Assembly (NCBI GenBank): GCA_965655095.1
Contig: CBFHFQ010000365.1
Location: 1 to 64,000 of the forward strand
Direction: 5' to 3'
From: Haplodiscus bocki
Taxonomy: Eukaryota
Length of the DNA: 64,000 bases
This document shows positions 1-64,000 of the stretch, piece by piece; position 1 is the stretch's first letter, and every line of letters starts with the position of its first letter. A model generated the notes under the pieces. That model searched no databases, was not told the origin of the DNA, and saw nothing but the letters and a program-made list of their open reading frames with translations. The translations under genes were made by a program, and so were the position numbers.

Positions 1-48
1 GTACTTTTGAAACGCTTGTTCTCCTCTTCCTCAAATCAGACAGGCTAG

Positions 49-98
49 ACTAGCTACAGTATAGTGGATAGAATTTTGTTTGAAGAAGATCGTCTCAG
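49..98 (+). CDS. Possible short internal exon of the sulfotransferase-like gene (TSYSIVDRILFEEDRL)
   Basis: Pyrimidine tract plus TAG acceptor at 46-48, open frame, AG|GTACT donor at 98/99. It ends in phase 2, matching the phase of the acceptor at 2528/2529. Confidence 0.3.
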
Positions 99-879
99 GT
101 ACTTAGTATAATTCTCTTGTATGTACACTTTTAGAATACTTAGACCAATTTTTTACAGCACCAAAAAGACTACTTTATACCAAATATACGGAATACCTAC
201 CTTGCTTCACACGGTTCACATAGAAAGAGAGAGAATGATTTTTGTCTGAAACAACACTGTATAAACGGCGCAGACAAATTCGCATGAAATAGCAAGAAAC
301 TTTACCTGCGGCCCGTTTGTATTTTGGCCCCATATGTTGTTTCTTGGTGTTGTAGGTAAATTTCGCTGAAACCACGGTCATTTTTATCTGAGGTTTAGAA
401 AATAGGACATAAAGCTTGCCTACTGTTCAGGAACTTCTGCCTGAGAGACGCAGGTAAATATACCAGAAAAGGCAAGGAAATCGCAGGGATTTTATCAAGT
501 TTCTTGAAGAAAAACTAGTTTTTCTAAGTTCTCCAAGAGTTATGACTAGTTCTAGATTCGCAAACTGGTTGATAACAAAAGTCAAGATGTTTACTTGAAC
601 ATTTCCCTTTTAGGAAGGAACGTCGAGAAGTACTCTTTGTTGGCAATATGTCTGAAGTTTGGCTCTAAAATGTATTATTTGCATGTTAGGTTTTCGAGAA
701 AAACAGTCTTGTGCGATTGAAACATGCGTTTCCGCTGAAACTATGAAAGAATTGCAAAAGGCATGCTCGAAATAAAAAAATAGCCTACCAGGAATTGAGT
801 CGTTGATTCCATGACAAAAAGTCATAGTTGTACTCTCTAAACGCCCCTGAATACGCTATAGTAATGCCTCAAGAGATGT

Positions 880-1145
880 TCTGACGGGCCGCATGTAAAT
901 TCCGCGGGTGACTCGCGGAAACCGCAGGTAAGCAATACCTGCGCAAAATCTAATCTGTATGCGCAGAAGCATTTACCTGCAGAAGCATTTAACTGCTGCC
1001 GCCTCAAGTATTTTCACCTGAACGGTTTTTAAAGTGAAGCTTATCCCAATGTGCAGAATTCATAAAATTCTCTTTTAGCAGGTAGTAAATTTGCTTGAGA
1101 AACGAAAGCCCTTTCTGCTTATACTTCGTTAAAATTGTCCGGGTG
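880..1145. repeat. Dispersed non-coding repeat, TTACCTGC/GCAGGTAA-rich (MITE-like)
   Basis: gcggaaaccgcaggtaagcaatacctgcgcaaa (915-947) recurs at ~12265-12297. Related motif-rich tracts lie at ~290-470, 4267-4800 and 6039-6450. Confidence 0.5.
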
Positions 1146-2528
1146 CAATTTGTAGAACCTCATGTCAACACCACTTGAATTTCCATTTCTTCTCATTGTT
1201 TTTTTCAAATTTTCCAATTTTTTTTCTTTTTTTCCATTCCTTGCTTGGCAGATTGTATTGTGGCAGCATACCTGGTGATATGTTGCATGCTGGCCTGCTA
1301 GGAAAGGAAAAATTCAAAAATGCTTCTATCCAAAGACGCTGGAGAGATGAGTTCAAAATAGACTGTACTAGAAAACACATAGCCACGTTCCTGACGAGGT
1401 CGCAAACATTCGATTTCTGGGAGAAGGCATGAGAAGTCAACTTCACTACTCTATGGGAGCGACAAAACGTGAAAAAGTGTAGTACCGTATCAGAACGTGG
1501 AGTACAGCCCGGAATCGTGTTCTTGAATTTCTCCCCTTTTGAGGCTGAAAGCTGAAACCCATTAGATTTGCTAAAACTCCTGGAGCTAGAGTTTTCACAC
1601 CAAAACTGAAACTTTGTTGATTTGTGTTGTTAATTTGTATTTTAGCGATGTATGTCTGGAGGAAAATTTGGCGTCCTTTTTTTTCATTTTATGAATGCAG
1701 ACTTTAGGTCCTAAATCCACCAAAGTAGGACTCATAGTTTTAACAGGAAAGTGACTAGGACTGGGTTAGAGGCTTAACCTAGGGCCACTGAATCGACCAT
1801 AATCCTTGCCAAATTGCCTCCGCCCAACGAACGCCTCAAAGAAATCAAGGATTTTGAAATTTCACAGTTCTGAGGACCAGGCGGACTTTCTGTGGTCCCG
1901 CAACTAGAAATGTGATGTCCCAATGACTAATTCGTTACAAAGGGAGGTTTTTATCCTAAAACAGTAGCAGATTGATCTAGCAATACAATTTTAAGCCATC
2001 TTTTACCTTTAACACATTGTTGCGTAATCGATGTCAGCCTTGGTTTCCCTCATTTTCAAAGAAATACCAAATGGATCTTAATTTTAATCCATAAAAACGT
2101 GGTCAGTGGAAAGGAATTTTTCCATTTAGCTTGACAAGTTAAAAGTACAGCGTGTTCATCTCGAGGACTAGAGGACTGTGTCTTAGAATTTTCCACAGAA
2201 GATTTCGCTATATACTCAAGCAAATTTACCTGGGGAGCCATTCACTTCCGGCAACCAATAGAATCTTCAGTAAGACATTCAGACTCTGTGCTGTTGGGAA
2301 AAGATTCTATTATTCTAATTATGCCAAAAAATCATCCTTGCGCTCTAGCTGAATAAATTGACTAGAATCCATTACATCTTTACTTAAATTTCGACTTCTC
2401 CTCTCTTAAAATTATAAATCTCCTTCAATGGAAGGGAAACAGCGCACGTATCAGTTCTACTGTGTAATTTGACAGAAACTATTGTTCTTTTTTTTCATGA
2501 GACTGTAGATTTTTCAGTTTCTTTTCAG

Positions 2529-2799
2529 CAGAGAATTGGTTCAACGTCTGAAGTTACATCACAAGGTTGTCAAACTGGACGAGATGATTACAAACCCGCG
2601 ACCTGTTGTCCTCGAACTGTGCGCCTTTTTCGATCTTCAATGTTTTCCAGCCTATGTAGATCAAGTTATTGCAGGATTATTCACTGAACCCAATCCTACC
2701 AGAAGAGGAATCGACTGGACTCCTGACCTCATAGAAGCAGTGGAAAAGATGAAAAGAGACTTTCCCGATTACTTTTTCGGATCACATATGTTTTCTTAA
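2529..2799 (+). CDS. Terminal exon of a probable sulfotransferase-family protein
   Basis: TTTTCAG acceptor ends at 2528. Translation RELVQRLKLHHKVVKLDEMITNPRPVVLELCAFFDLQCFPAYV..LFTEPNPTRRGIDWTP resembles the sulfotransferase C-terminal pattern v.yEdli..P...l..lc.Fl. Stop at 2799, then AATAAA. Confidence 0.62.
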
Positions 2800-2801
2800 C
2801 A

Positions 2802-2807
2802 AATAAA
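2802..2807 (+). promoter_or_regulatory. Candidate polyadenylation signal
   Basis: AATAAA immediately downstream of the TAA stop of the terminal exon. Confidence 0.4.
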
Positions 2808-3039
2808 TATTGAATAATTGGTTCTACTTAGTTTTTTGGAACCCATTAAAAGGTATGAAATGATTATTTAAAACTAAAAGATATTTGAATATTTGTGGTA
2901 AACATTACACAAGGTGATCTTTCAATTTTTTCTTCAAATTTGAACACTCTATATATCTTCCAGCATTGGAAGATCTTCCAACAACAATCTTATATGCAAT
3001 TTAAAAAGAAACCAAATTGTTTGCTGTCAAATTGCAGGC

Positions 3040-4264
3040 ATTTAGGACATTTTAACATTTGACATTTCTCGATCTTCGAACTCATAATTTTTCGTAAATA
3101 CAGACTAGGTGTCTTCCATCAAGTATCAAGATCTCGATCGACAATTTTCCAATCGAAGTCGGACTCGGAAAATAAAAATTGAATCACTTTGTTCCTTGCG
3201 TGGGAATTTTGACAGTTAGAATTTGCAAAGGTACTTCTTCTTGTTTTAACATTGTTCCGTTATTCCAGCTCAAGTTTCTCTTGAATTGTCGACAAGATTT
3301 CTTCCACCAAGGTCTCTTTCTTGCATTTTTTTGTCAGTAACGTAGTAGATTTCTATGAAAGATTTGGCTTTTTGCATGCGACGCATGATTCTCCAAGAAT
3401 TCCAAAAGGCTATTATTAATGAAAATGTCTCTGTTCGAATGCATATTTCTCCAAAACTACATGCTTGATGACTTCGGAAAAGGTCCTTATCAAAGTATTG
3501 ATACTTTCGGAACAAAAGTGGTTCTAAAAGTTATTTATCCTGTTCCTGCATTTCAATTATGACAGACCAAAAATGACTGAAGCGTTTGTAAGGTGGGATC
3601 AATTTGATTTCGGAACTCATGTTTCTCCAAACCAACCGAATTGTTTCCTTCCTTCCAGTTTCAATCTAAACCGTTCTAGTTGTGCTGGAATAATCCGCTG
3701 AAAATCATTGATTTCTCTCCGTGCATTGGAATACTGATTGACCAATAACTCCACAAAGTGCTGCTAGTCCCAACATAAAAACGTATGCAAACTCAATTTT
3801 CTTCAGCCCTACTTGTTTGTCAATCGATACCCTTTTACTTGACGCGGCCCAATATTTTCTAACTACCATGATGAACAGTAGTTGTGCTCTGGGTTGACCA
3901 AAAGTAGCATAAGTGTATTCGTATTGCGTCTTTCTCGCAAACTATCGCTTTGAATCTTAATACCAATGTCTGAATTGACATTGATATAATTTTAGGTGTC
4001 TCTGAGAACAAAAAATTTGTTATTACGTCCCTCCGATTTGAATCTTGATGCTCCAAAATTGCGAAAGTGTCCATTTAACATTGTTAAATCGTCGATCCTG
4101 AAACTCATAGTTCTCTGATACTACCGGCTTGAATTCTCCCAACAACGTCTCCATCAACATTTTCTAGTCAAAACGGATTTTTTTTCTAACAAAACGTGGT
4201 GTGTGTTCTATCATTATTTGTTTCAGCCAATGGACGGAAAATATTGCAGTGCTACTGCGCCTCT
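3040..4264 (-). mobile_element. Non-autonomous Helentron-like element with degenerate ~175 bp tandem repeats (copy A)
   Basis: Minus strand starts agaggcgcagtagcactgcaatatttt, homologous to 48944 agaggcgcagtcgcgccgcaatatttt. About 6 units follow, such as gatacttgatggaagacacctagtctgtatttacgaaaaattatgagttcgaagatcgag. Confidence 0.6.
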
Positions 4265-4266
4265 GC

Positions 4267-4800
4267 ACAGTAAAACTGACGCGTGGAGAATTACCTGCAA
4301 ATCCAAGTGATTTTCCTTGCAAGTTGCAAGTTAAAAAGCCCCAGACTTAGTTTACATGCGTCACCTGCGGTTTACCTGTGAAAACGGGTAACTTTACAAG
4401 TATTTTTATATGCACAACTCATGTAAATGTTGTAACGACTGGAATTCAAATTTGCCTGCTTTCCAAGCAAAAATACCTGCAATTTGCCAGCACAAAGACT
4501 CGCACTTCGCACTTGCAGGAAAACCTAACTTTTTTTGCAGGCAATCTGCTGTCACAACGTGGTTATATTCACCTGCAAGTTACAGGCAATTTAGTTTGCA
4601 TTCTGCAGTTGAGGTAACCAGCAACTTGGGCGCCCCATTACGTAAAGTCTGCATGAAGTGCTTGCCTCACAAACAAAATGCGTGTGAAGTCATTTTGCGT
4701 GCAGCACTCCGCGTGTAAAATCGCACGTTTTTGCAGGTAATTCAAACATTGTCAAAAAACTAGCACTTGTTGCAAGCAAAAGATATTGAAAGACGCCCTT
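4267..4800. repeat. TTACCTGC-rich MITE-like repeat starting CACAGTAAAA, abutting the terminus of copy A
   Basis: Many ttacctgc/gcaggtaa/ttgcaag motifs; begins 2 bp from the end of the previous element. Right end not resolved. Confidence 0.45.
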
Positions 4801-5419
4801 ACATAAGAAGTACAGATGCATTGGCAGGCCAAATACCATCAATCGGTTTCAAAAATATCCTGGAAATAAAATTGGCGGCCCATTGAAAAACAGACAAGAA
4901 TACTGCTCAAATTAACTTCCATTTTTAATTTATGTCGTCGAAAAACACATTTGAGCAATTGTTGCCAATTTCAGTCCGTGCAAGTCTTCACTTATATCTA
5001 AGCAACATTTGAGCGCCAGGTCCAGGTCAAGTATGCATTTCAAAAGGTTCAAGTTTTTTTGGCCTTCACAGACCGTAAACAAAAGTATTGCACCAGGGGG
5101 GCCACTATTCAGCATGAAAATTAACAGGACTGTTTAACATCCTTCAAATCACATGTTTTGCAATGCACGAAGTGGAAAATCAAAACACAATTAACAGAAA
5201 CAATTAAAAACTTCGAAAAAATTGGTTGGTTCTCAGAAGTAATCCCAGAGTTATTTCATCACTTTTTGCGGGAGAGCTAGACGGAAGGATTCCTAAGCAA
5301 AAAAGTTAAAACTGCATCGGGACTCTTAATTGTGCATCGCATAACGGATAAGACACTTCGTCATCCTCTACTTTCATCAAATTTTCAGTTCAAAAGTCTT
5401 GCGTTAAATTTTAGCAAAC

Positions 5420-6000
5420 TCTAATATTATCGTTCTATACGTCATGCCGTTTCAAGTTTTGTCTCCGCAAATTTGAGTTCTCAAATTCTATCATCAAAAC
5501 GGAACCTCAACTGTCTTTTGTTGCGTCTGTTCTGAGAGACGTAACGAAATACCAGGGGAAATTTTGCTGTCAGATTTCAGTACTGTTTGGTCATTATTTG
5601 TCGGCAAATTAGATTGTCGAATTCCTGATGACTGTGTGTGTGGTTGAACCAAAGCGTTCTTCCCTTTATCTAAAATCCAATGATTTTCACAAATTCGGTT
5701 GTGTGAAATCTCATCTAGATTGCATTTTGCTTTCAGGCGGCCTTGAAGCCCAAATCCTACTTTTTCTCGGCAGTTTATTATTTCACTTGATGAAGGGGAA
5801 AATAGAAAAAACAATACAACGGCCATTTCCCAATCAAGGTGGCGATAGTGAAGAATATTTCAGCAAGCTGTTTTTTAGAATAATGGATTGAACAGCCAAC
5901 ATTGAACAGTCCAAATTTTTCGAGGAGAAGGGCAATTTTCAAGTGTTTACAGTTGACTTCAACGGCAGCAATTGGTTATTGTGATAAAGTTAATTGGTGC
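5420..6000 (-). repeat. Further decayed units of the ~175 bp repeat family
   Basis: Minus-strand motifs ttgatgatagaatttgag..gcggagacaaaacttgaaac, accttgattggga and aaaatttggactgttc resemble units in 49000-53500. Confidence 0.35.
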
Positions 6001-6038
6001 GGGATAAAGTAAAAGTTCCCTAAATTTGAAAAAGTTCA

Positions 6039-6450
6039 CCCTGACACGCACAAATACAATTCACGTAAATTACCTGCTGGCGCAGATAGCTTTTCGCCGC
6101 AGGCAATCGTTACCTGCGCAAAATTTTGGCTACAACCGCAAGTATTTTTACCCGCGGAGCAGTTTACCTGCGGCCGCTGCAGATAATTTTTCTCGCGCCA
6201 GTTTACAGTGTCCTTTGGCATTTTTTCACATCCGATACATTTCGAAAGAATCTGAATGGGGAAATTTTCTATTTTTGAAATTACACACATTTGTTCGACT
6301 AAAACTGCAAGTTCCAGGCTCCAATCTCTCTTGTTCAGTTTTTCACAAATTGCCAAGCGAAGGAGAAATTCAGCAAATGCCAAAAATGGGGCTCGAGCGA
6401 ATGAATTTTTGCTTGGAGTTTTTGCCCGGAAAACCCAAAATATGAAAATT
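6039..6450. repeat. TTACCTGC-rich MITE-like repeat (duplicated at ~12197-12625)
   Basis: Begins ccctgacacgc; repeated ttacctgc motifs shared with 880-1145. Confidence 0.45.
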
Positions 6451-7621
6451 TCTTGGATGAATGACTTATAAATTGCGTTTCAAACCATCAACTATTACTC
6501 ATGGGGAAGATTAAGCGAGTTCGTAGGTTTCATTGCTGAGGAAGAAATCCTCGGCGCGAAATTTGCGAGTTATGGCAAATTTTTGGTCAAATTTTTCTTC
6601 AAATTTCAGCTTTGAATGGCGTCTTTCTGTCAGCCCTCCATCTGCAAGTGAACGATGAAGGAGTTTTCTTTCCTGTTGACATTTCGTCAGTTTCCTTTGT
6701 AAAAGCGAGAAACAACCTATCTTAGAGTCAAAACGCCGGTCTAAGCGAGTGTATAGCTTGAAGACGGTATTTCATATGCTCGAACGAGCTGAACTTCTTT
6801 CGGTTAGTTCCTTCACGCATTTAATTAGTTCTTCAATGTGGGACGACAATGGTGGAACAAACGCATTGATCCTTCAGTCAACATCGTTGGATGTCAATCT
6901 TCCTTCTAATTTATGCTTTGCCAGATTGCTTATTCCATCAATACCCAATTTCGCAAAGTAGCTTTTGTCTCTACGCTCAAGGAGCTGTTTAATTGGTTTT
7001 CTTCTAGCTTCACCTATCCTAATAATTACAGGTAGAATTTGAGAAGAAGAAACTCGAGGTATGATTGATTGGACTAGGAAGATCAGGTGCACACGGTTTA
7101 TCAAAATGCCTGAGATTTTGAAGAGTAAAACTTTCGTAGTCATTCCATGTTGAGCTATTGACTGAACAAGATAGATCAACGTGTGGCCCAAAAACAATCA
7201 CCCTTGGGTACTGATAGTCGTTGCACCTGTACTGAGTGAATATTACATGTACTCTCAACTGTTTGCGTGAAAAATCTAATACTGTTGATTGCGCCTCAGC
7301 ATATCGTCTCGTTAACGTCGCAAATATGCAGCTTCCGGTTCAGTGGAGTAAAATGTCTACGCTTCATTTACAGTCGATTGTTTCGATAAAATAGCTATTT
7401 TTGGTCGAATTGTTGTTATTTTTTCAAAATAATGTGACAAAAAGTTTAAAACTGTAATTTATCGCTCTACAGTAGACTTTACTACCAGACTACTTTTCAG
7501 TTCCAAAATTAAATTTTCTTACGTCGGAAAGACAAACGACAAAACAGTAATATTGTGTTTCACCTTACAGACTTTCTGCTTTTAGGTTTCTTTCTTTTTC
7601 TAAAGCCTAAGACGGTAGGTT

Positions 7622-10600
7622 GGTAGTCTTGAAACTTTAGACTAACAACGCCAATCCAAACTCACTCATCTTAAATCACTTTTTCCCTCACTATCAAACA
7701 CTCTTACCTCATTTTTAATAAATCCCAGGCGACTTCATGGAGTTTTTCCTTGTCTTTTAAAGTTTCGTTAAAGATAATGAGGAGATTGAGGAAATAAAGG
7801 AATAGAATGAGGTAATTTCAGAGATAAAAAAACAGGAGAAAAGGGAAGATGTGAGGTGGAATGAGTTATTGTTGTTGGCCACTACTTTCTAAGCTACTGA
7901 CAGGGAAATGTTTAGGGCAAGAAAAACAGAAAACTCTCTACCCACGTCAATCCAAGATTATCAGCAAGTAAAAAATTCACTACCCATGTCTACCCAATGT
8001 CAACTTACTGTAAAACTTCATAACTTGTCTCCCTTCCAAGTAATTTATCTTACATTTTTCAAATAAAAATATATTATTGCGTCTTCAAATTTGGGGAAGG
8101 TTAAAAAGACTTATGTTTTTACGCTTAAACAATGCCCAGACCCAGCTTTTACCAACAAAACGTGGTTCGACTTAAATTAGCTAAGCTAAAAATGGTGAAT
8201 AGTAGTCTTCGCGATGTTTATTCTATGAGAATAGAATACCACAGAAGAAGTGATGAACACGTTTTTTCCTAATTTATTATGCTATCAAAAAACTGATGAC
8301 GAAAGATTCGTTTTTGGTTCCCAATCTATGTTTGACTTGCTCAGGAAACGCCTAGGACATTTATCAATGTCTACTTAGAACTTCATGTAACAGAAGACTT
8401 GAGTATTTGTTTTTTCTAGACATGAGATAAAAAACTGAAAAAGAAAATTTAACTAATTGAAAAATCAAACACTCTCATCTGAGGAATGTTTTTATAAACA
8501 TGCTGAAGACCGAATTGAAAAAATGACTAAAATAAAAGTCTCACATTTTTTTGCTGTAGGTGTCCCTTACGTTTACTATGGATTCAGGTTTCACATCACA
8601 AACACCTACTCGAACTCAAAACTACGAATCTGAAAAGACAATTCAATGTTAAACTCATAGAACTGAGAAAACGATTAGTCCGAAAAACAATTGTCGAAAG
8701 AAAATGGAATTTCAGATTGAACAATTAAACAAATTAGGATTGACATGGATATTGACAGTCCAGATGAAAAAAGTATTCCATAAAGACCTCCTAAAGAAAA
8801 TGTCTGACACAATCCAATATCAAAGACTGTTTTGCAATATAACGCGAGGCCGAAAGTAAATTTGATGACGACCACAAAGATAGATTTTTCCACGAAATTG
8901 AAGTATATAACAAATGGAGATCGCAATACAGCTGGTTTGACAGACAAAAATCCTCATCGCTACAAACACAAACTAAAAAAGGAGCCGAACTAGTGGCTAT
9001 TGTACTAACTAGCAGAAAAAAATTACAATATAAAAGGGGTTAGGATTATCGCATTATAAACTAAAATTTTTGAGTTGAAAAGAGAAATAATTTTTTTTGG
9101 AGTTAACGAAAAAACAATAGTGAAACTCATGAAGAATGACGGACAGAGTTTCGAAGATTTGATAGATCATGTAGAAGTGAATTCTTCAACAATATTGCTG
9201 CAAATTAGTTTTACAATTTGGATTATATTCAGAAGAGAAAAACTAAAACACCAGGAATTGAAACAAACGATTCGAATGAAAAGAGAAGTAAAGAAATTGT
9301 TTTTCAAAAATGGGAGATTATCTTCTGTGGAGGAGCTTTCGAATGCATTTAAAAAAGAAAACTTTTAGAAAAAAACGCTGCAGAGTTTCAAAAGATTTGA
9401 TATGCCACGAACAAATGTATCATTGGAATACGACAACTTTATAGACAAATATAGCAAAACTCCTATAAATTTTTGGAGATAAAGGTTCATTTGGTAGTTC
9501 TGATGATGCAGATGAAGCACTAAAGTTACTTTAACTGTCGAAAAAAGACGAAGAAGGGATATTGGCCAAAATTCAGAAATGGAAACAGACAGATGATATC
9601 CTTTAATCGTTTTATTATTTCTTAAAGCAAAAAAACCACAATGAATATAAAAAATACAGAAGTACGACATAAACTAGGAGTCAACATTGATATAAACAAC
9701 AGACATAGTAAGTTTAAAAAATTTTGGTTTTGTAAAACTTCATCCAACTAAACGCACATATTGGGTCGCATACATCAGGTTTGAAAAGGTTTTGTTTCAT
9801 TTGATCGCCCTCAACCAAAGGTAAAAACTGACTTTCTGATCCGAAGAAATGAAAAGTTTTTTTTTCAAAATTAATATCAAGAAAGAAATATGTACTCAGC
9901 AGCCTATTGTTTATATATTATATACAAAAGAAAAAGTAGAAAGTTGGATTTCGAATCAGTACTTTAACAATTACATTAGAATGAAATTGATTAGAGTAAA
10001 AACAAAAAAAAAGATAACAGCGTGATAAAAGCAACAGTCAAAAATTGTTGTTCAAAAATAAAAAAGGTGAATATAACGAAAAATGGTTGGATGAAACCAA
10101 AACGAAACAAATATCAAAAAATACAGATGAGCGTACAACAGCTAATTTTTCTTTGCAAGTGATGGAAAAACTGAAGTTGAAAAATAAAAGTAATGACAAA
10201 AGACGGACAAACTTTTTCTAAGTTATGATAAATCAAGTAGAAGAGAGTTCTATAACAATGCTCCTTCCAAAAATAAGTAGCACGATTTAAGTTGTTTTCA
10301 GACGAAAAAAAACTGAGACAAGAACAATTGAAAAAACTGATCTGCATGAAAAAGAACTTTTTTATGATTGAGAGAGTATCTTCGTTCATTTTATTACCTT
10401 TCAAAAGAAAAAAAATACATCACATTAAAAAAACAGAAGTACTGCAGAAATGAAGATAAGACAATGATCTATACATCAGAGATGGTAAAATTAAAAGAAC
10501 ATAGGTTTTGTAATCGTTCATTCAATTGGAGGCAGACATTGATTCGCATAAACAAATGAAAATGGTTTGTTACATCTGATTGTCCTACAGCAAATGCTTT

Positions 10601-11930
10601 AACTGACTTTCCAACTAGATTTAGTTCTTCAAAAATAGAAAAAAGGGGAAAAAACATATACTATGCAGTGTATCACTTATAAATTGCTTAACTGACAAAA
10701 AGTTGTAAAAAGTTTTTCAATCGAAGTTCTTACATTCAAATCTTAACAAAATTACCACTGGGAAAGACAAATTTGACAACAGTGTTAGGTACGTGAAAAT
10801 CAAAAAAATAATAGCAAAATTGAAAGTAGTGCTTTTGTGAACAGCGAGAAAAATTTTTTTCCCAGCAATTATATGATAAAACTTTTATCGAGCAAACACT
10901 TGAAGGCTAATAATTATTAACGAACAAAATATCCTCGTTTGTGAATTCAAAAAAATTTGATGTTTTTATTGAGCAAACTGAGTTACAGGAAGTTTTATGT
11001 TTTCAAACAGATAAACCAAAGGATTTTTGCGAGTTTGGTATACTTATAAAGTGATTGGAGGAAAAACGGATGATATATTTAACACGTTTTGAGGTAAATG
11101 TTTTCATTTGAAAGATAACAGAAGAAAGATATAATTTTAAATTTCAAGTGACATAACATTGAGAAAAACCTGGACCTAATAACGGAGTAAAAACAGTTTT
11201 CTAGACAAAAGAACTCGAAATTCAAACGATAGCGAAAAACTAGTTCTAAAATCTAACATATATTTAGCGCATCCTTAACTGGCTGCTAGAAAACAAATAT
11301 CGGCGGGATTAGGAAGAGAAATCATTATATTGAGTTTATGGGTTTTTAGAATGGTTTCAACAATTGACGAATTTGTATTTTTTTTGTAAGTTCAAGCAAT
11401 ATAACCAATTATATAAATTTTTTCTTTTACCAGCTGGAAAATTTGAACAAACTGATATTGATAACACTTTGACATCAGGTTTAGCAATTAGCAAAAACGA
11501 AAATTATTTGAAAGTATTTTTATATGTGAAATCTACAGAGACTGAATTTTGAAACTTGTCAGTAAATCATTCTTCGATTCATTATCAGGACATATAAGGA
11601 AGAAGTAGGCATTAGCAAAAGATATTAGTTGGAAACATGTTTTAATCACTGGAGAAGATAAAGTTCTTTTGAAATGTGATGGTTTGACCGGAAATTTTGT
11701 ACAACGAATCAGACAACCTATCCTGTACATTTTTCTAAAAGTGAAACCAGTTGATTATGAATTATGACGTAGTTTCACTAATGCAAAAATGTACAGAAGA
11801 GGTGGTCTGATTTTTTTGTACAGAAGTTCCAGCAAAACAATCACATTTCAAAACAACTTTATCCCAAGTTTTCGGAAGATTATCCGTTGATAACGGGATA
11901 GCACTTTTTAGAGATTGACGAGAAAAATAG
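7622..11930 (+). mobile_element. Duplicated left arm of the Maverick (terminus, protease and first penton remnants), truncated at the duplication junction
   Basis: Copy of 13797-18090; contains VKLHPTKRTYWVAY (~9732) and LLPAGKFEQTDIDNTL..DKVLLKCDG (~11420-11690). Confidence 0.85.
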
Positions 11931-13796
11931 AGTTTATTATTCACTCGACAAGGGGGAAAATAGGAAAAACTATATGACGGCCAATTACCAATCAAGGTGA
12001 TGATAGTGAAGAATGTTTCAGCAAGCTGTTTTTTTGGATAATGGATTGAACAGCCAACATTGAACAGTCCAACTTTTTTGAGGAGAAGGGCAATTTTTAA
12101 GTGCTTACGCTTGACTTCAACGGCAGCAATTGGTTATTGTGATAAAGCTAATTAGTGCGGGCTAAAGTAAAATTTCCCTAAATTTGAAAAAGTCCACCCT
12201 GACACGCACAAACACAATTCACGTAAATTACCTGCGGGCGCAGATAACTTTCCGCCAGTTACCTGCGGAAACCGCAGGCAATCGTTACCTGCGCAAACTT
12301 TTGCCTACAACTGCAAGTATTTTTACCCGCAGAGCAGTTTACCTGCGGCCGCTGCAGATAATTTTTCTCGCGCCAGTTTACAGTGTCCTTTGGCATTTTT
12401 TCACATCCGATACATTTCGAAAGAATCTGAATGGGGAAATTTTCTATTTTTGAAATTACACACATTTCTTCGACTAAAACTGCAAGTTCCAGGCTCCAAT
12501 CTCTCTTGTTCAGTTTTTCACAAATTGCCAAGCGAAGGAGAAATTCAGCAAATGCCAAAAATGGGGCTCGAGCGAATGAATTTTTGCTTGGAGTTTTTGC
12601 CCGGAAAACCCAAAATATGAAAATTTCTTGGATGAATGACTTATAAATTGCGTTTCAAACCATCAACTATTACTCATGGGGAAGATTAAGCGAGTTCGTA
12701 GGTTTCATTGCTGAGGAAGAAATCCTCGGCGCGAAATTTGCGAGTTATGGCAAATTTTTGGTCAAATTTTTCTTCAAATTTCAGCTTTGAATGGCGTCTT
12801 TCTGTCAGCCCTCCATCTGCAAGTGAACGATGAAGGAGTTTTCTTTCCTGTTGACATTTCGTCAGTTTCCTTTGTAAAAGCGAGAAACAACCTATCTTAG
12901 AGTCAAAACGCCGGTCTAAGCGAGTGTATAGCTTGAAGACGGTATTTCATATGCTCGAACGAGCTGAACTTCTTTCGGTTAGTTCCTTCACGCATTTAAT
13001 TAGTTCTTCAATGTGGGACGACAATGGTGGAACAAACGCATTGATCCTTCAGTCAACATCGTTGGATGTCAATCTTCCTTCTAATTTATGCTTTGCCAGA
13101 TTGCTTATTCCATCAATACCCAATTTCGCAAAGTAGCTTTTGTCTCTACGCTCAAGGAGCTGTTTAATTGGTTTTCTTCTAGCTTCACCTATCCTAATAA
13201 TTACAGGTAGAATTTGAGAAGAAGAAACTCGAGGTATGATTGATTGGACTAGGAAGATCAGGTGCACACGGTTTATCAAAATGCCTGAGATTTTGAAGAG
13301 TAAAACTTTCGTAGTCATTCCATGTTGAGCTATTGACTGAACAAGATAGATCAACGTGTGGCCCAAAAACAATCACCCTTGGGTACTGATAGTCGTTGCA
13401 CCTGTACTGAGTGAATATTACATGTACTCTCAACTGTTTGCGTGAAAAATCTAATACTGTTGATTGCGCCTCAGCATATCGTCTCGTTAACGTCGCAAAT
13501 ATGCAGCTTCCGGTTCAGTGGAGTAAAATGTCTACGCTTCATTTACAGTCGATTGTTTCGATAAAATAGCTATTTTTGGTCGAATTGTTGTTATTTTTTC
13601 AAAATAATGTGACAAAAAGTTTAAAACTGTAATTTATCGCTCTACAGTAGACTTTACTACCAGACTACTTTTCAGTTCCAAAATTAAATTTTCTTACGTC
13701 GGAAAGACAAACAACAAAACAGTAATATTGTGTTTCACCTTACAGACTTTCTGCTTTCAGGTTTCTTTCCTTTTTTAAAGCCTAAGACGGTAGGTT

Positions 13797-14190
13797 GGTA
13801 GTCTTGAAACTTTAGACTAACAACGCCAATCCAAACTCACTCATCTTAAATCACTTTTTCCCTCACTATCAAACACTCTTACCTCATTTTTAATAAATCC
13901 CAGGCGACTTCATGGAGTTTTTCCTTGTCTTTTAAAGTTTCGTTAAAGATAATGAGGAGATTGAGGAAATAAAGGAATAGAATGAGGTAATTTCAGAGAT
14001 AAAAAAACAGGAGAAAAGGGAAGATGTGAGGTGGAATGAGTTATTGTTGTTGGCCACTACTTTCTAAGCTACTGACAGGGAAATGTTTAGGGCAAGAAAA
14101 ACAGAAAACTCTCTACCCACGTCAATCCAAGATTATCAGCAAGTAAAAAATTCACTACCCATGTCTACCCAATGTCAACTTACTGTAAAA
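13797..14190. repeat. Left terminal repeat of the Maverick (unit U 13797-14073 plus inner inverted segment 14074-14190); second copy at 7622-8015
   Basis: Arms ggtagtcttgaaactttagactaacaac and gttgttggccactactttctaagctact are imperfect reverse complements. The inner segment aagtaaaaaattcactacccatgtctacccaatgtca matches the reverse complement of 29835-29870. Confidence 0.8.
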
Positions 14191-15794
14191 CTTCATAACT
14201 TGTCTCCCTTCCAAGTAATTTATCTTACATTTTTCAAATAAAAATATATTATTGCGTCTTCAAATTTGGGGAAGGTTAAAAAGACTTATGTTTTTACGCT
14301 TAAACAATGCCCAGACCCAGCTTTTACCAACAAAACGTGGTTCGACTTAAATTAGCTAAGCTAAAAATGGTGAATAGTAGTCTTCGCGATGTTTATTCTA
14401 TGAGAATAGAATACCACAGAAGAAGTGATGAACACGTTTTTTCCTAATTTATTATGCTATCAAAAAACTGATGACGAAAGATTCGTTTTTGGTTCCCAAT
14501 CTATGTTTGACTTGCTCAGGAAACGCCTAGGACATTTATCAATGTCTACTTAGAACTTCATGTAACAGAAGACTTGAGTATTTGTTTTTTCTAGACATGA
14601 GATAAAAAACTGAAAAAGAAAATTTAACTAATTGAAAAATCAAACACTCTCATCTGAGGAATGTTTTTATAAACATGCTGAAGACCGAATTGAAAAAATG
14701 ACTAAAATAAAAGTCTCACATTTTTTTGCTGTAGGTGTCCCTTACGTTTACTATGGATTCAGGTTTCACATCACAAACACCTACTCGAACTCAAAACTAC
14801 GAATCTGAAAAGACAATTCAATGTTAAACTCATAGAACTGAGAAAACGATTAATCCGAAAAACAATTGTCGAAAGAAGATGGAATTTCATATTGAACAAT
14901 TAAACAATTTAGGATTGACATGGATATTGACAGTCCAGGTTAAAAAAGTATTCCAGAAAGACCTCCTAAAGAAAATGTCTGACACAATCCAAGGTCAAAG
15001 ATTGTTTTGCAATATAACGCGAGTCCGAAAGTAAATTTGATGACGACCACAAAGATAGAATTTCCCACGAAATTGAAGTATATAACAAATGGAGATAGCA
15101 ATACAGCTGGTTTGACAGATAAAAATCCTCATCGCTACAAACACAATCTAAAAGAGGAGCCGAACGAGTGGCAATTGTACTAACTATCAGAAAAGTTACA
15201 ATTAAAAAGGGGTTAGGCTTATCGCATTATATACTAAAAATTTTGTGTTGAAAAGAGAAATAATTTTTTAAGGAATTAACGAAAAAACATTAGTGAAACT
15301 CATGAAGAATGACGGACAAAATTTCGAGGAATTGATAAATCATGTAGAAGTGAATTCTTCAAAAATAATCCTGCACAAGATTTTTAGAATTTGGATTATA
15401 TTCAGAAGAGAAAAACTAAAACACCAGGAATTGAAACAAATGATTCGAATGAAAAGAGAAGTACAGAACTTGGTTTTAAAAAATGGGAGATTATCTTCTG
15501 TGGAGAAGCATTCGAATGCATTTAAAAAAGAAAGCTTTTAGAAAAAAACGCTGCAGAAAGTTCCAAAAGATTTGATATGCCACGAACAAATGTATCATTG
15601 GAATACGACAATTTATAGACAAATATATCAACACTCCTTTAATGTTTTGGAGATATAATTTCATTTGGTAGTTCTGATGATGCAGATGAAGTACTAATGT
15701 TGTTTTAACTGTCGAAAAAAGACGAAGAGGATATATTGTCCAAATTTCAGAAATGGAAACAGACAGATGATATCATTTAATCGTTTTATTTTTT

Positions 15795-16140
15795 CTTAAA
15801 AAAACAACAATGAATATAAAAAAAGTACGACATAAACTAGGAGTCAACTTTGATAAAAACAACAGACATAGTAAATTTAAAAAGTTTTGGACTTGTAAAT
15901 CTTCATCCAACTAAAGGCACATTTTGGGTCGCATACATAAATGGAAAAGGTTTTGTTTCATTTGATCGCCCTCAACCAAAAGTAAAAACTGACTTTCTGA
16001 TCCGAAGAAATGAAGAGTTTTTTTTACAAAAATAATATCAAGGAAGAAACATATACTCAGCAGCCTATTGTTTATAAATTATTTACAAAAGAAAAAGTAA
16101 ACAGTTAGATTTCGAATCAGTATTTTGACGATTACATTAG
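15795..16140 (+). pseudogene. Adenain-like cysteine protease of the Maverick (copy at ~9620-9980)
   Basis: GLVNLHPTKGTFWVAYINGKGFVSFDRPQP ... YQGRNIYSAAYCL corresponds to GTHWV.Y..YFDSFG..P ... Q....C..YC; catalytic His and Cys positions are mutated. Confidence 0.85.
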
Positions 16141-17499
16141 AATGAAGTTGAATAGAGTAAAAACAAAAACAGATAACAGCGTAATAAAAGTAACAATCAA
16201 AAATTGTTGTTCAAAAATAAAAAAGGTGAATATAACGAAAAATGGTTGGATGAAACCAAAACGAAACAAATATCAAAAAATACAGATGAGCGTACAACAG
16301 CTAATTTTTCTTTGCAAGTGATGGAAAAACTGAAGTTGAAAAATAAAAGTAATGACAAAAAACGGACAAACTTTCTAAGTTATGATAAATCAAGTAGAAG
16401 AGAGTTCTCTAACAATGCTCCCTCAAAAAACAAGTAGCACGATTTAAATTGTATTCAGACAAAAAAACTGAAACAAAAACATTTGAAAAACTTGATCTGC
16501 ATGAAAAAGAACTTTTTTAGAATTGAGAGAGTATTTTTGTTCATTTTATTAGTTTCAAAAGAAAAAAACTACATCACATTAAAAAAACAGAAGTACTGCA
16601 GAAATGAAGATGAGACAATGATGTATACATCAGAGATGGTAAAATTAAAAGAAAATTGGTTTTGTAATTGTTCATTCAGTTGGAGGCAGACATTGATTCG
16701 CATAGACAAATGAAAAATGGTTTGTTACGTCTGATTGTCCTCCAACAAATGCTTTAACTGACTTTCCAATTAGATTTAGTTCTCCGAAAATAGAAGAAAG
16801 AGGAAAAAACGTATACTGTGCAGTGTATCGCTTATATATTGCTTAACTGACAAAAAATTTAAAAAAGATTTTCAATCGGAGTTCTTACATTCAAATCTTA
16901 ACAAAATTACCACTGGGAAAGACAAATTTGACAACAGTGTTTGGTAGGTGAAAATCAAAAAAATAATAGCAAAATTGAAAGTAGTGCTTTTGTGAACAGC
17001 GAGAAAAAATTTTTCTCCCAGCAATTATATGATAAAACTTTTATCGAGCAAACACTTGAAGGCTAGTAATTATTAACGAACAAAATATCCTTGTTTGTGA
17101 ATTCAAAAAAATTTGATGTTTTTATTGAGCAAACTGAGTTACAGGAAGTTTTATGTTTTCAAACAGATAAACCAAAGGATATTTGCGAGTTTGGTATACT
17201 TATAAAGTGATTGGAGGAAAAACGGATGATATATTTAACAAGTTTTGAGGTAAATATTTTCATTTGAAAGATAACAGAAGAAAGATATAATTTTAAATTT
17301 CAAGTGACATAACATTGAGAAAAACCTGGACCTAATAACGGAGTAAAAACAGTTTTCTAGACAAAAGAACTCGAAATTCAAACGATAGCGAAAAACTAGT
17401 TCTAAAATGTGACATATATTTAGCGCATCCTTAACTGGCTGCTAGAAAACCAATATCGGCGGGATTAGGAAGAGAAATCATTATATTGAGTTTATGGGT

Positions 17500-18130
17500 T
17501 TTTAAAATGGTTTCAACAATTGACGAATTTGTACTTTCGTGAAAGTTCAAGCAATATAACCGATTATATAAATTTTTCCTTTTACCAGCTGGATAATTTG
17601 AACAAATTGATATTGATAACACTTTGACATCAGGTTTAGCAATTAGCAATAACGAAAATTATATGAAAGTATTTTTATATGTGAAAGCTACAGAGACTGA
17701 AGTTTGAACTTTGTCAGTAAAACATTCTTCGATTCATTATCGGGACATAAAAGGAAGAAGTAAGCATTAGCGAAAGACATTAGTAGGAAACATGTTTTAA
17801 TCACTAGAAAAGATAAAGTTCTTTTGAAATGTGATGGTTTTGGTGGACATTTCGTACAACGAATCAGATAACCTATCCTGTACAGTTTTCTAAAAGTGAA
17901 ACCAGTTGATTATGAATTATGACGTAGTTTCACCAATGCAAAAATGTACAGAAGAGGTGGTCTGATTTTGTGTACAGAAGTTCCTGCAAAACAATCACAT
18001 TTCGAAACAACTTTATCCCAAGTTTTCGGAAGCTTATCCGTTGATAACGGGATAGCACTTTTTAGAGATTGGAAAGAAAAATAGGGTTGATTTTGAAGTC
18101 AAAATCTTAACTAAATTCTACTTCATTATT
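17500..18130 (+). pseudogene. Minor capsid (penton-like) protein 1 (copy at ~11340-11930)
   Basis: LLPAG*FEQIDIDNTL, DKVLLKCDGFGGHFVQRIR*PILYSFLKVKPVDY and VDFE match the Polinton minor-capsid pattern PGxY ... LKCD.I.GS..NG...PILYSF ... VDFNGE. Confidence 0.75.
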
Positions 18131-18339
18131 ATTGAAAAAATAAAACAATCTCAGCGTTAAATTTTCAATTAACGTTTTGTATAATCTCATATACAAACTT
18201 TTCTCGAGTGAGTTTCCCAAAAATTGAAAAAAAAATTGACCAAGTTTTGTTGATCTTAATGGGAAAACTAAAATTTTTCAAATTTTATCAATAAGAAGGA
18301 ATAAAAAGGTAACCGAAGAATTTGTTGAAAAAATATTGG

Positions 18340-19660
18340 AATTCTACTTATAATTGAAAGAAGACAAAAACTCTTATCAAAGCAGCAAAAGTTAGCCCCT
18401 AAAAACAATAGAATTCAAACAGAATGAACCAGTAAATATTTTCCATTTTGATACTCCCTTAAAACCAAAAGAACGCAAATAGTTGTTAGGGTTGAATAAC
18501 TTCAAAATATGTGTTTTTTCAAAAAGATCTTAAGAAAATAATGTTTCTTGAATCTTTTGTCCTGGTTAAAAGACATCGAATGAAAATCAATTAAGGAACA
18601 CTAAAAAAGAAATAGTTTCCTACATGTCCCCATAGGGGGCTCTGCTACACGAACCCATTGATGTCATGAAAATTTGTTGATTAATCTGTGAGAAAAGAAG
18701 GTTGAAGCTTTGAAAATGTTGAACATAGGGATTTTGACTAGTTGTTATTCAGACTGATTTCAACAAATGATTTGAAAACCATTCCATTGATTCTTTTTCA
18801 GCAGTCTTTCACCAGTATTCCCCAGGTGTATATGAGATTGTGGGCATCCACAAAATTTCATGTAAATTTTCTTCCCATTACTTTAGGAGAAGTATTTTTT
18901 CTAACGGAAACATAAAAGATAGCTTTTTTTCGGGAATAAGACTTAAAAACTGAAAAACTACGACCACATGGTATGAAAAGATTGATATAATTCAAAACTT
19001 TTGAAGAAAAAATGAAAAAAAAATGGAAAAAGAAAGAATTTAACATTAGATCAAGATGCAATCTTTTGGAAAACCTTTTTTTTAGGATTTTGTTAAAAGT
19101 GTTTTTTTGAGACTTCCAAAGCTATTTTAGAGTACGAAGGATGTCAAAAGACAAAATGGCTTTTTTAAAATACCTTGTTCCTAGTTTTGTTAGATTCGAG
19201 ACACCTAACAACCATACAGTGTAATTTAAGGCACATAATATTATTACATCAAAAGACATAATGAAAGAATCGTTTTCACTGATGTTACAACGGATTAAAA
19301 AAGAGTAAAAAAACAAATAACAATTTCAGGTTCGATGAGAAGTTAATTTTAATAAAACTACTAGATGTGTCAGCGAGTTTTAATTTTGAGAAACTTGTAA
19401 AGGTGACACCAAAAGACGAATAATCTTCAATATGAATTTAGGCCTATGACTCTTTATTAAGTAGTACAAGAGAACCAAGGCCTTGAATTTTTTATTAAAC
19501 AATTTTTTGAAAAAATATTCATTGCGAACAGGAAACATTACACTATAAAAAACCTACCCATACTGAAAAAAAGCAACATTCTACTTGGAAGACGTTGAGA
19601 GGCACAGGAAAGACTTCAATGGTGATATTATGAGCTTTAGTTTATTTTCGTTTAATTGCT
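18340..19660 (+). pseudogene. Second, longer minor capsid (penton-like) protein
   Basis: IEFKQNEPVNIFHFDTP..LLGLNN (N-terminus), PGVYEI (~18821), YDSLLSSTREP (~19445) and DFNGDIMSFSL (~19612). Confidence 0.65.
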
Positions 19661-19989
19661 AAGTACAGAACTTGGTTCAAACAGATGTAAAAACTCTTGT
19701 AAACAACTGAAAACAATTTTTTTTCAAAAAACTCTTCAGAAATTCAATTAATATTTGATATTGCCTTTATTGGTGAAACATTGTGCTTTACTTCAATATT
19801 AAAAAAGTTTAAACAACTACCACGGTTGTTTGAGCCACTGTAATTCGAGGAGTCACTCTACCGGCAAACTTTCAATTTACACTGTAAATGAACTTCCTAA
19901 AACTTGCCTCTAAGCGAGTTTTAAGAACATATGATTGATTGCTACTATAGCCTTCATCTCTGGCAATTCTTTTTCCCAAAAATAATGTC

Positions 19990-20385
19990 ATGGAAAAAAA
20001 AGAACCAATTTTTTTTCATTGGTGGACGTCATTATTCTAGGACAAAGAGAATAGAATGTGAATAAAAAACAGGTCAAAAGTCATAAATTGATGAGAGTGT
20101 TATTTGTAATACTAAAAAGTCAATAGCTGTAAAATATATTATAATAGAGGCAGAAGCTTTAGGTATGGTTCTCAAAAGCTTCGGAAAAACTTATTCCGAA
20201 GTAGGTAAAAAAAGGTAAAAAAACAGATACAGCTTTAAAAAAATCCTGGAAGTACAATGGAGCTTGGAGTGAAAAATTGGTAGTGCAGCTATATCTAGAA
20301 ACTCTACAGCAGCATTATATACAAACTCACACCCAATAGACTTTTATCAAACTTTTGAAGGATTATATCTTGGAAAATTGGTCTA
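19990..20385 (+). pseudogene. Small Maverick ORF with an amphipathic segment (possible pVI/pX-like core or membrane-active protein)
   Basis: GGRHYS..., IEAEALGMVLKSFGK and KNPGSTMELG..IGSAAISRNSTAAL..DFYQTFEGLYLGKL; functional label is inference. Confidence 0.45.
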
Positions 20386-20389
20386 CACT

Positions 20390-20900
20390 ATTGAGTACTA
20401 CAAAGTTGTACCCCTCTGCTACAGTGCAAACAATTATTGATTTTGAAGAGAGGTTAGAAGTAAACTATACGGTATAAGTAACTTTGTTAACTCCAATATC
20501 AATGTGAAAGAGGAGAATACCCATTTCAAACCAAAAAACAACGAAGACAAAAAGTATTGAAGAGAAAGTCGGCGACTATAATGAAATCAGTTGATACAAT
20601 TGATCTCCTTGCTACAAGTTTAAACAAAATCTGTGGTAAAATTTATCACATGATATGCGATCTTGGTAATACCAGTACCAGCTGGAGTAGCGTTTGGATT
20701 GACATCAAGTGAAAAGTAAAACCTGTGAGTGTTCTCTCAAAAGTATTAATATCAAAAACTTTAATTGGAGAGCACATCAGACTGTCGATTCTTTTGACAA
20801 ATTTCAAGGGGAAGATTTACGAGATAATTTATTCGACAGAAATGAATATCATTGTATTTGTAAAGATAATTACAACACTGGTGATTGGAAGCAATAAGAA
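20390..20900 (+). pseudogene. Maverick ORF of unknown function with a hydrophobic central stretch
   Basis: KSATIMKSVDTIDLLATS..LVIPVPAGVAFGLTS ... DSFDKFQGEDLRDNLFDRNEYHCIC. Confidence 0.4.
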
Positions 20901-21214
20901 GGTTTCCATAAAAATATTGTTCGGAAAAGAGTTTTTCAGTAATAATAGTTAAAAACTGAAAGTAGGAATTTTCCAGAAGTGAACACTCGAAACTTTTTAG
21001 ATGCTAAACATGTAAAGGACTTCATTTTTTCAAAATTTGTAAAAAGAATTAGGATGACAGCAATTTTTATACAGTAAATTGAAAAGAGATGGCCGGCCGT
21101 TTTTTAGTAAGAGAATTAAATGTCACAATTGTGGAGGAAGTTTGTCGAAAACAGTTGATTACACGTATTGAAAAGGAACACAAACAAGAGTTGTTGCCGA
21201 TGGCGTCCTAAATT

Positions 21215-21780
21215 TTAGTTAATACTAGAAGCTTAAGTTTCGCACCGTCTTTGTCAGGTGAGTCTTAATCCATACCGAAGATAACTGAAAAACAATAAAA
21301 ATAGGGATCTTCCCATTGAAACCCGGTCTCTTGATCCCAAAGTTTACAGATGATTGCAGTTAAAAAATAAGCAAACGAACATGAAGATAGTCTTGCTTTT
21401 TGGCTATTTGTTGGATCATTGTCATCAATACTTTCACCTAATTTTACAAATCGTCGACAGAAAGATTTAGATTTAATATCCATCCCTAACATTTTTTAAA
21501 ATTACAAAGTAGTTACAAGAAATAACAGTAGCATAAAATTTTTAAATAAACAACCGCCGAAAGACGTGGTACAAATGTATAGATACATAGCTGGAATTGA
21601 TGGTTTATGATGATTTTAAGGGTCATTGTCGAGAAGCATTGAAAGATGAATACTTTAGTTATTTTCAAATTGATATTTATAAAACAAAAGCGAAGGACCG
21701 TTTTTCATTTGAAACGAGATCAAGCAAACTGATTTTGAACGTACACCATAATCAACCCCATTTCAATAAATGTTATCATT
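21215..21780 (+). pseudogene. Genome-packaging ATPase (FtsK-HerA/A32-like)
   Basis: Decayed Walker A NTRSLSFAPSLSGES*, arginine-finger region FTNRRQKDLD, then VTRNNSS..KQPPKDVVQMYRYIAG..YDDFKGHCREALKDEYFSYFQID; homologous to the ATPase at 55250-55700. Confidence 0.8.
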
Positions 21781-21789
21781 GATGTATTT

Positions 21790-22400
21790 CATCGAAAAAA
21801 AAAAGAAGAGCTGGATGAACTCATAGAAATGGGGAACTTAAGTCATGTAGTTGAGAATTTTTGGTCACAAGAAAAACTACCTAAACAAATTGTGAGGTCA
21901 CACATTGTTAGAGTTGTAGATACAAAAAAAAGGTAATCGAAGAAGGTCAATCTAGAAGCGAGAAAAAATTACTGACGAAAAAACAAGAAAAACTGAAAAA
22001 AATCTGTCTAATATGAAATCAGTGACTGATTTAATGGAAACAACTGCAATTTTTCTAAAAGGTGAAAAGAATAATGCTGATTCAGATGGCGTTACCATAG
22101 TGAATGATGATGATAAAGGTACTGATGACACGAGGATAAACCGAACCACAAAGCTTTCCACGGAAGAAGATACTGAATATATAAATTGAACAAAAATCTT
22201 GGTTATTATTATATGGAAAAAGCGAAGAGAAGAAGCAAATACTTAATTTTCGGGATTAGTGGCTTTCCCGTCGGAAAATGTTGATGGAATATAAGATAGT
22301 TTACAAGTGGTTATCCAAAACAGAACAAGTTCGAAATGACAACAAACAGTTCATAATGAAATTGTTGCATTAATTGATTTAATAACACAAACTAAATGAA
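21790..22400 (+). pseudogene. Conserved Maverick ORF with a C-terminal DPNEL..RL.LL..GN-type motif
   Basis: FPSENVDGI*DSLQVVIQ..NDNKQ.HNEIVALIDL is homologous to PSDPKQPMGTLGLLYYEERGGKQSNVLSQERTALLDK at ~55040-55190. Confidence 0.5.
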
Positions 22401-22449
22401 TAACTAAGGCTCAACACTAAAACTTTTTGACCGATCTTGACCTGAATCA

Positions 22450-23090
22450 ATTTTTCTAAGATGAATGAAATGCATGAAACAGATGTACCATTCCAAAATT
22501 GTGATTACATCCGTTTTACACCTCTTACTTTTTGAGCTGTAAAACACGTGCACTCTCAAATTTTTGGGTACCCTCAAAGAAAAGATAGTGGTATATCGTT
22601 GAATGAAAGTTATCTTCAAGTAGATTTTCATGTAATTCGAGAATAGGATGCACGACTTAGAGCTGCCACATGTGAAATTTGTTACATTAGGACGTTTTGC
22701 TTTTTTCTGTAATTTTAAAACAACTGCAAGTAGTGGAAATTATTTTAGGACAGTTGATCTCGCACATCCGATATGTTTAATGTATAAATCATAAGAAACC
22801 AGTGAAAAAGAAGAAGGTTTCTCATTTGTTTTTAAAAGTGATCGCGATTGTACGCAAGAAGAATTAACGAATGAGGCAAAGGGAAGAAAGTTCCATTTTA
22901 CGATTTATTTAAGAGATGCTTTCGCATCTGCTGAGCATCTTGAAAATGGTACATATAGTCTAGAGGTGAAAATTGATTCTGAAATTGAAAAGAGATCATG
23001 ATGATTTTAATTGCGGACGTGGAGCTAAAGCAAGACTCATTTCAAAAAACAGTAGCTGCTATATACTACCTTATACAAACTTTATACCAG
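22450..23090 (+). pseudogene. Major capsid protein (double jelly-roll), N-terminal half only
   Basis: NCDYIRFTP..KDSGISLNESYLQVDFHV, LGRFAFFCNFKTTASSG..VDLAHPICLMYK and FTIYLRDAFASAEHLENGTYSL; homologous to 56520-57690. Confidence 0.75.
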
Positions 23091-23539
23091 ATGATGTAAA
23101 ACTCAGTAGACATTTCTAAAATTCGGACTGATTTCAGATGAAATGAAAGCTCTGACAACCGTAAATAAGACAAAGAAGATTGTAGAACGCGAAAAAAAAT
23201 GCCGGAAGTTGAAGTTCAATTGAATTTATTTCAAATTATTTTCATTTACTGAATCGAAAATATTCCGCTTCTGCACAACCTACTAAAGTAGAAACAGGAA
23301 ACTGCAAGGTTTTCCAGTAAAAAAGCAGTTACTGGCTGTGTTGTCTTATTGACAATCAATACTTTGTCATTTCAAAGCAAAGGACACAGACAATTTGACC
23401 TATAATTAAAACCAAAAGTGACTAATTGGTTTTCAAATGAATGCATGACGCAGGATTTCGTAACAATTGCAATGAAAGTTTCACTAAAACTGTATATTAT
23501 AAAAGCAATATTTCAAATTGTTTTAACCTGAAAATAAGT

Positions 23540-26500
23540 GATATGTTAAAGAGAGAATTTTGGGAAGAAAACGGTCGTTTTTGAAGAAGAAATTGTTTTT
23601 CTTTCAAGATAATATACTTTACTCTCACGAAAGTGATCCCATAACCTTCTTTTATTACTTTGCTCATTAATTGAGTTCAGGGGTACTTTAGCAATTTCAC
23701 GAGAAAACGAGACGATCTTTTATCTTTCTTTCTAAATGATAGTTGTCTTCAAAGAAATTCATAGCCTCTTTTTCACGTCGGGCAACTATAAAAATCATTC
23801 AATTCAATTTGATCTTGGAACCATCTGGTTTTTTAGATTTCAGTTCTTTTCTTTGTCATCAGAACACACAAAGAATTATAACTTTGCTCTTACTACACTT
23901 GAGTTTTTCAATTCAAATCTTTTCGGGAGTTTTTATTTTGTTTTTACGAAGAACTGTTTTTTTCACAATTTACAACAGATAAATGTTTTATTCGATCCAA
24001 TAAACTTGAAAAAAATACCTTCATCAAGCTTTTGACCTAGTCTTTCTGTTTGAAACAAAGAAAAAACGAATCCAAATAGTTATTGTGTAAATCAAGGTTT
24101 CGCGGTTAGGTTTTAATACTATTTAATAGGTTTCATAGACATGTAATTTAGAAGTCTCTTATAAACGATTTCCTAAATGTATTGATTTTTTGAACATTTA
24201 TGTTTTTCATTTAAGAGAGAGGCAATCAAAATCACCACAAAAATTTAAATCTCTATTTGTGTTTTGTTTTGTTTTTTATACGTTCCCCCAGTGTCATCAG
24301 AGTTATTGAGCAATAAATCAAGTCAATTACGTACAATTTTGATTGATTTTTCATAAACTGCATTGCTTAATAGTTTACAAAATTACTGGAGATTGTCATT
24401 CTTTTCCGCCACTCTTCTCCTTGTTTTTCAAAGCTCACCACTCTAAACTCTTCAGTTACATCCATTAGTTGGGAAATCGGAATTTTTTTTTCTACAATGT
24501 ATAAAACATTTTCTATGTTTTTTTTTAACACAAATGAGGATCTTTTATGGGTACTAAACTAATGGTCAGGTCTGTTTCATGTCAGCAAATTATTTAGTAG
24601 TTGGTATAATTTTTGTGTTTCGTACAGAATGAGAAAACAGAAAAGCTGGATTCTTGAATTTTTGTTTACTGTAAATTGTTTTCCGCATTCTTTTCAAAAT
24701 CAGACGTACATTTAGTATTAGGTATTTCATACAGACTCACATTTTCTGTGAACTGTATGTCTGCAAATGGTTAAATTTGAGACATTCCACGACCTGAAAA
24801 TTTATTCGTATACATTGATTTCAAAAGTCTTGCCCCCAAACATCCAGATAACCACTTCTAATAGCATTCTTATAAAGGACATAAAAGTTCCTGGATCTTG
24901 TAAAAGGTCTTGAAAAGTTTCCTTTATTTCAATCCAGAATGCCAACTGAAAACAGGTAAAGATAGAAAACGTGATTGCAGAAAAAATTTTTGTGTATGGC
25001 ATGTTTCAAAGGAAATTTTAAATACATTCGCTAAAGGTGTAACATCTGTTTTTCTAAAAATCCTGACAAATCCCTACAGGTGGTTCCAAGATCTTATCTG
25101 CATTTCTTGATACAGTTTTGGCTCTATGTTTTACTCTTCTTTTCAGTTTGGTTAATCGATTTGGCATAATTTTCCATCTAACGGAATTTTTCATAAAGAT
25201 TTGCACAAAGTCCTAAAAAAAGAAAAGTCTTTTGCAAGTACTGTTTTGGCATTTTTCAATTTTCGTTTATGTAAGAATCTCGATATGTCTTCTGACCTAG
25301 CTTTTGAAACCCTTTATGAGTCCTTAAACTTCGAAAAAGCATAAAGTACAGAAAAAAATTCTTCAAAAATGTAGAAATTACTTCACAACTTATCCAATTA
25401 GGTCTACAACCTTTTGATTTTTTTGTGAACCATTATGAATTAAACTCATTAAAAATATCTAAAAACTTGCGGAAACAAGGGAAGATTGTTTTCCCAATCG
25501 ATCAAGTTACATTATTGGTTAGCTGCTCCTCTATTTGCTCCTGTTAGCTGGAAACTATCTCTTTTTCGTATTTCTAAAGCTCTAAGATTTTTTCCACATA
25601 ACCAACAACTTTTTGCTCTCAAAAGTCTGTTTTACGTGTTTCCGCCGATTTTCAATTCTATTGCTTTTTGATTTAAAAAATACTGTCTGGTATTTGCATT
25701 CCTCCTACAAACCATTATTTACAAAGAGCACCAAAGAACATGAGGACATCCCAATGGAATAACATCAGGTACGTCTGCTTCCACATAGTAATTAGGAGAC
25801 TAGTTTTTGAAGGAACTTTTTTCCAGTTTTGTCCTACTCGTTTTCAAATAAATGTGCACACCTACACTGCAAAAGACATTGTATCAAAAAGGTTTGTATC
25901 CTTGAAGATTTGTATTGCAAGACTCATTAGAAACAAGCTCAATTTTGACTCAATAAAACCCTTACTGAAAGACGTGAATTCAAACATTTTCGGAATAACG
26001 AAGGTTATTATAACGTTTTTCACCATCTTGAAAAAATTCAAGCAATTTTCTCATTAAAAGGTAAGGTCTTTGGTATGAACTTAGATCAATTGTTTCATTG
26101 CTTTCAAAATTAGATTTAGTTGCAAGCAAACTATCAAAACTGTTCTGAAGCATGTTTTTTCAAACTTTCTTTGGTTGTTGCTGTTTTCTTCATACGTAGA
26201 ATTGACGCAAGGTTTTTGTCAAATTGTAATCCAAATAAAAATGTACTTAGTTGGTTCAGGTTTTCTTTTTTTATATCATCAGTATTTAACCGTCAGTAAT
26301 ATCAATTCCAACTCTTTCAATTTCTTGAAGATATTTTGAGTCGGTTTCTACACTTTTATGGCTGATATCTTGGCTGATGTAATAAAATCTAGCATACTAT
26401 ATACACCACACTCTTCATCTTTTGTTTTCTTTTCCTTTTATTGACTGCTTTCTCTTTGGTATTTCTATAAATGATGATCCTTTTGTTACTTTTCATTCGA

Positions 26501-26850
26501 ATAAGTATAATCTCACTAATAGAAACTCGAAAAGTAGTCAACTTGAGCCTCTGATCTCAATAGTTTCAATCTCATTTAGTTTTTTTGTGAGAACTTTACA
26601 AAAATAACGTTCCTTTCAGTTTCTTCATATTGGAATACAGGAACTATGAAAAGTTTTTTTTGTTAACTTTTTTGAAATGAAGCCTAGCTTGTTACCCTGT
26701 ACTTGCAAACAGCTGTTGATTTCCTTGAGTCTTAGCTCCTATAACAGAGGTGTAAACGAAAATTAAACATATTTTATTTTAAAAAAGTTGTTTCTAGAGT
26801 ACTTTAATGTTGAGAATTCCGCAAAAAAAATTTGAGTTTGAATAGATTCT
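23540..26850 (-). pseudogene. Protein-primed family B DNA polymerase (pPolB)
   Basis: In order on the minus strand: KGSSFIEIP (~26480), CWLCG..DSFQLTGANRGAANQ*CNL (DHCH..G.YRG.AH..CN, ~25505-25600), RKTDVTPLANVF (~25020-25055), NAIRSG (IRGG, ~24860), SKLHVYE (~24135), LDSF (DTDS, ~24070). Confidence 0.9.
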
Positions 26851-28859
26851 AATATAGTGTCACGTGCCAATTCAGTTGGGAGGGCAAAAAAATGATTTCA
26901 CATTCTTCTGAAATTGTAATTTTATGCGTTTTGTTATCTTCATGAGCTGCATTTGATTTACAAGTTCACTTTCTTGTAACACGAAATCATCTATAAACGA
27001 TTTTAAATTAAATTTTGTTCTCGCCAACGTTGTCGGTTTCACTTTAACGCCTAACTGCAGTTGTATCTTTAACCAATGGTTCATTTGAACATTTCAATTC
27101 TCTCTTTTTCTATATGTACATATATAAATATATATAAATATATAAAACAATTTTTGTTTTTACCGTCTTGCTCTTCTGCAGTCTTTCTATGCTGTTCGGA
27201 GATTCTCTGATCTCGAAAATTTGTGCTAATCTATGTTTTCTTACAATCGAGCGTTTTGTTTTTTTTTCGCCTGTAACAACGAAGTGTTTTTCGCATTTGT
27301 CACGCTCACTCTAACCAGTTTCATGTGAAGCTTGTCCTAAAATTCTACAAGGCTTAGTGTTGTTACTTTGTAGCTCCGCTCATTAAACTATAAGTTTGCT
27401 TTGATTGAAAAAAGTCAATTCCTTTCGAACGAGTCTTCATCCTCACTTTCATTTTGAACTTCAATTGGATATACATACATGTCAATTTTATTGAAAAAAT
27501 GTTCTTTTGTTGATCGAAATGGCCGAAAGTTGATTTTTGACGGCCGAAAATCTTTTTTCAAACGAAAAATTTTAAACCCTCACAGAAAAAATTACAACGT
27601 TGACTTCTATCAGAAAAGCATCAAACGCATTACTTTCTGTGATACCTTGACGTTTTGTTTTAATTGTCTTGTTGAATATCGGTTTCTTTCTTAGCATTAA
27701 ATCTGCACTGTCTGTAAAAGTTTATTTATTTCTTCTTTCTTGGTAACATTTTTTATGAAAATATTTGGACCAAGTTTTTTTTGTTTCAAATCAATTGCTG
27801 CAGCTCTTTTACTTTGCCTAAAAAAGATTCTCTTTATTTCCACCGAAATTGTTTTGTCCACTACTAATGAATTTATTCCGTCGATTGTAGTCGTTCTTTA
27901 TTTCCAAGAAGTGCATTTGAGATGAGGTACTACAAAATGTAGTCTAAGCTGAAGAATTCCTGACAATTGACTAACAAAATTCTTACTACTGAGGAACAAG
28001 TCGCAATTATTACAACAATTTTGGGAATAGTTTTCAATGTTCTTTTGAAAATTGATCAATGTAACTTCTGACTTTTTCAATTTTTTACTCTGATGAAAGT
28101 TCCTTTCTTATATTTTCTTTTAAATGATAAGTACAACAATATACACCATACTACTACCAAGTTCTTGAATGTCTTTAATAAGATTTATAAAAGGATATTA
28201 GAAATGAATGAACTTGTATAAAAATTGTAACTTTTTCCATTTTTTCCAAATGACACTTTTCATAATTCGAGGAAGCTGATTTTTGGGAACTGACTTGTGT
28301 ATTATTGTATCTGTTAAATTGGGATTCAGTTCTGTAATTGTTGGAGCAATATTAAATTCCCCATCTTTGTTTTCAATAAGTTTGCAGACGTTCTGCGAAT
28401 TGCTGAGTTCCTCATCGTATGATGTAGTCCTTTATACAAAGAAAACTTTCATTGCATTTGTTTCTTTTGAGATGGTTTTAATTCAATTGCTTCATTCAAT
28501 TTTCTATCACATAATTTACAAAACTCACAGAATCGATTTTAATCAGCATTTTCATCGTAATTGTTATCAATATGAAAAGTGATCTTTAATTATTTTTTGT
28601 TTTTTTTTCATTGAAATAAGTATGACAAACAACAATGATTACACACCTTCATGGCTCCTAACTGTGTTATTTACATTTTTACAATTTTTAAATTTCGCTT
28701 CCATACCTATTGCAGGCAAAGGTTTTTTTTTAAAAAAATGTTCATTAAAAAACACTTTTGATCATCCTTCTCTAACAAACACCCAACTCTAATACTCACA
28801 CTTTTCCGCAAATGCTCGATTTTTTGACAAATCTTGTAGTTTTTTTGAATACAAAGTAC

Positions 28860-29690
28860 GTTTCCAAGTACAGCCTCAATTTGTGTTACTGGTTTCTTTT
28901 TTGATTTCAAAAATCGGTTCTTTACAGCTTTAGGGCAATGTTTCTGAGTACCAAGTTGGTATTGCATCTCCTACACTTTTTGTAAATCTATAATGTTCAT
29001 AACTACAATTTGAAATATCTCCTGTAGAGAAATTGTTACTTAGGTTAGATGTTCGTATTCAATCTCATATTTCAAATATTGATTTTCTCTTCTTACGATA
29101 ATCTTCGGAAATACTGTAGGCTTCACTTTCAAAAGACTTTATCTCTACTCATTTTGGTGTCATTTTTCTTGAAAGGATGAATATAGTTATCCTTTTTTCA
29201 AGTCTTTATGGTTTTTTGTCAAACCAGTCTGCATTTCTCCCTTCGAATCTCGGTTTTTTAGGGGAAGATCATAGTTTGTTCTACTAATTTTTTTTTCGAA
29301 AACTGCTCCTTTAAAATATACTTAGTAAGTTTTTTGATGACTTTATTTAGTGAGATTACTGTAGAACTTTACTTACAAGTTCTTCCTGATCATCTGCTTT
29401 TAATAAACTTGTTTTACAATGGGATTTTCGAATCACTTTGGAAGAATCATTTGCTTAGTTCGAGATTTTTATTTTTGAATGGTATTCTGTTTTATATGGT
29501 ATCCACTTTCACTAAAAATATCAATCACAACTAGAATTTATCTATGTCATGAACTTTTCTTTCTTTCATAATCAGTCGCTTTTATTAGAACCAAACTCCA
29601 AGTTTTGTCCGTGTCTTAGACGACAGTTTTTTTGGTGTCATGTTTTTTGCAGCGGACTTAGAAAAACTTTTTCATTATATATGTCACCTA
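28860..29690 (-). pseudogene. Retroviral-like (RVE) integrase of the Maverick
   Basis: DKTWSLVLI..DY..ILVVIDIFS, LLKADDQEELV (TD.G.EF), KGAVFEKKISRT (ER.NRT), ADWFD, IRTSNLSNNFSTGDISNCSY. Confidence 0.88.
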
Positions 29691-29819
29691 ACATTTAATT
29701 TACCATTGCAAAGTAGATTTACGAAATAGTTGATCATGCTTGCCCAATTTTGAACGCACGTTACTCTTTTTTCTTTGGAAAAGGAAAGTATTATACACCG
29801 AAACTAAAGGAAAATCCTC

Positions 29820-30171
29820 TTAATTTACCGGATTATGACAGTGGGTGGGCATGTTTAGTGAATATATTACTTCTTTTGGTCTCACCTTTTTGCCTATCAG
29901 TAGTCTGGAAATTAGTGGCTAGCAGCATCAAACCAACCCAACTCATGCTCACTAACCCTTTATTCCTCACTTTTTTTTCTTACTACATTTCTCCCCAACC
30001 GTTTTCGATATGAACGAATTTTTTTCATTGATTTATTTCGTTAGAGATAAGGAGGAAAATGAGGAAACAAAGGCAAAAAATGAAGCATTTATTCGCAAAT
30101 TTTTGAAGGAAAATAGGAGAGATGTGAAGTGGATTGGACTTCTGTTGTTAGCTACTAATTTTGAGGGTATT
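29820..30171. repeat. Right terminal repeat of the Maverick (inner inverted segment 29820-29898 plus unit U 29899-30171)
   Basis: agtagtctggaaattagtggctagcagc ... gttgttagctactaattttgagggtatt. The core ttcgttagagataaggaggaaaatgaggaaacaaagg matches 13939-13975 on the same strand. Confidence 0.8.
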
Positions 30172-32604
30172 TGCTATGTTTATTTTCACTAATCACCGTT
30201 TCTCTCCTTTTCTCATCAACTGCTCACAATTTTTACACGAGTGGATTGGGATATGCACTGCTGCAGTAAGGACTTTGCGTTTAACCATAAATTTTTTTTC
30301 GTTCCTGTTTGTCTGTACACATGGGTTGAATGGAGCACACGCGGTTTTGTACTTTTCAGTTTCTTTTTTCTTTACGTATCACTTCTATATATTTTAAATC
30401 TGCACTGAGTCGTTAGTAGTGAGAAAGTTAGCCTTTTGGTCACTCTATTTTGGTGCCGCAATCTCTTTTTCTTTTGGTGGGATTGATACAAATTGTTTCG
30501 CAATACTAGAAGAGTGTTTGTTCATCATGATTTTTTGTTCGAGTGCGCTTTCACATTTGGTTTTCCCGGTTTGCAACTTTTCAACTAAACAATTTTTTAA
30601 AAGACTTGGTGTTGGTTTTGCATCTTTTACTTTGTTAACATTCGCAGTTGCGTCCTTACCAAAGAAGTGATGTAATAGGAGAGATTAGCGTTTGATTCAT
30701 ACCCTATAGGTTCTTGAAATGCAAAAAATAAAGGTAATGAAAGACAGAATAAATGCTACAATTAAGGACATACTATAAATGCATACTGACATCGTGGTTT
30801 ACATTTGCCTCAAATGTGCATGGAATTTGGCATACTTGAAAAACAATGCCTGGGTCATTCTACTTGAAAAACCACTCAGGTAAAATTCTGTGAAAAATTC
30901 TGTGTTTTTTTAAAATTCTGTGAAAAGAGTAATCTGTGGTACAGTAGTTAAAGTGCCTGTGCGGTTCAGAAAAATACCTAGCGGAAAGCTTCGTTTTTTT
31001 CTGAATATTTTTCTGCGTTGAGGCTACAACTGGGATATTCTAAATCGTCTTAAGTGGATCCCTAGGTCAAAAAAATATCTTCCTCTTTTTCCAACATTAT
31101 TTACTGTTCTGTGTTGTTCTCTCATGATCATTCAGCCTGTCGCTTTAGGTTGTCTTGTTTGTAGTGGACCCTTGGTCATCATTGAAGTCATGTACACCTA
31201 GCATTTTCCTGGATGAAAGCGCAACTTGTTTGCAACAGTGCAGCTGTTCCTTTGATTTTTTTTTTAAAAATGTGATAAGCAGGAACCAGGAATAGTCCTG
31301 ATTTGATAAAAGTGGTAGTCATGTGAAATTTTATCCCATTTTTTCGCTCCGAAAATTTTAAAACGGAGTCTCTTTATAACGCAAAGGCTAGATTATTCAA
31401 TAATCTCTCAAAATTCACTCCAGCACTTTCGATATATGCAACAATCGATGGAATAATATTCCTCTTCAATTTGGTTCACTTCAGAAGTTCAGGCCGTTCC
31501 CTTTCAACAAAATAACAGTTGTAAGTTTTCAGACGACTTTGTAGATTTCTAAACTCGAGCTCGTTCTGCACACAACAACATGATGCCTATCAATAAAATT
31601 GACCACAACCGGAAGCAGCATGTGCAGTATTGCTTTTTAAATGCATCTTTTGACTACCAACTGTTTCCTAATTCAGAAGTTTCTGACGAAATTTGTCTAA
31701 GAAAAGGAATTCTCAAGATGTTTGGTCTTCTCTAAAGATGTTATATCTTTTTGGAGAAGACAAACAAGTCAACTCGGCCTTGCGCATTAAATATGGAGCC
31801 CCAGTGAATCAATGGAGTGCTGATGAGGTTGCGCATGCTCCTAGAGAGGTCTTCTGGACATCTAATATGTCAATATAAAGAGCCACTTTTCGAATTTCCT
31901 TGGTGTCCGTGATGATTGGGTGGAACGGGTTTTATGATCCGGATGAACTTCTCCTTGGTATTTTTTTAAAAATCTTGCGCCTGAACTCGGTGTTCATGGA
32001 TTGAACGCAGAGAAAACAGTTTTACACGATTTTCTAAAAAAAACATATTGAAAACAGTCTTAAATTGAAGCGTTTGTTTACTTTAAAGATTGTTATGTTT
32101 ACTGAGGCCCTGATTGCCAACTTTTGGGTAACTTCCCACATCAAAATCACATCTGGGTTACAAGGGTTCTCTTTTGTTGTGTTCAGGGATCTGATTTTGT
32201 TCGCTTCCGGATAGTTTCTTCTGAGTCTTCGGATAACAGTCTAAACTATTATGCATTTTCAAGCCGGAACTTTACTTATTTTAGGGCTTTGATCGATAGC
32301 GAGATTGCACTATAGCCGGCCATTTAGCTCAATCATTTCTGCGCTAACTCTTTGCCGAGACATTGTTGCATTTTTTCTAAGTTCGAAATCCATAACTTTT
32401 CAGTCAGGCGTGAAGGCAACTTCTGTTTTTGATTTTCATTCGGTAAACTGAAAGGAGTTTTGTTAAAATTCATTTATTTTTTAAAAAAAGTTTCAAATCG
32501 CGCTGAAATTACTAGCCCAACCATGAAAATTTGCTAATTTTCTCACCATTTTAAGTCCATTTATAGGTGATGAATATGGAGAAAGGGCTTTTTAGCCATT
32601 GTTA

Positions 32605-33330
32605 TTTTTCGCCGCGCATGTAATATGCAAGAAAAATTATTCATTCAGTAGGGTCTTTTTTTCAGTCCGAAATTTCTAACTCTTTTAATTCAAAAAGAAT
32701 GACAGCAGTGGAATTAGGACAACAACGTTCTGAAGCGGTAGGTCCGGGTTCGAATCCAAGCCTTTACCTACATTTTTTAACATTACTAAAACGACAGAAA
32801 GTCGTGATGCCCCCCTTTTATACATGAGAAGTTTCGAGACCAGAATTTTTTTTGAAACCAGAAAGGGTTCCCCTACGAAGTTTTTTGATACTGAGACAAA
32901 CCTTCCGACACAAAATCGTGATATCCCACTCTTATGCATAAAATTTTTCGATACCCCAAATTTTTTGTAATACCAAAGTGCTCCCCTACGAATTTTATCG
33001 GCGCTGTGAGACAAAAAATTTTCAAAGGAGAATAGGGATATTCCTTTCTTATACATAAAAATTTTTGATACCCGAAATTATCTGAAACGCCAAGTGTTCC
33101 CCAACGATTTTCTTCGGTACTGTGAGACAAAAAAAATTGGAAGAAAAGTCGTGATACCCCTTTTTCAGTAATACTGCTTTTGCAGAAAATATAGAAATCA
33201 GTGGTCGAATTGATGTTTGTATAAAACCTTCGAAAACTAGATTTTAAACAGTAGTCTCGTTTTCAACTGTTTGCAAATGTTAATCAAAATGTTTGTATTC
33301 GGAAGAAAAATATGTGCCGGTCTTGTATCG
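32605..33330 (+). mobile_element. Non-autonomous Helentron-like composite: tRNA-like head plus ~115 bp tandem repeats
   Basis: Shares both ends with 42655-43722; B-box ggttcgaatcc at ~32747; the (c/g)(g)tgata-type motif recurs at 32804, 32918, 33036 and 33151. Confidence 0.7.
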
Positions 33331-35643
33331 TAATTATATAAGCATGGGGGCTCTGTGATTGGTCATCGGATTGCCAGAGCTGACCAGAAAAATCGTCTAC
33401 AGATTAACGTGTAAAGTTTCACCGGTACTGCTTCTTAAGGAATGACGTCTAAACTGAAAAATTGGATTATATCAATTAAAAAACTGGCAAAATTGTCTAA
33501 AATAGATTGGTACGACTAGAAAACGGAATGCATTTAAAAACATCGTTAAACCAAAAATAACATCCGATATTGTCTCAAAGTTTCAACCGAGAGGGACATT
33601 TTCATTGTTCTTGAAAACACTGTTCTCAATATGGGCAAAAAACATAGACGCATGCTCATCGTTGACCGTTACGAAGGTCCTGCAAAAAACACCTTCCTCG
33701 ATTTTACTTTTAAAATGTTTGTTCAGTGGATTCTTAATCTGAACCACCTTTTTTGGGTCAAGCGTCACCACGTGTGTAATCTGTAACAACTCATTATGAT
33801 CAACTTCAATGCATTGGAGCAAATCTTCAGGGGCATAATAGTATGGCATATTCATGGCCAGCACTGCTACACCATTTATTTTCTTGGGAGGATTTAACAG
33901 TCTGGTCTTGGCTCAACTTATTTCTACTTGACCTTTTTGACAGCTTTCGCACAAAATGGTTCATAGGAGGAAAACAGGCAAACTATTCACTCGCCGTGTT
34001 AATTTTGCAACAAAAATTTGCCAACTACACGCTTCCATCAAACCTGCATGCTCCTGTCGGATGTTTTGACAGCACCAAACTGTAGCAACAGTAACTTTGA
34101 AGAAAGCGTGCTAAAGTGATGTTTCTTGAAAACCTGAACTTTTCATTCCGTAGTCAGTTTCTTGAAACTTTAGTTTCATTTGAAAGTTGAAATGCTACTC
34201 TTTTGGGAGGGTTTTGTTTTATTTTCTCGATAAGAAACAGTATTTGAACAACTCAGATTTGTTAACGCAATTTTTAATCAAAATATATTCGGACATGAAA
34301 ACGAAGAAAAGCCAAAAACAAAAAGTTTTACATAAGAAAAGTATCAAAAACTTTAAATATTCCTCTAATAGGATTATGTTTTAGATTTCCTCTTTTTGAT
34401 ACTATTCTGTTCTGTTGTATGGTTGCCGCTTCTAACGAATTGGTATAAAATAGACCGATAAAGTTAACAAGATCTAAGCAATGAGAAAAGGATCAGAACA
34501 GAAGTGAAGAAGGCATTAACTTCTGTATGTTATTAGCATACATTATTAGAATTGAAACGTTTTTCTCTATCGCAGTTTACTCGTCATTCCACAGATGTTA
34601 TGCCGCTTTCTCTAACTGCGTCACTGTTGTACGGGTGGTACCATAATAAAGAGGAGAAGCTCACTTTTTTCCTGCCTTACAAGAGTTTTGAAAAAAACTG
34701 TGTTAGGCTAGAAGATAGAGTACGAGGTTATTGAACAGCACTACTTCACCATGTATGTCCTCAGGCGGCGATTGTCAATACTGTTTTGGCTACAAAGTTA
34801 AGATAATGGTGTTATCAGAAGAGTTGGAATGTTTTTATCTGTTCCTTAAGTCAAGAATAATAAGCTAAACGGGAGTCCAATGCCTTTTTCTACCAAGAGG
34901 AATACAATCAACCAACATTATACATTATACCTGCTATTGACATCTAACCTGTCTCAATTTCGGGGGAATTTCAGGTCATCGAAATGGTGGCATACCAGAA
35001 TTATACGGCGAAACTTTCAACATTCCAGATTTTTACTACTTTAGAATAGGTCAATGTTTTTTCCTGCGGTTCAGTCATAAACTATCGAGTACCCAAAATG
35101 CCTAGACCCTGTTTATTCACTCTTAACTCTCCGCGTTTCGTGTATGGGTGTGGGGAGCATCACAAAATTTTTGCCGGAGCCTCTAGTTTTTTAGTTTATT
35201 AATAAGCGCTCATGTAATTTTGATCAGTCATGGCTTCTAACTGAACGCAATTCAAGTATTCCCTAAAAGAAAGCATTGTTTCAAGTAGACTTAAAGTTAG
35301 GCTTTCTCATCATTTTTTTGCTCCGAAGCCAAAACAAAATTTCACGGAAATGTAAGTAAATGAACAGAGATCTTCAGTAGAAGATTTTCTGTGAGTTTTT
35401 GAAAGATAGCGTTTGGACCCAGTCTGTTTTCATTATCGCTTTTTCGATCAACAGAGGCTACGAAGCGTTCATAGTGGACACAAGGCCCTATTTTACCCTT
35501 TCGAATTTTTACGGCGTAGAATTTGTATTTGCAGAGAACCTATTAGCCAAAACAAGCTTAAAAAGACGATTTTTTTCTTTTTTTTCAGTGCTTTCGCTAC
35601 AACAATTCACCATCAGTACCATTGACTTAATAGAAGTGCCTAC

Positions 35644-36500
35644 TGTGGTAAGTCTCCTCCCGATCTGAGTCAGTTGAAGTGCTGACCTGACGAACTTCGG
35701 AATAGTGATCATTCAGGTATCGATCCCCAGTGGGTTCCCGGTTTTCTGAGTCGTTGTTCCGGAAGTCCAAACTTGCGGGTTCAGAAGAAATTCGTCGAAC
35801 TTTGACAAAGCACCCAAAATATGTGACTCCGTCCAACTAAATTCTTGAGACAGTTTTTTAGTGACCCTCCCTTCTATTTCCTCTGACACTTGGGTGATGT
35901 ACTCTTCAGTCATCTCCAGAACGAATGCATTCCGTGACTGGCCGTTCCTAGCACTTTCTTGTGTATCTCTCGAGACAGCTGCTAACTTTCGTTTTCCTTA
36001 GTGTTGCCATAATGCGGAAGGGGAAGAAACCCAACAGTTTTGAAGACCGAAATAGGGTTTTTAGTTTTTTAATAACAAATGGTGTTTTAATGAAATGCAA
36101 TTTCATCTTTCAGAGGGAAAAAATTCAATCAGTACAAACAGTTAATAATGAAACAGAATTCCTCGTACAATACCAAAGGCTGTAATTTATATAATGATAG
36201 TACTCTTGTTTCTCCTTTTTATACCCTTTCCTTGGCGGGAAACATACTTGTTTACACGCCAATTCAAGGTACAAACAGGGAAAAGTGCTTTATTTATATT
36301 ATTTACAAAGGAAAAATGCCGACTCTGGCGGGAAATAAACACTTCTCCGTCCTTTTCTTCTTTTCACCCTTTTAGACCGCATATTTTCCATCTTTCGACT
36401 AAAAAATGCACGGAATAGTGGAACTCGTGCAGAATAAACAATTTTTTTGATCTCGTACATAATTCAACATAGTTTCGCACCTTCTGGCGGGAATTTTTAC
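35644..36500 (-). mobile_element. Partial LTR (3' half) of the long-LTR family with a gag-like 5' fragment
   Basis: Minus strand encodes MATLRKTK..EEYITQVSEEIEGRVTKKLSQEFSWTESHILGALSKFDEFLLNPQV, homologous to 63512 onward, and stops at ..ccaCA, the same point as the solo LTR. Confidence 0.8.
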
Positions 36501-39147
36501 CTGAAAGGACTTCGAGAAAAGTTCAACAAATTACGTTTCATGGCAATGAAGGCACCTTCAAGCCTTCAAGTACGTTGGTTGTTTTGAATCAAACGTATAA
36601 TATAGGATTTAGAGGACTCATAGACGCTATGGTGTGTCAGGTTTTTCTTTGTCTTCGTTCGATAATTTTCAAGCAGAATTTTTTCGAAAAATTCAACATT
36701 TCTTGTTTCTAGGCGGTATTTCATCGTGAACACCTAGAAAGGAGTTGCGGAGTATACTTCCATCGTAGTTGAGCCTTTGAAGACCATGAATCAAGATGAC
36801 AGTTCAGGAAGGAAGTTTTTTCGTTGATTTTTTGGCGAGGAGTTTCGACAGAACCAGTTCTGTTTCTCACTTTTTGGAGATTTCATTCCTTTTGAAAGGT
36901 TTTAAATGGCTAGCATGTACAAAGTAAGTACTGTATCAGAAAAACCAAAAAATATATATCGCAGAGACGGTAGATTTTTTGAGGGACATATGAAAATTTA
37001 GCCTAAGGCGGCTGTAAAATTTTACTTTTATGTCAAAATGTTAATTTCTTGCTTTGGTTCTCCTATCGCTTTCTATAAATCACGTGTTGTTATCCACTGT
37101 GGAGTCGAATAGAGTTGTAATTTTTGGCCAAATAAACTTTCACGGGCAACGTTCATGCCAGAAATGCCAGTAGGATCTAGAAGATTTTGGCCAAGTTTTG
37201 ATTGATTTCCTTATGTTCAAATATTGTCAAAAAAACGTACGCTTGCAGCACAAGGCTCAGAGAGTTGCAGTGTTCATCGAAGACTTGGAACTGCTTGACC
37301 TCATAAGTCTCACCCAAAAGTCTTCATCGTATTGGTTTAATTTGAGCTCTTTGAATAGACAATATATTATATGGGAAATCCATAGCATACATAAATTTTA
37401 GTTTTGTGTCGAATCACTGCAATTTTTATACTTTTGAGTCAGAATACTATCAAGAAAATCAACATGTTTGAGCTCTGTGCAAACTCAATTCAACCATTAA
37501 TACAAATGTGGAGCTTTTATGCTGATGATGCCGTACACTGGTTAGTGTGTGATCCGGTTGGTTTTTTATAACTGGATCGCCATTTTTTGTTTGAAGCTAC
37601 GTTTTCAATTAAGCATTTAAACTACTGCAGTCAGTTCGTTTACGTTGTTCAAGTTTAAGACCACATTTGCAGAGACAGGTCACCTTGCCACGCTTTTGGC
37701 ACATGAAATACCGCAATGTCAGTTATCAGACAGTTTTACCACAGCGGCGCATGTATTTCTCCCAAACTGAGAAACAATGGAACTCTCAATTGCTGATCTG
37801 TTAGCTTGGTCCAGATTTTGCTAGGGACGGCGTTAATGCCAGCCGAAAACAAACGCCTTGGTAGGACTTCAATCATTTGAGTCTCACTTCTGTCCGTTAT
37901 CGATTGGTTAGAATCAAAATCACTCAATGCATCCATTCAATGCCTTAAAACGAGTCAGATGGCGTCCTTTGAGTTTTCACTTTGTCCACAATGATTTCGC
38001 AGTTTTTTCAAACGATAAACATGGGAAACATGGCTTACCTGAGAAAACTGACTTTTGCAAACGAAACCCAAAAGGTGCTTTGAAATATGTCGATTTTTCA
38101 AATCTTGTGTCAATTTTCTTTATGTTTGAGCTCATACGATCTAGGAATACTTGCTTTATCTCAAACCTGAGAGCCGTTCCTTACGTAATTCTCGGTTCTT
38201 CCTACCGATGGAAGATAGGATCAGGGATGCTTTCCTTAGACGTCTTAATTTTAAGTTCCTCTCCTGAACTTCTCAAGTAACACCGAAACAACAGATGCTT
38301 GACATTAGTTTGAAAGGCAGATTTTGCTGAATGCAAAGTCCGATTGTTTTTGATCTTTTGGGGAGATTTTGGATCATTGCCATTTCCGAATGGTTGATAA
38401 TCAGATGTCTTGTTTTCACTGCATTTCTGCTAACCCCAACTTGGTGGTAATTGTCCACCATTTTAGGGCAATCCTCAAGGGAATCGGAATTGCTCCTATA
38501 TTTCAAATTATTTTTTCTACTTTGAACAGTTGAACAGTGCACCTTTTCTTGTCTCCTAATTACTTCTGGTACAATCAAAGTACATTTTTGGTGACTTTTT
38601 TGCACAAAAATTCATTTATTTATTTTTTGAGTTTTGCTAAAGTTTATCTTTTCCTCTATTTCTGTTGAGTGCAATAAATTGATGCGGCTTAGTGTCATTA
38701 TAGGAGGGCTAAAAGTGTCATTTGGTTCAAAAATTTAGCTATAATATTTGAGAAGACTCGTTTTCTTTACATAAAAAATTCTCTTTGTTTTGCCTGGAAA
38801 TGTCATTGTTTTCCTCATGTCTCTTTACTACTTTTTCTGGTCCATGGTCACAGTAGAAGATATTTTGAAAACTTTCAATTGGCAAAAAGTTCATGAAAAA
38901 CGCAACTTTTCCCAGAAATTTTTCTCAGTGATCACTTATTATGTTGGAACGATAGTCCCTGTGTCTCATGTCTCAACTGGTGTTTCATTCGGGCTATTAA
39001 AATCAATACAATTTTTAGATTCCGGCAGTTAGTTTTCTTTTAGTGATTTGTAAGGAATAAATGTTACAGAATCTGATTGCGTCAGATTGAGTAGTTTTCT
39101 CACCATAAGTCTAACAACTTTACATTCTTTTGAATACAGTGTCTAGT

Positions 39148-40845
39148 TGTCGCAGCACACCTGCGAGGCCTGCGGTCAACCCCTACCAGCGCAAAAGACA
39201 CCCCAATGCCCAGAATAAACTCAAACATTATCCTTTCAATCAAACTCTAAACTACAACTGTCATGCGTATTTATAACTATTGTACATATATACGGATAGG
39301 TATCTTATACATATCCATACCAAATATACAAAGATGTTGGTACGTTTTTTCACGGAACCAAACTGATCCAGACTGGGACAGAACCACTACGGGACAAACG
39401 ATTATTCACAGATTAATATTAACCTGAAAGGTGCTACTTTAATTTTAATCTATTACTTAATTATTAGATATATATCCGCCCTTTCAGTGCAAATTTTCTG
39501 ATTGATGGCAACAATTGCAGTTGAAAGCGTTATTTTCAATTGAATTTGAGCTACAAGTAGCGTGACTTATTTGCAGTGACTCTCAGAGTGAATATTTGTT
39601 TCGTACGTGTTCCATTGCTACTAGTCTGGTGACGTCATTTTCATTCCTATTGCTATACCGTGTTGCAGTGCTGTGCTGAATACGGAGTGACTCTGTATTC
39701 ATTATTCATTTGAGCACAGTCTGCCTAATTCAACTAATACCACTAGTGGCAACGCAACTGTTCCGGATACCACTAGTAATTACTCGTCGGAATGAAGAGT
39801 AAACTAGTAGTGCTACTAGTTTCTCCTCATTTCTAAAAGAGTAAAAGACTCATAGGCTATATGATGATGAAATGTGCATGAAGTTGGTGATTAGTTGTAT
39901 TTTTTGTTTTTTTTTTATATTAAATGATGCAATTTGTAAATTGTTCTTATTTTCCTGATTAAGGAAATATTTGATGCTTTTCCATTTATGGCGCATACGT
40001 TTTTTAGTTTGCAAATAAAATGTTGGCGCGGGAACAAACACTTTGATGTCCATCTCTGACGGAATAGATCCGTCCAATTTCTCTCGAAAGACGGAAAGAA
40101 CACATTCTACGAGGGAAGAGACTAATGTAAAAGTTGTTTTTTTCCCGTCATATGTGGCATTTCAATCTTTTGATGTAGTTATGATAAAAGTACTTTTCCC
40201 GATTTGTACCTTTAGTTGGGGCTTAAACAATTATGTTTCCCGCCAAGAAAAGATATATATAGGAGAAACAAAAGTACAAAAGAGACAGAGGTGTTTTTCT
40301 TAATTTTGTCTACTGACGATAATATCCAGTAAAGTTGATTTCCTACATTTTATTCTTCGAAGCTGTAGAACCCATATTGATTTTTCCTTCAGAAAAAAGA
40401 CAATCAAGTACTAATCGCTGATCATTACTTTTCCTGTAGAAAAAGACGACTCTCAGAATAAAGATAAAACTTGCCGCACTTAACAAGGAAAATTGTGAGG
40501 AACATCCTAGGAACAACCTGGCGCAAAACTCAAATGTTCCCAGATCACAGGAAGACTATATCACCCACGTTTCCCAAAAAATTGAGGGTAGAGTAACGAA
40601 GAAGTTGTCCCAGGAGTTCAGTAGGACGGAAAGCCGCATTTTGGGCGCGCTATCCCGTCTTGACGACTTTCTCTTGAACGCGCTAGTTCAGGGCCACTCC
40701 GGAACTGCTTCGGAGACGTCCCGGAACGCACACGGCACTAACTCGTAAACGAATAAGGACGACTCCCAAAGTGATCCTCATCCTGAAGCGAGCATCTCTC
40801 AGAGCCAGACGACACGAACTTTTTGCCCAGAAGTTGACCACGACA
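39148..40845 (+). mobile_element. Solo LTR (1698 bp) of an LTR retrotransposon
   Basis: TGTCG...CGACA inverted termini with a perfect 5 bp target duplication CTAGT (39143-39147 and 40846-40850); collinear with 62158-63917. Confidence 0.9.
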
Positions 40846-42654
40846 CTAGTTTCTCTCTCTCAGGGTCTTAAGCTCGTTATCTGTTTACGGGTGCCTGTAA
40901 TCGAAACCCAATTGAAAAAAGTTTTTGTACCTTTCTTTAAAATTTATAACGTGGCACTTTTCTGACTCTCTATTGCCCAACTATTGATTGAACCTACCTG
41001 TTTTTCTGATAAAAGTTCAGGAACTTCGTTATTGACCATTTCCATAACTTTTGGCGGTTCAAACTTTTTCATTGCCAAAAAATGAGCGAAAACTCAGAAA
41101 CCAGTAACTTCCGTTTTCTCTACCACTGCATAGTTCAAGCTTTTTTGAGCCCCATTGCTTTATAGCCATCGGCCCAATGAGATGTTTTTGTACGAGTAGT
41201 GTGACTCAAAGTTATAGTCCATTATGACCATGCCAAGGTTTTATGGGTCCTGAAAAATTTCCTCCACCGAATAACAGGCGATAGTATATGAAAATCGTTT
41301 TATTTTTTAGGGTACGTGATACTTTATCAATTTTTTGAGGTTTTTCTGGCTTGTGTTGAGTTCCAATGCTATTTAATTATAAAATCAATGACTTTTTCTT
41401 TGTTCATTTGATAGATATTTTTTTCCTGTGGAGTCTTGGAGAGAGCTATTGCCAAAAAGTAGTAGAATTTCTTTTTTTCCGACATTTCATCATCCTTAAG
41501 GCAATTACCGTATAGGTATACAATTACCGTGGTTGCTTTGAATGATTCAGTTATTGTTTGTCAGAGTTCCAGCAAAGCATCTGGTTTTTAAAACTTTTCT
41601 TTGTTGTTTCAATAGGCAGCGTTCTAGTAAAAGCTTCTACAAAAATAATGGCCAAAACTTACGTTCTGTGGCATTTATATTAGCATTAAGGTCTCGAAAA
41701 ACCTTGATTGCTCACATTCATTAGCTGAATAAGGTTGAAAGACTCATGCACTGAAAATTTTCAATCAAAAACTGCGTGCTTTTCCCAGAGTTTTTGGCGC
41801 ACAGACAAGACAGTTTACAAACAGATTTTTGATTGAAAAATTTAAGTGTTTAATCAAATTCGAAGAATTTTTGCCTAATGGTTTGAGTGTTGTAGGTTAT
41901 TTCATATCCAAGAGACTTATGGTAGGATTCTCCGGGCAATATTTTACCTTTTTCAGGGATATTCTTGTTATATATCCCGGATTTCGGAAAAAAAAGATTT
42001 TTTGCGTAGAAAAACTAGATAGAGCTCATGATTGCAGCTTGTATTTTTGTGCAGTGTGATATTGTACCGTGTAGTCAAAACGAAAGCCTTTCTATGAAGT
42101 GTGGGTTGTGGTTAAACTGCAGTTCTTCCATTAGCTATTTTTGTACAATTGATGCCAAGAAGATCTTACTCTTGGCTAAATTTTAATTTGAGCGTCTGGC
42201 TTCCGTGAATTCAGCATAAAATCATCTGCGTTTGCAATAAAAGCTTCTCAAATTTGCAGTGCTCATATCCCGCGTGGCTGCTGTACTTTTTGCGAGCCCT
42301 GCGCAAAGGACTTTGGGCTGATGTTTTTTGATCTTCTGTGGTTTATGCAAAACTTATTTGAAATAGTAAAAGACAGTGGCGTGCTCCGGGTCGCTTGTGA
42401 ATACTCTTCATGTTTTGAGTTGCTGCACTGCTTATGCAACCCGATCACGTTCAGTTGGCCATTTTGAAGTCAACTGACTTAGAAACTAGTCTTAAAGTTG
42501 GGTTTGGCTGATGTTTCATTGAAAGCCGCTTTCGAAACAAAACTCAGCCACTTCTATTAGTGTTGTTGCTTTCGTCTCCGCAGGACATATGTATGATTTT
42601 CCAATCCTTGATTACAATAAGTACCCTGATTGCATATTTATCTGATGTATATTT

Positions 42655-43722
42655 TTGTTTTTCGCCGCATATGTGATATGCAAGAAAAATAATTCATTCA
42701 GTAGGGTCGTTTTTCTTTTTTTTCCAGTCCAAAATTGCCTACTTTTTATTCAAAAATAAATGACAGCAGAGTGGTTAGGACAAAAGTCTCTCAAGCAGTA
42801 GATCCGGGTTCGAGTCTCTGTCGTGCCAAATATTTTCATGATTTCACTGACGTTTGTCAGAAATTCCATTCCTATGGTTCCCATGGGACAGTGGGTAGGA
42901 CAACATCTTTCCGAAGCCATTTTTTTAATGATTTCACTGACATTTCTCAGAACTTTCAATGGTTCTCATGGCAGAGTGGGTAGAATAACAGGGTTCTGAA
43001 GCGGTAGGTACAGGTTCGAATCCCATTCTTTACCTACATCTTTAACCTAATTATTACGACGGAAAATCGTGATACCGCCCCTTGTTATGCATGAAAAGTT
43101 TGAATACTAGACTTTTTTGAAACTAGAAAGGGATCCCCTACGAAGTTTTTCGGTACTGCGAGACAGAAACTTTTCGACAGAAAATCGTGATATCCCTCTC
43201 TTTTGCATTAAAATTTTGGATACCCCAAACTTTCTGAAACACCAAAGAGTTCCCCTAAGAACTTTTTCGGCACTGTGAGACAAAACAATTTCGACGGAAA
43301 ATCGTGATACTCCCTCCTTTTCCCCGCCTATCCTTAAAATTTTTCGATACCAGATTTTTTCTGAAACACAGAAGAGTTCCCCTATGAAATTTTTCGGTAC
43401 TGTGACACAATTTTTCAGGGAGATTGTGATATACCCCTCTTAGGTATAAAATTTTCCGGTACCCGAAATTTTCTGAAACATCGAAGGGTTCCTCTTCGAA
43501 TTTCTTGGTCCTATGAGACCAAAATTTTTTGACGGAAAATTGTGATACCCCCCCCCCCCCCTGTTTTGCCTAAAATATAGAAATCAATGGCGGAATTGAT
43601 GTTTTAAGAAAACCTTTGGAAACTAAATCCAAAGCAGTAGTCTTGTTTTTAACCGTTTGCAAAAGTTGATCAAAATAAATGTAGTTGGGCGAAAAATATG
43701 CCGGTGCTACCCGGCCGTCTTT
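42655..43722 (+). mobile_element. Non-autonomous Helentron-like composite: three tRNA-like heads, ~118 bp tandem repeats and a terminal hairpin
   Basis: A/B-box heads at 42761-42828, 42882-42918 (partial) and 42967-43030; gtgata motif at 43067, 43186, 43304, 43426, 43541; gccgg-tgctac-ccggc hairpin at 43700-43715, then a T-run. Confidence 0.72.
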
Positions 43723-45069
43723 TTTATGTTTTAAGCGGTAGCACTGGTGCTCTGGATATATTTGAAATTCCGCAGGTAGATGTGAACCGAATCTATGAAA
43801 AATTTCTTTTTATAGCTGTACCCACAGCACAGTATCTACCTAGCACAACAAATTTTAGTTCGTTAATGAGCTAGGAAAAAAATTTTATTTGAATGATAAG
43901 TGGACTGCCGTGTTTCTTGATCGATATCTTGGACCAGTAGAGCAGACAAGTGCTGGACACTGTTGAATCATCATATTTTTCAAAAATACAATGATAACAG
44001 TGTTTTTGTATTTGTACATAGCAGAAAATTAGTTCATTGGCAACTTGGAAAATTTTTGCCACCCTGGCAGAATCTGCAAATTCATAAAAATTTCCCTTCT
44101 TTCGCCTGAGAAAGCTTTCCAAAAAACTTCACTTTTTTGTCGAGTGCGTCGTGGCGTTCAGTGTAGCTTGTGGAAATACGATAGGTTACGTGCTGGTGGG
44201 AGGCATTCATCATAATACCAACGATTTTTTATGCATACCAGTTGATTAGGTCTCGTTGACAGGTGCTAATGCCCAGCGACAGCAAAGCCTTTTTCCGGCT
44301 TACTTTTGCAGCAGGACAAAGATATTAATACACTTAATTTGAAGCGTTTTCGAAAATTCTTGTTCCATTGCGAAGCACGTGTATTGGAAAAGATTTTTGT
44401 TGTTTGTTGCTCAAAAATAGTCTGTGCGTTCTGAAAACTTTATCAATTTCGGAGAATTGTTTGTTATCTTTCAAAAGACGAAAAACTTTGGGACCATATT
44501 TGCGTTTGCGTGAGATGATTTGTCTTAGGTCTTCTAACTATGCCGAATAACCTCTTTTCATCAGAAGACTATGCTCTATTTTGTCAGCTCGATTGTCTTG
44601 GCTGTAATTGCAACCATACTCTCTCACAGCAACTTTCAATTTGTAGGAACAGGATTACGTTCCTAAAGGGATTCGCGAAAGTTTGATACATGGGAAACAG
44701 GAAAGTCTGCTTCTCTTTTGTGTAACACTGAAAATACGACAATTGGGGACGAATTTTCCCTCGGTCCTGTAGTATTAGTAGCTTGAGCTCCTGCGAACTT
44801 GACTGATTAAACATTTTCTACTCAGTGTGGCTGTGTTAACAGCCTTTTGACTGACACGTGCTGAAGAATCATAACTAGATAAATTAGATTTATTAGTACA
44901 GAATATTAAACTTAAGTTTTCAGCTATTTCTTCATTATCTGCTGCTCCTTTCGTCCCGCCACTGAGCCGCTGGTCGACCATATCCAGATACTAGGCGAAG
45001 AACTATTTCAATGATAAGAGGAGCACAAAAACATCAAATTTATCCTTTGTGAGGCCTAAACAGTTTCCA

Positions 45070-46541
45070 TGTGGTTTGTGAGCATTAATTTGAGATTGAG
45101 CAATGTTTGCGGCCTAACATTCAGTTGGCATTTTCGACCCAGGTCAACGTTGACGGCACTAGTTGGTTACATTTTGCCCGTGTCATGATTCTCTTCTAAA
45201 GTCCCTGATGGGTTTCTTTGCACTGTATTGCCAGAATAACTCATATTTTTGAACAGTTTGTCACAACAACCTGAAAAGTTTAGGGAGTCAGCTACAGTCC
45301 TACATTCCGAATTTGCGGTAACACTAGCAGCGTCCCGTCCAGAAGACGCATTTATTGACCTAACTGCTAATTCAATACTTGCTCTGATAATATTGTCAAT
45401 CGCGGTCAAAACAGAGTTATGGATTCTGCCTTCAACTGTTTCAGCGAATTTACCCATTTTTCTGTCAATTCTATCAGTAAGGCATCTTTCCAATGTTTGA
45501 ACATTCACCGATTTCTCATTGGTCGTTGGGACACTGCCAATATTATTAACAGTAAATTTTTGGTAAGCTGGACCGCTTTTGACCACAACATTTTGCACTC
45601 TGCTGTTCACAGCGTCACCAATAATAAAATCTTCATCAAAGTCATCTAATTGGCCAGTGAATCTTCTGTTTTGCTGCTTTTTATATCAAGTTGAAACCCT
45701 ATTTGCTTTAACAAATGAATTAGATTTATCGTGGAACCAATCAACTGAGACACGAAATTTGATGAAACAAAAGTAACAAAGTGACTTTACAGGTCAAATC
45801 GAGGATTTTCAACTTTATTGAGAGTTTTAAGCGACTGATTTTTGAAGATTTTCTGGAGAACCTGCCCTTTACTTCAGGTCACTGTCGGGTCGCGTTTTCT
45901 TTTTGTTGGCCGTCAAGCTCGTCCAAGGGTAGAACACATGATTACATGCACGAGTTTCACTGTGGAAAAATCACGTGCGAAGGGTTTTATGTTTCCCAAG
46001 AGCTTCGTCGGAATGGTTAATCGACGTGTGTGCGTAGTTGGGGTCAGAAGGACCGGTTGTTGACATCCCATTCTTGTTTGCGTATCAATGGTAATTATTC
46101 AGGGACACTATGGCTTCCTGACAACTTATAAATCTGCATGAAGTGAGACATTTCAATTAGTTGGTCATAGAGACCGTAAGCAGCTCATTTGATATTGATA
46201 TGAATAGTTAACATTTTGAGCGGAAATTTCAGGTTATAACCACCTATTAGTTTCTGGTTACAATTAAATGCATTACATTACCAAAATTAACTGCCTAATT
46301 AAAACTGTGGAGTCACCTTTTTGGTACAGGTGCTTTTATTAGACTATGTTCCTGTGTTTAGACTAACGTTCGTAATTTTTGGTCGAAAGGCGGTAACCAG
46401 GACCGTCTTATGACCAATCGAGATTTTCATTAAAAAGTTAATAGTCCTAAACACTGGTTGTTTAGGCAGAAAATTTAATTATCTAACCGTTTTTTTGTAT
46501 GTAAACAGCATTCCCAGCATCATTGATTAGGGTAGGTTACA
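45070..46541 (-). mobile_element. LTR/gag-like remnant of a second retrotransposon family
   Basis: Minus strand starts TGTAACC (46541), then a non-coding leader, then decayed ORF QQNRRFTGQLDDFDEDFII..VNVQTLERCLTDRIDRKMGKFAETVEGRIHNSVLTAIDN with a helical character like the other gag N-terminus. No TSD found. Confidence 0.5.
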
Positions 46542-48940
46542 GTTTTGATCAAAACTGACCGGTTTTGCCGTTTTGTACTTTTTTGTTTGAGGCGACCGTT
46601 CCCTTTGAGCAAAGTGGTCGGTAGTATGTCTTAGTGACTATCTTTGACCACTCTTTTTTTTCAGCGCTGCTATTTGAGCAAATTATTGGTGATATCCATT
46701 GGTTGGTCAAATCAAAAAGAAGTACACTACTGCGCCTCAAGAAAATCTTGTAAACTCTAGTTTTGTTTGGTTTTCCGATTGACGCTAGCTCATTTGTTGA
46801 CAGTATAGATTTTATTGCATACAAATATATAGGCTGAAATGTAAATGTACATACTTAAGATTGTATGTAGATAGGATGGAATTTAAGTAAAAATAAAGGG
46901 AGCATCTATTGTGCAACACTTGTGTAATAAGATGAGAATTCTCTAGTGTTTTGGTCTCGAAACAAAGGCCAAATGATTGATTTCCGCGCCAGCGCAGGGA
47001 CTGCCGATATTAAATTTGTATGTTTGGCTATCTCAAGCAGCAGCCTGCGACACAAATCTCAGCAGAATTGTTCTTGAATTCAAAAGGTGTCACCATACAC
47101 TGAGATTGTATAATTGTAACGGTATTTCCGGTTGTTATGCGCTGCGCCCTGCATTTTAGCGGAAACTCTTAATCTTTATGGAAAGGGTTCAACTCTCCTT
47201 CTGCTCTTCAATCGTTTTTCTTTCAATCCTTATTTTGAGTGGTGATGTCGAAAGGATTAACGGTTGTCACCCCAACGACATGAATTTTTGCTTTTCAGGT
47301 AATCAAATTTCAGCGGAAAAAATGCTGAAATATTAAAATATCGCCCCAAATTAAACAACATGGTTTTAGGTAAGAAGCAAACATGTTCAATGGGAACGCT
47401 TGACTCCAACAAATGGAGTATTCAGAAGCAAAGTACCAATCAAAATCCTCCGAAAAGTAAATTTTTAAAAAATTGATACCTGCAATTTCGTATGAATTGT
47501 TCGGTAGGAACATACGTTTTCTAGTTTACATGTTCCGTTTCGCTTTTGATGTGAAAATTGACAGAAATCAAATAATGCATTCTGGAAATTCTGCAGAGAG
47601 CAGGAGACGGAGTCAAAGAATGAGTCTCAGTTTTACATAGCTTGAAAAATATTTATAACCTGATTTACATTTAAGATCTTGATTTTTCTTAAATTTCTTG
47701 GCAATTCAAGATTATCCAAGATTATCCAAATTCTTGACAATGAAATTAAGACTCCATGCACTGGGTAAGTAGTTTTCGGATTGAATCGCAAAAATACACA
47801 AACATTAAGGGACGAAAAGTTGCTTCATAAATACCAAAAACATTTATTTTTGGTTTACACAAGGAGCAAACAATGGACAGTTGGAAAATCTTATGGTCGA
47901 AAACCACGGTAAGACCTAAATATTTCTCCCGCCAAAACTGCCTACATTTGTACTGCACAAACCATCACGCTGTATCTTGGATCACTCTATAATAAGAAGG
48001 AAACCGTTAAAATTCATGGCAGGTTCGAATTGGAGCAATTTGGTCTAATAAAAATAACAAAAAAATGTTGGACTAAGTCCTCCTCTATTATCTGCTCTTC
48101 AGTCTTCGCCCGTAAAGATGACAAACATATTGACAAAGACTCTGGATTATTCTTTTAAAGAATGAAGTTCTTTTCCTATGAAAAATATCTTATTCACCCA
48201 GCTGTAACATTTGATCATCAGGAAAATTAGAAATGAGCGATCACTACCAATCAGTTATATTATTCAAAGGATAAAAAGTTATTATGACACGTCGTACAAC
48301 GAGCCTTTGAAAACGCCAATATGGCAGTTTCGCGATTTGCAAAATAGAAGCTCGATATTCTCAGATTAAACCTCAAACATTACGCGGAAGACTAGAAAAG
48401 GGAACTTCCCTCATTAGTGCTGAAAGCACTTATTTCACCTTTTCGCAAAGTTTTGAGAAAAACAGACATCGGAGAGATGAAGTTTTTATTTTTGACTGAC
48501 TGTGAAGCTGAATGCTGCATCTTTCAACCTATTTTTAAATAATTTAAAAGTAGTGAATGGCAAAAAAAAATAAACTTTTCCATCAAATTTGGGTATTGAC
48601 GAGAAAGAGAGCGATGAAAACTGAAGGATGCTTAAGTTTGAATTACTTTTAATCAAAATTGAAAAGCCAATCAGATGATATACCAACCAGTACCAATCCG
48701 CTCTACCAGCTGTTTTCCCTCTAATGAAGATAAACTGGGCCTTAAAAGTTTTTCACCTTAAAGATCAGTTTAAAAACCGAGTAGATTTTGACGATGAGTT
48801 TCTAACATTCAGTTTCAGTTGATTAAGGTTTAACTTTGCTGTTTATTAAAAAATGACTTCCACAAATTCGAAAGTGGAAGTTATTGTGTTTGGTGTAAAT
48901 TTTGTTCTGGAACAGTTAGTAGACTAGATTGCAAACAATA

Positions 48941-51900
48941 ACAAGAGGCGCAGTCGCGCCGCAATATTTTTAGTCAATGGGGCGCAAAAAGACCAATCGA
49001 CCATACAACAAACCAGTTTTACAAAGCAAAACTTTCTTGACAAAAGAATCTCGACGGATACCTTGTAGGAAGAATTCAAGCGGTAGCTTTAGAAAATTAT
49101 GAGTTTGAAAATCGACAAAACAAGAGTATTAATTGGACGTTTCCGCTTGTTCGGCCTATCAAAAATCCAACCGAAGGGACAAAATCAGAAAATGTTTAAT
49201 CTAAGAGGCAACCAAAAATATAGCACCATCAATTCACACCTCGATAGAAGATTTCACACCCGTAGTTTTTGAGAAGGATGAGGTGGAATACCTAGATAAT
49301 TCAAAGTTATTGGCACTTTCGACTCCTGAGAACGACCAAGATTCCAATTCCGATGTAGAAAACAAAGTGTATGACCTTGAGAAACGAACGAATAGTCCGC
49401 CTCTTGTAAAGACCTATCCATTGGCACCTTGATGGGAAAATGAAGCTGGCAGAGAAGACGACTTATGTGTTTGGATATGGAGGCGTGTCAGGAATAAAAA
49501 CATTTTCTGGCATTTCTGATGGTCTCGGATTATACTGCGCACAAGAAAATCAGTGATTTTTATTGGAGTGTTCCAACGCAACCAGCAAGCTATAACTTTG
49601 GACTTTGAAGAAAAAAACCATCTGATTGACACGTTCCTGGGCGAAATCAAGTCTGTAGTCATGGAGACAAATAAGTTTCATAATAGGGATTTACCAAATT
49701 CCGAAACACTTCTGAAAATCCCAGACTATCAGAATTCCAATCCAAGGAACAAAATTAATTATTTTGAAGCCGAGTAGTTCCTGAAAACCAGAAACTTTTA
49801 GATTGGGACATTGAAGTATGAAATGAAGTCAGTGGTTATGAAAACTGGCAATTCAGAACTTGGAAAAAAACGTCAATACTAATAGCATTTTTTTTCATTT
49901 TTGAAACATTTCAATTCCAACTCAAATAATCTAAATATTGAGTTTTGAAAACTAAATTCGTCTACGACTAAAAAGTTGTGCATGAGACTTGTTGAAGGAA
50001 ATTAGGCAGGCGGTTAAAGAGAAAATGAGTTTAGATTTTGTGAAAAAACAGTTTTAGTAGCACACCTGGAAGTTTTTGGCTTATCAAAAGTCTCAGGCAA
50101 GCTTCAAAAATGATTTTTTCAATCGAATCTTCCTCCACAAGTGTAAGAGTTTCGACTGAGAACTTGATGGAAGATTTTAAGCCCGTAGCTATGAAGAGAC
50201 ACAAATTTCGAGAAAGTGATTTATTTTCATTTATGACACTTTTCGTTTAACTTGCAACCAGTATTCTAACGCATGGAACAAGACGAACGTTTCTCCAAGC
50301 AATGCTCGTTCACGAGTAAAAGGTTTGGAATTGGCAATTAAATGAGAGAATTGACTTTTTTATATTAGTAGGAAAATTGAAGTGCAACATCATAGAAATT
50401 TATTAAAATATGGGTTCCTTGGCGCTTCAGTAATGTGAAGACTGAAAATGGTATGTTCCAGCAGAAGTAAATATGTTTTTCTGACCATGGAGAATATAAG
50501 AGAACGGAGAAAACTACCAAAAAAGAGAAAATAATATGTAATTTTGTTTCTAGTTGAAGTTTGTAGCAGAAGTGTATAATTCTTCTGGCAATTCCGAAAA
50601 TAGGAACGTTTTTTCCTAAGTGTATCGAAAACTTTTGAGAAAAACCGATTTGTTTCAGTTACGTCAAGAAACGGATAATTTTTCCAAAAAAAGAAGGTCA
50701 TTTATGGAAAAACTATGGAATTTGTCTAAGAATGATGTGTTTTGTTCTGAAGAAAAAGAATGCTGTAGAAAGTATTTCGAATCTGCTAAAAAATGGCTGG
50801 CCTTGACAGTTGAACCCAAAGCACTTGGTTTCCTAACTGTTTTGACATCCGACACATACGTAACATACAAGAGATCAACGCTTTTGCTGACACGAAGTCT
50901 GCGCGTGCTGGACAGATATCAGGAAAAACAAAACAGTGCTGATTGCTGAAATAATTTTTTTCCTTCGAAACATTTGTTCGACGGAAAACAAAAAATTTGG
51001 TAAAAGGATTAAGTTTCACAGAGGACTGTGTTCAAGATTGGAAAGGAAATAAGCAAAGTCATTCGAATTGCGATTTTTTCAGTCAATGGAGCTTAAAAGA
51101 AGACCGATTGAACATACAACAAAAAAGTCTACAAAATCTTCTTTCCCTGACAAAAAAATTCGGCAGAGACTTTGGTGGAAGATATCAAGCCGGCATCATT
51201 AGAGAATTTCGATTTGGAAAATCGACAAAACTTGTGTTTTAATTGGAACTTTCCGTAGTTTTGGTCAATCAAAACTCCAATACAAGGAAGAAAGTCGCAC
51301 ACCACTAATTTTTACCACTGTCAATTCAGACATGGAAAAGAACAAAGTTGTAGCTTTTGGGAAGTAGCAGTTGAAACACCAGGATACCTCTATACTAAAA
51401 ACATTTTTGCCTCTCTTTACTCAATAAGATTCCAATTTTGAATGAGTGAACAAGGTTCATGATATTTGGAGACAAGTAGACTGCCTCAACGGAAAAATTA
51501 TGACAAGATCATGCTGATAGACTTGAAGCATCTAAACCCGAAAGCTAAAACAGATTGCGTTGAAGTAATTTGGGCTGGAAAATGGAGGCATGTCAAGACT
51601 AATAGTTATTTCCGGCACTCTTGGTCCATCAGGTGCCCTTTGAACCAAAGAAAACCAAAGAGTTAATTGAAATACTTGATAAGTTTTTCAATTAAATATT
51701 TTTTCGAGACCTTGAGAGAAAAAATCGAGTAAGTTCCTTCGGAGAAACATCGGTTTGAAAAATTGGATGCGTCTGTTTTAAAAACATTTCTGTTTTTTTT
51801 CGGCTATCAATTTCACTGTGCCGAAACGGATGAGATTACTTGTTGAAAAGAAAAAGGTTTTCGATTGCAAATTCCTTGGAAGAAATCCCAGTTATCGAGG

Positions 51901-53560
51901 AACAAGAGCTTCAAGGAAAATATTTATCAAAGTCTACAGCCGTTGGTGTGCTCGGACTGTCAGGATTCCGACGCCAGGGACATTATCATCCCTTTCAAAA
52001 TTGAATTTTCCATCAAAAACAAAAACTTTTAGATTGAAAACCTAAAGCAATAAAACAGATCAGTATTAAGCGAGAAATTCTTGTTGAAATATCGAAAATT
52101 GTCCAAGCAAACCGCAGTTGTTTTGTATCTTCAATTTTTCTACATTCCAACGCAAGGAACAAAAACATTGAGTTTGTACGTTCAAAATCCCTATACCTTT
52201 GAAAAGTTTTTAATTGAGACCTAGATGAACGAACTCTAGTCTGTAGTTACGGAAAAACATGGGTTTGAAAACCAAGAAGAGCTAAAATGAAAAACATTTT
52301 GAAAATTTTGGACTAATAGGAATCCGATGCAAAAAACAGATTAAGTAAATTTTTGATTGAGCACTCTTTCACGAGAAAAACAGTCGAACAAGAGTTTAGT
52401 GGAAGTTTTGAAGCCTGTAGTTACGGAGAAAACAAATTGCCTCTCGGGAAGATTCAATAACAAAAAAAAACATTTTCGAAACCTCGGACTGTCATAATTC
52501 CGGACCAAGGTTCAAAATAGGGTTTTCAAGTCGAATATTCCTGTCCAAGTTGAACGTTTTCAAGAGAGATATGATAGATAAAGTAGCTTCTGGTCACGGA
52601 GAAGTTTGAATTTGAAAATCGAGATAAATCAGTTTTATTAGCAAATTGTGGAGATTTGGGACGCTCAAAAATGTCATGCTAGCTTTAAGTTAAATAATTT
52701 TCCAAACATGTCTTCCTCTATTTGTGCAATGCGTCCCACTCAAAACTTGACTGTTGTTAAGGGGATAAATCAATTAAGTCAGTATCTTTTGGAACTTTCG
52801 GATAATCACGAATCTGATGGAAGAATGAAAATAAGGGGCTTTATATTGAAACCTTTTTCACAGTTTTGAAGTTTTTTATGGAAACCTTGATAGAAAAAAA
52901 CTATTTGGAGAAAAAAGGAAAAAAAAATTAGTTTGAACTTGGAGAGGAATGAGCAATAATAACACATTTTGGATTCTTCGGACTGTCAGGTTTCTGAAGC
53001 AATGCACAAAAAAGAACTTACAATTCAGTGCTTTTGTTCATTTTCGGAAATATCAATTAGGACCTTGATGAAAGACCTCTTAACAGCACTTAGGGAGAAA
53101 TTTGAGGTTGAATCTCGATCAAAAACAATTTTGATGAGAACTTTCTGGATTTTTCTGTTTATCAAGATTTTCATGCAAGAATCAACATGACTGTTTTTTT
53201 AATCTTGTCATCCAGTACAAAAATGAAGATTTACTTTGAGAAAGAACTTCATGAGAAATATCTGGCTGGTAGTTATGGAGAAAAGGGAGTTTGAATATAA
53301 AACCATTGAAATTAACAGCACTTCTAGTACTTCTGTCCCTTCATGATTTTCATGCAAGTACTTCGAAATTGTTTTTTTATCGCAATGGTTTGCCACAAGT
53401 TGATTTTTTTTTGATTGAGACCTTGATGAACAAATTTATCAGCCTTATAATTTTGGAGATAGTTGATTCGCAGCATCGAAGAATTGCAAATTTCTTTGTG
53501 TGTTTGGGCATTCGCTTGATGTGGTGATCATAGAACGGTACGTTCTAGAAAAAATGACTT
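48941..53560 (+). mobile_element. Helentron-like element with roughly 18 degenerate ~175 bp repeat units (copy B)
   Basis: Starts ACAAGA plus hairpin ggcgc-agtc-gcgcc. The unit core gagaccttgatg(g)aaga...ctgtagttatggagaaa...tttgaaaatcg recurs near 49058, 49625, 49805, 49984, 50158, 51707, 52216, 52392, 52565, 52880, 53060, 53240 and 53417. Confidence 0.65.
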
Positions 53561-54339
53561 GAAAAAATGAATCTTCTGACCTGGAGAAGACTAAGATTGT
53601 TTGAGAAAACTAACAATGAAAGCTGGAAACAAGTTCAACCATTCACTCCAATTTTGTTCTAACAGTTTCATAATTTTTAAACCATTTTTTCGGGTTTTCA
53701 CAAAAACCGAAGGTTTCTTTTTCGTTTTTTGAGAAAGCTGAAGAAATAATGTACGGATAGTTTTTGAGAAAATGGAGCGCATTTATCATAATACCCTAAA
53801 CTTTGTCAAAAAGCTGTTTTTTTGCTGCTAAAACATGAGAATGTTTTATCGAGGGTCTGATAAAATGTAAAAAAAAGCTTTGGCTGGCAGAGATATTCAA
53901 ACCCTTCACCCCTGGCTTAATAACCGCGGTGTCTCCCTGAAACTTGGTTTATACAAGAGACCAACATTTCTGCTCTGCAACAGGCAAAATCTGTTCGTCA
54001 TGGGCAAAATCGAGAGAAGGAAGAGAACCCTCACTACCGAATTGAGAATTTTCCTTCTGGAAAATTTTTCGACGTGAGATTACAACCATTCTCTCTCATG
54101 TTTCGGTACAGGCTGAAATATGGGACTTTTTCGGAAGTAATTTGGTAAAGCAGAAAACAAAGCTGAAAAATTTGCTGTTCAATGATGACTGGTCGTGGAA
54201 GAGCTTTGAAACTGTAGCTCTAGATATACGAATTGTTTCGACAACTGATCTTACTAACTTTGTAGCATAGACTATGCGAATTGTTATGAACATTGATCCA
54301 CTAACACAAGGGCTATAAATAGATAACTTACATTAACTA

Positions 54340-55195
54340 ATTATATGCAATTTTGAATGGAGGTGCAAATGATAAACTACAGAAATAGAAGGAATTAACA
54401 GCAAAACCTAAAGTAAAAACAATCATAGAGAAACTGAGTAAACAAGGATTTTCACCATGATGGGAATCAGAAGGTTGAACCTATAACAGATCTTAAAAAT
54501 CTATCAAGAAATGTTGCAAAAGTTGACAAGATTCAGCCAGCGAAGTCAACTGCATATGGAAATCAAAATCTTATTGGAAGTATTGAAGAAAGATTAGGGG
54601 AGTTTGTTAGAATGAAGCAAAGCAACTTCAAACAGCTCAAAAACCTATACAATTCAGATAGTAGTATCGTTCGAACACTTGATTTTCTGCTCAATAAAAA
54701 AGTCAATTTAGATTACAATTTCCACGAAAATCGCTATCTTCTTGTCCTTCTATAAAACAGTGTGGTTCTCAAAACCTCAAAGCAATAAGAGAGTCTACTA
54801 TAACATTCGGAATTGATAACACTTTTGATCTTAGTGATCAAAATCTCTTCGATTTTTTATTTATCACGAAATTTGATAAAAATTTAACTAGCCTTCAAAC
54901 AAGCTTTTCCTCATAAGTGAGAAAGACAATGATACTAACCAGTTAGATAAAATGTCAGAGAGAGCTAGAATAATGAAAGAATCAGAAACCTACTTTGTGG
55001 AAAGAAGAAACGCGGTATCAATAATTTCGGGATTTTTCATCCCTCTGATCCAAAGCAACCAATGGGTACATTAGGTTTGCTTTACTATGAAGAAAGAGGT
55101 GGAAAGCAATCAAACGTTTTGAGCCAGGAAAGAACAGCGTTGTTAGATAAACGTCTAGACTGTGAATGTAGAACAGAAAAAGATCACATGTGTAT
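54340..55195 (+). pseudogene. Conserved Maverick ORF (DPNEL..RL.LL..GN-type C-terminus)
   Basis: EKLSKQGF..VEPITD (~54430-54490) and FIPSDPKQPMGTLGLLYYEERGGKQSNVLSQERTALLDKRLDCECRTEKDH. Confidence 0.55.
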
Positions 55196-55249
55196 ACTTG
55201 TGGAATGGATTCGTTGCAGGAATAAAAACACTATTTTCTATCTCAGTTT

Positions 55250-55700
55250 CATTTCTGGTACTGTGTTAATCTTCTTACTTCTTTTGCAATCGATCAGTTG
55301 TAAAATGGCCAAATTTTTCTTTTCATGCTCCTCTAAATATGTCTTGAATTTTATCATAACTCGTATCAAATGCTGCTATATTTCTTTTCCTAAATTAATG
55401 GCTTATCTGAGCTTGCTTGAAATGGGCTTTTACAATACAGTTTTTTCAAACTTTTTTTAAGAAGAGCAACCAATGACTCTGCTACAAAAGATATGAATCT
55501 TTGTGTCTGATTCTTTCTAAAAAGGATCAACTAGTTTTTCATGGCAATCTAAAATGCCACCGAAATTTTTAAAACACCCTATGCTAATTTTTCCTCCTCT
55601 AGATTGTAGTTATCAGTGTATTTTTCTGGATCAATTTTGATGAAATATTTTTAACAGAACAACTTACCACAAAGACTTGGAGCAACATGTTTTTATTTAA
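55250..55700 (-). pseudogene. Packaging ATPase of the second Maverick
   Basis: Walker A VAPSLCGK (~55665-55690), FGGILDCHEKLVDPF..RIRHKD..QS, RNIAAFDTSYDKIQDIFRGA*KEKFGHFTTDRL. Confidence 0.8.
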
Positions 55701-56100
55701 AGTTTTGAAGAGTGAACTAATTGAGGGCCTTCTACTTCATTGTATTCATCCGCTTTGCAATTATCAACTCTTGGAAAAGAGTTTGCTGTGCAAACATCAT
55801 TCTTGTGAGTTGACTTTGCTTTGCGGATATGATTAGATTGGATCTTCTCTTTAGTAAAAAAACAAACGAACGTATTTTTTCGAAAAATTTTTTAAAACAG
55901 TTTTTCATCTTTTTACAAAATTCAATAATACCTTCTGTACACGGCTTCATTAACTACTCACACATTCGGTATATGTATCAGTATAATGTCCTTTTATCTG
56001 TAAAAGTTATTCTGTATTTTTTAAACATACTTTTCAGTGATAGTGACTTCTGCATCTGTAATCGAAAGAGACCAAAATGAGTTCGACTGACTGAGCTAGT

Positions 56101-56520
56101 ACAAGAGGACCGGCTAGCACCGGTACTTTTTCCGCCTTCCCATTTTGCAAAGTAAGACTTTTGAAAATATGAAAACGTTTTTCGTTTCGAAAAAAAACAC
56201 TCGTCCGTCATCGTATTTTCTAAAATTTTCAAATTCAAAAATTTCCTGATAACGGTCGAAAAAAGCGGAAAATACAATTTCAAGGAAAAGTATCATTTGG
56301 TACGCATTCTGCAGCAAAGATGCCACATTTTGCAAATCTGTTAAAAAACCATTTTTTTCTGAAAACCCATCTAATTTTTCAAAAAATCCAATTTTTGAAC
56401 TTTTGGAGAAATATTACCAGCTCAGTCGCTTTCAACGGCAAATGTGCTACAGTTTGATGAAAAACGTGAACAAATATAAACAAAATTGTCAAAATCGGGT
56501 ACGAAAACGTTTCATTTGAG
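56101..56520 (-). mobile_element. Short Helentron-like insertion inside the second Maverick
   Basis: acaagagg-accgg-ctagc-accggt terminus, the reverse complement of the type of end seen at 43690-43722; lies between the ATPase region and the capsid remnant. Right boundary approximate. Confidence 0.5.
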
Positions 56521-57690
56521 CGGAAGATTTTTTCTTTTTTCCAAAAGTGGACTATAATAAGCTGTCAGATAATACCAAGTCAAAAGCAGTATTATCATGA
56601 ACATCGATGATAAATTCAAATTCTACTCATAATTGGCTGATTTCTTCTCCGTTCACTTATCAGAATTATAAAGTTACTATCAGTACTGAACATGTTCAAA
56701 TCTATATACGGTTTTAGAAAATTATCTGGAGTGTGGTTACTAAAAAATTCTGCAAAGCTACATGATCTTTGATTTTGTCATTTTCACTTTTAATCCAACT
56801 ATCTGCAGTTGATTCGGATTCAAATCTACCAACGGAAGACGAAATCTGGAAGATTTCAAAACATGTCTGTAATTCGAGTATCAATTTTAACTTTGAGCAT
56901 AAATCTTAATATTAACCAATTTGGATTAGTACTTCCAGAATATATGCCTAAAGTAAGGTTCCGATTAGCAATACTGTTGACACTTTTCCTAGAAGCAATT
57001 TTTTCTGGACAAAAAAATTCTTGGTAGTGTCTTCAATGAAAACTGATCAGCACTTAATTGTTGATTTTTTGCACCAGTGGCAAGTTATAAAAGACTTTTT
57101 GCTATACCTTTAAAAGCTTTTTTGCTGCATCTCCAACGGTTCTCCAACATTAATTCTAACATTTACTTCTATTGTAAATGTATAACCCAACCCAAATGTC
57201 ATCTTTCTTGAATAGCAATTCCGAAAATATAAATTATTCTCATTCTTGAGAAACAGTTTTTTTCTGTCGTATTTTCTGTCGAATCTTGTCAAAAATTTTG
57301 AAATGATTTATCGAAACATTACATTATCCCACTTGTTCCATTCTATTAGATCTTGTGAAAAGTTTATTCTCAATTCATATAGTTTGTACTTTTTCATTTT
57401 TCATGGATTTTTTCCCACTTAATGCAGTTGATGTAGAAACTTGTGCTTCACGCGAGAGTGCTAGAGTTCCAGTATTTAGTGAAACAAGTTGATCAAATCG
57501 GGATTTTTTGGTAAGGTTTCTTAAAACTTTCAAATCAAGTGGAATATTGCTGTTCTACAGAGATATTTAACTATACTCACATTGAGAACAACGATGGCTT
57601 GTTGTTCTTACTAATTGTTACTGAAATAGAAGGTGAGTATTTAGTGATATCCGATTGGGTCTGGATACTTGATGAGAAGTTTTTGCACTG
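56520..57690 (-). pseudogene. Major capsid protein of the second Maverick (near full length, decayed)
   Basis: QSDITKYSPSISVTI (N-terminus), RKMTFGLGYTFTI (~57180), PYIDLNMF..QPI..VEFEF..TAFDLVLSDSLL (C-terminus). Confidence 0.72.
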
Positions 57691-58787
57691 GAAAGTTAAT
57701 ATCCGTGGAAAACGAAGTAAACTTCTCGACTTGATATCACTAAAATGATAGGATTACAAGTTTAGTTGTAAATTATTTATTGCAAGGAGGGTAGTCTTCA
57801 ATCTCGAGGAGTTTTTTGATAGTTTCAGCGATCATTTTTTATTTGAGTTTGCTTTGAATTGAAGATATGTAAAAAAGCTGTAATTCTACAACTTTGTTCC
57901 GGATCAGTTTCATAATCTTAGAGAGTGTTTTCAAATTTTGGGAGAATAATAATAGAAAGTCTGTCTTTTCTGTGATTGTTCTTATACCTCTCTAGGACCC
58001 TACCGAGTACCTTTGTGACTAAGTTAATCGAAAATATTAGCTGTTAATTTGAAAAACGTCTCAATACCTGCTGGTTTTGGAATTAGTTTTGAACCATACC
58101 CAGTCGTTGACAGAATTATAACTGTGCCGCTTGAACCTTCAAGACTGTCATGCCCGCATGCGGAAATTATGAGATATCTACATATCCCTAAACTTACGGT
58201 ATGTTTTATATGTATGAAGCCATTAACATTACAAAGATTATGATGCAGTTTTTGTAGCCGAAAACGCATAGAGGTATATTTGCAATTAAGTTCTATCACT
58301 TCCCTTCCTCCCAGTATGAACGCGATTTAAGTACTACGTAAACAACAATATGTGTTATGTAGAAAGTATCGCTGAGCATAAAAAAGCATCACTATCCATC
58401 CATAAACATTGTGCTGGAACAATTCGTTGAAAATGACAAATTCCGATGAACGCTCAAAGTAACTAGAACTAGCAAAGAAGAGATCGGAATGCTCCAACCG
58501 GAATACCGTAAGCCACTACAAGTGCCCTCTGTAGCGCCTAGACTAAAAGGGTGAGAAAAGAGCCGGAATACATTTTCCATCGGAAAGTACCTGAATGATG
58601 TTTCCCTCCATCAATTCAATCCAAACGAGACAAATAGTAGAAATTAAAAGATCAGAGAACAAGTATTGACATTTAAAAGCCTGTAAGAAACACCGGAATG
58701 ATTTAAGGGACGAAACAAATTTCATTGGTTTACATCCGACCCGTGTGAACCTCCTACTATGCCGTTTAACAGCAGAAAAGACTTCAT

Positions 58788-58889
58788 CGGTTTTCATCCG
58801 ATTGATGAAAGCTCTTTTTATAGACTGACAAACTCTCTATACAGCCGTCAGCAATAGTACAACCGCTTTCATCAACCGGATGAAAACCG
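58788..58889. repeat. Short inverted repeat (25 bp arms, 1 mismatch)
   Basis: cggttttcatccgattgatgaaagc ... gctttcatcaaccggatgaaaaccg. Confidence 0.8.
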
Positions 58890-61800
58890 TGACTCAATGT
58901 GACTGCTAGAAAGATAACAGTAGCTGCTGACAATATTTAATTTCATCGTTACCCATTGAATTGATGTTGCATTAACCTAACTCAACTATTCATGAATTGT
59001 AATAGAGCTATGACACTCAACTTAGTAAGCAACATCGGAACTCATCAAACCTAAAATCTAGCTGACTTTAAATTACGGATAAAAGGGGTAGAGAAAGACG
59101 AAAACGATGAATTCCGATGAAAAATGGAAAAACTTGTTTTTGACGCAGATTAACAATGGAGAGATTTTAAGTATGGTGAGAAATGTGCTGATTCTCTAAT
59201 TTTCATTTGACTTAGTTTTTTTACGCATATGATTTGTTATATTCCGCCATATTGAATTCATGCTAATTCATTGCAGCAAATTTTCATAATTGCCACGCCA
59301 TGTATTTGTAGCCCCTGCGGTTGCGGTGGATTTGCATTTCACACCTTAAGTGCTTAATTACTTGTATCGCAAATGAATCAATGGGAAAGCAGCGATTGTA
59401 AGAACTAATGTTACCATCGGTGACGTGACCACGCGAATCCACAGAGCGGCGATATAACCTGAGTGCAATCAGTGCCAACGCTCGCGCTTGCCTGAACTAA
59501 CACATACCTTGAGAAGTGCCAATAATCTGATCTAGACTTGTTTCGGTTGTGTTTAATTAACATAACTTTTCATCTCTTAATTTTGTAAAATCCGCTAAAA
59601 TATTGCCACTATTTCAAATCACTAAATAACAAACATTAAGTCCATCTAAGTCAGGACATGATGTTTTATCGCCTGTTAAGCGTTTGATATTACTATGTCG
59701 GATAATATTGTGATATAAATCCAAGGATAAAGATTTTCCTGTCTTCTGCGTATGTAACATGAAGATGTATGCCAAATTTTTCTTTTGGAAACTCATCTTC
59801 AACTGTCGAAAAAGGATCGTAAACTTGATATTTGCGTGGAAAACTATCAAGCAAACATTTGTTTTAGTACACCTCAATCAGTGCACTTTTCGCAAATGGA
59901 TTGGGCTCGTTAATGTCAAAGTTTTGACCATATTCGATTTGGCTTTGCAGTCGATATTACAAAGTGCCTCGTCCTTTCTATGTTTAATTTTGTTTTCGAA
60001 ATTAATCAGCTCCAAAAAAATTGAAAAGTTGCGTTCACATCGGGAATAACGCTCAAATATGTGTTAGCTTCACTTCAAGTTTGTTTTGACGCGAACCTTG
60101 TTTCTCTAATTATTTCACTAATGAAATCAGGTAAATTTGAGCGAACAATTTTTTCGAGGCAAACAATTGAATTTTTGGGTCGATACCGAGAATCAAATTA
60201 ATTCTCTAAATTTATGCTAATTTCTCATCAACTTCCTGTATATCGATTCTTATAAAGTTGGCTAAACAAACAACAATCATCCTCCGAAAAATTCTTGTTT
60301 GCAAGTTTTTATTCGAAATTCCAAATTTTTGCATAGTCATTTAAGTTTAGTTGTGTTTCGTACCAGTGTCATTCTCTTGTTATGTTTGATTTTTTTAGTA
60401 ACACTTCTCCAAAATCTTCAGTTGAATTTTTGTTTCTAAAGCTTGGATTAGTATCATCAATAAGATCAATGATTGTATAAAAAGCATAATTCCAGTTTAT
60501 TGTATCACCTTTAGAAGATTATTTTGTTCAGTAGCAAATCTGACTAAATCACGTCGAACACATTGCAGCTTAGTTTTAACTGGCTGGTGCTTCAAGTTAG
60601 GATAAACCTACTTTTTTCTTCTCTCGGATCTACTCTTATGTTTTATTTTTGGTGTTTGCATGCAATCATCTATCCTTTTAGTTTCTTAGCGTGTCAAAGG
60701 TAAGCCTGTAGGTCTCTCAAAGAGAACTCTGTTCGTTCCGTCAAGTCTTTGGGTGAAAATTACTCCTCTATTTGTATAAATAAAATGATGCCAAGATAAA
60801 TGACTGATGATTTCAATTTCAGTTAAGTTTTCTGAAGACTGCAAAAAGCTTGATTTTCATGAAAGCTTTTTCTTAGCAGGAAAATTTTGTAGTAAAACAG
60901 TTTACTACTTTCTTATCCGGCGTAAAAACTACGGACTTTTCTGGGACTTGCCTCCAGTACAAATCTTGAAGCAAATTGTTTCGAAAAGCAACTGAAATTT
61001 AAAATATGATAGAGAAGTGTCTTAATTTAACGGCTCTGTAAAATTGAAGCCCTATATGGGCAAACAAACGACTTTCAATTTGTCAATTTTTGTCAAATTA
61101 GTTAATATTAGCTTGATTTTGAATTTATTTTGCGGAAATAAAGTCAAAAAATTGTCGGACCGCTACAAACTTTGTTGCGATAGAAGAGAGTGTTTAAGTA
61201 AACCTGTGCAAATTTATGTCTATTTTGAGCTATACATACGACTCTTCTCTCTTGGAGCTCTATATAAAGATTTAATGACTTAGAAGATGACAAACATTGT
61301 GTCTAAATGGAGAGATACAGCGAAAATTAATCGGACCACAGACAAACTTAGCGTGCGTGTGAAAAGTCATAGTCTTTCCATTAAATTTGTATAAGTTTAG
61401 GCAACTTAGAGCCCTGTACGCGGATAGAAACGGCCCATAATTTGAAAAATTTGTTCGTTTTGGCCAAAATTAGTTTGGCTATGAACTTTCTACTGAAAAC
61501 AGAGCTCTTAAAAAGTTATCAGACCGCAGTCAAAATTAAGTGTTGGATGGAAGAGTCTGTTTAACCAGTCTGTACATAATTCAAGCATTTTTCAGCCCCA
61601 CATGCGGAAAAACATGACTTATATTCTGAGAAATTTCGTGACCATTGACAAAAACAGTCCGTTTTCGAAGAAATTTCCGCAAAAGAAGCATCGCAAACAC
61701 GTCGGAACAGCACCAAAACTTACTCCGTGATAAAACAGAGTATCCACAGTTAGGTTGCGGAAAAAATAGGCATTTTGGAGGCTTACATGCGGGAATACAC

Positions 61801-63511
61801 GACCTATATTCCGACAACTTTGTCAATTTTACCAAAATTTGTTCGGTTTACAAGTTTCTCTTGCAAGAAATCTTTGGAAAAATAGTCTGAGCCCAACAAA
61901 AACTATTGAACTTTGAAAGAAATATTTTCCACAGCCTTGTCGAAGCTGCAGTCTTGCTGCTTGGTGGAACTTTTTTGGGTGAAAACACATTTAATAAAAC
62001 CAATTTTGCTTTCGGACTTTGAGGTAAAAAATTAAAAGCTTCAAAAATGCTTCCTATTTGTCCAAAGGAACGTACTGGGAAAAATCTAGATTTTGGGAAA
62101 AAAACAATTTTTTTTACTTTTTTTTTATATAACAATATATATTATATATTTACCAGCTGTCGCAGCACGTCTGCGAAGCCTGCAGACAGACGATCCCAGC
62201 AGTAAAAGACATCCCAAGTCCATCAAGCAGGAATTAGAAACTTGAAAACATTTCAAACTTATCCATGAACTCTTAGGCTCATCATTTATCCATTTAAACA
62301 CTCAACGCATTATGTAATCATTAATTCATATTTAAGGATACGTAGTAGATACGTATCCACCTAGTACGTACACATGTAATTTATGTGGACGATACGTAGT
62401 AGTTACGTATCGTCCCATAACATTTAGTTCATGTAAAAAGCACGTATCCGATACGTGTAATTCTGGTGAACTCATCCTTATTGGGACGGAATAGGTGCGG
62501 AGCAAACGAATATTCACTGTATTTTTATATTAATTTTAGGTGCTTTTATCTATTTAATCTAACTAATTATTATATAAATCCACCTTTTTGATTGTGCAGT
62601 AATCCATTTAGATTGACAGCTTTAACAAGTTTCAATAGCTTGACTATTAAGAACAGTGCTTGACTTTAAAAGTGAATATTTGTTCCGTATGTGTTCCGTC
62701 GCAACTAATCTGGTGACGTCACTAGAATTTCAGCCAATCCGCTGTGCTACTACGCTGTTTCACTTTGGACGGACACGGGACGTCTACGTAGCTACCAGAA
62801 TCATTCTCCTCAGTAGCACTGCGGAAGGCAGTGCTACAAGCGGCTACGTAGCCGCCACGGAACGCTCCGGCCAAAGTGAGGCCTGAGCTGGTAGAAACGT
62901 GGAACGGGCTAGGAAATACGCCTAGTTTGTTCCAAACAGTGGTTTTATTGATGCAGCATGTAATCATGAATCTTTTATATTATAAACCTCATTTTTCATA
63001 CTTTAGATTATTTTTCGATTGTATTATAGTATTTATTCCTTGTATGGAAATAACTTTGATCTTTTGTTTATGTTTTTATTTATTATGTCGGCGCGGGAAT
63101 GACCACTTTGATGTCCATTTCTGACGGATCGGACCGTACCTTTTCCTGTCGAAAGATGGAAAAGACGCGGTCCCTGAGGGAAGAAATGGACGGAAGGGTG
63201 TTTTTTCCCGCCAGAGTTGTCATCCTTTCTCTTTGATAGATAATATGATTAAAGTATTTTTCCCTATTTGTACCTTGATCTGGCTGTAAAAAATTATGTT
63301 TCCCGCCAAGGAAAGGTATATATAGGAGAAATAAAAGTACAATTATTATTATATAAATTGTAGCCTTTCGGTATTGTACCGTTCTTTAAAAATTACTTGA
63401 CTGTTTGTATTCATCAAAACTTTTCCCTCATACTAAGAGGAGATCGTTACTGATAATAAAGATAAAATTAAATTCAGCCTTCATCACTGACAAGATTTTC
63501 CCTGAAGAAAT

Positions 63512-64000
63512 ATGGCAACATTGAGAAACAAGAGGAAATTAGCGGCAGTTTCAAGAGAAACGCCTGAAGGCAGTGGAAGCAGTAGAGGACAGACTGTACT
63601 TGACCATGAGTTAACCCAAGATTACATCTCCCAAATCTCCGAGGAGATTGAGGGGAGGGTAACCAAGAAACTCTCTAAGGAATTTAGCAAAACAGAGTCA
63701 CGTATCTTGGGTGCATTGTCGAAACTTGACGAGTTCCTTCTGAACCCACAAGTTCGGACTTGTTCCGTAGCTGTTCAAGGAACGTCCGCAAATGCTAATT
63801 CAGGAAACCGGGGAACTCATGGGGATCGCTCCTCAGATGATCCCTATCCCGAAGTGGGGTATTTTCCTCACCACTCTGGTCAACTCAGGGGCCCAGAGGC
63901 AGAAACCAACTCGCACATGGTGTCCGAAACCTACCCTCACATGGTGACAGGAGGTCCAGAAGAGATTCGTCACAATCCTCACACGATTACAGCAACTCAA
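63512..64000 (+). CDS. Open gag-like ORF, 5' part (163 codons, no stop before the window end)
   Basis: MATLRNKRKLAAVSRETPEG..QDYISQISEEIEGRVTKKLSKEFSKTESRILGALSKLDEFLLNPQV...; absent from the ORF track because no stop is reached. The gag label rests on position. Confidence 0.7.
   Translation, partial: MATLRNKRKLAAVSRETPEGSGSSRGQTVLDHELTQDYISQISEEIEGRVTKKLSKEFSKTESRILGALSKLDEFLLNPQVRTCSVAVQGTSANANSGNRGTHGDRSSDDPYPEVGYFPHHSGQLRGPEAETNSHMVSETYPHMVTGGPEEIRHNPHTITATQ
63942..63953 (+). promoter_or_regulatory. Candidate primer-binding site (tRNA-Leu-like); an alternative lies at 63918
   Basis: TGGTGACAGGAG follows ..CA at about the position where the solo and partial LTRs end; similar to the Leu-type PBS TGGTGTCAGGAG. 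Confidence 0.5.

Follow-up and report, generated by a model that had tools for sequence, protein, structure and literature searches.

A decayed Maverick at positions 13797-30171 of the 64-kb stretch of DNA analysed here (the window) ends in imperfect hairpins that carry the end motif at both tips and lie on the same strand, with the sequence inside them inverted. We propose, with a probability of roughly 0.4, that both ends (each a terminal unit U abutting a subterminal sequence, D or D') were copied from one D'-U-D junction, as in the rolling-circle replication of adeno-associated virus (AAV). A wider proposition, to which we would give slightly better than even odds, is that hairpin ends with an origin at each tip are present in several Maverick lineages, which replicate by way of an AAV-like D'-U-D junction, in a circle or a fold-back, and integrate with same-strand or flip/flop end isomers. 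Such elements would combine protein priming with a parvovirus-like end cycle.

On sequence evidence, the earlier note's identification of the region as a Maverick/Polinton, a virus-like giant transposon, is supported, and the copy is old and decayed. Its length (16,375 bp) lies inside the Maverick range of 13-25 kb, and its two gene blocks are both directed inward (Table 1). The pPolB gene is identified firmly by its profile match, and the assignments of the protease and integrase remnants are supported. Matches to the window were obtained with 106 of 126 queries, nearly all at 25.5 kb in the polymerase region, and the polymerase relatives P0004 and P0006 consist of Pfam DNA_pol_B_2 and Endonuclease_7. 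Peptidase_C5 occurs in 11-62% of members among the atlas look-alikes of P0001, the query that detects the putative protease, and this remnant also matched a profile of fetched Maverick ORFs (iE 0.022); Pfam gave no match for it, its relatives were likewise without a Pfam or PDB match, and the best E in a PDB search with P0001 was only 0.14. The two integrase pieces are singly weak (iE 0.026; 23.6 against a null maximum of 22.2) and together are the best of 168 tiles (14.0 bits, versus 2.3 for the best unrelated tile); the profile family corresponds to Pfam rve. For the packaging ATPase and capsid proteins no profile match rose above background, in decayed DNA, with distant profiles and no verified capsid profile among them; the c7 and c8 profiles also stayed at background. 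Pfam found no family in 16 reading frames (stops as X, one strand per region; low power on decayed DNA), and hence no Rep/HUH endonuclease. A word-indexed homologue search with the polymerase frame retained 0 of 7245 candidates, and Rfam had no match in the window.

Table 1. Features of the element and of its surroundings in the window
Feature	Position	Strand	Remarks
Left terminal unit, U_L	13797-14073	+	Outer arm tip GGTAGT (decayed (AGT)2); spacer asymmetric; CTACT at end of inner arm
Right terminal unit, U_R	29899-30171	+	Orientation as U_L; AGTAGT at start of inner arm; decay at outer tip
Subterminal D	14074-14274	+	Inverted partner of 29739-29898; best block 14141-14274
Subterminal D'	29739-29898	-	Inverted relative to left D
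pPolB polymerase gene, broken	24078-26714	-	Profile iE 3.3e-10 at 25664-24924, plus weaker collinear pieces
Putative adenovirus-type (C5-like) protease remnant, broken	15889-16119	+	tblastn with P0001, E 8e-14
Second protease-like remnant	16658-16873	+	E 1e-5; within internal duplication of ~760 bp
Putative retroviral-type (rve) integrase remnant, broken	28948-29648	-	Adjoins right end; two collinear profile pieces
Internal 206-bp palindrome	17812-18017	.	Probably a later insertion; separate from the ends
Tandem duplicate	5772-11938	+	Left flank, U (~7622-7898) and first 4.3 kb of element

Local alignment of U_L with U_R scored 168 in direct and 91 in inverted orientation, both above all 500 shuffles (maxima 69 and 57), and the spacer scored 66 direct (reached by 0 of 500 shuffles) versus 20 inverted (reached by 167 of 500). 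The arm-spacer-arm' unit described earlier at each end, with its spacer on the same strand, is therefore borne out, and the spacer does not align equally well or better when inverted. When four half-units were aligned from the arm tips in three MAFFT modes, we counted 16, 15 and 11 informative columns of the direct pattern, 3, 3 and 0 of a within-end pattern, and 0, 0 and 0 of the pattern of a plain TIR; the single informative tip column (column 5) was direct, a weak signal from one site. The direct signal is concentrated in 13917-14056. Identity over ungapped columns (0.74 versus 0.76) does not separate the orientations, and the inverted alignment costs about twice as many gap columns.

The sequence just inside the units behaves differently: 14141-14274 aligned with 29739-29872 in inverted orientation with a score of 86, and none of 1500 random segments of the window scored as high. 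The inversion claimed in the earlier note thus holds, over ~200 bp rather than 80-110 bp. D is contiguous with the inner arms, and both U abut it at the same position. The five other flank pairs were at background; because the outer flanks are unrelated, nothing of a TIR lies outside U, and an alignment hint of ends with D also outside U was not sustained. The arm tips (GGTAGT, AGTAGC, AGTAGT and one decayed, of the (AGT)2//(ACT)2 type) and ~200 bp of D are thus inverted, and the spacer between them is direct. Identity is similar in U (0.74) and D (0.79), and the difference of about a quarter between U_L and U_R makes an assembly artefact unlikely. Self-inverted alignments of the two units (82 and 76) exceeded all 500 shuffles. 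Symmetry in the arms extends over only ~30-40 nt, and decay is severe at the right outer tip. Alignments, half-unit test and inverted D together establish the A-spacer-A'-D layout, a terminal palindrome with an asymmetric centre beside a unique D. Two checks suggested earlier gave nothing above chance: neither window U, folded as single-stranded DNA, was better than its shuffles (z -1.7 to +0.2), and no target-site duplication (TSD) is readable, the best candidate (5/6) being equalled or beaten by 1120 of 2000 random pairs.

Fold-back ends are clearer in young relatives. Hairpin units were found at the polymerase end in 3 of 73 fetched Maverick loci, which represent two families in one clade distant from the window: L035 (CBDHHI010000001.1), L011 (JANQFC010000040.1) and L014 (JANQLL010000171.1). 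The unit forms an imperfect hairpin of ~130 nt, in which arm changes are compensated and mismatches are conserved within the full hairpins; when complete, it has (AGT)2...(ACT)2 as its boundaries, and it folds at z -3.8 to -11.6. In L035, (AGT)2 is present at both tips, 19 of 19 tip pairs are perfect, the fold has a z of -11 (0 of 200 shuffles), and the unit lies 150 nt ahead of an intact pPolB ORF, where GC steps from 0.38 to 0.31, and is not flanked by a TSD of 3-9 nt. The spacers of L011 and L014 align with that of L035 at 72-76 in the same and 38-40 in the opposite orientation, and where their arms differ from those of L035, the change is compensated at 4 of 8 and 5 of 10 of the positions visible. 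These results indicate that hairpin ends are a real Maverick trait. The count is a lower bound: when 242 and 433 end-motif sites across the 73 loci were screened, only L035 was detected and not L011 or L014, in which the contig start truncates the outer arm, and the decayed arms of the window score only 20-26 in the same test. Palindromes in L002, L047, L062 and L071, being without the end motif, were excluded. All three relatives show one orientation at the polymerase end, but L011 and L014 are 99% identical and count once, and two lineages agree by chance half the time. The L035 polymerase is not close to that of the window (rank 113 of 180) and its U does not clearly match the window U in sequence, so the two may not share a mechanism.

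We suggest that the element, when free, goes through a molecular form that contains one D'-U-D junction. A circle of this kind could arise, for instance, if the direct-repeated arms at the two ends recombined, and its two arm tips would face each other as protein-priming origins, with priming presumed to occur at an internal tip of the circle. A new strand would start at one tip, copy U, round the element and copy U again, and the linear product, U-D...D'-U with both U in the same orientation, would then be inserted by the integrase. U would act as a short terminal direct repeat within inverted repeats, much as the TRT junction does when AAV forms concatemers by rolling circle. In AAV2, the ITR that joins head-to-tail concatemers carries an extra D, and its orientation is the same throughout a molecule; same-orientation ends are described as arising from a rolling circle and independent orientations from a rolling hairpin (PMC11575299). 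Besides this precedent, the junction reading is favoured by the direct U, the direct tip column and the absence of plain-TIR sites; by the inverted D contiguous with the inner arms between unrelated outer flanks; by the similar divergence of U and D, as for one insertion; by the GC step (0.31 inside, 0.39 and 0.37 outside); by the tips and fold of L035 and the kept spacer and compensated arms of L011 and L014; and by the single orientation in all three relatives, which a fixed-orientation model predicts. Against it, the window element, with ends ~25% diverged, is the sole two-ended copy (0 of 73 fetched loci were seen with both ends), the relatives' agreement and distance are limited as described, a plain TIR also predicts a fixed orientation at one end, and the window U folds no better than shuffles. 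Neither a circle nor a solo U nor a junction was seen; solo U with 6-bp TSDs would be expected under the junction reading too.

The geometry is equally that of one AAV isomer, and in AAV the two ITR orientations are independent (PMC11575299). The 3' end might therefore fold back and prime synthesis, with nicking, or protein priming from the inner tip, opening the closed end, so that U is inverted at random at each end. We regard such independent flip and flop as unlikely. The full imperfect hairpins of the relatives, with compensated arms and conserved mismatches, are consistent with it, since flip/flop telomeres of poxviruses also keep mismatches (PMC8956199), and hairpin priming has been proposed for virophages and for polinton-like viruses (PLVs), although the palindromes in that preprint are mainly linked to non-pPolB elements (10.64898/2026.07.28.741278). 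The endonuclease VII-like domain of the polymerase family could provide the nick, but its motif occurs in 138 of 198 polymerases tested and is therefore not specific to hairpin ends; we rejected it as their marker. All three relatives (two lineages) have one orientation, two short-read contigs cross the spacer into the outer arm, and the Pfam search, of low power here, gave no Rep/HUH endonuclease. Of the AAV-like ends proposed earlier, the layout stands and independent flip/flop is a possibility; the other proposal, a circle or concatemer joined at U, agrees with the data no less well than flip/flop.

A somewhat more doubtful explanation is that an ordinary TIR started with a hairpin and that one U was inverted once in the host, after insertion, when its own arms recombined. 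Mavericks normally have TIRs (PMC8097293), palindromes within TIRs have been reported (10.64898/2026.07.28.741278), the locus is old and rearranged, a genome scan favours oddities, and the single orientation in the relatives fits. The crossover would, however, have had to occur in arms of just 30-40 nt, no column has the TIR pattern, and the sole informative tip column, one weak site, is direct. It is improbable that U inserted at each end as a MITE or mini-Maverick, or that the whole is a composite element like KolobokP, in which the direct repeats at the termini bear TIRs of their own and solo copies are numerous (PMC9587614): with a tip of the Maverick type on either side, U alone could be an integrase substrate, but the 64 kb hold no other U, arm, spacer or D beyond the tandem duplicate, neither window U nor the L035 unit has a TSD, both U abut D at the same position, and the unrelated outer flanks leave no TIR part outside U.

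Mavericks typically have TIRs, a length of 13-25 kb and (AGT)2//(ACT)2 ends (PMC8097293, PMC10748475). The window element resembles them in size, in its pPolB, integrase and protease remnants, in its inward gene blocks, tips and inverted subterminal repeats; it differs in carrying the end motif four times rather than twice, in its outer ~275 bp being direct rather than inverted, and in having no readable TSD and no ATPase or capsid gene detected in its decayed DNA. The AAV2 ITR/TRT junction shares the arm-spacer-arm'-D layout (PMC11575299), but ours is an integrating double-stranded DNA element with pPolB, unrelated in sequence, in which neither Rep nor T-shaped B/C arms were seen. The claim of novelty needs narrowing. 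Integrated Halocafeteria virophages and PLVs have palindromes at their TIR tips, for which hairpin priming was proposed; these are 52-nt palindromes, screened at a gap of ≤10 nt and mainly in non-pPolB elements (10.64898/2026.07.28.741278), as against asymmetric hairpins of 130-275 nt in pPolB elements, in direct orientation, here. The word 'flip' does not occur in the preprint's main text; its supplements may show orientation. KolobokP likewise has direct repeats at its ends that individually bear short TIRs, a trait that the window element shares; a circular intermediate has been proposed for it, and it encodes a His-Me finger nuclease; it is a DDD/E cut-and-paste transposon with repeats of 450 or 660 bp and no polymerase, and the description includes no inverted D inside the repeats (PMC9587614). 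The window element, in contrast, carries pPolB and a putative rve-type remnant. Related PLVs also have direct repeats at their ends, described as TIR or TDR, with no nested direct-within-inverted end in that account (PMC12747079). In the literature consulted, we found neither these features combined nor end isomers for Mavericks.

A model (cited in 10.64898/2026.07.28.741278) underlies the understanding of how Mavericks exit the chromosome, how they replicate and how their ends are regenerated. Fold-back units in the same direction hint that some elements copy their ends via a circle or hairpin, like AAV. If so, a TIR-only definition and TIR-based screens would hide such an end cycle, and TIR finders would trim or miss the ends. 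End orientation would be a record of the replication intermediate, readable from existing assemblies: all direct would point to a circle with one junction, four isomers to a rolling hairpin, and all mirror-image to the textbook panhandle. The question becomes countable, and L035, L011 and L014 indicate a young family in which to count.

The locus has also been rearranged by a 6.16-kb tandem duplication at the left and by an internal duplication. A third U (~7622-7898) lies inside the former, is identical to U_L and was rejected as an independent insertion. A repeat at 35.7, 40.0 and 63.1 kb was rejected as a second Maverick, having no polymerase or interior match there. Weak tblastn matches occur near 53.7-54.1 kb (E 0.003-0.005).

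The earlier note had proposed a Maverick (Polinton) with parvovirus-like flip/flop termini, in which a unit U of arm, spacer and arm' (A-S-A') lies on the same strand at both ends beside inverted subterminal sequence. We found both units where it had placed them (U_L, left; U_R, right). They aligned with a score of 168 direct and 91 inverted (shuffle maxima 69 and 57), and because the inverted comparison shares the pyrimidine-then-purine make-up of the direct one, the gap is not due to composition. Most of the direct signal lies within 13917-14056; identity over ungapped columns (0.74 vs 0.76) does not by itself separate the orientations. The spacer scored 66 direct (reached by 0/500 shuffles) vs 20 inverted (167/500). 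When the four half-units were aligned from their tips in three modes, left-outer grouped with right-inner, the direct pattern, in 16, 15 and 11 columns; grouping within an end occurred in 3, 3 and 0, and the outer-with-outer grouping of a plain TIR in none in any mode. The subterminal sequences on the inner side of U_L and U_R (D and D') are inverted as claimed (score 86, reached by 0/1500 random segments), and the remaining five flank-pair comparisons reached background level only. Since U is direct, D inverted and the other flank pairs at background, the element is organised as A-S-A'-D ... D'-A-S-A' between stretches of DNA that are unrelated to each other. This end structure is a real feature. 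The end motif is present at every readable tip. The decayed units fold no better than shuffles, and no TSD is readable. The same-strand arrangement is known from this single copy; a copy of U at ~7622-7898 was rejected as an extra data point, being part of a 6.16-kb tandem duplication.

Features of the window and of the fetched loci (L numbers)
Feature	Coordinates	Remark
U_L; U_R	13797-14073; 29899-30171	
D; D'	14141-14274; 29739-29872	inverted
Polymerase remnant	25664-24924	iE 3.3e-10
Protease-like remnant	15889-16119	E 8e-14 with P0001
Integrase remnant	29648-29508, 29166-28948	collinear; best of 168 tiles
Internal duplication	15296-15997 / 16346-16766	~70% identity
Tandem duplication	5772-11938 / 11931-18092	
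206-bp palindrome	17812-18017 (in Maverick); 11657-11863	near tandem-duplication end
Repeat of ~116-bp tandem units	32598-33321; 42651-43705	two copies
Dispersed repeat	35694-36413; 40020-40279; 63085-63855	partial, two orientations
Degenerate family, ~177-bp periodicity	3066-4264; 48944-52278	inverted copies 45-49 kb apart
L035 hairpin unit	5614-5742	129 nt
L062 branched palindrome	1163-1419	257 nt, ~65-nt arms
Inverted repeats	L031 13167-22174; L052 13453-23246; L063; L069	1.5-1.9 kb
L002 tandem duplication	11907-21411	4.76 kb, 99.6%

The element is a decayed Maverick. Its longest ORF has at most 126 codons, and 16 of its frames gave no Pfam match. One minus-strand frame, used as query in a full HMMER scan, retrieved six proteins; among the five scanned, two carried DNA_pol_B_2 and three Endonuclease_7. 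One HMMER-found protein led to 826 relatives, including a named adintovirus PolB, and a profile from 60 of these matched the element, with weaker pieces collinear. The integrase remnant was found with a profile (Pfam family rve) built from the fetched loci; among the atlas neighbours of P0001, the protein query for the protease, Peptidase_C5 occurs in 11-62% of members. Polymerase, integrase, protease, the 16.4-kb size and (AGT)2-type tips (norm for both: PMC8097293, in part) bear out the identification, with TSD unreadable and neither ATPase nor capsid gene detected in the element by profile searches. GC content is 0.31 within the element, against 0.39 and 0.37 in the flanks. An old internal duplication doubles the protease-like gene. 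Nuclease insertions in pPolB are already known (PMC10748475, in part); the endonuclease VII-like domain could conceivably nick hairpins, though its motif is widespread (138 of 198 polymerases tested).

To obtain relatives, GTDB contigs were scanned once with an alignment of polymerases. The 73 Maverick-type polymerase loci that this gave, in prokaryotic species-representative bins, are probably eukaryotic DNA carried over into metagenome bins. Among their 242 AGTAGT sites, one in L035 was outstanding, scoring 48 on both strands (next 31; 95th percentile 24). It marks a hairpin with (AGT)2 and (ACT)2 tips, perfect tip pairs (19/19) and a mismatched centre (fold z -11; 0/200 shuffles), 150 nt upstream of an intact pPolB ORF; GC steps there from 0.38 to 0.31, outside it, ORFs all stay below 90 codons, and there is no TSD around it. 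The contigs of L011 and L014, which are 99% identical to each other and have polymerases ~70% identical to that of L035, start within the counterpart unit. Their spacers score 72-76 against L035 in the same orientation and 38-40 in the opposite one, and their arms carry paired changes on both sides at 4/8 and 5/10 visible positions. In a FastTree phylogeny of 51 sequences these loci make up a single clade, distant from the window's polymerase (rank 113/180); their units gave no clear match to the window's U (scores reached by 2-194/200 shuffles), and all three contigs stop short of the opposite end. Hairpin ends thus genuinely occur in two or more Maverick lineages. L062 has a branched palindrome directly before its gene block, without the (AGT)2 motif, possibly an end or a MITE.

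The anatomy, the end motif at readable tips and the arm covariation in relatives are observed; the intermediates are our inference. Because the arms at one end repeat those at the other in direct orientation, recombination between them could yield a circle containing a single D'-U-D junction. In it, priming would occur at the two tips that face each other, and each strand would run once round the circle and through U again, giving U-D...D'-U with U direct. By analogy with AAV2, both ends may thus be copied from a single junction (probability roughly 0.4): AAV2 concatemers made by rolling circle have an ITR plus an extra D at their joints, in one orientation per molecule, and rolling-hairpin products have independent orientations (both PMC11575299, in part). 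Independent flip/flop at each end (for poxvirus flip/flop: PMC8956199, in part) is an unlikely reading; it predicts the window's arrangement half of the time, but one orientation is common to three relatives from two lineages. Somewhat less probable still, a plain hairpin TIR may have undergone a single later inversion of one U. The age of the locus, its rearrangements and a scan that picks out oddities speak for this, yet a crossover within 30-40-nt arms is required and the TIR pattern is kept in no column. That the units are independent MITE insertions is improbable, given no further independent copies in the window, no TSDs and no TIR outside U. The end structure is unexpected and has independent young examples; with it, the route of replication can be counted from existing assemblies.

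The likeness to an AAV end is one of geometry only. The earlier note knew of no such Maverick ends, and our literature searches for Polinton flip-and-flop or rolling-hairpin termini gave no paper; an earlier description, for instance in Kapitonov and Jurka 2006, Pritham 2007, Repbase entries or supplements, is possible. 'Palindrom' and 'hairpin' occur nowhere in PMC8097293, PMC10748475, PMC12220804 or PMC8502044, and the available parts of 10.64898/2026.10.13.758929, PMC6431247 and PMC4061559 hold nothing on Maverick hairpin ends. The novelty is narrowed, however, by Halocafeteria virophage/PLV subtypes, mainly non-pPolB elements, with palindromes inside TIRs beside TSDs and proposed hairpin priming (10.64898/2026.07.28.741278, in part); 'flip' is absent from its available text, and orientation may appear in its supplements. 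Partial texts also describe KolobokP, in which the direct terminal repeats bear their own TIRs, solo copies occur and a circle has been proposed (PMC9587614), direct terminal repeats in some PLVs (PMC12747079) and bidnavirus repeats that form no hairpin (PMC4061559).

Elsewhere in the fetched loci, the inverted repeats of four include the integrase gene, with an ATPase-like ORF lying between them. L012 and L032 share 93% identity across 9.3 kb up to the polymerase, and only 40.5% in the polymerases themselves, which reads as a polymerase swap. The L002 duplication spans the polymerase 3' part and the integrase, with two near-perfect palindromes (159-168 nt) upstream. In the window, the dispersed repeat has no Maverick match, and the tandem duplication has a ~2.4-kb core of 99-100% identity between stretches at 89-98%, either a conversion tract or two haplotypes that the assembly placed one after the other.
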